DNA of 64,000 nucleotides. Origin: Macrostomum lignano. Its lineage: Eukaryota. The notes beneath the pieces are model-generated. The model ran no database searches. It was not told the origin of the DNA and worked only from the letters and a program-made list of their open reading frames with translations. This document shows positions 1 through 64,000 of the stretch, in pieces. The position numbers were made by a program, and so were the translations under genes. The stretch spans positions 62,001 to 126,000 of the forward strand of contig NIVC01000137.1 of assembly GCA_002269645.1 (NCBI GenBank). The letters run 5' to 3'. Position 1 is the stretch's first letter, and every line of letters begins with the position of its first letter.

Positions 1-549
<549 letters not shown>

Positions 550-1099
550 AAGCGAATTCCATTTTTCCATATCGATTCAGTGTGCTCTACCTCTAGTAGG
601 ATAAAAGGAAATTGTGATTTTTTAGCCTCAGGAAGCTTCAAATTTGGACAACAGCAGACCTCCTCAACGTCACCAGAACGAAACACACCCGCACTACCAG
701 AAGCTATGGAAATGCGCACCTTGCAGGCCGCCAAGCCAATGCTGGCCTTCACCACTGCACACGGCCTGCTTTATAAACATGGACCAGTTACAAGTCAGCA
801 ATAAACAGGCCTGGGCTGATTGCTGGGACAGTGCAGAGACGAATGAGGGGGGGGGGGGGGGAAAGCCTGAACTGCCAACCCAGCCACCCAACCCCAGGCT
901 GCGCACCGGGGAGCTCTTTTTCCGATTTTAGATTTAGAAAATACTGGAGAGGAAAGGTCTGTCGCCTTTCTTTTTTTGCCAGATTAGGAAAAATATATTT
1001 TTTCTGAAGCTTGTTCTTAACTTTGAAAAGAAATTAAATTTTCCTGCATAAAGTCGTCTACAGTCAACAACTGTCAAGTCAGGGCCTCTGAAACCTCTG

Positions 1100-1532
1100 G
1101 GTGCTGGCGCCCCTGGTGCTGGCGCCCCTTGGTGCTGGCGCCCCTTGGTGCTGGCGCCCCTTGGTGCTGGCGCCCTTTGGTGCTGGCGCCCCTTGGTGCT
1201 GGCGCCCCTTGGTGCTGGCGCCCCTTGGTGCTGGCGCCCCTTGGTGCTGGCGAACTTTGGTGCTGGCGCCCTTTGGTGCTGGCGCCCCTTGGTGCTGGCG
1301 CCCTTTGGTGCTGGCGCCCTTTGGTGCTGGCGCCCCTTGGTGCTGGCGCCCTTTGGTGCTGGCGCCCCTTGGTGCTGGCGCCCCTTGGTGCTGGCGCCCT
1401 TTGGTGCTGGCGCCCTTTGGTGCTGGCGCCCCTTGGTGCTGGCGCCCCTTGGTGCTGGCGCCCCTTGGTGCTGGCGCCCCTTGGTGCTGGCGCCCCTTGG
1501 TGCTGGCGCCCCTTGGTGCTGGCGCCCCTCGG
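1100..1532. repeat. 16-bp minisatellite GGTGCTGGCGCCCCTT
   Basis: Direct tandem units; accounts for the ORFs at 1074-1763. Confidence 0.97.
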
Positions 1533-2191
1533 CGCTGCAGAACTAGGAGCTCTTATAACCGGAAACTCCCTAACCAGAATCTCTCTCTGCTGCAGTTCGG
1601 CCCAGTGTTCCATGGCTGCAGTCATGTACACCAGCTGCGCGCACATAAGTAAAGCGAGCGCACTGCCCCTCCCCCTGACGCCAAGAGTAAAACTGATACG
1701 AGCGTGAAGAGCTGAGAGGCAGCTTGAACTGCAGTCACTTTGGAGCCAGCTAAATAAAGCCATTACTAATTTCGCATGTTGCCTATTTATAGCACTAAAC
1801 TAAATAATTCCTGCAGTCTACATCTCAAACAATAGTATTTCAACCAGCAACAAGTGAGATGTACAGTCAATCTGTTAAAGGTGAGTTCAATGCTACTTAA
1901 ACTGCAGTTGTACAAAACCCCTTACCCCTACGCTCGTACTTCAATAGAAAGCGAACTTGCATGGGCTGGGTGCTAGTTGAAATTGTATTTATTTACTAAC
2001 AGGCTAAGGCCATACAGTTAGCACTGCTTATTGCAATTTTGTGCACTTGGGTCTGATTGAAGCTTGCTATACCTGTTGTTCAAGCAGAATTCCAGTACTA
2101 GATAAACAATGTATTTTTGAGTGCAAATAAGTGTGCGCAGATTAACATGGGTGAGTTGGCACTTTCATGTCTCCCGTAGTCTTGTTCCTCT

Positions 2192-2945
2192 AGCGCCCCT
2201 TGGTGCTAAAGCCCTTTGGCGCTGAAGCCCTTTGGTGCTAAAGCCCTTTGGTGCTGGCGCCCCTTGGTGCTAAAGCCCCTTGGTGCTAAAGCCCCTTGGT
2301 GCTAAAGCCCCTTGGTGCTAAAGCCCCTTGGTGCTAAAGCCCCTTGGTGCTAAAGCCCCTTGGTGCTAAAGCCCCTTGGTGCTAAAGCCCCTTGGTGCTA
2401 AAGCCCCTTGGTGCTAAAGCCCCTTGGTGCTAAAGCCCCTTGGTGCTAAAGCCCCTTGGTGCTAAAGCCCCTTGGTGCTAAAGCCCCTTGGTGCTAAAGT
2501 CCCTTGGTGCTAAAGCCCCTTGGTGCTAAAGCCCCTTGGTGCTAAAGCCCCTTGGTGCTAAAGCCCCTTGGTGCTAAAGCCCCTTGGTGCTAAAGCCCCT
2601 TGGTGCTAAAGCCCCTTGGTGCTAAAGCCCCTTGGTGCTAAAGCCCCTTGGTGCTAAAGCCCCTTGGTGCTAAAGCCCCTTGGTGCTAAAGCCCCTTGGT
2701 GCTAAAGCCCCTTGGTGCTAAAGCCCCTTGGTGCTAAAGCCCCTTGGTGCTAAAGCCCCTTGGTGCTAAAGCCCCTTGGTGCTAAAGCCCCTTGGTGCTG
2801 AAGCCCTTTGGTGCTAAAGCCCCTTGGTGCTAAAGCCCCATGGTGCTAAAGCCCCTTGGTCCTAAAGCCCCTTGGTGCTAAAGCCCCTTGGTCCTAAAGC
2901 CCCTTGGTGCTAAAGCCCCTTGGCGCTAAAGTCCCTTGGTGCCCT
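2192..2945. repeat. 16-bp minisatellite GGTGCTAAAGCCCCTT (variant of the 1.1-kb array; short inverted copies near 13100-13230 and 17100)
   Basis: Direct tandem units differing from the 1.1-kb unit by GGC>AAA. Confidence 0.97.
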
Positions 2946-3123
2946 AAACAACAGACTCAAAGACATGCCTAACAACACATCGAATTCCCACACTGGTTTG
3001 TGCCACAGACAGTCTTTGGGCGGAACAATATTGTTTGTGTTAATCTATTCTCATACCCCAATGAATTGTCTTCGTTACCTCTTGAGCAGTAAGGAAGTTG
3101 GGTAGCCCATCAATCAGTAGCCA

Positions 3124-5617
3124 ATGAATTCCAGCCGGTTGCCGGTGGAGTTTTCCTACTCAGTCGAGCGCCGAGAATGCCAGCAAACTGCTCGCGTACA
3201 CCCTCACCCGAACCCCAATCCAGAGTCCGACCTCCACCGAGTGGAGCTGCACTGCCACTTTGAAGGCGCCCTGCGGCCCATCACGGTGTTCAACATCGCC
3301 AAACGGCGCGGTCACAAGCTTCCGGTAGCTACGCCAGAAGAATTCGCCGAGTTCATGCGCCGGAAGGAGCCGTCGCTGCTGCGCGAGTTTCTCAGCTACT
3401 TCCCGGTGCTCATGTCCTTCGTTGCCGGCGATCCAGACGGTATTGTGCAGCTGGCGGTGGACTTTATCGAGGACTGCGCCAAGAACAAGATTGCGTACAT
3501 CGAGAGCAGGTACGTGCCGCAGCTGTTCGCCAAAGACTCCTTCACTGCCGAGGACGGGCTGCAGGCTGTGCTGCGAGGATTCGAGCTGGGCTCGAAACGG
3601 TTCGGCGTCAAGGTGCGATCGATTCTCATTGCGATTCGAGCTATCCCAGGTGCGATTGGAACTTTTATAGTATGATAAGTTCTAGTCTTAGCATCGGAAT
3701 AACAGCAAAGAAATATCGTTGAAACAGCATAGCAACAGCCATAGCAACAGCACAGCAAAAACCATAGCAACAGCATAGCAACAGCCATAGGACAGCACAG
3801 CAAAAACCATAGCAACAACATAGCAACAGCATAGCAACAGCATAGCAACAGCATAGCAACAGCATAGCAACAGTCATAGAAACAGCATAGCAACAGCATA
3901 GCAACAGCATAGCAACAGCATAGCAACAGCATAGCAAAAGCATAGCAACAGTCATAGAAACAGCATAGCAACAGCATAGCAACAGCATAGCAACAGCATA
4001 GCAACAGCATAGCAACAGCATAGCAGCAGCCATAGAAACAGTATAAAAACAACATAGCAACAACATAGAAACGGGATAGCAACAGCATAGCAACAACATA
4101 GCAACAGCATAGCAACAGCATAGCAACAGCATAGCAACAGCATAGCAGCAGCCATAGAAACAGTATAAAAACAACATAGCAACAACATAGAAACGGGATA
4201 GCAACAGCATAGCAACAGTATAAAAACGGTGAGATGACTTAAAAGATTTATAGAGACGTGTAATTCTGACAATTGCAAATATATTTCAATAAATCAATTC
4301 CATTCTTTTCTGCCGTTCCCGCAGAATTCTGCGACGAAACCCTCCGCCTGGCCAAAGCCTACGCCAATCACGGCGTTGTCGGCATCGACGTGGCCGGCGA
4401 CGACAAAGAGGACTACGACAGCGAGCGAGGTGGTACCCACCCGGACATTGTCCGGCTGTTCCAGGAGGCCTACAAGGCCGGCATTCACCGAACAGCGCAC
4501 GCCGGCGAGAACTCGGGCGCAGAGATGGTCACCGAGGCGCTGGACTCGCTGCACGCTGAGCGGATCGGACACGGCTACCACACGCTGGACAATCCGACTC
4601 TGTACCAGGTAGGGCTATGCTATGCCGTTGCTATGCTGTTTTCATACTGTTGCTATGCCGTTGCTATGCTGTTTTCATACTGTTGCTGTGCCGTTGCTAT
4701 GCTGTTTTCATACTGTTGCTATGCCGTTTTCATACTGTTGCTATGCTGTTTTCATACTGTTGCTATGCTGTTTTCATACTGTTGCTGTGCTGTTACTAAG
4801 CCCCTTTTTTCCCAGTCATTTTCACCCAGTCATAATCTCGTTGCTTTTTAAGAATCGACCATTTTTCTAAGAATCGCCCTTCCTTCTAAAAATCGCTTCA
4901 ATTTCTAAGAATCGCCCTTCCTTCTAAAAATCGCTTCAATTTCTAAGAATCGCCCTTCCTTCTAAAAATCGCTTCTATTTCTAAGAATCGCCCTTTCTTC
5001 TAAAAATCGCTTCAATTTCTAAGAATCGCCCTTCCTTCTAAAAATCGCTTCTATTTCTAAGAATCGCCCTTCCTTCTAAAAATCGCTTCTATTTCTAAGA
5101 ATCGCCCTTTCTTCTAAAAATCGCTTCTATTTCTAAGAATCGCCCTTTCTTCTAAAAATCGCTTCAATTTCTAAGAATCGCCCTTTCTTCTAAAAATCGC
5201 TTCAATTTGTAAGAATCGCGCTCCTTTCTAGGAGTCATTCTAATCAAGTCCAATTGTTTTATTGTCCTCAAACGGCTAACGCTCTCGCATCTCCAGCGCA
5301 TACTGCACGACCGAGTCCACCTGGAGACCTGCCCGCTGTCTAGCCACCTGACCTCGGCGGTGCTCACGGACTGGCCCCATCATCCAATCCACAGGCTGGC
5401 GGCCGACAAAGCCAACTACTCCATCAATACGGACGATCCCACTTTCACTGGCCAATGGCTCGACGCGGAATACCGGATGTGCTTGGACCGCATCGGCCTA
5501 CCGCCCTGGGAGCTGGTGCGCACCAACTATTGCGCCGCGAGGTCCAGCTTCCTGCCGGAAGAGGAGAAAGCCGACCTCATCGCTCAACTGGACGCTTACT
5601 ATCGGGTGCGACTGTGA
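3124..5617 (+). CDS. ADA: Adenosine deaminase; exons 3124-3649, 4325-4608, 5297-5617
   Basis: ELHCHFEG (HxH metal ligands), YIESRYVPQL, GIDVAGDD, HAGE, RIGHGY, HLETCPLSS, SINTDDP. GT-AG junctions in consistent phases (1, 0). The exact start codon is uncertain. Confidence 0.95.
3722..4222. repeat. 11-bp minisatellite CATAGCAACAG in ADA intron 1
   Basis: Tandem units. Confidence 0.96.
4616..4793. repeat. Same CATAGCAACAG family in inverted orientation (CTGTTGCTATG) in ADA intron 2
   Basis: Units are reverse complements of the intron 1 array. Confidence 0.9.
4846..5210. repeat. ~38-bp minisatellite TTCTAAGAATCGCCCTTCCTTCTAAAAATCGCTTC(A/T)AT in ADA intron 2
   Basis: Tandem units. Confidence 0.95.
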
Positions 5618-5723
5618 GCGCAGCTGTTTATCGAATTCAATTGCGCTGTTTTACGACTCTAAAATAGTTTTACATATAATTGACTGAACATAAACATGAT
5701 TCGAACGTTGTCTACGTGAGATG

Positions 5724-6050
5724 CTTACCTGAGATTTGTACCTGAGATGTGTACCTGAGATGTGTACCTGAGATGAGTACCTGAGATGTGTACCTGAGAT
5801 GTGTACCTGAGATGTGTACCTGAGATGAGTACCTGAGATGTGTACCTGAGATGAGTACCTGAGATGAGATTTGTACCTGAGATGTGTACCTGAGATGAGT
5901 ACCTGAGATGAGTACCTGAGATGTGTACCTGAGATGAGATGTGTACCTGAGATGTGTACCTGAGATGAGATGTGTACCTGAGATGAGATGTGTACCTGAG
6001 ATGTGTACCTGAGATGAGTACCTGAGATGTGTACCTGAAAAGAGATGTGT
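5724..6050. repeat. 13-bp minisatellite GTACCTGAGATG(T/A) downstream of ADA
   Basis: Tandem units. Confidence 0.95.
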
Positions 6051-7463
6051 ACCGCCATGCGGCACTAAATATTAGGAATTTTATACTGCTAAATAAATAT
6101 TAGTTAATTTGTTCAACTGTAACTGCCTAATGAACATCAGTCATAATATAGCTTGTTTTTAAACCATCTAGAATTTAAATATACATAATTTAGTGGTTAA
6201 CAAGTCTCACTGTTAAATCTATGCAATACTGTATTTACCCTTATAATTTTCGACTTCAAGACTACAAAAGTTGAGGGTGTTATTAGTTGTACAGTCACAG
6301 CAGAGTAAATCTGATAAAAGGTGAGCAAACAAGCGTTCAGTGCTTGACATTTAATTTTATTTAACACCTTTACCGTCTACTAGATTTGGGTTTGGCTCTT
6401 ATATCTCTATACAATACTATTTGAAGTCGTGTTTTATGAGCTTCGGCTATTAACGCGATTAGATTAGGCGGTGAGTGTCCATTGTACAGCGTTTGTTTAA
6501 CTGTGCTTGCAGTGGCTTAAGTTTTTTTTTCCTAAAAAATTTTCTGGTCTCAAAAGAAACTCTAGCTTTTACACTACTATTAGTAGTTTTAGTTCAGGGA
6601 AATATCATAGTTAAGTTAGTTAAAGGTTTTCTGCGGGATGCTCGACTAGAAATGCACAGAGAAGTCACACTATTAACACTAGCGCCAGATGGTTCTGAAA
6701 GAATCACGTGACTGGCTCTTTTTCTCATTTTTAAGGCCATATCAATCAAATGCGATTTCAGCCCTATTTTTCGAAACTTCCCGGATTTTGACAGCTGTGG
6801 CCTTAACCCCTAAAAGTAGGGTGGCTCAGGCTATGAAATCCGCCTCCCGGCTTGTCGGAGTCACAGAATTAATTAACAAACCTTCTGGCTTTGTGCCAAT
6901 GAAAACTGGAATCCCGCATTTGGATTTCGTCCATCGCGACCTTATCAACATCCACCATCGACACGGGTGATATAGACAGTCGCCTTCCCGCTCTCAACAT
7001 CAGGAGGGGCTTCCAGACCGCCATCCCTGGTCGAGACAGCATTCCGCTGGATGTCGGCGTGAACCGTCGCAGCCAGGGCATTTACTGCTTCACTGACAGC
7101 TCGTTTTTTAACGACATCGCCAACTTCCACGAGGGTAGGATGCTCTTTCAGGAAAGTCTGCAGCTCGGTGAGCCAAGCAACTGCTCCAGGCAAAACTTTA
7201 GAAGTTTCAACATTCATTTTGGTGAGGCTACCGAGGGAGATTTGCATGGTCCTAACCGCCATGGATTCTTCCAGAGACATATCTCATTGCAAACTGGTTG
7301 CCAATGAGATCGTGGAGAGAGTTCAGGCCAGGGAGGATGCGGGCGTCATGGCTGCGTTTGTCATTGAAATCCGAACTGGAAAAGCAAGCGAATGCAGCAG
7401 ATCTGGAATGCACTCACCGATCCAGTAGTTTCCGTCGGATCCGGGTCCCATCGACATGCATTT

Positions 7464-7680
7464 ATCTGAATGTGGAATGTCGGGTTGGAGCTGCATTTGA
7501 TCTGACTGTGGAATGTCGGGTTGGAGCTGCATTTGATCTGACTGTGGAATGTCGGGTTGGAGCTGCATTTGATCTGACTGTGGAATGTCGGGTTGGAGCT
7601 GCATTTGATCTGACTGTGGAATGTCGGATTGGAGCTGCATTTGATCTGAATGTGGAATGTCGGGTTGGAGCTGCATTTGC
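7464..7680. repeat. 36-bp minisatellite followed by a GA-rich low-complexity tract to ~7880
   Basis: Unit GCTGCATTTGATCTGACTGTGGAATGTCGGGTTGGA. Confidence 0.93.
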
Positions 7681-8577
7681 GCCGGAAGAGGGTGGTAGGT
7701 GAGGGCAGAAGGAGAGGGTGGAGGGAGAGGGCGGAACAAGAGGGAGGAAGTAGAGTGCGGAAGGAGAGGTCGGAGGGAGAGGGAGGAGTAGAGGGCGGAA
7801 GGAGAGATCGGAGGGAGATGGCAGAGGGAGATGGCAGAGGGAGAGGGCGGAAGGAGAGCGCGAAAGGAGAGGGCGGAATCCCAGCTGATGCTCCGTGCTC
7901 GACAGACTCACCAGTCAAGCTGACTCTTCCGTGATCTCTCAGCAATTATTTGAGAATTCAGTCCGCAGCACCCGATACGACGCAATGATGCCAGCCAAAT
8001 ATAAAAGCTCCAAGTCTAAATTATGCAGCAGCTGCGGTCGCCATGACAACCTGGCAGCTCTAGATTTCAACAGAGAATGCCTCTCCCAGAGGCGGTGGGG
8101 ATGGGCTTCATGAAACTGACTGCAGCTCACTGCATGCAGAGCGGGGCCGCATTCGAAGGCTCCGGGACCGGCTTGGAGTCTGAGGCGGCCCGGAGCTGCG
8201 ACTGCTGCCCGCAGCAGCCTCTGGCGACAGGGGCTGCCCATGCGGGACGGCTGGCGGTCTGGGGCCTGAGAGTCGAGAGAGAGAGAGAGAGAATACAAAT
8301 GGGGCCAACCAATTCATTTGTCAAAATCACTCTCTAGCAAATCAAACGGTATAACTGATAATTCCTGACCTCTAGATGTTCAATGAGAAAAGAAATTTAT
8401 CTCTGTTCTCTACTGAGTCTCTCGTCTCCATCAAACTCCTCTTCTGCATGCGGGAGCGCTGAAGATGTGGAAGTGACGTCAAAAGTGGGGCACAGGAGGA
8501 CCATCTCAGGCTGGAGAAACTTTAATATCTGCCCAAGTCTCGATATTTTATAGCATCCGGCAATCTGCGCCCGCCAT

Positions 8578-9097
8578 TGGGAGGGCGCCCCTGTCTCTTA
8601 GGAGGGCGCCCCTGTCTCTTAAGAGGGCGCCCCTATCTCTTAGGAGTACGACCCGGTCTCTTAGGAGGGCGCCCCTGTCTCTTAGGAGGGCGCCCCTGTC
8701 TCTTAGGAGGGCGCCCCTGTCTCTTAGGTTGGCGCCCCTGTCTCTTAGGAGGGCGCCCCTGTCTCTTAGGTTGGCGCCCTGTCTCTTAGGAGGGCGCCCC
8801 TGTCTCTTAGGAGTACGACCCGGTCTCTTAGGAGGGCGCCCCTGTCTCTTAGGAGTACGACCCTGTCTCTTAGGAGGGCGCCCCTGTCTCTTAGGAGGGC
8901 GCCCCTGTCTCTTAGGAGGGCGCCCCTGTCTCTTAGGAGGACGCCCCTGTCTCTTAGGAGGGCGCCCCTGTCTCTTAGGAGGGCGCCCCTGTCTCTTAGG
9001 AGGACGCTCCTGTCTCTTAGGAGGGCGCCCCTGTCTCTTAGGAGGGCGCCCCTGTCTCTTAGGAGGGCGCCCCTGTCTCTTAGGAGGACGCCCCTGT
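8578..9097. repeat. 21-bp minisatellite AGGAGGGCGCCCCTGTCTCTT
   Basis: Tandem units; accounts for the ORFs at 8548-9244. Confidence 0.96.
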
Positions 9098-9716
9098 TTC
9101 CGACGAGGGTCTCCTGGTCTCCTACATGTAGGTAGAGCGTCCCTGCTCCTATCTTCGGTGGCCGGTGGATGCCATGTCCATCTAGATGCTAGATGCTGCG
9201 CGCTCAACACTGGATGCTGGATGCTAGAAGATGCCAGCTGCTAGATGCTAGATGCGAGACGCTAAATACGAGATAAAAGATGCTTACAACATTTATGACG
9301 AGAAGCCAGAACCCCCGGCAAAAAACCTCTCGTTCCCTGCATGGCAGCTCGTGAGCCAGTTATTCGCACGGGTGGAGACGGCGGATTAGTCTAATGGCTG
9401 GATTAGCTGATTTTTACCATTGAAGGTCTCTCTGCGTGCCTCTCGCTGTCTTTTTAGACATTTTTAGAAACAAACTGTTTATTTTGAGAGTTTGTAAGAA
9501 AAAAGAAAGTTTTTGTTATTGTTTATTTTCGAAGTACATCCATGGAAGTAGAGGTACTGCATATTTACTGCAGTTCGATAGAGTTCGATGCTAGTGCAAT
9601 TAGGACAAAAAATACGATATTAATGTTTTAAAGTTGTTGTGTTTAATTTGTGTCTTGTTAAACAGACGCCTTAAACCAGAGATCTATACTGCCCCGTCGG
9701 AATTGTAAAGCTTCTT

Positions 9717-11949
9717 TCAATGCTCTCGTCCGAAGACTTGAATCTCGCACAAGTTCACCAGAAAGTCGGCGTCCAACTCCCACACTTCGACTAGGGAAGA
9801 GCTCGCCAGCTTAGAGGCGGTGCAGGCGAAGTCGATGGCCTCCACGCCATCTTTGCTGATGGACGCCTCGCCAGACCTGATGCAGTCCACGCCGGCCGAG
9901 GCCACCCGGAAGAAGGTCGCGCCGCCGTTGTCTGGCCGGTAGATTCGCACAGACGACACCGGGACAGACGCCTGCGAGGACGAGTTGAAGCCGCCGTACC
10001 AGCTGGGAAAAACGGCTGGACCGGACACAACCGCTGGAGAGTCCGAAGCCAGCTGACCGTCCATCGCGCGGCCGCAGACTCCCGGCTCGGCAACTGAGCA
10101 GTAGGCAAACGGGATCGGCTGCCGGTCGTCAGAGTACGCGACCACCTCGAGGAGGCGCATTTGGATTACCAGCGGCTCGGAGCGGATCATCAGCGAGCTG
10201 ACGTTTTCCAGCTCTCCGGCGGAGCTGCCGTCAGTTGTAAAGCAGTCCAGTGAATGAGGCGCAGACTTTGAGGGTTTATTTGCGTCTCTGACAGTGATTG
10301 GTGCATAGTTGGGTAACTTTGTTAATCTTTTAGAGCTTTAATTTTTACGCAAAATAAAAAAGCAAACATTTCCAACCGCATGCAAGGTTAACGCGTTCAA
10401 GCAGCAGGAGAAATTTGAACCTAAGAAGGTGCATAACGTTCACCTACAAGAGATTCACCCGCAGGAGGTTCACCCGAAGGAGGTTCACCCGAAGGAGGTT
10501 CACCCGCAGTAGGTTTACCCACAGGAGGTTCACCCACAGGAGGTTCACCCGAAGGAGGTTCACCCGCAGTAGGTTTACCCACAGGAGGTTCACCCGAAGG
10601 AGGTTCACCCGAAGGAGGTTTACCCGAAGGAGGTTCACCCGAAGGAGGTTCACCCGAAGGAGGTTCACCCGAAGGAGGTTCACCCGAAGGAGGTTCACCC
10701 GAAGGAGGTTCACCCGAAGAAGGTTCACCCGAAGAAGGTTCACCCGCAGGAGGTTCACCCGCAAGAGGTTCACCCGCAGGAGGTTCACCCGCAGGAGGTT
10801 CACCCGCAGGAGGTTCACCCGAAGGAGGTTCACCCGAAGGAGGTTTACCCGAAGGAGGTTCACCCGAAGGAGGTTCACCCGAAGGAGGTTCACCCGAAGG
10901 AGGTTCACCCGAAGGAGGTTCACCCGAAGGAGGTTCAAGGCGAAGGACATCTCTAGTTAGTTTCTAATATTTGTAGCTCCATTGAAATGCCTATAAAGGA
11001 TAGCTGATAAATAAAAAACCATCAGTGCAGTTATACCAACCCAACCGATTTGCAGCGCAGCTCGTGAGCTCGAGCATTGCTAGCCAAGGACACCGAATAG
11101 TTAGTCCTACCGGCGCCTCCGGCCAGCAGCTTCAGCTCGCTGACTTTGACCAACTGGCCAACCAGGTTGAACACGGCGAAGTAGAAGTTCTCTTCCATTT
11201 TGTGCGCAACGAAGCAGGTAGTGGGGTCGCCATCGCCAGCCAGCTTGCAGGCGCTGTTCTCGGGGGTGCACAGAGCGATGGACAGGGTGCCGGGCAGGGC
11301 TGCGTAATGGACAGGCCATGGCTATATGTATGCACCCAGCGAGTCATTTATTTAGCTCTTTTTTCGTGAAGGTCTTATTTAGTTTTTATTAGATAATTTT
11401 TGTTGATTAGAAATGTTTTCAAAGTTGTCCAATAACAATCTAAACTGAACTGTCGGTTGCACAAGTGCCCATTAGGGCAGGTGTAGTTAGTGATATTTTT
11501 ATTACTAGTATCTTCGTTCTTTCATAATTGCTACTATTAGTAGAGTAGTTTGTTAAAGCTAAAGTTCTATTATTCATTTTATGCGTGCAAAACTTTAATA
11601 TTATTACTGTACATGTAAGTTCAGTAATGATGAAAATGCTAGTTATAAAAGTTTTACATAAATGAATGTGTAAATTTAAAAAGCTCGGTGATTTATTGCT
11701 GTCAAAAGCGCATGATTCATTTAAAATAATCTTCTGAAGTTATTGAAAATTTATCACTTAGCATAGAAAACTACAGCCTAATAATTCCTCTGATTGCTCA
11801 GATTTATAAAACACCTTGGACTTTTCTTATATAAAAATGCTTTGCCATTCACTGAAACTTCATCAAACTAACTTACCTGCTTCGTTAATGGGGCAGACAG
11901 TAGCCAAGCTGAATAGTAGCAAACAGCAGGAAATCGGTACTAATGACAT
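9717..11949 (-). CDS. Secreted protein with tandem galactose-binding-like (F5/8C, F-type lectin-like) domains; exons 11877-11949, 11041-11299, 9717-10287
   Basis: Exon 1 encodes a signal peptide (MSLVPISCCLLLFSLATVCPINEA, donor GTAAGT). Exon 2 has CKLAGDGDPTTCF...FAVFNLVGQLVKVSELKL. Exon 3 ends VNLCEIQVFG, typical of F-lectin-like folds. Phases 1 and 2 fit; the exon 2 donor (GTTGGT) is weak. Confidence 0.62.
10454..10936. repeat. 15-bp minisatellite AGGAGGTTCACCCG(A/C) in intron 2 of the lectin-like gene
   Basis: Tandem units; accounts for the RRFTR ORF. Confidence 0.97.
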
Positions 11950-13581
11950 CCTTCAAGAAAATCTCAGTTTGTAAACAGTGCACACTGCAAGATACTTGAC
12001 AATATTTTTTAATCAAATTGACTGTAGGTTTTTTATAAGCTTTTGGCGACCTGGGTCTGAATTGGGCTATTACGAGCTAAAGTATTGATTAGTTATCGCG
12101 GGGTCACGCCTTGCTCCCTCGGCGCTGATTGGCTGGACAGCCAGCCCGTTCAGACCTGCCCCACTCCCCAATATTCGCTCAGCCTGCAATGTACGTCTGT
12201 TTTCTATGCACTGTACAGTCAGAACAGCCTCTGTCTATTTTGCCACTAAAAAGTCGCAAATGAACTTAATCACTTAACTGAAGGCTCGTGCACTCACACA
12301 GCCATCAAATAAGGGCAAATTTGTGTGATCCACACAGCATGCATCAAATTTGATTCCTATGTACATTGGTTGCGTTACTTGGTGGCTAAATTGATGGCAG
12401 AGTGAATGAGCCTGTCTTAAGATAGCTTAAGAAAATTGTTGCATATTTGTTAACGTTAAATGAGTGAATAAGATGAGAGTCGATGTTTGATGCTTAAAGG
12501 CTTGCTTAAATTGGCATTAAACGAGACGAGAGTTGCATTTGTGTGTAATATTTGGTGGCCGTGTGAACTACCAGTAGTCACGAATGTCTTAACGAAGGCA
12601 GCGAGCTTTTTTCATAAAATTTTGCGCATTAACAAGTTGTAATTTCTCAACCACTTGCTCAACAAAAAGACGTTTTATAAATAATCAAGATACAGTAACT
12701 AATACCGCATATATACTTATGATGCTACTAAATGTAAGCAAAACTCCTTTTAAACAAAATCTGTGCAAAAAGCATCACCCAGATATAAATAAAAGGTTGT
12801 GAGTAGTATGAAGGTAAATATTTATATCGTGTGCTAGCTATGCGAAATTCAGCTGCAAAAGTAGCGATGGATGTACAATCTTATGTGCGTAAAGGTAAAT
12901 AATATGCTCACCAACAGCTACACCCCAACTGAACTAACGCTTTTCACGACACGAAAAGCTAAGCAAAGCTCATTGTTAGTGATTCAGTAAAATGTAACAT
13001 GAAAAAGAGTTCCGTGACTCGTTGTGGAGTCGGGGTCATAGCCTGGATCTTTTATGTCAAATGCAGCGCGCTATTCTACTAAGCTGGGTCTTTACCACCA
13101 GGGGCTTTAGCACCAGGGGCTTTAGCACCAAGGGGCTTTAGCACCAGGGGCTTTAGCACCAGGGGCTTTAGCACCAGGGGCTTTAGCACCAAGGTGCTTT
13201 AGCACAGGGGCGCCATCACCTAGGGCGACAGCAGCAGGGCTATACTTTATAGTTTAAATACTTTATAAACTAGCCTACACTTTATGGTGCGCCGATCGGA
13301 GCCGAGGGAGATGCCGCTTCCCACCTTGGCGGCCCGAACACCAACCGGTCTTGGGCCAGCTGAGTCAATCACTAATTACATTGCTTAACTTTTGTGCCGC
13401 GCTGTTCCTGATTGCATGGTTATGTATCACCATGAAGGCGTACAAGCATTCTCAGAATGAGACAGTACGAGTAATGAACTATACGAGTTCCAGATAAGAA
13501 ATAAGAATTAAAATATCATTAAGTTCATTGTTAATGTTTTTGTTAAAACCCGGGCAAGAAATTCAGATTCTTCTCAATTGA

Positions 13582-16500
13582 TTAGCTAAACGCAGTCTTG
13601 ACCTTCGGTTTGCCGCGCACTGGCAGTTCCGTAACGTCGTTTGCTGCAGGTCCTTCGTACCAGTTTTTCTGCCCGTCAACTGGGGAGGCTGGAAGCGGCT
13701 GCTTCATCGTGTTAGGCACTGCAGGCTCATTCGTACCGCCTCCGTCTCCACCGCCAGCTCGCATCATGGCATTGGCGGTGGTCCATTTCCAGGCGTCCGC
13801 TGGCTTGGTTGGCCGCCTAGTCTTCTTGCACAGCAGCAGGCCCAAGTCAACAAACATCTCCACGATTTCGAATAGGGTTAGCACGCTCAGGCCCAGCCAC
13901 AGACCCACCTTGAATGGGCGGTCATTGGTTTGTGGGGATGGGCTGAGTGGAGCTTGTCCTTATGACCATCGAAACTTATCCCTAGAATCACTGTTGAACT
14001 TTTATTTGCTACTCTACTGACAGTAGAAATATAAGAAAATACGCAAAGAAATTTTTTCTTCCGTATGAGCGAGACAGACTCCCTCTGATGACCCAGACCG
14101 ATTCTTCCTGATGGCCCAGACCGATTCACCCTGATGGGTGAGACTTATTCCCCCCGATGACCCAGACTGATTCTCCCTGATGACCCAAACCGATTCTCCC
14201 TAATAACCCAGACCGATTCCCCCTGATGAGTGAGACTTATTCCCCCTGATGACCCAGACCGATCCCCCCGATGACCCAGACTGATTCTCCCTGATGACCC
14301 AAACCAATTCTCCCTGATGACCCAGACCGATTCCCCCTGATGAATGAGACTTATTCTTCCTGATGACCCAGACCGATTCCCCCTGATGAGTGAGACTAAT
14401 TTCCCCTGATGACCCAGACCGATTTCCCCTGATGAGTGAGACTTATTTCCCCTGATGACCCAGACCGATTCCCCCTGATGAGTGAGACTAATTTCCCCTG
14501 ATGACCCAGACCGATTTCCCCTGATGAGTGAGACTTATTTCCCCTGATGACCCAGACCGATTCCCCCTGATGAGTGAGACTAATTTCCCCTGATGACCCA
14601 GACCGATTCCCCCTGATGAGCGAGACTGATTATCGGAAGCCTCACCTGACCGCCCATGTCGGACAGCACGTCGAGAATCTGATAGCCCTCTGTGGACACA
14701 ACTGTGTGCCTTTGCGGATCGTCGTAAAAGACCAAAACTTTGACAAAGTTTTTGCTAAAAAATGTACCAGAGAGTGTTTTAAATTTGTTCGAACTCAATA
14801 TTATTAAGCCGGTAATTAAAAATGCGTAATATTTACCTCATAAATGATTTCCGCTCACTATGATGCAGCCTATTGACCGTGTCTCTAATGTTTTTATTGT
14901 AGCTCATGATCTGCTGCTGAGAGTCGTCCTGAAAATCAGTTTTTGCAATTTGAATTGGGACGTATTTGCTGCTCACAAACTGACTGCAGCTGAATATGAT
15001 CTATGATGAGATAGATGGTCCGCCCCTAGCTAAAAAAACAATAATCTCACTACTTTCGTAGAATTGAGCCGTCTGAAAAGAATCAGGTGCTTCCATTGTA
15101 TTTGTGCAATAACTTTTTGTGCCAGATCTAGCGGAAGTAAGAGTTCCCTGTTGTCTTCTTTTAAAAATATGGATCTGCTTCACAATACTTTTTCGCCGTT
15201 GTTGAGCTCAGCAGGTGAGCAAATATCAAGATATTGTGAAACGTAAGTCTGAACTTTTAAGCTCTGATACCGCAGCTGGGCTGGACTGACGTCGATCTTT
15301 CTTTACACATAAATTTGGGGCTGGTCGTGCCATTCTTGACACGAGATCTAATCTCCTAGGGTTTGGTTAAGTATTAAGATGAGATGAAAGGGGTGACAAT
15401 GAGAAAGTCAGGGTCGGTGAACACCCTGTGTGAACGTGTTGCCCGATTTAAGACACTCATCAGGAGTCAGCGGAATGGTTTGACTGCGGCGGTAACCAAA
15501 GCCCCGCGCACCTGCAAACTGGCTACTAAAGTGGCTACCCAGCTATGAAGTAATTGATCTTACCTCGTAAGCGTCACTGGGCCACATTGAGTGCGACAGA
15601 GACGGTACATAGTCGTACTCGCTAAAGGTGGCAGAGACAAAGGAGCGAGTGAATTTCTCGAATAAATGATAAACAAATATGTCGATAATTTGTTGGGTGT
15701 CCGTGTGAAAATTACTTACTCGCAATCCTGCTTGCATAGAGCTGTGCAATCTGAGAAAGCGTCTTTTTCTGCACTTTGAGCGCACTTTGCTGGAATTTGG
15801 GATGTAATGAGACTGACTGTTGAATGATATTTATATACGCATTTTTGGCTTCTTTCCTAAAGTTTTATTCTAGATGAGTTCAGTGGGCTTCACAAACGCG
15901 AATAAAAAGCACGATGAGGTTGAAATAAAAATACCTATTTTTTGGAACAGAGGAGGTGGGACTCCGCGGGGTAGGCGTAAACCCTTGGGGTTGGAATGTA
16001 CATCAGTTGCGCCGGGCCTATTTTTGGGTAGAGAAGGAGGCGATGCTCCGCGGGGTAGGCGAAAACCCCATGGGTTGGAATGTACATCAGTTGCGCCGGG
16101 CCTATTTTTGGGCAGAGGAGGCGATGCTCCGCGGGGTAGGCGAAAACCCCATGGGTTAGAATGTACATCAGTTGCGCCGGGCCTATTTTTGGGCAGAGGA
16201 GGCGATGCTCCGCGGGGTAGGCGAAAACCCCATGGGTTGGAATGTACATCAGTTGCGCCGGGCCTATTTTTGGGCAGAGGAGGCGATGCTCCGCGGGGTA
16301 GGCGAAAACCCCATGGGTTGGAATGTACATCAGTTGCGCAAGGCCTATTTTTGGGCAGAGGAAGCGATGCTCCGCGGGGTAGGCAAAAACCCTATGGGTT
16401 GGAATGTTCATCAGTGCGCCTGGTCTGTTTTGTGGCAAGAGGACAAAGGGCAAAACAACTACGCATGCTTGAACAAAAGGCTTTACTTCTGAGCACATTT

Positions 16501-19500
16501 TAGTATTTTACCACCAAGAAAAAGTTCATTACCTTGAGTGCTGATTGTGGAAGTAGTGGAGTTGTACTCGTACGAGCAGATGCTGTAGCTGCTGTTGTAC
16601 AGCGGATCAACTGTTGGATCCGAAATCGGTAGATTAGGAGAACTGCACAGGCATCGTTTCTCAACCCTTCTTTGAATGCAAGTCTTCATGCAGGCCTTGG
16701 ATTAAGTTATGGGTGGAACAAATACATGAATGTGAAGGCATATTAATAGTTACTTAAATCGTTTGAGCATAACTTAAGCTAGTTCTGCTAGACTTACAGT
16801 TTTTGAGTAGTTAACACTGGGCAGAGAATAGTTGGACACAACGCTGTACATGTTGTACTTTTTATTCGCCGTCAAATATTCATTTTGACAATCTTCAGCG
16901 TAGGGGTAGGAGAGGCGTTTCGTGTACACCTGTAGGAAAGTTTATTTGATTACGTTAATAGAAGTACTTGATACCCATACAGCTACTTACAGTGTATGCA
17001 AAATTTCTATCTTGTCCGAAATCTATCGATCAATTCAGTCTATCTCTACTTTCAATTGAACGAAATTAGGAGCTTAGCCAGGTAGCCAAGAGGCGCGAGC
17101 ACCAAGGGGCTTTAGCACCAAGGGGCGCCAAAACCACAGCAGTCGTTAGGGAACTGTAACAATTTTTCACAAACCTGCTGCGAGGGTGGCGCCGAATCAT
17201 CTTGCAAGCGGTGCTACTAGCACTAAAGCTACTCTCTACTTGTGTCACCATTTATGTACCCGTTAACCTTCATCTGCTACGACAAAATTAACTCTCTCCA
17301 TCGCACCTCCTTGATTCCAATGTAGGTCTCTTGTCCAGGCGAAACGCTAATGCCGGAATCCTCCGGAAATGGCTGCTTATTCGGCTCGTGAATAACGACA
17401 TTAACACCGGCAGAATTGGCCACGGCGCCAACGTACTGAGACTGTTCCACGTACAGGGTGAGCTTGAGACCGTGCAGCGGGCCGGGCTGTAGCACCGTCA
17501 CAAGGCTTTGGTCGCTTCTGGCCGCATTGAAAGTGTAGCAGTTGCCGTACAGCGGGTGCAGGAAGCGAGAGAAATTCCTAAGAATGTTATTGTTGGCATG
17601 GCGTCAACTTGTTTTGCGTTGGCTAGGTGACGTAAACATCTTGCATGCAAAGGTCTGTCTAGAGAATTCATAGTGCCAAAAAGTAGGCTCGTTTTTTAAA
17701 GAAATTCATCGTCCTAGTTGTGCATAAACTGGTGCCAAACAGAATGTCTTCATATTGACAATGCCAGTGTTTCATGGTGACAAAGCAGGATATTTACATG
17801 GAGACAAAGTAGGATGTTTACATGGTGACAAATCAAGGTGTATACATGGAGACAAAGCAGGATGTTTACATGGTGACAAAGCAGCATGATGACAAAACAG
17901 TTCTTCATGGGGCTAAAGCAGTCCTCTATCATATAAAGTGTCCTCTACACACTTTAAATCAGACATCAACTCACTGCGGCGTGCAGTATTTCGTTCCAAC
18001 GCTGCAATCGATTAGGAAGTCGTTAATCTTAGTGCCAACTTCGGTTTTCCAGGTGCCCGTGAGCGAGTTATAATAGTCCAAGAAGGTGTAGGTGATGCCA
18101 AGGCTTTTCGGAATCGCGTCTGGTCCCATGGCGCTGAGATTTCTCGACGAAGAGGAGCTGTTGTAAATGCTGCCGGTCATCCAGGAAAACTGCAGGAAGT
18201 AACGATTTTTCGTTTCTGAGCTTTTTTTGTTATATCGGAATAAAAGTCATTCAGTCATTTTGTCACAATGAACTTAAGGTGCAGATGTAACTGACTTACC
18301 TTGTCAGCAGAAGGCGGCGGTGGCGGCCGATCCTCGTCGGCGGATCGCTTCCGTCTCCCCGGAGGCGTTGGGGGAGGCGCAGTGGCTGAAAAAGGATTAA
18401 ATGGAACCAAGAGTACGAGTATCTACAGTTATATAGCCTTGATTCGTGTACGAGTATCGAACATAACACAACAAGCAAAATTAGAAAGACATTCTAAAAG
18501 TGCACACCTAGGCTTGTTAGTATTCTTTGATTCATGTACATGCAGGAACCGCACAGGCTCGAGGTCGCACAAGATGTAGGATGTACAGCGGCCCTAAATT
18601 TCTCTTCCTCAAGCACGTGCACACTCTGCGCCTTGGGGATTGGGCCTTAAAAACTCTATGGTACAATCCGTCAGGACATAAAAGGCTATGGCATAGACTG
18701 TTTATGGTACAACCCGTACAGGAAACAAACTGTCTATGGCCCCAACCCGTCTAGGAAACAAACTGTCTAGGGTACAACCCGTCTAGGAAACAAACTGTCT
18801 ATGGCCCCAACCCGTCTAGGAAACAAACTGTCTAGGGTACAACCCGTCTAGGAAACAAACTGTCTATGGCCCCAACCCGTCTAGGAAACAAACTGTCTAG
18901 GGTACAACCCGTCTAAGAAAAAAACTGTCTATGGCCACAACCCGTCTAAGAAAAAAACTGTCTATGGCCACAACCCGTCTAAGAAAATAACTGTCTATGG
19001 CCACAACCCGTCTGTGTCTTAGGCTACGTGTCTTAGGGTACAACCCGTCTAGGAAGCAAACCGTCCATGGCAAAACTTGTCTAGGACACAGTCTGTCAAT
19101 AACTGTATCCTATTAGAACGATTTCTACTATACAATATTGAATAGGATTGCCTGAATGAACCTTAAGCGGCTGAGCATAATATTCACTTACATGATGTCA
19201 CAGTAGGACCAGGAGTTGGTGCAGCAGTTGGGCCCGCAGTGGGCCCAAAAGTAGGACCTGCAGTTGGCCCAAAAGTTGGACCTGCAGTGGGCCCAGCAGT
19301 TGGGCCAGCCGTCATAGAACTGTTGCTGCTACTGTTAGCTGAAAAAAACAATCAATCATACTAACAAGTGGGTGCCGTTAATCGGTGTTAAAAATCAAGG
19401 CTATTTGAAAAATTGTGCGCAAAATAAATGCATTGTGTAGCTATGTTTGTTAATCTCAGCTTACTAGTAGACGAGCTGGTAAACGATTCAGCCACTTTGT

Positions 19501-21185
19501 TGGCTCGAGCCGGATTTAAATTGCACACGGAGACAGCCGGAAACGGCCTGGGCATCAGAGTCACCACCGAGCGTTGAACAATGATTGGATAAGAGTAGTA
19601 CTTCTGCACAATGCCCACAATCTGCCAGACCATGATACCTGTGGGTGGCAAGATCAAATGGAACGGTGCCAATTTTAATCTAAACTGGAAATGTTTGTGT
19701 AATCTTGGAATTGTAATCTAAATAATAATATCTATTACTTTGTCTCATTTACATCATTACATCATTAGTCTAATGGAATGGATTGTCGAATTTAATTATT
19801 TATCTATAGCTGAGCCAAAGCAGTGTCAGAACTCACTTGGGTTAAGAAAGCCAGTTATTTGGGATAGTCCTTGGGCTCGACTTATTACGACAATCTCCCA
19901 TAGGATTTTACTAATTAACGATTGATTAGCTGCAACCAGTGCAACACAGTCAGGAATTCTCCCGTTTAATTCATCTAATCAAAAAGTAATCCTACGAGTA
20001 CTGCTCATTATCGTTGGAAAGGCAGTTTTGTTCGTACTGATGGACAATTTAGCTAAAAGCTGCCCGTGATGTCGTGATGACTTCTGACTGTCAATTTGAT
20101 ACACTGAGCACAAAAATAAATGGTGGATAAAGTACTATCGTAGTTAGCAATAAATTCAGATGAGAGATCCCCAAACTCTCCAGAATTAGGCAGCACAGTT
20201 CACACACAGACGTCAGGAAGCCAGCGCTAACCAATTTTAGGCAGGAAAAAGTTTGCCAAGTGGGCTATGGAAAGGTTAACAATCAATTATAATTACGGCC
20301 TATGAGTACGTATTCCGTTCAAACTTGATTGTTTAGCCAGATAAAGTGTATTTTTAACCGCGGCCTGGGCCCTGTTAGGGATGCCCTGCTTTTTTGCCAC
20401 CTTTCGCGGATTGCCGATGTTGTATCGTGGCGTCCCCTGTCTTAATGTACATGTGTAATTCCCATACGTCATCAGTGATGAGACGCCAGGTCTGTGACGT
20501 CAGAAGACCGTAGGCCACATGGCTGGCATCCCTGTCTCATGAGTGGCGCCCCTGTCTCATGGCTGGCGCCCCTGTCTCATGGCGGCGCCCCTGTCTCATG
20601 ACTGGCGCCCCTGTCTCATGGCTGGCGCCCCTGTCTCATGAGTGGCGCCCCTGTCTCATGGCTGGCGCCCCTGTCTCATGGCTGGCGCCCCTGTCTCATG
20701 ACCTGCGCCACTGTTTTTTGGTTAGCGTCCCTGCCTTTTGGTGAGCGCCCCTGTCTCTTGATGGGCGCCCCTCTTTCTTGGTGGGCGCCCCCGCCTTTGG
20801 TGAGCGCCCCTAACCTACATGTATTTTCTAGGTCGGTGAATATCGCATTTTAAAGGAAAAGTTGAGCTGCTGTCATTTAGTTTCTAGAGGACACTGGGTG
20901 TCCACTCAAGTCGTTGAGTGCAAACGCTCTGAGCTATCTCGCTCGCGAAACGATAAGCGAATATGTCTCACACAGGCCAGTTAGCAGCAGAAGCGTCCAG
21001 AACGTCTTCTTCGCCGGACTGTGATTCCTCGTGATGTTAGGCAGTCCGTGCATGCCAGTGTTCTCAGCCCAGGTTATCACTAGGGTGCGCAGCGACCTCT
21101 TCGGCTTCTGCGGAGCCTGGCCGTCCATCATCAGGTCCGCCGTGTCTGGCGCGCCAGGCGGCGATGGAATCGAAGCTGTTTCCAT
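13582..21185 (-). CDS. DEG/ENaC family amiloride-sensitive sodium channel subunit, ~681 aa; exons 20972-21185, 19465-19638, 19192-19338, 18300-18385, 17975-18189, 17307-17577, 16798-16929, 16533-16695, 15720-15789, 15564-15621, 14837-14916, 14646-14754, 13582-13908
   Basis: GMHGL (HG gating motif), TM1, FPAVSVCNLNP, YGNCYTFN, GPLHGLKL, Cys-rich thumb (ACMKTC...CLC...C...C...DC), WPS, LSDMGGQVGLWLGLSVLT (TM2, GxS filter). All 12 junctions are GT-AG with matching phases; total CDS 2046 nt. Confidence 0.95.
14083..14630. repeat. Compound ~22/45-bp minisatellite rich in CCCTGATGA, in the last ENaC intron
   Basis: Alternating CCCTGATGACCCAGACCGATTC and CCCTGATGAGTGAGACTTATTC units. Confidence 0.93.
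15960..16400. repeat. 81-bp minisatellite in an ENaC intron
   Basis: CGAAAACCCC recurs at 16141 and 16222 (period 81). Confidence 0.95.
18700..19075. repeat. ~33-bp minisatellite CAACCCGTCTAGGAAACAAACTGTCTA... in an ENaC intron
   Basis: Tandem units. Confidence 0.92.
20520..20760. repeat. 20-bp minisatellite ATGGCTGGCGCCCCTGTCTC in ENaC intron 1; inverted relic near 21760-21900
   Basis: Tandem units; GAGACAGGGGCGCC copies lie on the other side of exon 1. Confidence 0.9.
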
Positions 21186-23757
21186 CGGGCTTCGCGATCG
21201 ACTGTCCTGTAGAGACTCTCAGAGTTGGTTGTCAAACAATTGCTTTTGTAGCTCGAGGCACACAATAGAGTTGTGAAAAGCTGCTAGGAGGAGAGCCAGC
21301 TGGTTTGCCCACGGGTTCACTTCCGGAAGTTGGATAAATACCATTGCACACTGCTTGGTATTGACAGCAAAACAATCGCACAGTTGCCCATAGCAACGGA
21401 CTTGGCATTCTCTAGTTTCTAGTGCTGCGGCTTCACCAATCACTGTGTTTGGGCAACCATCAGCAAATTAGCCTAGCAGAGGAATAACTGATCGTGTGAC
21501 AGAGTGAATTGAACTATTAGATTTGGTGTTTGAGCAGTAAATGGAGTTCATGGATTGCAGCCGATACTAACCTATTATATGATGCTTAACAATAAATGTG
21601 CATTCAGAATAGTGTAATAGACCGGCTGTGTGCAGAAGCTTTGCGAAAGCTTATATTGACAGCAGTTTAAGTCAGCGCTCGTATAAGTCAAAGCCGTTAG
21701 AATCTGCAATATCACTGCAATCTAGTAAGAGTCCAAGAAGCAGTTCAACTCGCAAAACTGAGAGACAGGGGCGCCTACCTGGAGTGACAGAGACACCTAC
21801 CTAAGTGACAGGGGACGCCTAGCTAAGTGACATGGGGCGCCCAATAGACAAGGACGCCTACCTGGAGTGAAAGGGGCGCCTACATGACCTGAGTGACAGG
21901 GGTCTATGTGAGAAGTTTATCGATGTCCGTAACTACCAAACACATTGATAAGTGGATCACCCTGAAATTTAAAGACCCAGTGGATCGACAGAAGGAAGGG
22001 CGCTGGCCATAATTTTACATCTTTATCAGATTACCTAAGAAAGGTGACATATGAACCGCCAGGAGTAGGAATACTTATAGTATTTCCTTACGTATAGTAC
22101 TTCAAGTATTTTCATTAGTGAGCCTGCAGCATGCAGTGCAGTCATGCAGATGGTCCTGAAAACCGCCGCAAACAAGCAGCTGTAGAGGCGGATGTGAAAT
22201 TAGTCACTGAGATGAGTTATGAGTAATAAAAAGTCATTAATTACAGGAAGATTACTATAATACAGTCTGTTGTAGGCGGTGCCGGCCCAGCTGGCGCAAT
22301 TTGACGTCGGCTACATCGGTCCCACCATGCAGCCAGAGTGAAGCAATTCTGGCTAAATTCCGCTGACTCCTGAGCATATGACGACCAAAGTACAACTATA
22401 GTAGAAGTTCCCATAAATTCTGTGAATAAAGCCCCACAAAAAATGGCCGCGCACACGGAATCAAATCGTGAGGGGTCGTGGCGTGATAGCTGTCACGGAT
22501 GCGTCCATATTTTAAGTCTCTAAATTGTTATATTTTACGTAATAAAGCACCGCGGTTTAGCTAGCTGTAACACCGCTGTAGTTGTAATAGCACGGCATAC
22601 ACGATTTAAATTGACGCAGAATTGCAATAGCAGGACGTGCTAGATACATGCGTACTTGTGTACATGGTACGCAAGGACGACTAAAGTAACGTATATATCT
22701 ACTTAAGTAAAGTCCTTGATTGGTTACGCGCACATGTAAATAAATGTACATGTACAAATGATATACAAAGGCAAGGCTGTTTCTACAATTGCATATGTAA
22801 TTTCGTCATTACCACTTCGTCATCAGGGTGTCTTTGTGGGTGTACGGGACGCCTATACGAACCCCGAACCCCGACCCGAACATTTTTGAAGCCCGAACCC
22901 TGGTACCAAAACCCGACGCGACCACCGAACCTAACCCTGAACTTTTTGACACTGAATTAGTCTGAAATCATTTTCATCAATAAATGCGCTGCTTCGTTAA
23001 AAATACAGCGCTTTTTGTACTTTACCGATCTATTTGGAAACATTTGGCCACGCCGACACGTGTTTGTAAGCTCAAAAATAAATATAAAACATTGCCAGCT
23101 TCAATTAATCGGCCTTATCCAGTAAGTAAAAATAATGACTCAATTTCAACTCTTCAGGAAATTTAAATGCCATAGTTAGACTCCCTGAGGGAAAAAGCGC
23201 TGACGCCACCGATTCCTGAAAAAATATGTTGGCCTTAGGTAATTCCTTCCTTATCATGCACATTGAATAAAGAGTAAAGGAAAAGTTATAAGCGCTTATA
23301 ACGAGTGAAAACTTTTAGTAAATTTACTGTAAGTCATACCCCGGCAGGCAGACAAAAATGCGAGACAAACCAACAAAAAAAGCACTTCAAACTTTATTCT
23401 CCTTTTCCCATACATACGTCAGCTTTCCCATTCATGCAATACACTCTCGTACACATGTTTGCCGGTGGCCTGGCTGACCCCAGGAAGCCAGGAGAAAAAT
23501 AAATTATTTATAAATTGCACACTTATTTATTATGATTGAAGCATGCAGTTCAAAGTACGACTTACAATTAATATACCCAGCAACGGTCAAAAGTGGTTCC
23601 ACCCACCAAGCAAAGATATTTTTATTCACTTTTTACCGTGCATTTAAATGAAAAGTTTTTCTCTACATTGTGATATTACTTTACAAAATAGGTTACCTTG
23701 CATGCCCCTGGTCACTTCGTCATACAATATGACCAAATGGAATATGAAGATCTGACT

Positions 23758-23790
23758 CAGGGACTACTCAAACTGTTTGAGTAGTCCCTG
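23758..23790. mobile_element. TIR-only hAT-type remnant (33 bp) with 8-bp TSD
   Basis: CAGGGACTACTCAAAC-T-GTTTGAGTAGTCCCTG is a perfect 16-bp inverted repeat, flanked by ATCTGACT at 23750-23757 and 23791-23798. A CAGGG start and 8-bp TSD are hAT hallmarks. Confidence 0.8.
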
Positions 23791-25672
23791 ATCTGACTAA
23801 GTAGAAGAAATATATGAAATGGTGTCACACGGATATGGCAACCAGGGTGATTATTCGATTCACACTGCTCTTATGTTAAAATAAATGTGACAGTGTAATT
23901 CGTAAATTCGTAGAAGCATCTGTATCGTATTTCTTTATCTCACTTGCATACCGTACTACCTACGTACTGTATTCTTAATTTATTTTAACAATATTCCATA
24001 CGTTCATTATCGCGCTTCTGTTCTGTTAAATGCCTTATTTTTGTAGCCTCGTAAGGTTTTATTCTATTATTTATATATCATTCATATCGTTATTATTTCT
24101 CGTAAAGTAGTTCTATCTCTGTACATGTACTGACGTTATGATATTCTTGCACGATATATTTTATCGATTAATTTGTACATGAACATTGCGCGTGCAGTGG
24201 GGGCTTGTTGTCTGAGTTATGGATTAGGGGTGTTGTTTGTTATCTGTTTACTTACCAATTAAATATATGCTTACACTTGCAATCAGCGGCCGCTCGCTCT
24301 CGCGCCCTTCCCTCCCGATCTTTGCTTCGCTTCTCGCTCTAGGCTCGCGAACCCCTTAGCTACCCGGCCTCCTTGGCTCAACTCTCCCGCCGCCTACCCC
24401 GGCCCAATTAATTAATCAACTGAATTAATCCTAGCAATTTTATATATATCTAAATCTAAGCTGTCTTATGTAACACTATAAGTCTAAGGGTGGAAGCGGC
24501 CTGCCGATCTGCTAACTAATCGCGAACTATCTGAATAACCGCTACTCGAAACCATCTTCCCGCCTTTATTAGTCACATAAATAAAAAAAATATATTTTTT
24601 AAGCACTTAATAAAATTAATACCTACATGAGATAACATCTAAGGAGTCCCTTTTTCAAAACATATTGTTTAAACGTGTTTTAAAAGTGATTATTTTAAAT
24701 GGATGTGTCCTTACTCCAAATAAAAAATATATCACTTTAAATTATTTAGGTCGTCTTCGGTTTCATTTTATCCTTACCAAACTTGAACTGATATTAGAGA
24801 CCATTGTCAAATTACATAATTGTAGTTTTTATTTTTTTGTTAGTATGCAGCATGCCACAACTTTTCTTGTTTCAGAGTCTGACTGTCCAATAAATAAATA
24901 GACAATGCCAATGGCCATTTTCCTAGGTTAAGGAAGGCTAGTAGTAATAGCGTAGTAAGCTAGAGGGTAGAGACTATAGTTAGTTAGAGAGTATGGAAAT
25001 TTAGGCTATGTATTAGTAATAGTGTTTAATTTTATTTATACCACAGTCAGAAAACTAGCAATCAGCCATTATCAGCGCCCTCCATTGGGGAGCTACAAAC
25101 TAAAACAAATGAAAATCAATATTTTTGAATAAACTAGGGCTAGGCCTAGCCTACATCTCACCTATGCTTATGCAGCTTCTGACCCAATCTGGCCCATTTA
25201 CAAGATAATTGATTAAGGCAAATAGCCAGGATTTATCAGGGAGAACAAAGAAAAATCCATAGGCCCATCCAATGGAAGCATGGCAATAAAAAATTTCCTC
25301 CCTCCAGGGGGGACATGCCATCAGTGTCCCCCCTTTGGCTGTGCCGCTGAATTGATTACTCTACATGCTATTATATAGGATTATTTTTAATAGATTAGAA
25401 GACTAGTAGGTTTAGGCTTGAACTAGTATAAATAAAAAGTATATAGTAAATATTTAGTTAAATTGGAATGAAAGATTTCAACTATTTTTATAGTATCTTA
25501 TCTTTGCATAAATTATTTTTCAAATAGCAATCCTAAATTAGTGGTATATTTAATTAAAGCTGATTAATTTAGTAATAAGGAAAAGCATACATTGTAATAG
25601 CAATAGTAATTTAACAATATAGTAGTAAAAATAATTTTTGTATATTTACAAATTGTAGGTATGAAACTTAAA

Positions 25673-26168
25673 GGCCTGGATAGAATTCTTGCAGAAAAAT
25701 CAACGCGTTATGCAATTGCATGAAAAAAATGCGATTTTGCACAAAAAAATCCAGAAAAAATGCGTTGCAGAATTTTAGACAAAATTGCTAATTCTTAATA
25801 TATGCAAAAGTGCGCTTGAGATATTGGATTTTGCAAAAGATAATCCTACTAGCTAAGATCACGAAGAAAAAAAGAATAAAAAGTAAAAACTAAATAAGGC
25901 ACAAAAGTAAAAATTCAAAAAAATTCTATAAAAAGTAAAACTTGTAACATTCTCTAACATGACATATTTGGACGAAAAATCAAATCACTACATTTTCTTA
26001 GAATGCATTTTTCGTTAATGTCCTATTCTTTTTTATATGAACATTTTGCGACGTGCTAAGTACCAAAATAAAAAATGCAACCAATAAAAAATATTTTGCG
26101 CGCCATAAAAAATTCCGGAAACGGCATAATTCCATTTGGCTTAAGAAATACAAGAATTCCATCCTGGC
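25673..26168. mobile_element. Probable MITE (~495 bp, AT-rich interior)
   Basis: Imperfect TIRs GCCTGGATAGAATTCTTG and CAAGAATTCCATCCTGGC (16/18 match); TSD not cleanly resolved. Confidence 0.5.
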
Positions 26169-26539
26169 TTAAAGGTAGTAAGCACAAATGTTAAAAAATG
26201 TTTGTTAGGCCTTATACCTAGTAGTAATAAAGTAAATTGCATTAGCAAAACATAATTAATAGGTAAGTAGGCCATAGGAAAATGAATTTTTTATAATATA
26301 TAGTGCAAACATATATCATATATGCAAGGTTTGAATAGGATATTAAGGGTAGAAATAGAAACATTTAATTGGAGTTCTATATCTATTTGTATGAAATGTT
26401 ACAATTTTAGAAAAAAAATTTTATGCACAGTGACCAAATGACTTGTAATTACATTTAAGTATACTCTATATTAGTCTTTTATATATACTAAAAGTTATTC
26501 TATAAATCCTCTTCCAGCTTTCACAACTTTCTGAAAATG

Positions 26540-27575
26540 CTCCCAAAAAGTCTATATATCCATGGCAACCTCTTGGTTTCCTTCTATGTTTTCTTCTAAG
26601 TTTTTTTCTATGCCTTGCAGATGGCAACACATAGATTTGCTACGCTCTTGTGTTGAACTCAGTAGGCCTCCTTCTCTACACACATCTAGAAATAGAAGTC
26701 TAAGGGGTTCAAATCAAGCAAAGAGGGAGGCCAGATATCCTTACCCTAGAAATTGCTAAAGTTGCCTACCAAAAATGCTTCTATTGTTCTCGCAGTATAA
26801 GCTGAAGCGCCATCTTGCTAAAACATGTAGTCATCTCCTAGATACCTCTGCTGCAACCAGGGCAAGACTTGTGTCCTCAGCAGCTCCTGGTACATTGCAG
26901 AACTTTTGGCCATCAGATGTGATGATACTAGAACCATCACCGAGGCAGGGTGCTAGCAGTGTTGAATCACTTGAACATTGTTTAGGATCTCAGACACTGG
27001 CATAGAGATGATGCAGAAATCATTTTGCCTGTTGACAATAGCATTGATGGTGAATAGCTTCTTGTCTGAGAAGATGTGCACAAGTTGACAATGGGACTTC
27101 AGCTAGTTCAGCAGACCTCTGGCCCTCTTTGCACAACAGTGCTTTTAGTTAGTAAACACACTATGCTGGGCAACAACAGCCCTGCTGTGCATGCCTAGGT
27201 CATCTTTGATAAGCTTCCTCATTGTGGAGTCAGCCATGTATGTTGAAGTCGTGCCAGCTGCCAGATGCTCCTCCTGGGATTTTGACGAATCTGTTGTTTT
27301 ATGGCTCAAATTGTGGCAGCAGTGCAAGATGTGCTAAAGCGCCTATCACCATGTTAAGCTTTTGTGCCCCCCAGTCTTGTTAAGGAGCTTTTTGGTTCAG
27401 TAGACTCACATTACACCAAGCCATCTTGCAATTGACGCTAGCTTCTCATCCATGCAAAGCTTTTTGACTGTCTCTCTGCAAATCTCCTCATTCAAAAGCA
27501 AATGGAATCAAATTTTGTATTGATTGACAAACTTTAGGCTCTCTAATGTCACTTGTGTCTGTATTTATAGCCCAT
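26540..27575 (-). mobile_element. Decayed Tc1/mariner transposase, maT (DD37D/Bmmar1-like)
   Basis: The minus strand translates, across stops and frameshifts, to STMRKLIKDDLGM, IFSDKKLFTI..NRQND, HPASVMV, YQELLRTQVLPW, F*QDGASAYTA and WPPSLLDLNPLDF. TIRs not identified. Confidence 0.88.
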
Positions 27576-27881
27576 GAAAATGAAAAAACAAAAAACAAAA
27601 ACGATAAATTGTAAGGTGTCTCAATATGTATGTAGCTTGAAGTTTCATGTGCCTTGACCACTTATATTGCAGGTGTCATTTATCAGTATAAGTTTCATTG
27701 CTCTGAGGACAGAATATCTCCTACATAGATGCAACAATTGTACACTAGTGTCAAGGGGCATTAGACAAAAAAATCAGCCATCCAAGAACACCTGCTCACA
27801 TTAAATTTATGTTGAAAAAGCAACTGATTTCACTACTGCATGCTTCAAGTTCTAACTTTGATTTATTAAATTAAAGACATC

Positions 27882-30184
27882 ATGGCCACGCCTCCGTATC
27901 CCAGCTATGTCAAGGGTGGCGAAACATCTGCTCCTCCGCCCGGCTACGGGCCGCCTCCCCCAGCTTATGGCGGTAGTGCCCCTCCACCCGCGGCGCCTTA
28001 TTATCAGCCGCAGCCCCAGCAACAGCAGCAGCATGGAAGCAAGCCGCAGCCAAAACCCAAAACCAGCCACGGATTGTTCGGCTCGCTTAGTAGCATTGGG
28101 CGCGACGTGGCTAAAGGATTCAATTCCATTGCCACTGAGGCTAGCAGCGTCTATAGTCGGAGCGTTCACGGGGATATTGTGTCACAGTTGGTGTCTGGTA
28201 CGTAATGATTGATACAGCTCTGCTTTGCAACTGAAATACTTGTTTCAAACTGTATCTTAGGTATACCCTTGAAATCGCAATTGTTAAACTCAAATCTACT
28301 TTAATTTTTTTTTTAAATTGTGTTTTCTCACTCCCCAAAAGAATAAAAGCTAATCAATCCCTCTTAAGCAATTTAACCCATTTCTTCATTATAAATCGCC
28401 CTTCAACGCCCCTCAAGGATCGCCCTCTAACCCCCCCCCCCTCAAGAATCGCCCTCCAACCCCCCCCCTCAAGAATCGCCCTCCAACCCTCCCTCAAGAA
28501 TCGCCCTCCAACCCCCTACAAAGTATCGGGAACCTGGGATCTGACCATCAAAACCCGCTCTCTCTCCAGGCACCACGATAATCCTGATCTCTCGCATGAG
28601 CGGCCGCAGCCTAGAGATCGTGCAGGGCCCCGACGGCAGACTGATGCTTGACGCTGCTTGCCAGGACTCGCCGCATGTGTTCAATAACAAATGGCTGGTC
28701 ACTAAGATGGGCAGCTGGTTTCATCTGTCCAATTATAACAACTTCTTGGCTATTGAAGGCGGCAATCTCGTTGTGGCTATGAATGTTGTAAGTCTAAACA
28801 GTTTAATGATTCCCCTAATCAGTTTAATGATTCCCCTAATCAGTTTAATGATTCCCCTAATCAGTTTAATGATTCCCCTAATCAGTTTGATTATTCCCCT
28901 AATCAGTTTTATGATTCCCCTAATCAGGTTAATGATTCCCCTAATCAGTTTGATTATTCCCCTAATCAGTTTAATGATTCCCCTAATCAGTTTAATGATT
29001 CCCCTAATCAGGTTAATGATTCCCCTAATCAGTTTAATGATTCCTTCAGTGTAATAATGATAGTCCTAATCAGTTTGATGATTACCCTAATCAGTTTAAT
29101 GATTCCCCTAATCAGTTTAATGATTCCCCTAATCAGTTTAATGATTCCTTCAGTGTAATAATGATAGTCCTAATCAGTTTGATGATTACCCTAATCAGTT
29201 TAATGATTCCCCTAATCAGTTTAATGATTCCCCTAATCAGTTTGATGATCCCCCTAATCAGTTTAATGATTTCCCTAATCAGTTTAATGATTCCCCTAAT
29301 CAGTTTAATGATTCCCCTAATCAGTTTAATGATTCCCACTAATCGATTTAATGATTCCCCTAATCAGTTTAATGATTCCCCTAATCAGTTTAATGATTTC
29401 CCTAATCAGTTTGATGATTCCCCTAATCAGTTTAATGATTCCCCTAATCAGTTTAATGATTTCCCTAATCAGTTTGATGATTCCCCTAATCAGTTTAATG
29501 ATTCCCCTAATCAGTTTAATGATTCCCCTAATCAGTTTAATGATTCCCCTAATCAGTTTAATGATTCCCACTAATCGATTTAATGATTCCCCTAATCAGT
29601 TTAATGATTCCCCTAATCAGTTTAATGATTCCCCTAATCAGTTTAATGATTTCCCTAATCAGTTTGATGATTCCCCTAATCAGTTTAATGATTCCCCTAA
29701 TCAGTTTAATTATTCCCCTAATCAGTTTAATGATTTCCCTAATCAGTTTAATGATCCCCCTAATCAGTCTAATGATTCCCCTAATCAGTTTAATGATTCC
29801 CCTAATCAGTCTAATGATTCCCCCAATCAGATTATTGATTCCCCTAATCAACAATTTAATGATTCCCCTAATCAATTTAATGATTCCTCTAATCAGTTTA
29901 ATGATTCCCCTAATGAGTTTAATGATTATTACGTGCCAGTAACAGTACATAGAAGTTAAACTAGACTACCCCGTCTGACCACCCCCAACCAGCAGGACCA
30001 CAGCCGCCCCCCGCCATCGTCGCGGTTCAAGCTGCACCAAATGGAGCACTTCCTCCTGTTGGAGAGCGCCATAACGCCGGGCCAATACGTGGCCGCCACT
30101 GAGCGAGGCGAGATTAAACCGCCTGCGGCCAGCTCTAACGATAAATTTTCTCACTTCGGCGTGCAGTTCGTTACGACGCGTTAA
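27882..30184 (+). CDS. Uncharacterised protein: Pro/Tyr/Gly/Gln-rich N-terminus plus C-terminal beta-trefoil-like domain; exons 27882-28197, 28570-28787, 29993-30184
   Basis: Consistent phases (1, 0). Trefoil-like repeats: IILISRMSGRSLEIV, FHLSNYNNFLAIEGGNL, FLLLESAITPGQYVAATERGEI. The fold assignment is inferred from pattern only. Confidence 0.7.
28796..29925. repeat. 21-bp minisatellite ATTCCCCTAATCAGTTTAATG filling intron 2
   Basis: Tandem units; accounts for the MIPLISL ORFs. Confidence 0.97.
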
Positions 30185-30781
30185 GGAGAAATCAGAAAAT
30201 ATTTAAAAGAAGTTGAATTTTTTCTAAAATAACAAACAGTTGTCATAAAAAATTACGGTTACGATTCGTTTTTGGTACTAATAGTAGGGTAGTTTGAAAA
30301 CAGTAGGCATAAATATGCTTTCTCTACTACTTAGAATATGGTTTATAACTTTTATTACCGATCGATTTTTTTGTAACGCAATTCTATTATTTGCATCCGA
30401 TTAATGATAATTAATGTGCTATCGATGCCTTGCAATACAATATGCAGACCGTAAAGCTTCTTATTAATATATTGAAGCTTACACAGTTATTCCTGTAAAT
30501 TATTGAGTTTTTATTTTCAGTTGGTATTCAATTCGACAATTCTTTGGTTTAAATATTTATCCAGTTACTGAAACAGTTTATTTATCGCTGCTGTTCGGAA
30601 TCTAGGAATTATTATTTGAATTAAGAAAGCAGATAAATTTCAAGTTTTTTTGTACGGCTGGTATTCATTTTATTCTAATAATTATTCAGAACTTTTTACT
30701 CCTAAAATATACGTGATATTTATTCGTTTGCTTTTAAACTGTTGTCGTCATTTTCTCGAAATTAAACATGTATCCATAAAT

Positions 30782-31338
30782 CCATAGACAGTCCAATCCA
30801 GCACCCAGGCCACTGAGGCCAGCCATAGACAGTCCAATCCAGCACCCAGGCCAGCCATAGACAGTCCAATCCAGCACCCAGGCCAGCCATAGACAGTCCA
30901 ATCCAGCACCCATGCCAGCCATAGACAGTCCAATCCAGCACCCATGCCAGCCATAGACAGTCCAATGCAGCACCCATGCCAGCCATAGACAGTCCAATGC
31001 AGCACCCAGGCCAGCCATAGACAGTCCAATGCAGCACCCATGCCAGCCATAGACAGTCCAATGCAGCACCCATGCCAGCCATAGACAGTCCAATGCAGCA
31101 CCCATGCCAGCCATAGACAGTCCAATGCAGCACCCATGCCAGCCATAGACAGTCCAATGCAGCACCCATGCCAGCCATAGACAGTCCAATGCAGCACCCA
31201 TGCCAGCCATAGTCCAATGCAGCACCCATGCCAGCCATAGACAGTCCCATGCAGCACCCAGGCCAGCCATAGACAGTCCAATGCAGCACCCATGCCAGCC
31301 ATAGTCCAATGCAGCACCCATGCCAGCCATAGACAGTC
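30782..31338. repeat. 32-bp minisatellite CCATGCCAGCCATAGACAGTCCAATGCAGCAC overlapping the DGKE start codon
   Basis: Tandem units; the last unit contains the ATG at 31320. Confidence 0.95.
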
Positions 31339-34300
31339 TTAGTGCATCTGAATTCAATTTCTCTCTGTTGCTGGCCCCCCACTGGGCGTGGCAAGCGCTA
31401 TACGCTGCCGGCCTTCTATTGCTCACCTACTTATTAATCTACCTGAGAAAGCTGCGACACCGTCGCCTACCGGATCCCAGTGTGCCGGCCCCGGATGACG
31501 GCGCCGCTCCTAGCAACAACGGTCACCGGTGGCGCCGAATCGGTCACTTCGATCGGCCAGCTTATTGTGGAGTCTCTGGCGGAGCCGCTATGCTCGAAGG
31601 CGCCGTCTGTCAGCACTGCGGCCTGTGCGTTTCCGACTCGGAACTGTCCGTTGCAGTCCGCGCTGTGCCCTGCAAGCCTGTCGCTTTGATACCTTCGTCA
31701 TCCTCGCCATCATCGGATGCTGACATAGAAGGCACACCGCATCATTGGGTTGAAGGCAATTTGCCAGCCTATTCAATGTGCTGCGTTTGTCGCGATGCCT
31801 GCGGCGAAGCTGGCCGACTGTGCGACCTGCGGTGCGCCTGGTGCCAGCGCTGCGTGCATCCAGACTGCGCCCAGTTGACTGCCAATGGAGCGTAAGTGAG
31901 GCCCAAGGACAACTGCTTTAAAGTACAGTAAGTAGAAAGAGGAGACCTTGACCTAAATGCAACTTTGGCTAACCCTGGCTAACCCTGGCCAAATTTGGAC
32001 AACGATACGGTGACAAGAATCGCTAAAGAGTCGTTGCAAACAACTCACTTGTGACTCTAGCGACTTTCTGGGGCGATTCTTGCGGCTTTTTTTAACGATT
32101 CAAATGCGGCGAAGAGGCGCTGACTGTTGTGTCACAAGCGAGCTTTTCTGGCGAGCTTTACCAGGACATCTTGTTTTTAGAGTCGTCTAGAGTCACTTTT
32201 TATATTTCACCTGTGTTACCTGCAACCACTCTGGGGCAACTTAAGTGACTCTGGCTCGTTTTTTGGCCTGTATTCAATACTGCACTAATATTATCTACTA
32301 TTAGTAGTCTAAATTGGCCGTTTCAGTAATATGACATTTAAATTCGCATTTCCAGTCCTTCTACAAGAGAAGGCGGCGAAGCCAACAAAATCAGCAATGC
32401 TGACGCTTCGCAGCGGCGCCAGCTTCCAAGGCTGTGCGATTTCGGCCGCTACGCCGACGCGGTGGTGCCGCCGCACTGTGTGCAACTGTCGAAACCGACT
32501 CGCCGTCGGCAGCCTAGTCTGCTGTCGATGGTGCGGGCTCCCCGGCTGCCCGCCGTTTGGCGGCCCCTGATTGTGCTGGCCAATCGGCACAGCGGCGGAG
32601 GCGAAGGCGACCAAGTGCTGCAGCGATTCCGGGCGGTGCTGAATCCTGCTCAGGTGAGAGGCTCCGGCCAACTTGATTGTTGCTACCTGATTTTCAGTGA
32701 TTGATTGGGGGTTTCAGAATTTCCTTAAGGATCGGCCTTCAATACCGATAAAATTGCTTTAAATTGGAAATCCATCAAAATCAGCCTTTTAATTAACAAA
32801 ATTTTAAAAGTAATCGGCCTTCGATTCTTGAAAATAATCGGCCTTCGATTCTTGAAAATAATCAGCCTTCAATTCCATCAAGAATCGGCCTTCAATTCCA
32901 TCAAGAATCGGCCTTCAATTCCATCAAGAATCGGCCTTCAATTCCATCAAGAATCCGCCTTCAATTCCATCAAGAATCCGCCTTCAATTCCATCAAGAAT
33001 CCGCCTTCAATTCCATCAAGAATCCGCCTTCAATTCCATCAAGAATCCGCCTTCAATTCCATCAAGAATCCGCTTTAAATCAGAAATCGGCCTTCTATTC
33101 CATCAAGAATCGGCCTTCAATTCCATCAAGAATCGGCCTTCAATTCCATCAAGAATCGGCCTTCAATTTCCAGGAATAATCGCCCTGAAGGATGTCACTC
33201 TAAAGCACTGTTCTTCATTTCCCTGAACAATGATAAACACAATGTCCACAGTGAATAATCGATCTCTAAATTTACCTTCTCTCGCAGGTGCTGGACCTGT
33301 CCGAAGTGCCACCCAAAGTGGCCCTGGGCTGGTGCCGCCTCGTACCCAAAGGTGTCACAGCTCGGCTGCTTGTGTGCGGCGGCGACGGCACCGTCGGCTG
33401 GGTGCTGTCCGCCATCGAAGAGCTGGGATTGAGTCCGCCGCCTCCGTTAGCAATTTTCCCGCTGGGCACCGGCAACGATCTGTCCCGCGTGTTAGGTTGG
33501 GGACCGGGTTCGAGCGCCGACGATCTAGATAGCGTCGATGCGTTGTTAAGCGACTTGGCTAACGCTAGCGTAGATCGATTAGATCGTTGGCTTGTATCTG
33601 TGAAGCCCAGCCGATCGATGCTGTTGTCTCGATCTAAGCGGCTTACTATGAGTAATTACTTCAGTCTAGGAGTTGACGCTCTGGTTGCCTTGAATTTCGA
33701 CTCTGCCAGGCGATCGCTGCCTGCGCTTACTGGTAGTCGGATGATTAATAAGCTTTGGTGAGACATTGTAATTGACTAATTGACTAATAGGTGACTGTAT
33801 GTGTCTATTGAGTGCCTGCAGATCTAATTGGCTAATGATTGTCTATCTAATTCACTAATGCTTGTGTTTATCTAACTGACTAATGAGTGACTGTATCTAA
33901 CTAATAGTAGTCTATTTAAATTATCCCCAGGTATTTTGGCTACGGCACCCGAGACCTATGGGAGCGCGCCTGCCGCAATCTGCACCGCCGATTGACCGTG
34001 ATTCTCGACGGCCGAACATTGAATTTGCCAGAATTGGAGGGCCTGGTCGTGCTGAACATCGCCTCCTGGGGCTCCGGCTGCAGGCCGTGGGGATCGTCGG
34101 CTTCTCCGACCGTGTCGGACGATTCCTCGTCCGCGAAGATGTCGAACCCAGCCTCCTCGGCTGCTCAGCCGGATGCTCAGCTGCATTTCCGGCCGCAATC
34201 GCACGGCGACGGCCGATTCGAATTGATGGGGCTGCATTCCAGCTTCCACATGGCCCAGCTGCAGGTGGGATTAGCCCCGGCTATACGGCTGGGCCAGGGT

Positions 34301-34450
34301 TCGAATCTGCAGATTGTACTGCGGTCCGGCAGCGTTCCGGTGCAGGTGGACGGCGAGCCCTGGCTTCAGGGTCCGTGCACTTTTACTGTGGCTCATCGAG
34401 GCCAGGCCGCGGTGCTTCGCTGCGCCACGGATAAGAGTCAGGGCCTGTAG
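31320..34450 (+). CDS. DGKE: Diacylglycerol kinase epsilon; exons 31320-31891, 32356-32653, 33288-33757, 33931-34450
   Basis: N-terminal hydrophobic segment, two C1 domains (HRW...C..C...C, HHWVEGNLP...C..C...C..CQRCVHPDC), PLIVLANRHSG, VCGGDGTVGW, PLGTGNDLSRVLGWG, NYFSLGVDA, LEGLVVLNIASWGSG, QVDGEPW. Phases 2, 0, 2. Confidence 0.95.
32810..33170. repeat. 23-bp minisatellite AAGAATC(G/C)GCCTTCAATTCCATC in DGKE intron 2
   Basis: Tandem units. Confidence 0.94.
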
Positions 34451-34462
34451 GATCGCTTGCCT

Positions 34463-34495
34463 GCTGTCTGTCTGTCTGTCTCTCTGTCTGTCTCA

Positions 34496-34547
<52 letters not shown>

Positions 34548-34602
34548 GCCTGTCTGTCTGTCTGTCTGCCTGTCTGTCTGTCTGTCTGTGTGTCTGTCTG
34601 TG

Positions 34603-34649
<47 letters not shown>

Positions 34650-34650
34650 G

Positions 34651-34703
<53 letters not shown>

Positions 34704-34712
34704 GTCTGTCTA
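34463..34712. repeat. (CTGT)n microsatellite after the DGKE stop (same motif at 44036-44490; inverted at 60422-60565)
   Basis: Simple repeat. Confidence 0.97.
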
Positions 34713-35503
34713 TATGTCTGTATCCCAGAGTCCCATTCATTTTTTCACCATCGGTCTTTCTTTTGTGTAGCAGCCCCGAGTGAGCTAAAACAGATCAAAT
34801 CAGCTCCTGCATGTATACTGTATATTTATTGAACTAACTTTAGCTAACGGAGCATGCATACATTAGCAGATCTCCAATGCGAACTGGATGTACAATACTC
34901 CAATACGTCGTGTTAAGTCTGTATATTAGGCACTGTTGGATTTCAAATCCTGCTTATTATCAATACTAATTGTACCTTGTTGCTAACATGACAATTAGCT
35001 ATCGGCAGTTCGACTGCTGAGAATTTAGCTTAGTTAGTGATTGCTGTTAGTTCAGGGTTTAGAATAGGATTTAGTAGAGTCAGTTTCGTAGTCCCTACAT
35101 GGTTAGTACATAGTTTATGCGCTATATTATCCTGGATTTGTCAGCCTAAAGTTTGTAATTTCTGTGAAATTTTTCTTTTTTACTACAATTTTTTTGTTTG
35201 CATCTTTAAAACTTTTTATGTATTTTGTTCTAGAATTTTTTGATGTCCTTGATAATTAACCGTTAACTTGTCATACGTGTTTATATGGCTGTTATTTACT
35301 CAAACTACAATTTTTCCGTTATTCAGCAATCTACTTAAAAGCTTTGTTAGCTGCGCACAGCCAGTGTTCTAGTTCACCATTCACACACAATAAATATGTT
35401 GCTTTCTAGATTTCATTTCAGTTTTGTTCTATTTTTAGACAAAGCATATCAAAGCGTTGCTTGTTATAGTTCTTTAGACATTTAACTTTAGTAAGCTGAT
35501 TAC

Positions 35504-36415
35504 TCTTGCTGGGCCAGCCCCCAGATCTTCAGTTGTTGGGCCAGCCTCCCAGATCCTCAGTTGCTGGGCCAGCCTTTCAGATCCTCAGTTGCTGGGCCAG
35601 CCTCCCAGATCCTCAGTTGCTGGGCCAGCCTCCCAGATCCTCAGTTGCTGGGCCAGCCTCCCAGATCCTCAGTTGCTGGGCCAGCCTCCCAGATCCTCAG
35701 TTGCTAGGCCAGCCTCCCAGATCCTCAGTTGCTGGGCCAGCCTCCCAGATCCTCAGTTGCTAGGCCAGCCTCCCAGATCCTCAGTTGCTGGGCCAGCCTC
35801 CCAGATCCTCAGTTGGTGGGCCAGCCTCCCAGATCCTCAGTTGCTGGGCCAGCCTCCCAGATCCTCAGTTGCTGGGCCAGCCTCCCAGATCCTCAGTTGC
35901 TAGGCCAGCCTCCCAGATCCTCAGTTGCTGGACCAGCCTCCCAGATCCTCAGTTGGTGGGCCAGCCTCCCAGATCCTCAGTTGCTGGGCCAGCCTCCCAG
36001 ATCCTCAGTTGCTGGGCCAGCCTCCCAGATCCTCAGTTGCTAGGCCAGCCTCCCAGATCCTCAGTTGCTAGGCCAGCCTCCCAGATCCTCAGTTGCTAGG
36101 CCAGCCTCCCAGATCCTCAGTTGCTGGACCAGCCTCCCAGATCCTCAGTTGCTGGACCAGCCTCCCAGATCCTCAGTTGCTGGGCCAGCCTCCCAGATCC
36201 TCAGTTGCTGGGCCAGCCTCCCAGATCCTCAGTTGCTAGGCCAGCCTCCCAGATCCTCAGTTGCTAGGCCAGCCTCCCAGATCCTCAGTTGCTGGGCCAG
36301 CCTCCCAGATCCTCAGTTGCTAGGCCAGCCTCTCAGATCCTCAGTTGCTGGACCAGCCTCCCAGATCCTCAGTTGGTGGGCCAGCCTCCCAGATCCCCAG
36401 TTGCTGGACTCCCAG
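35504..36415. repeat. 28-bp minisatellite GGGCCAGCCTCCCAGATCCTCAGTTGCT upstream of TMEM17
   Basis: Tandem units; same family at 37361-37535 and 56508-57503. Confidence 0.97.
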
Positions 36416-36538
36416 ATTTCAGGCAGTCACAGCTGAATATTCATTTAAATGCTTTGCATGCCTACGCTCGAACAACTGAAGCAGACAAGCAGTGATATCG
36501 CTTAGACAGCAGCATCGCCAGAAGCCCAACCAGACCAA

Positions 36539-37252
36539 ATGAACACAATGAACAGCATGCAGCAGCAAGCCAGCCAGGCTGTGCAGCGGCTGCAAGGCAC
36601 CTGGCGGTCAGCAATGGGCCGCATGACCAATCAAATGTTCCCAGTTCGCAAGCAGGATCTGGAGAAGATCCGCTTACAGACTGGCCGCACAGGGCTTGAG
36701 TACGCCACCTTCCTGCCATTGCAGATTGTGTATTATTTCAACGCATTCTTTGCTCCATTCTGGATTGTCGGCTTCCTATTGTCCATAGTTGACAAGTACA
36801 GCAAGCTGAATTACATCTATCAGCCAATATTGATCGCCCTGTTCTGCTTGTATTGCATCCTGGAATTCATTCGGCTTTACATTGGCTATTTCGGCAATCT
36901 GTCGGAGAATATCGCCGATTTAGCCGGTAGTTGGCTTATCACTACTGTTATACAGCTGCCAGCTATCTGCTTCTTTCTATTCAACTATTTTCTGCTGGTG
37001 AATCCCTTCGAGATCGTCATGCACTCTGTGGAATTCATATTCGTACTGCTAGAAGTGATCATGGGCCTGTACACTATCAAAGTGTTTCAAACTGTTCAGG
37101 CATTGAAGTTTCACCACAAGATGGAGTATTTCAATGCTGACGGATTGGACCAGTCTGGCGAGTCCAGGGAAGACGGCTACGTCTATTATAACAATGCCTT
37201 CGAGGGTACCGAGTTGCGAAGGAGGACCGCCGGCCAAACCACCATTGCTTGA
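36539..37252 (+). CDS. TMEM17: Transmembrane protein 17 (ciliary transition zone), single coding exon, 237 aa
   Basis: LQIVYYFNAFFAPFW, ILEFIRLYIGYFGNLSE, LAGSWLITTVIQLP and a four-TM pattern match the TMEM17/TMEM216 family. Confidence 0.9.
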   Translation: MNTMNSMQQQASQAVQRLQGTWRSAMGRMTNQMFPVRKQDLEKIRLQTGRTGLEYATFLPLQIVYYFNAFFAPFWIVGFLLSIVDKYSKLNYIYQPILIALFCLYCILEFIRLYIGYFGNLSENIADLAGSWLITTVIQLPAICFFLFNYFLLVNPFEIVMHSVEFIFVLLEVIMGLYTIKVFQTVQALKFHHKMEYFNADGLDQSGESREDGYVYYNNAFEGTELRRRTAGQTTIA

Positions 37253-37360
37253 TTGACTTCTTTACTGTGCTAATTATAACTGCTTTTAATTGCTTTTAAT
37301 CAGAGTTATTCTAAATTCTGAAATTGTTGAACCACCTCCTATCTGATATCTGATATCTTG

Positions 37361-37535
37361 CAGATCCTCAGCGGCTGGGTCAGCCACCAGATCCTCAGTT
37401 GCTGGGCCAGCCTTCCAGATCCTCAGTTGCTGGGCCAGCCTCCCAGATCCTCAGTTGCTAGGCCAGCCTCCCAGATCCTCAGTTGCTGGGCCAGCCTCCC
37501 AGATCCTCAGTTGGTGGGCCAGCCTCCCAGATCCT
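37361..37535. repeat. 28-bp minisatellite, same family and orientation, downstream of TMEM17
   Basis: Tandem units. Confidence 0.93.
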
Positions 37536-38322
37536 CATTTTCTGGGGCTGCGGTATTATAAGTTTTGAATTTGATCGATTGTCAATGAAATAGTTAACTG
37601 ACAAAATATCCATGAATTACTCGTACATAATAATTTTTATTGTCATGCGCAGCTGATTAGTTAGAAACCAGCGGATATCTGATATCTTTAGATTATAGCA
37701 CCAAATCGATCATTGCGAACCTAAGTTGTGAATATTGACTCTAACTATATTTAAAAAGTATGAAGTTCGAGTATCTTATAGATTAGACCATCCATTCCGT
37801 CCACTGCTATTTTTGTGTTGTTTCAATATTTTACATGACTAAAGCACTTGAAATTTTTGTTTATAAGAGTAAAAGAGAACTTATAGGTAGCATGTGTCCA
37901 CTGGCTGTGACGCATAACATTTTTTATACTATTAGATACTTGTAATGCCTATATATGTATTTAATAAATATCTCTTCTATTCGTTTGTTCAATGCTATTG
38001 TAGTTTTTTACTGTGTTGACACAGTTTATTGTATTAAAGTATTTATTCGTTAATTTTAAATACCAAATAACATAATTTTTTGATTAAACTTGTAGTACAA
38101 GTCTTGTATTTATTTTTTTCATGAAATATTCAGTGCAGTATTCAGTTGTTGATTTAGTATATAGTTGTTATAGCTATGATGACTCAATTAGTTTAATTTC
38201 AACCGGCTGGATCTGTCTGTCTTTTCTTACTCGAGGACCCATCGTGGCTAAAAGACGTCGACAGACTGTTTAAAACTGTGAGTAGTTTTTTATGCTTAGA
38301 TTTATTAGTAAGATATTTATTA

Positions 38323-38426
38323 ATGATGACCTCGAATGTCTAATTTGAGTCTAGAGAGTGACTATATTTGTTTATAGTTGCTCGTAAGTACCTTGACGAA
38401 AAAATTAAACAAGAATTACCGTCTGA
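38323..38426 (+). ncRNA. Box C/D snoRNA, predicted guide for 18S Um (yeast U578/snR77, human U627/SNORD65 site)
   Basis: C box ATGATGA 38323; D box CTGA 38423. GAATTACCG upstream of D is complementary to conserved 18S CGGUAAUUC; the D+5 base pairs with the first U. Only 9 bp. Confidence 0.65.
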
Positions 38427-38493
38427 AGTATTGATATCAGATGGGGTTGGTTAATATTCCTACTTTAAATGTTACAGTTATTGGCCTATATTA

Positions 38494-38567
38494 ATGATGA
38501 TAAAATTATTGTATGCAAAGATAAAATCGTGACTTTTTGCAATCTAAAGCTGATTTAATGAGACTGA
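38494..38567 (+). ncRNA. Box C/D snoRNA family A copy 1 (U57/SNORD57/snR51-type, 18S Am99)
   Basis: ATGATGA...AGCTGATTTAATGAG-A-CTGA. The guide is complementary to 18S CUCAUUAAAUCAG(C/U)U; D+5 targets A99 (human numbering). Confidence 0.9.
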
Positions 38568-38760
38568 ATATTTAGAGCCATGAAACTTTATTATAAATTT
38601 AGTTTGTAACTTCCATTTTTAATATCGATTTTTCTATCAACCTGCTCCTTTTGTTTTAGGACCTCTACAGTGTATTATCGGTTCATGTGTTAAAGAAGAT
38701 AGGTAAGTCAATTGGATTATTACTAAGTTTAGTGGAACAAAGGATTTTATGAATACAGCT

Positions 38761-38831
38761 TTGATGATAATCTCTATATAAATGACCTCAAATATTATGA
38801 GTGTAACCTAAAGCTGATTTAATGAGACTAT
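38761..38831 (+). pseudogene. Family A copy 2 with degenerate D box (CTAT)
   Basis: TTGATGA C box and intact guide, but CTGA is replaced by CTAT. Confidence 0.65.
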
Positions 38832-39023
38832 CAGTAGCAATTATTTGTTCAAACAGAACTCATTTTCTTGAATTAAATTTACTTAAAACAATCAATAGCG
38901 TAATATTTTATTTCATTTTTCAGGATTGGATTTCGGCTGTAATGGAAATGATATCTGGTAATCTTGTTTTTTAATTTTTTATTACTGTTTTTCAGTAGCA
39001 ATTACTGTTTGATATTTAAGCAC

Positions 39024-39118
39024 ATGATGACACTTGAACATTAGAACGTAATTATTATTAAACACCTAACAAGTGACTTATTAGTTTTACGAATTGATAA
39101 TAACACCCAGCTCTCTGA
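39024..39118 (+). ncRNA. Box C/D snoRNA family B copy 1 (28S C equivalent to yeast Cm2948, snR69-type)
   Basis: ATGATGA...TAACACCCAGCTC-T-CTGA. The core is complementary to 28S GAGCUGGGU; D+5 pairs with the C of GAGCUG. Confidence 0.82.
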
Positions 39119-39805
39119 AGCAATGTTTAGAACCCCACCTAGTACTAATACACCTATTTTAAAGAAATTAGCTCATCGAAATTTCATGCACTGCCGTTAT
39201 TTTTGTTACAGGTCGCAGTTTTAAGACCAGTTTGTGTGTAAAAGATCAAGTTACTGCTTAAATTGCACGTCATAGGGTAAGTGTAATTTCTTTCCTAATA
39301 ACTGTTATTAATTATTGAACTTTTTGCATCAGTTTTCCACTAAAGCTTTGTGAGAGTAAAAGATTTATCGATTTTATGGTCGACCGTCCCTATCTAAACC
39401 CCACCTCACTCCGCTAACCCTATCTTACTGTAGCAAGCGAGTGTGGAATCGGGATGGGTAAGAGAGCTTTATCGATTTTCTCGCTGGCGTCTTAACCCCA
39501 CCAATTCCCTATCTTATCTGCCCCCACCATTAGCCCCACCAGCTAACAGCCCCCAAGGCACGGAGTGAGTCAGTGTTGTTATCGATTTTCTGGTTGGTCG
39601 CCCCAAGCCAAGCCCCACCCCATTTTTAGGTTTTTTGTGCCCACTAGCGTTACTTTATCGGCATATAGCTTTTGACTGGTTTTAAAGTGACAACAACCTC
39701 CATTCCCCATAATACGTACGGGGTTAATTTCCCCCTTTGCGTATCTGAAACTCTAATACGTTTTTTTTTGGTAATGTTTAATTTATTGTACTCGTAGATT
39801 TGCTG

Positions 39806-39873
39806 ATGATGAATTTTTTAACAATAAATGATCGCAATGTGATTGCAATCCAAAGCTGATTTAATGAGACTGA
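39806..39873 (+). ncRNA. snoRNA family A copy 3
   Basis: C box 39806, same guide, D box 39870, terminal stem TGCT/AGCA. Confidence 0.9.
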
Positions 39874-40064
39874 AATAGCATTTCTGTGTTGGTAAAATTT
39901 TTTTCGCAAGTATTTATTTGAAATTCACATGCTGTTACGCTACAGCTCTGCAATTCGTTCCAATTTTAGATGTGTTGATGATGAAGTACTTCTATTTAAT
40001 CGTCGATGGTAAGCTTGACCCGTGTTATTTTTGGAAGCTACTGTACTCCGTTCGGTATTAAAGA

Positions 40065-40148
40065 ATGATGACATTCGAACATTCGATAGCAATGGACACT
40101 TTTAGTGGCTCATTGTTTTCAAAGTGATAATAACACCCAGCTCTCTGA
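40065..40148 (+). ncRNA. snoRNA family B copy 2
   Basis: C box 40065, ACCCAGCTCT-CTGA with D box 40145, internal CAATG/CATTG stem. Confidence 0.82.
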
Positions 40149-40343
40149 ATAGTGATTTTATACTTGGTTTTTGAATGTGAATTTTGTTTTATTTGAAATT
40201 TGGAGCATTACAGTCGCCTTTGCATTTGCAGGCCTTGAAATCGAGAAAAAATTATCATGAGAGATTACCATGGTTCATGACATCGACTAGGTAAGAATGC
40301 AAGTGTGAAATAGTAGTACTCATTTTATTTTTAAAACATTTTT

Positions 40344-40407
40344 AGGATGAATTTATATTTCATGAATATTTTTGTGATTAACACAAAAGCTGATTTAATG
40401 AGACTGA
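40344..40407 (+). ncRNA. snoRNA family A copy 4 (variant C box AGGATGA)
   Basis: Guide and D box (40404) intact. Confidence 0.8.
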
Positions 40408-40604
40408 CAATTCTTTATACGAGCTTAGATTAGGAGTTGGAAGTTGTTAATATCGTTGCCACTGAACTATTCTTTTTTTACTATTGCAGACCTCAGTGTT
40501 CATTTCGAGAAGATTCTGCGAAAGTCAATAAAATTGATCTACTGTAAGTAGTTAGTTCGATCATACGTTTCGTTGTATTTTTAACTACGATATTTTTTCC
40601 AAAT

Positions 40605-40672
40605 ATGATGACCTTTGAACATTTGAATGCAGGATTCCATCCGACTATTTGATATTAACCCCAGCTCTCTGA
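40605..40672 (+). ncRNA. snoRNA family B copy 3
   Basis: C box 40605; TAACCCCAGCTCT-CTGA. Confidence 0.82.
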
Positions 40673-40877
40673 ACTTTCGTTGAACTTATATTTTTGTACT
40701 TTTGATTTGGCTACATGCACTTTTCGTAACCTAAAAAATTGATCTTAATAAACAAACGTTTCTATTTTTAGACTTGCTGAAAACACAACTTTGACTGGAA
40801 ATTGGCTAAAGTGTAAGCAATAGCTCTTATTTTTGTTTTATTTTATTATACATTTTTAATTCAGCAAAATAAAAAAT

Positions 40878-40962
40878 ATGATGAAAATCGAACAGTTGAC
40901 TAAAGTTCATCGTACAAGCGTATGGTGTACTTTTATCTTTGATATCAACCCCAGCTCTCTGA
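40878..40962 (+). ncRNA. snoRNA family B copy 4
   Basis: C box 40878; CAACCCCAGCTCT-CTGA. Confidence 0.82.
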
Positions 40963-41139
40963 GAATTACACAGTATTATAAAGCTTTGAAAGCAATTTAA
41001 AATACTTAAATTAAATTTGATATACCAAATATACATGGCTGTTCATTTTTCAGATCGCACAGGAGCCTTATTTATTTCTCGATTGCTCTTGTAACAAGTA
41101 AGTTCATAATTTATTTAAATATCAAAACCAACTATCAAT

Positions 41140-41208
41140 ATGATGATACTCTAATAAATATTTGATCACAACCGTGACCTTACACTAAAGCTGATTTAAT
41201 GAGACTGA
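41140..41208 (+). ncRNA. snoRNA family A copy 5
   Basis: C box 41140, guide, D box 41205. Confidence 0.9.
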
Positions 41209-41404
41209 TAATTTGCTCTATGTGATAATATTACTTAATGATATCTACATTTCTCGTACATTTTCTCATGATAATTTTTTCTCTATTTATTTTAGAACTA
41301 ATTAATTGAAGCTGAACTCGAATATGGGAATTTCAAGATGATATCAGTAAGTATAAAATGATTTTTTAATCATGAAAAAAATTAGAGTTATTAAATGGTT
41401 GAAA

Positions 41405-41476
41405 ATGATGAAAGATTTACATAGTTGAGTGATTATTTTTCTGATGATCATTCGAAAGCTGATTTAATGAGGCTGA
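41405..41476 (+). ncRNA. snoRNA family A copy 6
   Basis: C box 41405; AGCTGATTTAATGAG-G-CTGA. Confidence 0.88.
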
Positions 41477-42149
41477 AAATTGTCAACACATTCATATTTA
41501 TTTTTATCTTTTCGCGTCAAAGTTTGTTTTTAACAAGTGATTTTTAACATCAATTTTAGATGGAAACTAATCTCAACAGTTTAAGTAAGTGACATACTAA
41601 TAACTTGAAAGTAATTTAATACTGTACAACTCCATGTTTTTGGTATTAAGAAGATTCAAAAATCCGCTTGAATGCTTAGCAAAACAGCTTTCTACATTCA
41701 CTACAGTAGTAGAGAAGAATACATAAGCTATTTTAGAAAAATAAAGGCAGCTAAAATGACTTTGATAAGTTTAGAAGCCCACAAGCTTGCATGCGTAAAC
41801 AGCTTGCTAATTGGTTCAGCAATGATGTACATTAGCCAGTCCGCTTAAATGTACATAGCAGCTTTAGGCTGGATTTGCGAGAAATCAATGAAAATTGGGG
41901 CGGGCGGGGGGTAGTGTGAAAAGGCGCCGTTGGAAGGTTTACGCTCTTGGGGAGGGGTAAGAGCCAATAAATAAGCCTTGGCTTTAAAAATACATTAAAA
42001 TGCTTCCGTTTAACTTACTACTGAACTGAAAGTAGCTTGCACGCAAATGTGCTGAGTGGCCCATCCTGTGGTTTGTGCACGAAAATTGACCAGTCCAGGG
42101 GCTGTCGTGCGATTCACTTTAAAACGTTACTTTTGCACAAAAACAACTT

Positions 42150-42251
42150 ATGATGACAATTGAACATTTGAACTGCTTTAGTGCTAGACAAATATTAAGC
42201 ATATTTGTTTATCCAAAAGCAAAAAATTGCAATTAAACCCCAGCTCTCTGA
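42150..42251 (+). ncRNA. snoRNA family B copy 5
   Basis: C box 42150; TAAACCCCAGCTCT-CTGA. Confidence 0.82.
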
Positions 42252-42440
42252 CACTATTTGTTTTTATATTATTATTTCAAGACCTATTGGATTTCTTAGA
42301 ATGCTTAACTTTTCGTCAAAAATTTTGTCATTTCAGATTTTCCTTGTGAAATTTTCGGTCTTCTGTTCCAAGTTATAAAGTAAGCATTACGAAACTATCT
42401 TTATAGATTTAGTTGTTAAGCATTTTCACGTTCCAAACAC

Positions 42441-42542
42441 ATGATGAAACTTGAACATTTGAGACCGGATTGTAGCAAATTCTTTTAAAAAGTTTTTGTA
42501 CTTTCGCGGTGTACTTATTTGAAATTAACCCCAGCTCTCTGA
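42441..42542 (+). ncRNA. snoRNA family B copy 6
   Basis: C box 42441; TAACCCCAGCTCT-CTGA; terminal CAC/GTG stem. Confidence 0.82.
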
Positions 42543-42684
42543 GTGCGTGTTTATCAGTTTTGAATGTTTCATTATATTAGATATCGGTGCAAACTGTTTT
42601 AATATTTCTTATCATCATTTTGCCTTTCAGATTGAACTCCAGGCAGCAAACAGCGGGAATAAAGAAGTTTATAGGATGTGGTAG

Positions 42685-43255
42685 AATGTACTTTTCATCT
42701 CATAAACTGTAGATTGTACTTTTCATCTCATAGAGTTAGAGTGTACTTTTCATCTCATAGAGTTAGAGTGTACTTTTCATCTCATAGAGTTAGAGTGTAC
42801 TTTTCATCTCATAGAGTTAGAGTGTACTTTTCATCTCATAAAGTTAGAGTGTACTTTTCATCTCATAGAGTTAGAGTGTACTTTTCATCTCATAGAGTTA
42901 GAGTGTACTTTTCATCTTATAGAGTTAGAGTGTACTTTTCATCTCATAGAGTTAGAGTGTACTTTTCATCTCAGAGTTAGAGTGTACTTTTCATCTCAGA
43001 GTTAGAGTGTACTTTTCATCTCAGAGTTAGAGTGTACTTTTCATCTCAGAGTTAGAGTGTACTTTTTATCTCAGAGTTAGAGTGTACTTTTCATCTCAGA
43101 GTTAGAGTGTACTTTTCATCTCAGAGTTAGAGTGTACTTTTCATCTCATAGAGTTAGAGTGTACTTTTCATCTCATAGAGTTAGAGTGTACTTTTCATCT
43201 CATAGAGTTAGAGTGTACTTTTCATCTCATAGAGTTAGAGTGTACTTTTCATCTG
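42685..43255. repeat. 27/25-bp minisatellite GTGTACTTTTCATCTC(AT)AGAGTTAGA between the host-gene polyA site and the SET gene
   Basis: Tandem units. Confidence 0.96.
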
Positions 43256-43390
43256 ATAGTCGCATAGTGTGTAGATAATGCTTTTCGACTCAGTTTGTAG
43301 AATGTACTTTTTAGTTTCTAGAATGTGTTAAATTTACTTTTCAGTTTAAAAAGATCCTACTAAAAATTTTTTTTCACACTTAATTTCCAG

Positions 43391-44279
43391 CAATCAACAA
43401 TTGATGCAGCTGTTTCTCGTCTCAGTGGCGGTCGCCTGCGTGTAGCCGAGTTTCCATTGGTTGCCAAAAGCAACAACAATGGCTTCGTTAGCACGACGGA
43501 AGCCAACAGCAACGGATTGTTGCGTGGTCTGCAAGCAACCAGAGACATTGCTTGCGGAGAGCCTCTGATGACCATTCCTGTAGACATGATGCTGCTTCCG
43601 CCTCCTGTGCCGAAGCCTGTGCAATCGGTATTGATGCGGCTTTCCACCGCACTGTTTAGTCATCTTTCAATGCCTGCCACTGAGGGCGGCGGCAGTCTCA
43701 CAGACATTAGAGCTTGTATACTTAATTCCACCTCATCCTTAACGCCTCCGTCAGCCTCCAATGAGGTGCTGCAAGTTGCCAAGAGCGTCGAGTCGCGTAT
43801 GTTATTGAAAAATCGATTAGATGAAGCTAAAGAGAGGCTGGGTTACGCAACCGATTTGCTGATTGATCGGCTGGCTGCGCTGGCTTCTGATTGGCTGGCC
43901 GCTGCGCCTGCAGATGCGCTGCAGTACAATGGACATCAAATGTGGCTGGCTTGCTGCTATTGGACTAATACGAGGTTTGTGTCTGCGGGCTAAGCTATGT
44001 TGCTGTGACTGAGTGCAGACTGATCGCTGTAGCTAGCTGTCTGTCTGTCTGTCTGTCTGTCTGTCTGCCTGTCCGTCTCACTGTCTGTCTGTCTATGTTT
44101 CCGTCTGCTGTGTCTGTCTGCCTGTTCCTGTCTGTCTGTCGGTCTGTCGGCTGTCTGTCTGTCTGTCTGTCTGCCTGCCTGTCCATCTGCCTGTCTGCCC
44201 GCCTGCCTGCCTGTCTGCCCGTTTGCCTGCCTGTCTGTCTGTCTGTCCATCTGTCTGTCTGTGTGTCTGTTTGTGTGTG

Positions 44280-44322
<43 letters not shown>

Positions 44323-44327
44323 GTGTG

Positions 44328-44397
<70 letters not shown>

Positions 44398-44398
44398 G

Positions 44399-44433
<35 letters not shown>

Positions 44434-45233
44434 CATCTGTCTGCCTGCCTGCCTGTCTGTCTGTCTGTCTGTCTGTCTGTGTCTGTCTGAGTTTCGTCAC
44501 TGTCTGTTTGCTGATCCAATCTCTCGCCGCCCACAGGGTGGTCCACTGCCCCGGCCTGAACCGGCCCGCCCTAGTCCCGTACTTCGATCTGTTCAACCAC
44601 TCGCCAGCCGTGTCCGCGGTGACTTCATTCAACACCGAGACGCGCTCTCTAGTGCTGACCACTGAAACAGCTTATCAAGCTGGCGACCAGGTCTATATTA
44701 ACTACGGTAACCATAGCAACTTGACGCTACTATTGGAATACGATTTTGTTCTCGAGTCGACTAATCCTACTGAGCACGATTGCGTGCCTGTGGGTTTGAG
44801 CAATATAGCAGATGTACTGTCTGCTAAACAGCAGGACATTGTTGACTTCTTGAACCAGCTTGCCCATATTGGCATGTGCCCTCCGGCTGATGCACTTTTA
44901 TCCGATCGTCTGTTGCTGTTAAAGTACATTCATTTGTCTGTTGACGGGCCAAGCTACTATCTGCTATTGCTGCTCGTGTTTCTTTCTGAATCAACGGACA
45001 GGCGTCTTGTTGATATTGTACACTCCATGAGCGAAGATCAGCTGACGAATTGCGTTCGACGTCAACTCCGATTGATGTACAAAGCGTTAAAGATTGAACT
45101 ACTTCGCGATCGGAATTGGCTTGTTAAACTGGCTATGGAATCTCATCATGAGATTTGTAGGCTAATTAGTAACTGTGTTCAACTGATTGACATCTGGTGC
45201 AATATTGTCAACTGTTTGATTGATGGCCAGTGA
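43391..45233 (+). CDS. SETD4: SET-domain lysine methyltransferase, SETD4-like; exons 43391-43974, 44537-45233; no in-frame ATG before the SET-N motif
   Basis: [26 protein letters not shown]|[34 protein letters not shown]. Phase-2 intron filled with (CTGT)n. Orthology versus SETD3/SETD6 was not tested. Confidence 0.8.
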
Positions 45234-45454
45234 CTCTCTCTGGCCATTTAACAATCTCTGGCCATTCTCTGGCCATTGAAAGTGCTTTTTAACAATTTAT
45301 TGTGCATAAATAAACATTAGATCGTTTGTTTTTGAGTCCATTTTATAAAAATAAAGGTATGTACATGAATTCTGTTTAATTTATTCGCGGTTTCTAAGAG
45401 ATTATATTATTTCATAGAAAAAGCTAAATTTACCTTCTTGGAAGCATCTCCAAG

Positions 45455-47130
45455 TCTTTCTTAGAAATATCTCCGAGTCTGTCATCTTTCTTAGAAATAT
45501 CTCCAAATCTGTCATTTTTCTTAGAAATATCTCCAAATCTGTCATTTTTCTTAGAAATATCTCCAAATCTGTCATTTTTCTTAGAAATATCTCCAAATCT
45601 GTCATTTTTCTTAGAAATATCTCCGAGTCTGTCATCTTTCTTAGAAATATCTCCAAATCTGTCATTTTTCTTAGAAATATCTCCAAATCTGTCATTTTTC
45701 TTAGAAATATCTCCAAATCTGTCATTTTTCTTAGAAATATCTCCAAATCTGTCATTTTTCTTAGAAATATCTCCGAGTCTGTCATCTTTCTTAGAAATAT
45801 CTCCAAATCTGTCATTTTTCTTAGAAATATCTCCAAATCTGTCATTTTTCTTAGAAATATCTCCAAATCTGTCATTTTTCTTAGAAATATCTCCAAATCT
45901 GTCATTTTTCTTAGAAATATCTCCAAATCTGTCATTTTTCTTAGAAATATCTCCAAATCTGTCATTTTTCTTAGAAAAATCTCCAAATCTGTCATCTTTC
46001 TTAGAAATATCTCAAAATCTGTCATCTTTCTTAGAAATATCTCCGAGTCTGTCATCTTTCTTAGAAATATCTCCAAATCTGTCATTTTTCTTAGAAATAT
46101 CTCCAAATCTGTCATTTTTCTTAGAAAAATCTCCAAATCTGTCATCTTTCTTAGAAATATCTCAAAATCTGTCATCTTTCTTAGAAATATCTCCGAGTCT
46201 GTCATCTTTCTTAGAAATATCTCCAAATCTGTCATTTTTCTTAGAAATATCTCCAAATCTGTCATTTTTCTTAGAAATATCTCCAAATCTGTCATTTTTC
46301 TTAGAAATATCTCAAAATCTGTCATCTTTCTTAGAAATATCTCCGAGTCTGTCATCTTTCTTAGAAATATCTCCAAATCTGTCATTTTTCTTAGAAATAT
46401 CTCCAAATCTGTCATTTTTCTTAGAAATATCTCCAAATCTGTCATCTTTCTTAGAAATATCTCCGAGTCTGTCATCTTTCTTAGAAATATCTCCGAGTCT
46501 GTCATCTTTCTTAGAAATATCTCCAAATCTGTCATTTTTCTTAGAAATATCTCCAAATCTGTCATTTTTCTTAGAAATATCTCCAAATCTGTCATTTTTC
46601 TTAGAAATATCTCCGAGTCTGTAATCTTTCTTAGAAATATCTCCGAGTCTGTCATCTTTCTTAGAAATATCTCCAAATCTGTCATTTTTCTTAGAAATAT
46701 CTCCAAATCTGTCATTTTTCTTAGAAATATCTCCAAATCTGTCATCTTTCTTAGAAATATCTCCGAGTCTGTCATCTTTCTTAGAAATATCTCCAAATCT
46801 GTCATTTTTCTTAGAAATATCTCCAAATCTGTCATTTTTCTTAGAAATATCTCCAAATCTGTCATTTTTCTTAGAAATATCTCCAAATCTGTCATTTTTC
46901 TTAGAAATATCTCCAAATCTGTCATCTTTCTTAGAAATATCTCCGAGTCTGTCATCTTTCTTAGAAATATCTCCAAATCTGTCATTTTTCTTAGAAATAT
47001 CTCCAAGTCTGTCATTTTTCTTAGAAATATCTTCAAATCTGTCATCTTTCTTAGAAATATCTCCGAGTCTGTCATCTTTCTTAGAAATATCTCCGAGTCT
47101 GTCATCTTTCTTAGAAAAATCTCCAAGTCT
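45455..47130. repeat. 30-bp minisatellite TCTGTCATTTTTCTTAGAAATATCTCCAAA (~55 units)
   Basis: Tandem units; accounts for the 635-aa minus ORF. Confidence 0.98.
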
Positions 47131-47212
47131 GCCAAGTCTATCATGGTAGTAATAGTAGAAATATAATATAATAGAAATAAAAAAGAAATAAATTCTTTCT
47201 TTAATGTGTTGC

Positions 47213-49364
47213 ATGTCGAACAGCAAGTCCAACTCAAACGCAGCCGCCAGCAAGCGCAGCGGAGGAGGCGGCAGCGATATAGTTGACAGTCTGGGCAGTA
47301 CGGCCACAAACGAGCGAATTCTGAAAGAGTGCCACCATCTATATGCTAACGAAGAGAATGGCCTGGCAAAGCTGGCCCAGCTAGTCAATGTGAAACTGTT
47401 GCCACCGAGGAAGAAAATCACAGTCTTATTGATTGGCAATCACTCCGCCGGGAAGAGCGCCTTTATCAATTGGTATATTGAGAAACAGATCCAGAAGGAA
47501 GGCGTTGCCATAGAGACGCAGGGTATCACCATAGTAACACAGGGTAAACGCCGAGAATCGCTTAGTGGCAACGCCACGTTGCACCTGTTTCCTCAGCTGG
47601 CTCCGCTAGCAAAATTTGACGGCGTAGTGTCGAATCTGAGCACAGAGCTGTGCGACAGCATTGCTAAAAGATTCGCTCTCGTGACCTTTATTGACACGCC
47701 CGGTCTAGTCGACGGCTCAATGTCGTACGCGTTCGACGTGAACCGGGTGCTGCTTTGGCTGGCTGTTCAAGCCGATTTAGTGTTCGCCTTTTTTGACCCC
47801 ATCGGTCAGGCGCTGTGCAAGCGCACTATGCAGATCCTGGCAGATATTGGCGATAGGATCGATCGCGACAGAATCGTCTTCTTTTTAAGTAAAGCCGACG
47901 AGAGCGGCGACGAAACTGACAGACAGCGCGTGCTGATGCAGATCACCCAGGAGGTGTGCAAATGGCCGTCTCTAAATCGGACCTGCTTCGACATTCACAC
48001 CATCTACAATCCCAATCGGGCCAAGCCGACTCGTTGCGTCAATCAGATCGACGAAGCCGCCAAAACTATTGACAAGGCTATTCAGATGACGCTGCAGCAT
48101 ACTCTGAATGCACTTGAGCACGATTGCAAGGTTAGAAAAAACTTATGTGTTCAGTCATCTTCCAAGTGATCTTATATGGAGCCATTGTCTTCAAGATGCT
48201 CATAGATTGAGCCATTGTCTTCAAGATGCTCATAGATCTAGCCATTGTCTTCAAGATGCTCATAGATTGAGCCATTGTCTTCAAGATGCTCATAGATCTA
48301 GCCATTGTCTTCAAGATGCTCACAGATTGAGCCATTGTCTTCAAGATGCTCATAGATTGAGACTTTGTCTTCAAGATGCTCATAGATTGAGACATTGTCT
48401 TCAACATGCTCATAGATTCAGACATTGTCTTCAAGATGCTCATAGATTGAGCGATTGTCTTCAAGATGCTCACAGATTGAGCGATTGTCTTCAAGATGCT
48501 CATAGATTGAGCGATTGTATTCAAGATGCTCATAGACTGAGCCATTGTCTTCAAAATGATTATAGATTGAGCCATCGTCCTCAAGATTCTCATACTCAAG
48601 ATTAGTAGATTGAGACATTGTCTTCAAGATGCTCATAGACTGAGGCATTGTCTTCCAGTTGGTCAGAGATTGATCTATTATCTTCCTGTTGCTTTCAAGA
48701 TCCTGTTATCCATGCTTCGGCGCAACCTAGGGATTCACCCGTTTCTATTGGCAACACACACATGTAAGTCGCTATTGGACGGAATAGTAGTCACGTGACT
48801 GCTCTCAACCAATAGCGACTTACATGTGTGTGTGTTGCCAATAGAAACGGCCGAGTGATTCCCAAGGTTGCGCATGTATGCAGTGTTATCGATCGAGACG
48901 CAGCCTGTCAACCCCTCCCCTCCCCCCAGTTGATCTCGCGTCGCTGCCACGAAGACATCGCCGCCGACGCCGCCCGCGGTCGCGCCAACTGCGGCGCCAG
49001 ATTTCGCTTCCTGCTATTCAGCCTGCTGGCCCTCGTGCTGCCCGTACTGCTCGCCATTTGCGTCTCCCAACCTGTTGCTATCCAGTTGCTAGGCTATTCG
49101 ACTCCGTTGCACGACTTTCTTGTGCCGCTCTATCGACGCTTTCCGGCCGAGTACAGTTCGCACCTGTTCGGCGGGGTGGCCGCTGTCGCCCTGTTCTGCT
49201 TTGTCCTCGCCCGCCTGTGCGGCCGCACCGCCAAGCGGCTCACCAGGGCTGAGCGGCGCCGCCTCGGCCAGGTCAGCGATCACGTGACCGGCTTTGTGGA
49301 AGCCCAGCGGAAGGAGCTGTACACCGCCTATTTGAAGCAGAGCGTGAAAGACTCCGACTTTTGA
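47213..49364 (+). CDS. Uncharacterised dynamin/EHD-like P-loop GTPase with two C-terminal TM segments; exons 47213-48130, 48930-49364
   Basis: G1 GNHSAGKS, G2 ET, G3 DTPG, G4-like SKAD. Hydrophobic segments FLLFSLLALVLPVLLAICV and LFGGVAAVALFCFVLA. Phase-0 junction. Confidence 0.85.
48180..48655. repeat. 30-bp minisatellite GAGCCATTGTCTTCAAGATGCTCATAGATT in the GTPase intron
   Basis: Tandem units. Confidence 0.95.
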
Positions 49365-50139
49365 CAGTTCAATATAGGGATTCGGGGTCTGGGAGCTTCG
49401 TTTTAGTATTTATGAATTGTAATTGGGATGTCTTGGATTCCTAATTGGGATCTGTTAGATTCAGAATTTATATCTGTTAGATTTAAAATTGGGATATTTC
49501 AGATTCAGAATTGGGATCTTTTAAGAGTCAAAATTGGGATATTTAGAATCGGGTTAGTGGTCTTGACGTTTATATATAATCAGTTTAATGATATTAATAA
49601 ATATTTACTACGATATTAGTGACTATATATTCGGTCATAGTGCAGTTACCTATTGTCAATCGAAGTTTTTTTACGAGTACCTAACTCATCCCGATCAACT
49701 TTATCCCGTGCTTAATAACTAAACTTGTGTTAGTCGAATTGATTTTGTGTTATTTAAATTATGATTCATACTATTTACTACTTGCAAATTCAACTTCTGG
49801 TCCGTGTAGCTTTTTAAATTTGATTTAATAAATATGCTGGTTTTGGGATTTTGGAAATAAAATACCAACAATGTTGTTTTTTATAAACTTTTCCTTTCCT
49901 TACTGCGCACTTCGTACTATGATAAGTAGTATGATTAGTTTCTCTACACTCTGATCTCCGTATTTTGTCGATTGATGAAATATAATTGCCAAAAATATGT
50001 AAGCAAGAAACCAACTATTTTTGTGCAATTTATTTTTCTGCTTACTCAAACTTTAACTCGACTTTCTGACTCGTTTGAGCATGTCTGACCTGTGTAGTGC
50101 TTTTTTGACCCAAATTTTGGCTTGTCTGACTTGTGTTAG

Positions 50140-50580
50140 TCTGACCCATATTGTGTTAGTCTGACCCATATTGTGTTAGTCTGACCCATATTGTGTTAGT
50201 CTGACCCATTGTGTTAGTCTGACCCATATTGTGTTAGTCTGACCCTTATTGTGTTATTCTGACCCATATTGTGTTAGTCTGACCCATATTGTGTTAGTCT
50301 GACCCATATTGCGTTAGTCTGACCCATATTGTGTTAGTCTGACCCATATTGTGTTAGTCTGACCCATATTGTGTTAGTCTGACCCATATTGTGTTAGTCT
50401 GACCCATATTGTGTTAGTCTGACCCATATTGTGTTAGTCTGACCCAGTCTGACCCACATTGTGTTATTCTGACCCAGTCTGACCCGCATGGTTAGTCTGA
50501 TCCACATTGTATTAGTCTGACCCAGTCTAACCCACATTGTGTTATTTTGACCCAGTCTGACCCACGTGGTTAGTCTGACC
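50140..50580. repeat. 20-bp minisatellite ATATTGTGTTAGTCTGACCC
   Basis: Tandem units. Confidence 0.95.
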
Positions 50581-51174
50581 CATTCATACAGAGTTGGCCT
50601 GACCTATCAGTTAGCCAATAATGAGTAACGAGTCAATAAAAATCTATTAGCTTACTTTACATATCGTTTCCGGTATTCGCCTATTTTAATCTTCCCTGCT
50701 GCAGGCCTGTTGTAAGCCCTGTGATTTCTTTATTATTGTCGTTTATTTGCGAGTAAGCTTATACTTGACAAATTATATTTTTACGAGTGCTAGAAACACA
50801 AGTTTACTTTCATTACTCATTGGTTTAATGTTCTGTTAAACATAATATTCACTTTTGTTTTCTCAGCAGGTGTTATTAATAATAATATTATTAATATCTA
50901 GTTCTGGTAGATTCGATAAGTAGAGAACGGATCTAATCACAAGCTTAGTGGCGAAATAAATCAAATACATTTGCTAATTGTTTGCTCTCTAAAAATATCC
51001 AATGTCGTTTTGCGATTTGAGAAATTTAGCTTTGTGCTTTGTTCTACTTTTTTGCTAGTTTATTTCACTTTTAAGAAAAATCTGTCTAGCCGTAAACTTA
51101 ATATGCGTCTCATGCTACTAGTCGTATTATTCGAGACATCAAATAGTATGAGAAAATATTGAAAACCATATGGG

Positions 51175-52600
51175 TAGTTCATACCGCAATCCATTTAGTT
51201 TAATCCATTAGTAGTATATACGCAACCTGATTAGACAAATCCACAAGTAGTATGTGCCGCAACTTGTTTAGTCGAATAAAATAAATAGTATATACTACAA
51301 CCTCTAGACAAATCCATAAGTAGTATATGCCGCAAAATATTTGGACAAATCAATAAGTAGTATATACCGAAACCTCTTTAGACAAATCCGTATAAGTAGT
51401 ATATACCGAAACCCATTTAGTCAAATCCATAAGTACGAGTAGTAAATACCGCAACCTATTTAGTCAAATCCATAAGTAGTACATACCGGTAGACCCAGGT
51501 GTACGGTAGACCCAGTAGACTGCCAACCCTGAGGCTGAGCACCCGGGTTGCAGGTCGGCAAGCTGCCTGCATTAGGGCTATGGTGCTCCTCCTTTCTGCC
51601 ATTCTTTTTTTCTGGGCTGGCATCCCAGCGCTGTTTTGTCCCTTAGCTTTGTGCCTTTGTGGCTTTTATTATTTTAACCTTTTATCTGGCCACTAGAAGC
51701 CTTCCAATCTTCGGAGTTATGAGCTCTGCCCTTGCCCGGTCCATCTTGCCCTGTCCTCGGGTCCATCTCCTGGCTCCTGCTGAAGGTCCCTGCTTGCGTG
51801 TCTCTGGCTCTCATCCTGACAGTGGATTGGTGTCCTGGGAAGGATGTTCGTCCCGAACCGGGGACAACCGGCTGAGTCCGGAGTCCTCTGGCCCTGGGTG
51901 CCTCTCTCCCGACCCCTTGGCCTGGCCCCCAATAATGAGCTGGATAGGCGATGCCCTTGGGTTGGTAGCAATAGAGGTGGACGGTCTTCCCGCCTGGAGT
52001 CTCCCCCTCGGATACAAGCCTTCCAGACTCACTCCAAAATAGAGCTGGGTAGTGAAAAGCCTTGAGGCTCGAGACCTACAGGGGCCTGCACCCCCGGTAT
52101 AGGATCGCTCTTGGTAACTAGCTGCCCAGACTCGCTCCAATAGTTTAAGCCATTTCCGCAGGTTTAGGAGTAATTCCTCACTCGGACCGCTTTTCTCAGT
52201 AGTATTCCAAGCATTTCGCTTTCCAATTTTTCTGCGCACTCCCAAAGACTCGCTAGCTGGGGGGTGGCCTGGGTGGACTCGGTCCTAGCACCGTCCCTGA
52301 TTCCACTGTTTGGTTTGGCGGTGTCTTGTACCATAGGCTTGGGTCTAACTCGCCTCCCCGCGCTTTAAGCCGGGTCCAATTCCCATTCTCTCGGGGTAAC
52401 TCGGGCCCTGGACAGCTAATGCCTTGGCCCCTGGTAGTGCCCCTCGCAGCAGAGCCCTTCTTTGGGCTGATCCGCGGGTCCCCCTTAGGACCCTTTTCGT
52501 TTAACAACAACAACAAGTAGTACATACCGCAACCTATTTAGACAAATCAATAAGTAGTATATACCGCAAATCGACTAAACGAAACTATCATCAGAAGTAT
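51175..52600. repeat. Degenerate ~35-bp tandem array (AAATCCATAAGTAGTATATACCGCAACC...) interrupted by the insertion at 51489-52514
   Basis: Units continue on both sides of the insertion. Confidence 0.85.
51489..52514 (+). mobile_element. ~1.03-kb non-LTR retroposon-like insertion (non-autonomous or truncated)
   Basis: 15-bp TSD AAGTAGTACATACCG (51474-51488 and 52515-52529), (AAC)n 3' tail, 3' hairpins AGCCC/GGGCT and GGGTCC/GGACCC, GC-rich against AT-rich flanks. No recognisable RT motif. Confidence 0.8.
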
Positions 52601-52633
52601 AAGTCTGTAAATATAAAAATCAATATAAGTAGC

Positions 52634-55600
52634 ATGTATCGCATAGTTACAACTCTAAGTAGTATCTATAGCGCATGCAAATTATTTCTGAGAGGCACTC
52701 TAGGCATCGGACCGCCCAGTCGCCTGGTGGCCGCGCCGCTGCCGCCATCAGCCGACTACTACCGGCACCGACGAATTCGCCGTCGCCGTCGTAAGAGGTT
52801 ATTTCGCCGTCGGCTCGCCAACAGACTGTCGGGCTTCGGCTGTTTAATTGCGTCGGCTCTGCTTAGCGCGTTCGGTGGTCACCTGGCCAGGTTGATTGTC
52901 GACGCTGTTCATCGTCGACATACAAGACCGTCGGACTTGTCGGCGGTATTGTCGAATTTTACAATGTCAACAGACGGTCCGGAGCCCAGTACTCTGGCTA
53001 ATTCGGATCGGCCGTTTCTAGTGGTGTACACATCCGCTAGTCTGATGTCACTGCTGTTGATCGGGTTCTCCTTCCTGCCGGATTGGTGGCAGCAGCGGAG
53101 ATTGTTGTATTCTTCTAGGCGTCGGCCGGAGCGGCAGCGCCAGCGACCAGCTGTAGTTGACGCTAGCGATGTACAGATTGGCGAAGGCGTGACTGGCTAT
53201 GATAATCTGGCGACTGTTGAAGAAGCCGCTGAAAAAGCTGAGGAAGCAAAGATGGTGAATAAAATTTTGGTAGTGACAGTGCTCCGTTGATAGGAAGGTC
53301 AGTCTGAGGTCAACACATATCAACCTGAGGTCAATCCAGATAACAACCTGAGGTCAATCCAGATAACAATTAACCTGAGGTCAATCCAGATATCAATCTG
53401 AGGCCAATCTACTTGAGGTCAATCCAGATAACAACCTGAGGTCAATCCAGATAACAACCTGAGGTCAATCCAGATATCAATCTGAGGTCAATCCAGATAT
53501 CAACCTGAGGTCAATCCAGATAACAACCTGAGGTCAATCCAGATAACAATTAACCTGAGGTCAATCCAGATATCAATCTGAGGCCAATCTACTTGAGGTC
53601 AATCCAGATAACAACCTGAGGTCAATCCAGATAACAACCTGAGGTCAATCCAGATATCAATCTGAGGTCAATCCAGATATCAATCTGAGGCCAATCTACT
53701 TGAGATCAATCCAGATAACAACCTGAGGTCAATCCAGATAACAACCTGAGGTCAATCCAGATAACAACCTGAGGTCAACACAGATATCAATCTGAGGTCA
53801 ATCCAGATATCAATCTGAGGTCAATCCAGATAACAACCTGAGGTCAATCCAGATATTAACTCGAGGTCAGATCGTTAATTCTAACGTCAACCCAGGGGTC
53901 ATCTGAGGTCAATTTACTGTTAGTACTGTATGTAATCCAACCCTCTTTTCCTCTCTCAGAGCGACCCCCATTTTGTGCCGGTCCAATTCGACTCTAGCAG
54001 CACGGAGGCGGAGCTGTACTCCAGTCTGAACGCCGAATATGCTTCGCCTGCCCCATCGGCCCCGGGAGCATTCGTTGCCGCCGATGAAGCTTCCCCCCTG
54101 CTGCCGCAGTCTCAGCCTCTGCATGAGGCCAGGCGAGCTCGTGGCGTTCGATTCTCTCGAATCTCGGAGGTTCGCCAGCTAAGCGAAAGTGAAGCCCACG
54201 CCGCCTCGATGGCGAGAATGTCCTATCAGGCCTACCAGCGAGCCTTGGAATCGTCGCTAGAAGTCACCGACGAGTTGGACGAATTCGACGAAGACGAGTT
54301 GGATTACGATGATTTTGAGCACGATTTTGACGACGAGAATGTCGAGTTCAATGCCGATGCTGAGGTGTCGCCGGCGAGCGAGGCAGCTGAAGCGACTCCG
54401 ACGGATCCAGCGTCTGCCGCAGCTGGAACTCTGTCACTGGTGGAAACTGTCAAGGTGAGCGTTTGGAGACTGCCGATATGTATCGAAAAGAATATAACTA
54501 TGTATCTGCTCTAATTTTCAATAGCGGGTTATAACACGCGTTTAGCCTTTTGCTATCCTAAATCTCAATTTCTTGATGTACTGGTATCTGTAACAAAGAC
54601 ACGAGAATCAATCTTCTCGCAATAGTCATGGCTGCGGCAGGGGTGGCTTCTCTCAACTTCTGGCGAAAGTTCTGAATAAAGACTGGCTTCTGAAGTAGGT
54701 AGGAGTTTTGGTTGTAACGGAGCTTGCAGCTGCGTATATATCAATCGCTCCTGCATACATTTATATTTACGTTAGCTGGTTAAGCCCTAGGGTATCGCTA
54801 CCCCAGGCCCAGCTAGCCAAAGTTACGAGTCCTAAAAGTTACAAAGCGTGCCGGGGTCGCGATTGGAGGAGGGAGAGTACACATTAGACCGCCAACCAAT
54901 CGCAGGGCGAGCGAGGGGCGCACTGGGGCTGCAGTCAGCCGAGACAGAATGGGGGAGGGGGTTGACGCAAGCACGCGGCCGGGAGGGGTAGGAGTGCAGT
55001 GCTCATCGGTGCAAATGTACCCGGGCACAGCATGTATTATTGAATTCTGCGAAAACATCCGATTTAAAAAGTCTTTTACGAAATAAAAACTGGTAATTGG
55101 CATGTTGACTATCGATCTACCGATATCTACCGATATGTGAGCTCATTATCACAGTGCACTCAATACCTATCCGATATGTGTCGAAAGAAACGAAAAGCAA
55201 TTTTTGGCAGTTTTTAATCGCATAGCTTAACTATGATAGCATCGAATTTAAATGGTGACCGATATGTATCGAAAATAATTATAGTCCCCTCATTGCCCCC
55301 CACCACCACAGCTGGCGCTAGTGTTCGCACCGCTCTGGTTCGTATCCACCTGGTGCCTGCTGGAGTCCCAGCGCCAAGCCCTGTCAACTCAAACAGCTGT
55401 CGCCTTTGTCTCGGCCGCTGTGGCGCCTGTGGCGGCGCTTCTGCTGGCCGGACTCTTTCCGTCAGTGGCGCCGGACACTAGTGGTCGCCGAGGCGGCAGA
55501 AGAACCGGCAGCGCTGAGGCGGACGCCGCCACGCTCAGCAAAGCGGCCTGCGTCCTGGCCGGCGTCGCTGGTGCCCTGCTGATCGCCTGGCCGCAGCTGC

Positions 55601-57897
55601 TCGCATGGCGGCATCTCTTTGTTGGCGCCTCCACCGGCAGCGGTCTGTGGGGCTCCGTTCTAGCAGCGCTTGGCGCCCTGTGCGTCGCTTTAAGCCTCGT
55701 TGGGCTCAGGCGTCGGGCGCCACTGCTGCGGTCGCTGCCCTCCTTAGCGATGTTCTTTGGTAAGTCATGATCTCATTTACTGGCGTGTTGATGACGTCAT
55801 TCTCGGTTTGGTTGATGAAGTCACTCTGGTGTGTTTATGGCGTCATTCTCAGGTGTGTTGATGACGTCATTATCAGGTGAGTTGATGACGTCATTATCAG
55901 GTGAGTTGATGACGTCATTCTCAGGTGTGTTGATAAGGGCATTCTCGGTGGGATCATAGGGTTATTCTGAGGTGGGATCATAGGGTTATTCTGAGGTGGG
56001 ATCATAGGGTTATTCTGAGGTGGGATCATGAGTCATTCGGCATGCAAGCAGCTGCTCAGCCTGCTACTCCTGATTCCAACTGGATCCCGCAACTGTGCTC
56101 AGGCTTCATCGGTGCAGTCAGCTGCCTGACCATGTGGCCCGGCTTCTTCATCCTGCACTACTCCCGGCTGGAACAGTTCCAATTGCCCAACGCCACCAAC
56201 TGGGGCAGGTTCGTCTTCCACGGCTTGACTGGCGTGGCGCTGTCCGAGTTCCTGCTGGTGCTGTGAGTTCTGTAAACTTATTTAAAGATTCTCTTTTAAT
56301 CTCAATTACGAGTGTATTTTAAATTTATAAGTGGCTACGACTTTTCACACTGCAGCGGTTGCTACCTGACCAACAGCCTGGCAGCTTGCATGTCCTGCAC
56401 CCTTGCCGTGCCGCTGGCCTGTGTGGCTGGCATTGCTTTCTTTCACAGGGTGAGATGCCTGTTTTTTATTGATTTTGGCCTCTGGCTGCCTTCCATAGCT
56501 GTTCACCGCCAGCCTCCCAGATCCCCAGTTGCTGGGCCAGCTTCCCAGATCCCCAGTTGCTGGGCCAGCCTCCCATATCCCCAGTTGCTGGGCCAGCCTC
56601 CCATATCCCCAGTTGCTGGGCCAGCCTCCCAGATCTTCAGTTGCTGAGCCAGTCTCCCAGATCCTCAGTTGGTGGGCCAGCCTCCCATATCCCCAGTTGC
56701 TGGGCCAGCCTCCCAGATCCTCAGTTGCTGGGCCAGCCTCCCATATCCCCAGTTGCTGGGCCAGCCTCCCAGATCCTCATTTTCTGGGCCAGCCTCCCAG
56801 ATCCCCAGTTGCTGGGCCAGCCTCCCAGATCCTCAGTTGCTGGGCCAGCCTCCCATATCCCCAGTTGCTGGGCCAGCCTCCCAGATCTTCAGTTGCTGAG
56901 CCAGCCTCCCAGATCCTCAGTTGCTGGGCCACCAGCCTCCCAGATCCTCAGTTGGTGGGCCAGTCTCCCAGATCCTCAGTTGCTGGGCCAGCCTCCCAGA
57001 TCCTCAGTTGCTGGGCCAGTCTCCCAGATCCTCAGTTGGTGGGCCAGCCTCCCAGATCCTCAGTTGCTGGGCCAGCCTCCCAGATCCTCAGTTGCTGGGC
57101 CAGCCTTCCAGATCCTCAGTTGGTGGGCCAGCCTCCCAGATCCCCAGTTGCTGGGCCAGTCTCCCAGATCCTCATTTGCTGGGCCAGCCTCCCAGATCCT
57201 CAGTTTCTGGGCCAGTCTCCCAGATCCTCAGTTGGTGGGCCAGCCTCCCAGATCCCCAGTTGGTGGGCCAGCCTCCCAGATCCTCAGTTGCTAAGCCAGC
57301 CTCCCAGATCCCCAGTTGCTGGGCCAGCCTCCCAGATCCTCAGTTGCTGGGCCAGTCTCCCAGATCCCCAGTTGGTGGGCCAGCCTCCCAGATCCTCAGT
57401 TGGTGGGCCAGCCTCCCAGATCCCCAGTTGCTGGGCCAGCCTCCCAGATCCCCAGTTGCTGGGCCAGCCTCCCAGATCCCCAGTTGCTGGGCCAGCCTCC
57501 CAGATGCTCCTGCACGGTCGCCACCCCGCAGCCCGGCTCAGAGATTTGGCGCCTCTCAGTCGGCGGCCCGCTGACAGTCCTGGCATTCGTTGCCGCCCTG
57601 TGGCTGCCGCGAGTCGGCGACCCCCTGCTGAGCGCCGTCATCGCCTTCCGCGACCTGACGGCCGGCCCGGCCGGCGTGCTGACCGCGTCATCAACTGCTA
57701 TCAACGACTCCGGCGACTCCGACGGCAGCTTCGACGCCGACAACAACGCGATCGGCTACAACGACGACAGTGATGGCGAGCGACTGTCCCGACGTCAGCA
57801 GCGACGTTCCCGACGAATTGTCCGGCACTCGGCGTCGGCAGTCGCGGCTTCCTCCGTTGCCGGGCCATCGACCTCTGCTGGAGGCTCGCTGTTGTAG
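52634..57897 (+). CDS. SLC35F5: Solute carrier SLC35F5-like; exons ~52634-53254, 53960-54454, 55312-55759, 56103-56262, 56356-56449, 57532-57897 (start uncertain)
   Basis: RPFLVVYTS, SDPHFVPVQF, VRFSRISEVRQL...ARMSY, GFIGAVSCLTMWPGFFILHYS, GVALSEFL, GCYLTNSL. Junction phases are consistent. Confidence 0.88.
53300..53865. repeat. 23-bp minisatellite CAACCTGAGGTCAATCCAGATAA in SLC35F5 intron 1
   Basis: Tandem units with a higher-order duplication. Confidence 0.94.
55790..56030. repeat. Short 24-bp minisatellites in SLC35F5 intron 3
   Basis: GTTGATGACGTCATT... and GGTGGGATCATAGGGTTATTCTGA units. Confidence 0.85.
56508..57503. repeat. 28-bp minisatellite (TMEM17-flank family) in the last SLC35F5 intron
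   Basis: Tandem units; accounts for the 414-aa ORF. Confidence 0.96.
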
Positions 57898-60222
57898 CGC
57901 GAATTAATTTAATGCAAATGTTACACTTTTTGTAAATATGCCGATATGTATCGAAAAGAACATTTTAGAGCGATATTTGTGTATCGTTTTTTAGCTTATT
58001 ATTTAATTAAGTTTTTATGCAGTATCAGTATGTTTATATAATATCGTTTTGGCCTTTCGGCTTTTGTTGAATTGTTATTTCTATAGTATATGAAGCATAC
58101 GATATATATCGAAAACAACTTCCCAGTCGGAAAGAAGTTTAATTATTTTTTCAACTGCTTATGTCCTTGATAATTCCTATTTTATGAAGAAATATTCAGG
58201 GGTGGTGCATTGTCCATTGAAGCCTTCAAAGCGCCGCTCAAATGCCATTCTAAAAGTTTATTTAGTTAATTTCATTCCGCGGACTGCTCTTTATTCTATG
58301 CTTCCATTGTCCTCGCTCTAGCTAATTACCGATCTATTTTGTACATAATATTCCAGTCGAGTCACTTCTCATTACCTGTATATATGGAGGCCTCTAAATT
58401 CCGGATTTTTCTACGAAAGATTTTACAATAATGCGGTTCACATTTTAACTGATGATTGCCGAATCGGAGCTTTTGTATTTTGTCGAATTTGCGTGGGCGG
58501 TGTTTAATGAACATATCGGTAGACAATGTGCAATAGTCTACTCGTACCAGGGCATGCATCCATTAATTCAATCGTGCTGATTGATTGTAATCAACCATTT
58601 TCGGCATAAATACTACTGTTGAGTAGTATCTGAGCCGACTGCTTTTGTGCCACTCCAACTAGATTTTGTATTATTGATTGAAATTTGACTCCCTTGCTTC
58701 GCTTCGCCAATGATGGCAATTTTTTACATTTTTGCAGAAGTATTTCTATTCCGAAGGTACACACATTAAAAGCACGGTCAAAATACATGTAATTGCAGTG
58801 AGTGAAACATTTTTTAGGAAATGCAATTCTAGAAATTCTCACATTCTCCATTAATTAATCATTTTACTATACTACTTTTAGTAGATTTCCGAAAATGACG
58901 GAGTCGACAAACGAACAAACGGATTTTTCAATGCCGAAACAAATTGATGGGTTGGGCAAACGTCACCGCTTGATGGAGGCGATACTGTTTTATTATTCAA
59001 CCGGATAGCATACGGCTTAAAGGGATTCGGAGACAAAAGCAAAATGAATGGAATTCATTAGCGCGGACTCATTCTCCACACCAATCCGACCCATGCTTTG
59101 TTTATGATTCAATGGCGGCTGAGGAGTTATGGCCTGTAAGACGGGATTGCAGAAAAAAGCATTGGAGCTGTGAAATTATAAGCAGTCGACAAGCATAAGT
59201 ATAAATAATATTTAGTTATTCAGTATACTAGAATTAAAAAAAGAAAGATCGAGGCCTGAATAGGCGGGTGAACGGCGGGCTGGCACCGACTGCTTAGCGC
59301 GGCAGCTGCAGGTGCGCGCGCTTTTTTAGAAGACGAAAAAGTAGACAAGGTATTGAATATAACTGCTTGAAGCAGGGACTTAACGGTGAATTCAAAGGGA
59401 TTACAATTGATGCATTGAACAATTGGTAGTCAATTTGCTATACAATTCTAAGCGGATATTTGAATTGGAACTTACCATGTTTGTTGAATAATCAATATTT
59501 GCGATTCTAATGTCCTTGCTACACTACTGAGTCATCAATTATAAGTAGCGAAGTTGTTTTTTTTTGTTATTAAAAAAGTACGATCATAATTTATTGACGA
59601 AACAAAGACCAAGGCTTAAAGGATAACAAAGAGCACAGGACTCCCACGGTTTGGGGAGTGATATCAATATAACAGACTACTATATTATTATTATTATTTC
59701 AATATATAATTTGTCAGATAAAGCAAAGTTGAAATAAAGTACGACCGACAAGTTACTTGCTAATTATTATTTATTAATAATATAATGCTATTTAAGATTG
59801 ACAGTTAAGTTAGCAAATATTCGGGCACACGATAAATTTAGCAATGCACTGACAAATATAGCAATATTTATTATTGTGAAAAATTAATGCACGCAGGTAG
59901 AGAGCCACTAAACTTAGCAATTCTGAATAGCCATGTTGTTTAAGTGCGCTGAGAGTTAAACTTCGCCTTCGCGGTTATTTAAATTTTTTCTGCTTCACAA
60001 AAATGGTTGCACAAACTGGGACTTCAAATTTATTAATAATTAATGAACTTGGGTTATCGAAGTGTTGGGTTGAGTTTTTGCTCTTGCGACAGACCGGCGG
60101 AATAACAACTGAAATTGTAATTTTAGAACCGAAGAGCTCGGGCTTGGATTGGTGACAACATGGATGAACACGAAAATCATTAGTTGAAGTCTTTCGCTAG
60201 TCTGGGCCGCCAGGCTGTGGCC

Positions 60223-60511
60223 TCACTTGCCGGGCAGGTTGTACTTCACGTAGGGCACGTCAACGTCTTCGCCTTCGCTGTCGTTGCAGGACAGCTCGAT
60301 GACCAGGCTCTTGACGTGCGCCGGGATTGGCTTCTTGGTGACCTCCTCCACCACTTTGGAGATCCTGCGGTTGCGGGGACGGGAGGGACAGCTGAGCGGC
60401 TGGGACTCTTGAGGATTCACTGACAGACTGCGGACACTGATAGAGACAGACAGGCAGGCAGGCAGGCAGACAGACAGGCAGACAGTCAGACAGGCAGACA
60501 GTCAGACAGGC

Positions 60512-60564
<53 letters not shown>

Positions 60565-63500
60565 CAGTCAGGCAGTATGAAAGTCTGCAACTCACTCGCA
60601 GCCGAGCCGAGCCTTCTTCTTGGCAGGCGGCATGAAGAAGGAGAACAGCATGGAGATGCCCTGGGTGATCATGGTCACCTCCAGCTTGTGCTTCTCCTAC
60701 AAATAAGAAATCAATAACGGTTGAAGCTCACACTGAGACAGTGAAGAAAATGGCCAGAGGACTAAGTGGAGACTCACCTGGAAATGATCAATCAACTGCT
60801 GCACAGTCATGTCGCCGTCAATCTCGAACCGATCCCACAGGGTGAACTCGGTGTCGTGATACTTGTGCTTGGCAGGCGGCAGCGGCTCGGAGAAGGCGAA
60901 GAACGGGTGCGCCAGATTCAAGAAGCCGTTCTTGTAGTCCTCGAGCTTCTGGCGACCCTGCAGCAGTTTGTAGAGCTCCAGACAGACCAGGCCGACAGCT
61001 ACGGAGGTTGTGGTGGCGATCGCGGGCACAATGCGGCCGGCAATGAGTTTAGTCTTGTGCCGGTCGGCCTGCTCAATATCGTAGTTGGCCGCCCTCAGGT
61101 TGCTGCAAGCGGTAATAAAATCCATGTGATAGTTCGAGTCGTCGTCTTTCTCGAATTCCACCACTCGGACGGAGTCGGCGAGGCCGGAGGCGGCGAACTG
61201 CGACTTGGCTTCGAGCAGATCCTTGGCCAGACTGTCCAGCGCGTCCGGCTCGGTCGAGGAGGACACAGACAGCTGGCTCTGCAGCTCCGTGTCGTTGGTT
61301 GCTATGCGGACGCCCGACCGGGGCACGAACTCGGGCACGCGGATGGAACCGGCCAGCTGGCCGATGGCTTTGCGATCGCCGTAAGCCCCGGGGACGCCGA
61401 ACACGAAAGCGCGAAGGTTGGCGGCGGCGGTGACGAACTCGCAGTGGGTCGGGTCGGCCGCGTTGAAGGACAGCGGAGTTGGGCACTTCTTCACGCCGCT
61501 CCAGAACGGGGCGCCCGATGAGGTCACCTGAGGGTATTGTGGGGTAGATGGGGTCACCTGAGGACATTTTGGGGTAGATGGGGTCACCTGAGGACATTGT
61601 GGGGTAGATGGGGTCACCTGAGGACATTGTGGGGTAGATGGGGTCACCTGAGGACATTGTGGGGTAGATGGGGTCACCTGAGGACATTGTGGGGTAGATG
61701 GGGTCACCTGAGGACATTGTGGACTAGATGGGGTCACATGAGGAAATCGAGGGGTAGAGATAGGGTTACCTGAGGGCGTTACCACGCAGGGGGTTGGGGT
61801 CAATTGAGTGCAGAAGTCTTCTATAACGGATGGTCACACCATGGTACTGAGGTCAACCAAGGTTGACACCAATTAAAACCGCACAAACCTGGGTAGGCGG
61901 AAAGTTGAACAACAGCTGCCGAATCTGATTGTTAAAGATCTCTTCAAACTGCATCCTGGCCCAGGCGATGCAGTCGGCAAAATCTTTCGGCCGCTTGTCC
62001 AACAGGTTGGTCTTGATGGCCTCCAGCGTCTCAATGCCCTGGTTGCCGGGCAGGGCCAGTGTTCGCTCCATGAATGTGGGATCGTGAAGGAACTGGTGCA
62101 GAGTCTGCGACTGTTGGCAGAACACGCCCTCCAGGTAATCCCTGGGTGAAAAGGTGAAAAATAAAACTGGTGGCTTAAAGGCTTGCCAATCATCATTTAT
62201 ATAATTTCTGATTTGAAAAGGCTCATAAAATTACAGAAAGGGCACCCTTAATAATAAAAAATGACACCCACGATCGTATAATTATGAAAAATGGCACCTA
62301 TGATTATGAAAAATGGCACCTGTGATTATGAAAAATGGCACCTGTGATTATGAAAAATGGCACCCGTGATTATGAAAAATGGCACCTATGATTATGAAAA
62401 ATGGCACCTGTGATTATGGAAAATGACACCTATAATTATGGAAAAGGTCACCTGTGATTATGAAAAATGGCACCTGTGATTATGAAAAATGGCACCTGTG
62501 ATTATGAAAAATGGCACCTACAATCGTATGATTATGAAAAATGACACCTATAATTAAGAAAAATGGCACCTGTGATTATGAAAAATGGAAACTTTAGTCA
62601 TGAAAAATGGCACCTGTGATTATGAAAAATGGCACCCTGATTATGAAAAATGGCACCTGTGATTATGAAAAACGGCACCTGTGATTATGAAAAATGGCAC
62701 CTATTATTATGGAAAATGGCACCTGTGATTATGAAAAATGGCACCTGACTATCAGAAATGGCACCTGTGATTATGAAAAACGGCACCTGTGATTATGAAA
62801 AATGGCACCTATTATTATGGAAAATGGCACCTGTGATTATGAAAAATGGCACCCTGATTATGAAAAATGGCACCCGTGATTATGAAAAACGGCACCTGTG
62901 ATTATGAAAAATGGCACCTATTATTATGGAAAATGGCACCTGTGATTATGAAAAATGGCACCTGACTATGAGAAATGGCACCTGTGATTATAAAAAAACG
63001 GCAACTCACCTAGCCCACTGAATAGTGTGCTCAATCTGGTAAGGAAAATTCTTCAGAGTACAAATTGGCGTGGTTTTCTCCGGCGGATCCTGCGAGCTGC
63101 TGTAGGACTCGGTGAGAAACGGCAGCACAACCTGAGTGTTAGCCTTGGTCCCTGTGGTGCCCGACTCCATCAGCGGCTTCCTATAATAAACACAACGCCG
63201 ATCAACGTAGGTCCTGGCCTCGACATTGTCCAATGCGTTGACAACAACGGTGAGGTTTTCAAAGAAATCATCGGTATAGATGGCCTCGGTCTCTGGGCCG
63301 ACTCGATTCTCCTGCGATTCGACTTGGAAATTCGGATTCATTCTGATGGCAGCTTTGGCGGCAGTTGTGGACTTGGCGCGGCCAATGTCCCAGGGCCGGA
63401 ACAGGAACTGCCGGTTCAGATTGCTCTTCTCGATCCGGTCCATGTCGGTGACGATCACCTGACCGCCCCGGCTGCCCGTGCCGATGCCCATCAGGGCGAA

Positions 63501-63569
63501 GTTTTTCAACAGCTCGCAGCCCAGAGCGCCTGCGCCAACCAGGAACACTCGGGCGGAGCCGAGGCGAGA
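60223..63569 (-). CDS. UBA1: Ubiquitin-activating enzyme E1, 3' part; exons 63010-63569, 61889-62141, 60778-61527, 60596-60696, 60223-60364; 5' exons lie beyond the window
   Basis: [39 protein letters not shown] (catalytic Cys), [28 protein letters not shown]-terminal UFD ending DVDVPYVKY. Phases are consistent. Confidence 0.97.
61519..61775. repeat. 30-bp minisatellite spanning the UBA1 acceptor junction
   Basis: Minus-strand unit ATGTCCTCAG|GTGACCCCATCTACCCCACA. Confidence 0.93.
62275..63000. repeat. 22-bp minisatellite GATTATGAAAAATGGCACCTGT in a UBA1 intron
   Basis: Tandem units. Confidence 0.96.
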
Positions 63570-63599
63570 CTGAAGTGAGTTGTTGGAGGGGGAGGGGAG

Positions 63600-63930
63600 T
63601 AATGCATTTGGGCAATAGAGGATTAATGACACCTGTCATTTAGGGATTAATGCATTTGGGCAATAGAGGATTAATGACACCTGTCATTTAGGGATTAATG
63701 CATTTGGGCAATAGAGGATTAATGACACCTGTCATTTAGGGATTAATGCATTTGGGCAATAGAGGATTAATGACACCTGTCATTTAGGGATTAATGCATT
63801 TGGGCAATAGAGGATTAATGACACCTGCCATTTGGGGATTAATGCATTTGGGCAATAGAGGATTAATGACACCTGTCATTTAGGGATTAATGAATTTAAA
63901 ATAGAGGATTAATGACACCTGCCATTTGGG
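63600..63930. repeat. 48-bp minisatellite in a UBA1 intron
   Basis: CAATAG recurs at 63613 and 63661. Confidence 0.95.
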
Positions 63931-64000
63931 GGCTAACTATTTCACAATTACGAGCTAATGACACTAAGCCATTTAGAGTAGGGCGAATGCTTATAGATGT

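What the first reader, a model, noticed from the sequence alone, without database searches (positions are those of the whole stretch)
38236..42670. Hidden non-coding host gene with 13 intronic C/D snoRNAs: two guide families each amplified six-fold and interleaved
The ORF track shows almost nothing here, yet the region is a regular chain of 25-65 nt non-coding exons whose introns carry C/D snoRNAs. Six copies share AGCTGATTTAATGAG before box D (18S Am99, U57/snR51-type). Six share CCCAGCTC (28S yeast-C2948 equivalent, snR69-type). One has a distinct guide. The order is X,A,A*,B,A,B,A,B,B,A,A,B,B. Outside boxes and guides the copies have diverged strongly, so the duplications are old and the guides are under selection. 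Six-fold redundancy for two rRNA sites in one GAS5/UHG-like host is unusual; C2948 is methylated in yeast but, as far as I recall, is not a standard vertebrate site. Whether this locus is already annotated is unknown to me.
Basis: partly seen in the sequence, partly recalled or inferred. Interest (0 to 1): 0.82.

Follow-up and report, generated by a model that had tools for sequence, protein, structure and literature searches.

The report
Flatworm non-coding snoRNA host gene
This stretch of the flatworm Macrostomum lignano genome looks like an unannotated non-coding gene whose 12 introns carry 13 small RNAs that guide methylation of three conserved ribosomal RNA positions, a design already known from fly Uhg and mammalian GAS5/UHG genes.

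Summary

The window is Macrostomum lignano (GCA_002269645.1, NIVC01000137.1).
- Family A (6 copies) pairs 16-19 bp with 18S at the human A99 / yeast A100 position (U57/snR51 type).
- Family B (6 copies) pairs 8-9 bp plus an extension with 28S GAGCUGGG, placing yeast C2948 at D+5 (snR69 type). No human equivalent of this site is listed.
- X carries the snR77/snoR77Y/HBII-135 guide, aimed at the 18S 530-loop U.

In this copy A2* has lost box D and A4 has an AGGAUGA box C.

Copies share nothing outside boxes and guides. The spliced RNA has stops in all frames. Box D lies 82-99 nt from the 3' splice site in 12 of 13 units.

Two syntenic paralogous loci keep the same gene. There, snoRNAs diverge about half as fast as the rest of the introns.

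Expression and splicing could not be tested.

Fly Uhg1 (16 snoRNAs, 5 positions) and CD3a-d show that multi-copy hosts are known. This is a new member of a known kind, of moderate-low interest.

The parts
38224..38277 (+). Exon 1. The 5' end is not determined; the donor is GTGAGT at 38278.
   Evidence: The pyrimidine run CTTTTCTTAC at 38221-38230 is not conserved in the paralogs.
38323..38426 (+). snoRNA X (box C ATGATGA to box D CTGA, 104 nt). The guide GAAUUACCGU targets the 18S 530-loop U (yeast U578 type). It shares intron 1 with A1.
38494..38567 (+). snoRNA A1 (18S A99/A100 guide), in intron 1
38660..38702 (+). Exon 2 (43 nt)
38761..38831 (+). snoRNA A2*. Box C is TTGATGA and the guide is intact. 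Box D is replaced by CTAT through an 8-nt deletion, so this copy is probably dead in this locus. It is intact in L002/L003.
38924..38957 (+). Exon 3 (34 nt; donor GTAATC)
39024..39118 (+). snoRNA B1 (28S yeast-C2948-equivalent guide; variant ACACCCAGCUCU gives 9 contiguous bp)
39212..39276 (+). Exon 4 (65 nt)
39806..39873 (+). snoRNA A3, the best SNORD57 match (29.4 bits, below the gathering score of 47). It lies in the 693-nt intron 4.
39970..40008 (+). Exon 5 (39 nt)
40065..40148 (+). snoRNA B2
40232..40290 (+). Exon 6 (59 nt). The paralogs lack 13 nt here, which breaks the longest ORF.
40344..40407 (+). snoRNA A4 (box C variant AGGATGA)
40490..40543 (+). Exon 7 (54 nt)
40605..40672 (+). snoRNA B3
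40772..40812 (+). Exon 8 (41 nt)
40878..40962 (+). snoRNA B4. Its 3' half shows weak similarity to Rfam sn3060, which has the same antisense element.
41054..41097 (+). Exon 9 (44 nt)
41140..41208 (+). snoRNA A5
41296..41346 (+). Exon 10 (51 nt)
41405..41476 (+). snoRNA A6
41560..41584 (+). Exon 11 (25 nt)
42150..42251 (+). snoRNA B5, in the 752-nt intron 11
42337..42379 (+). Exon 12 (43 nt)
42441..42542 (+). snoRNA B6
42631..42685 (+). Exon 13, the terminal exon. Its 3' end is approximate.
42658..42663 (+). AATAAA poly(A) signal, conserved in both paralogs

Best explanation
This is an unannotated non-protein-coding snoRNA host gene of Macrostomum lignano, of the UHG/GAS5/Drosophila-Uhg type. 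A Pol II transcript of about 4.5 kb is spliced into a roughly 600-nt RNA with no coding potential. The excised introns are trimmed to box C/D snoRNAs, which assemble with fibrillarin, Nop56, Nop58 and Snu13. The snoRNAs direct 2'-O-methylation of three conserved rRNA positions: the 18S 530-loop U (X), 18S A99/A100 (family A) and the 28S C equivalent to yeast C2948 (family B). The array arose by old tandem duplications of intron-plus-exon units. Only the boxes, guides, splice sites and the snoRNA-to-3'-splice-site distance have since been maintained. Shown from sequence: boxes, guide complementarity, exon/intron signals, lack of ORF, and conservation pattern. Inferred: transcription, splicing, snoRNP assembly and the methylations themselves.
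For: Organism and locus: the adjacent TMEM17 protein maps exactly to M. lignano GCA_002269645.1 contig NIVC01000137.1, and no gene is called between it and the next protein gene. Boxes: 11 of 13 units have ATGATGA and 12 of 13 have CTGA, at 64-104 nt spacing. Guides: family A pairs 16-19 bp with 18S so that A99/A100 falls at D+5, in four of four complete eukaryotic rDNA units, and all six copies hit SNORD57 below threshold. Family B pairs GAGCUGGG(U) with C at D+5; the target was present in 13 of 13 rDNA loci that cover it, and Rfam sn3060 has the same antisense AAACCCAGCUCUCUGA. X has GAAUUACCGU|CUGA, identical to the snoR77Y consensus guide, giving 10 bp with GCGGUAAUUC. Host architecture: there are 12 donor/acceptor pairs. 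Strand bias is GTRAGT 9 versus 1 and TTTYAGR 12 versus 2. The distance from box D to the 3' splice site is 82-99 nt in 12 of 13 units, although introns range from 198 to 752 nt. AATAAA lies at the end. Non-coding: stops occur in all frames, and the longest ORF (65 aa) is broken by a 13-nt indel in the paralogs. Selection: copies are unalignable outside boxes and guides. Between paralogous loci, substitutions are 2.7% in snoRNAs, 5.7% in the rest of the introns (Fisher p = 5e-5) and 4.6% in exons (not significant).
Against: No expression, splice-junction or small-RNA data could be reached; a probe with the 65-aa spliced ORF found nothing in the protein database. The species' own rRNA was not available, so targets were tested on other eukaryotes' rDNA, although these sites are invariant there. 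Family B has only 8-9 contiguous pairs. Terminal stems are weak, at 3-7 bp and often offset. No Rfam family reaches its gathering score. The transcription start is undefined, and the TOP-like tract is not conserved in the paralogs. Divergence between paralogs is regionally uneven, which weakens the rate comparison.
Confidence: 0.85

Rival explanations
1. The snoRNAs are real but are not made by splicing. They would come from a polycistronic or independently promoted tandem cluster, as in plants, trypanosomes or many nematode snoRNAs, and the 'exons' would be just spacers.
For: No transcript evidence was obtained. X and A1 lie in one predicted intron, which departs from the vertebrate one-snoRNA-per-intron rule.
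Against: Twelve consecutive spacers each carry a pyrimidine-tract-AG acceptor followed 25-65 nt later by a GTRAGN-type donor. These signals are strongly strand-biased and above shuffle expectation (GTAAG 14 versus mean 4.3). The distance from box D to the acceptor is held at 82-99 nt while the upstream part of the intron varies from 42 to 565 nt. No upstream promoter-like motif is shared between units.
Confidence: 0.07
2. The array is a decaying relic. Most copies would be pseudogenes and the locus would no longer contribute to rRNA methylation.
For: Lesions exist and differ between loci. The window's A2* lacks box D. A4 has a variant box C. L003 A1 has a 6-nt insertion in its guide. L002/L003 B4 has a C-to-G change in its guide. 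L003 exon 9 has a weakened donor.
Against: Boxes and guides are invariant across copies whose other sequence is randomised. Eleven of 13 units in the window have canonical C and D boxes and a 12th (A4) has a variant box C, and all keep their guides. snoRNA segments evolve at about half the intron rate between paralogs. Scattered single-copy lesions are what redundancy predicts.
Confidence: 0.05
3. It is a protein-coding gene made of micro-exons, or the spliced RNA has its own sequence-dependent function in addition to hosting snoRNAs.
For: A 65-aa ATG ORF spans exons 5-9. Some exons (E2, E4, E13) are identical between the paralogs.
Against: Stops occur in all three frames. The paralogs have indels of 13, 3, 2, 1 and 4 nt inside exons. 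The ORF has no homologue. The exon substitution rate does not differ from the intron rate (p = 0.36).
Confidence: 0.03

Closest known systems
Drosophila melanogaster Uhg genes (Uhg1-8; dUHG1/2 of Tycowski & Steitz 2001, which I did not read)
   Same: They are non-coding multi-intron hosts in which successive introns carry C/D snoRNAs, including several copies of the same guide. Uhg1 has 16 snoRNAs for 5 methylated positions (PMC4430873). Forty-two percent of the expressed fly C/D snoRNAs sit in seven Uhg lncRNAs, and CD3a-d (four copies) guide 28S Cm3480, the equivalent of yeast C2948 (PMC11014333).
   Different: Here two guide families reach six copies each and only three sites are served. 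Fly has no Nm listed at the 18S A99/A100 equivalent. This is a different phylum (Platyhelminthes), and no sequence similarity exists beyond boxes and guides.
Mammalian GAS5 / UHG (SNHG1) type host genes
   Same: They have short, poorly conserved, ORF-less exons, one C/D snoRNA per intron placed a fixed distance upstream of the 3' splice site, and a poly(A) signal (general knowledge; GAS5/UHG comparison also in PMC2780460).
   Different: Mammalian hosts carry mostly different snoRNAs rather than repeated copies. The 5'TOP start typical of those genes could not be established here. Intron 1 holds two snoRNAs.
SNORD57 (U57) / yeast snR51
   Same: The antisense element CUGAUUUAAUGAG next to box D is identical, and the predicted target 18S A99/A100 is the same.
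   Different: Scores are 21.6-29.4 bits against a gathering score of 47, and nothing but box C, the guide and box D aligns. I recall, and did not check, that human SNORD57 sits in a protein-coding host (NOP56).
Yeast snR69 / Arabidopsis snoR69Y / Dictyostelium CD15 / nematode sn3060
   Same: The guide puts the 28S C of GAGCUGGG at D+5. Yeast snR69 also has an extra conserved element adjacent to D' that pairs near the target (PMC3116282), and family B likewise has a conserved element next to D'.
   Different: The family B guide is short (8-9 contiguous bp) with a mismatch or bulge before the extension. Rfam sn3060 scores 16.8-19.7 bits against 45.
Yeast snR77 / plant snoR77Y / human HBII-135 (SNORD65)
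   Same: X carries GAAUUACCGUCUGA, the same guide as the snoR77Y consensus. It targets the universally methylated 530-loop U: yeast Um578 and fly Um586.
   Different: In Neurospora the homologue's guide precedes D'; here it precedes D. The Rfam score is 18.2 against 52.
Imprinted SNORD116/SNORD115 and SNORD113/114 arrays (mammals)
   Same: They are tandemly repeated units of non-coding exon plus intron with one C/D snoRNA (own knowledge).
   Different: Those snoRNAs are orphans without rRNA targets, their copies are recent and alike, and there are dozens of them. Here the guides are canonical rRNA guides and the copies are ancient.

Membership tests
Box C/D snoRNA | Box C (RUGAUGA) near the 5' end and box D (CUGA) near the 3' end, 60-110 nt apart | tested here: met
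   Eleven of 13 units have ATGATGA; A2* has TTGATGA and A4 has AGGATGA. Twelve of 13 have CTGA; A2* has CTAT. Spacing is 64-104 nt.
Box C/D snoRNA | An antisense element ending next to box D/D' that pairs with rRNA so that a known Nm site lies at D+5 | tested here: met
   Family A: 16-19 bp, 18S A99/A100. X: 10 bp, 18S 530-loop U. Family B: 8-9 bp plus an extension, 28S C2948 equivalent. Tested on foreign rDNA, not on the species' own.
Box C/D snoRNA | A short terminal stem bringing boxes C and D together | tested here: inconclusive
   The best flanking helices are 3-7 bp, often offset from the boxes.
Box C/D snoRNA | A stable 60-110-nt RNA bound by fibrillarin/Nop56/Nop58 | not testable with these tools
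   No expression data could be reached.
Non-coding snoRNA host gene (UHG/GAS5/Uhg type) | Multiple introns each carrying a snoRNA, bounded by functional splice sites | tested here: met
   Twelve introns have consensus donors and acceptors, strand-biased. Intron 1 carries two snoRNAs.
Non-coding snoRNA host gene (UHG/GAS5/Uhg type) | The spliced RNA lacks a conserved ORF, and the exons are less constrained than the snoRNAs | tested here: met
   Stops in all frames. The 65-aa ORF is broken by an indel in the paralogs. Substitution is 4.6% in exons and 2.7% in snoRNAs.
Non-coding snoRNA host gene (UHG/GAS5/Uhg type) | The snoRNA is placed at a fixed distance upstream of the 3' splice site | tested here: met
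   82-99 nt in 12 of 13 units, irrespective of intron length.
Non-coding snoRNA host gene (UHG/GAS5/Uhg type) | A 5'TOP transcription start or growth-regulated promoter (Myc E-box in fly and vertebrates) | tested here: inconclusive
   CTTTTCTTAC precedes and overlaps the start of exon 1 in the window but is absent from the paralogs. There is no CACGTG in 37300-38700. The TSS is unknown.
Non-coding snoRNA host gene (UHG/GAS5/Uhg type) | A spliced, polyadenylated transcript is observed | not testable with these tools
   AATAAA is present.
Rfam SNORD57 (RF00274) | A score at or above the gathering threshold (47 bits) | tested here: not met
   21.6-29.4 bits for the six A copies. The guide and target are the same, so family A works like U57, but membership by the model is not shown.
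Rfam sn3060 (RF01153) / snR69-type guides | A score at or above the gathering threshold (45 bits) | tested here: not met
   16.8-19.7 bits for B1 and B4. The antisense element is shared.
Rfam snoR77Y (RF01178) | A score at or above the gathering threshold (52 bits) | tested here: not met
   18.2 bits for X. The guide GAAUUACCGUCUGA is shared.

The most novel reading that the evidence does not exclude
Family B is a true double guide. Its second element (UYGAACAK followed by a D'-like UNGA, with a C'-like UUGAUA downstream) is conserved in all six otherwise randomised copies. It would serve an undescribed function: either a flatworm-specific methylation site, or non-methylating 'extra' pairing with the invariant 28S A-loop (UGUUCA, 27 nt upstream of the C target) during assembly of the peptidyl-transferase centre. 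The roughly 17 family A and 16 family B gene copies across three loci would then reflect selection for high dosage at these sites.
Probability: 0.2. Interest if true: 0.5.

Novelty: new member of a known kind. Interest (0 to 1): 0.3.

Why it matters
It gives a concrete, coordinate-level annotation of a snoRNA host gene in Macrostomum lignano, a flatworm model for stem cells and regeneration. I found no snoRNA study for this species, and the deposited annotation calls no gene here.

It shows that the Uhg-style design, a non-coding host with repeated copies of the same guide, occurs outside arthropods and vertebrates. It also suggests that the snR69-type guide for the 28S C2948-equivalent site, for which published tables list no human counterpart, is kept in a flatworm.

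It makes three testable methylation predictions and flags a conserved second element in family B whose partner is unknown. Nothing here overturns current understanding.

Tried and rejected
1. Rfam at gathering thresholds over the whole window found nothing. Only sub-threshold hits were useful.
2. I sought direct evidence of splicing through the 65-aa ORF that spans four predicted junctions.
3. I tested synteny in other species through TMEM17. Only the M. lignano cluster was found, so comparison was limited to two paralogous loci of the same genome.
4. I searched for the target of the family B 5' element. No helix of 8.5 or more weighted pairs recurred at one site across four rDNA units. Motif scans gave several 6-8-bp candidates (28S A-loop, 18S GAGUGUUCAAAG, 5.8S CUGUUYGAG, others) and none was decisive.
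5. The family A 5' regions (possible D' guides) are not conserved between copies and gave no consistent target.
6. An extra box C-like ATGATGA at 38176 is ATGGTGA in the paralogs, so I rejected it.
7. A scan of every CTGA in 37300-43400 on both strands for rRNA complementarity found no further candidates.
8. The long inserts in introns 4 and 11 are unique in the window and match no Rfam family.
9. I did not try to retrieve M. lignano rDNA through spurious rDNA ORFs, judging the chance of success too low for the cost.

Full report
**Where the window comes from.** The single-exon TMEM17-family ORF at 36539-37252 is an exact product on contig NIVC01000137.1 of assembly GCA_002269645.1. Its 90% cluster contains two further proteins that NCBI and UniProt name as Macrostomum lignano (taxonomy). 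Locus L001 is identical to the window, with window position = L001 position + 26538. The deposited gene calls show nothing between TMEM17 and the next protein gene, which starts near window 43391. The finding therefore lies in an unannotated 6-kb gap.

**Checking the observation.**
- AGCTGATTTAATGAG occurs six times, all on the + strand and all inside 38548-41471. The expectation is 0.23, and no shuffle reached six.
- CCCAGCTCTCTGA occurs six times exactly, all on the + strand, 39106-42542.
- Every copy ends in CTGA and lies 64-104 nt downstream of an ATGATGA-type box C.
- Two copies are imperfect. A2* has CTAT where box D should be, because of an 8-nt deletion that the paralogous loci lack. 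A4 has AGGATGA as box C.

**Families.**
- In alignments of the six A and six B copies, the only invariant columns are box C, box D, the guide next to box D and a short internal box.
- Family B has in addition an invariant block T.GAACA.T.GA directly after box C.
- Internal regions, 80 nt upstream and 90 nt downstream are no more alike between copies than shuffled sequence. The exceptions are A4-A6, B1-B2 and A3-A5 internally (z = 3-5), and two B pairs (B3-B4, B4-B6) with z of about 2.5-3 in the upstream flank.
- The duplications are therefore old, and boxes and guides have been held by selection.

**Targets.** I pulled eukaryotic rDNA units from metagenome contigs and used four complete ones.
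- Family A pairs 16-19 bp with 18S CUCAUUAAAUCAG... so that the A of CUCA lies at D+5, in all four units. By my own count on the human 18S sequence, recalled from memory, this is A99 (yeast A100). All six copies are the best, though sub-threshold, SNORD57 hits, at 21.6-29.4 bits against a gathering score of 47.
- Family B pairs CCCAGCUC with GAGCUGGG. This gives 8 contiguous pairs, or 9 in B1/B2, followed by one mismatch and 1-4 more pairs. The C falls at D+5.
- The family B target string was present in 13 of 13 rDNA loci covering that region, always 27 nt downstream of the U of the A-loop UGUUC. That spacing identifies it as the yeast C2948 equivalent.
- The literature supports this assignment. 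Cm2948 is guided by snR69 in yeast (PMC8053091). The equivalent is methylated in Dictyostelium with no human counterpart listed (PMC8817022). In Drosophila it is Cm3480, with conservation 'DmYADd' (no human, no Xenopus), and is guided by four copies CD3a-d (PMC11014333). In Neurospora the homologues listed are snR69 and snoR69Y, with none for human (PMC2780460).
- The Rfam nematode family sn3060 has the same antisense AAACCCAGCUCUCUGA.
- In paralog L002, B6 has lost one C, which makes a perfect 10-bp match to GAGCUGGGUU. This supports the target assignment.
- X carries GAAUUACCGU|CUGA. It pairs 10 bp (one G-U) with GCGGUAAUUC of the 18S 530 loop, with U at D+5, in all four units. This is the guide of the snoR77Y consensus, that is, the snR77/snoR77Y/HBII-135 group. 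That U is methylated in all species compared in the fly study (Um586).

**Host gene.**
- Thirteen segments of 25-65 nt are each preceded by a pyrimidine tract plus AG and followed by GTGAGT, GTAAGT, GTAAGC, GTAAGA or GTAATC.
- These signals are strand-specific: GTRAGT 9 versus 1, and TTTYAGR 12 versus 2. GTAAG occurs 14 times against a shuffle mean of 4.3.
- Introns are 198-752 nt long, yet box D lies 82-99 nt from the acceptor in 12 of 13 units. In the two long introns the extra DNA lies upstream of the snoRNA.
- This fixed distance matches what is known for splicing-dependent processing of intronic C/D snoRNAs. That is my own knowledge (Hirose & Steitz 2001); PMC2780460 makes the same point.
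- X is the exception. It shares intron 1 with A1, and I found no convincing micro-exon between them.
- The joined exons give about 600 nt with stops in all frames. The longest ORF is 65 aa. A 13-nt indel in exon 6 of the paralogs breaks it, and it has no homologue.
- AATAAA at 42658-42663 is conserved.
- The 5' end is not defined. The pyrimidine run CTTTTCTTAC in the window is missing from the paralogs, and there is no E-box nearby.

**Paralogous loci.**
- The two other TMEM17 cluster members lie on NIVC01000497.1 (L002) and NIVC01000844.1 (L003). The upstream neighbours (DAG kinase, then TMEM17) are the same at both loci, and L003 also shows the same downstream genes.
- Both carry the whole host gene, about 89-92% identical to the window by BLAST.
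- Between the window and L002, substitutions are 2.7% in the snoRNA segments, 4.6% in exons and 5.7% in the rest of the introns. The snoRNA-versus-intron comparison gives Fisher p = 5e-5; exon versus intron gives p = 0.36.
- Divergence is regionally uneven. Positions 40299-40700 are almost identical between the window and L002 and nearly so in L003, so the rate comparison is indicative only.
- Each locus has its own lesions. The window's A2* lacks box D. L003 A1 has a 6-nt insertion in its guide. L002/L003 B4 has a C-to-G change in its guide. L003 exon 9 has a weakened donor.
- Scattered lesions of this kind are what redundancy allows.

**Unresolved: the second element of family B.**
- Its position is that of a D' guide. 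Eleven nt lie between box C and a UNGA, and a UUGAUA-like C' sits just before the 3' guide.
- No site pairs 8 or more bp with all six copies in the rDNAs available.
- One candidate is the invariant A-loop UGUUCA, 27 nt upstream of the methylated C. It gives 5-6 bp.
- This would resemble yeast snR69, which is reported to have extra pairing next to D' with sequence flanking its target (PMC3116282; PMC8053091).
- I could not compare with the yeast sequence, so this remains a lead.

**Comparison and verdict.**
- By every feature testable from sequence, this is a non-coding multi-snoRNA host gene.
- The nearest known design is the Drosophila Uhg family. Uhg1 holds 16 snoRNAs for five positions (PMC4430873). 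Seven Uhg lncRNAs hold 42% of the expressed fly C/D snoRNAs, with lettered copies of the same guide (PMC11014333).
- Six copies per guide is somewhat more than the three or four seen per guide in the fly table, but it is not a new principle.
- I found no paper on Macrostomum snoRNAs.
- I rate it a new member of a known kind, with interest about 0.3. The main open items are expression and splicing evidence and the partner of the family B 5' element.

Noticed in passing
window 39365-39690 (intron 4): Three direct repeats of about 105-110 nt start with TTATCGATTTT and are rich in CCCCACC. They form a GC-rich block inside an AT-rich intron. The block is kept in both paralogs at low divergence, is unique in the window, and has no Rfam match.
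   Followed up: partly
L002 about 13757-14207 and L003 about 13331-13781 (intron 4; insertion point between window 39636 and 39637): An extra insertion of about 450 nt is bounded by inverted repeats (GGGATTGCAA...CCCGGGATC). It looks like a MITE and is absent from the window copy.
   Followed up: no
window 40299-40700 compared with L002/L003: This block, covering A4, exon 7 and B3, is almost identical between the window and L002 (0-3 differences per 100 nt against 5-10 elsewhere) and nearly so in L003. This suggests gene conversion between paralogous host genes.
   Followed up: no
window 42682-43259: A 27-nt minisatellite (about 22 copies, 97% matches) begins right after the host gene's poly(A) signal. 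Related repeats follow the gene in both paralogs.
   Followed up: no
window 35506-36407, 37361-37546, 56508-57509: The same 28-nt minisatellite unit (TTGCTGGGCCAGCCTCCCAGATCCTCAG) occurs at three places and produces long spurious ORFs. The window as a whole is packed with minisatellites (82 TRF rows).
   Followed up: no
window 38176-38182: A box C-like ATGATGA lies upstream of exon 1. It is ATGGTGA in both paralogs and has no box D partner, so it is not a 14th snoRNA.
   Followed up: yes
L002 and L003, aligned to window 38548-38562, 40950-40962, 41092-41103 and 42527-42542: The paralogs carry different lesions or variants: a 6-nt insertion in the A1 guide (L003), a C-to-G change in the B4 guide (both), the exon 9 donor reduced to GTTCAT (L003), and a 1-nt deletion in B6 that improves the match to 28S (L002).
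   Followed up: partly
window 31320-34450, 36539-37252, 47204-48169: The flanking protein genes are GC-rich, in contrast to the host gene (33% GC against 45% for the window). They are a diacylglycerol kinase, TMEM17 and a dynamin-like GTPase, by the Pfam hits listed with the locus.
   Followed up: partly
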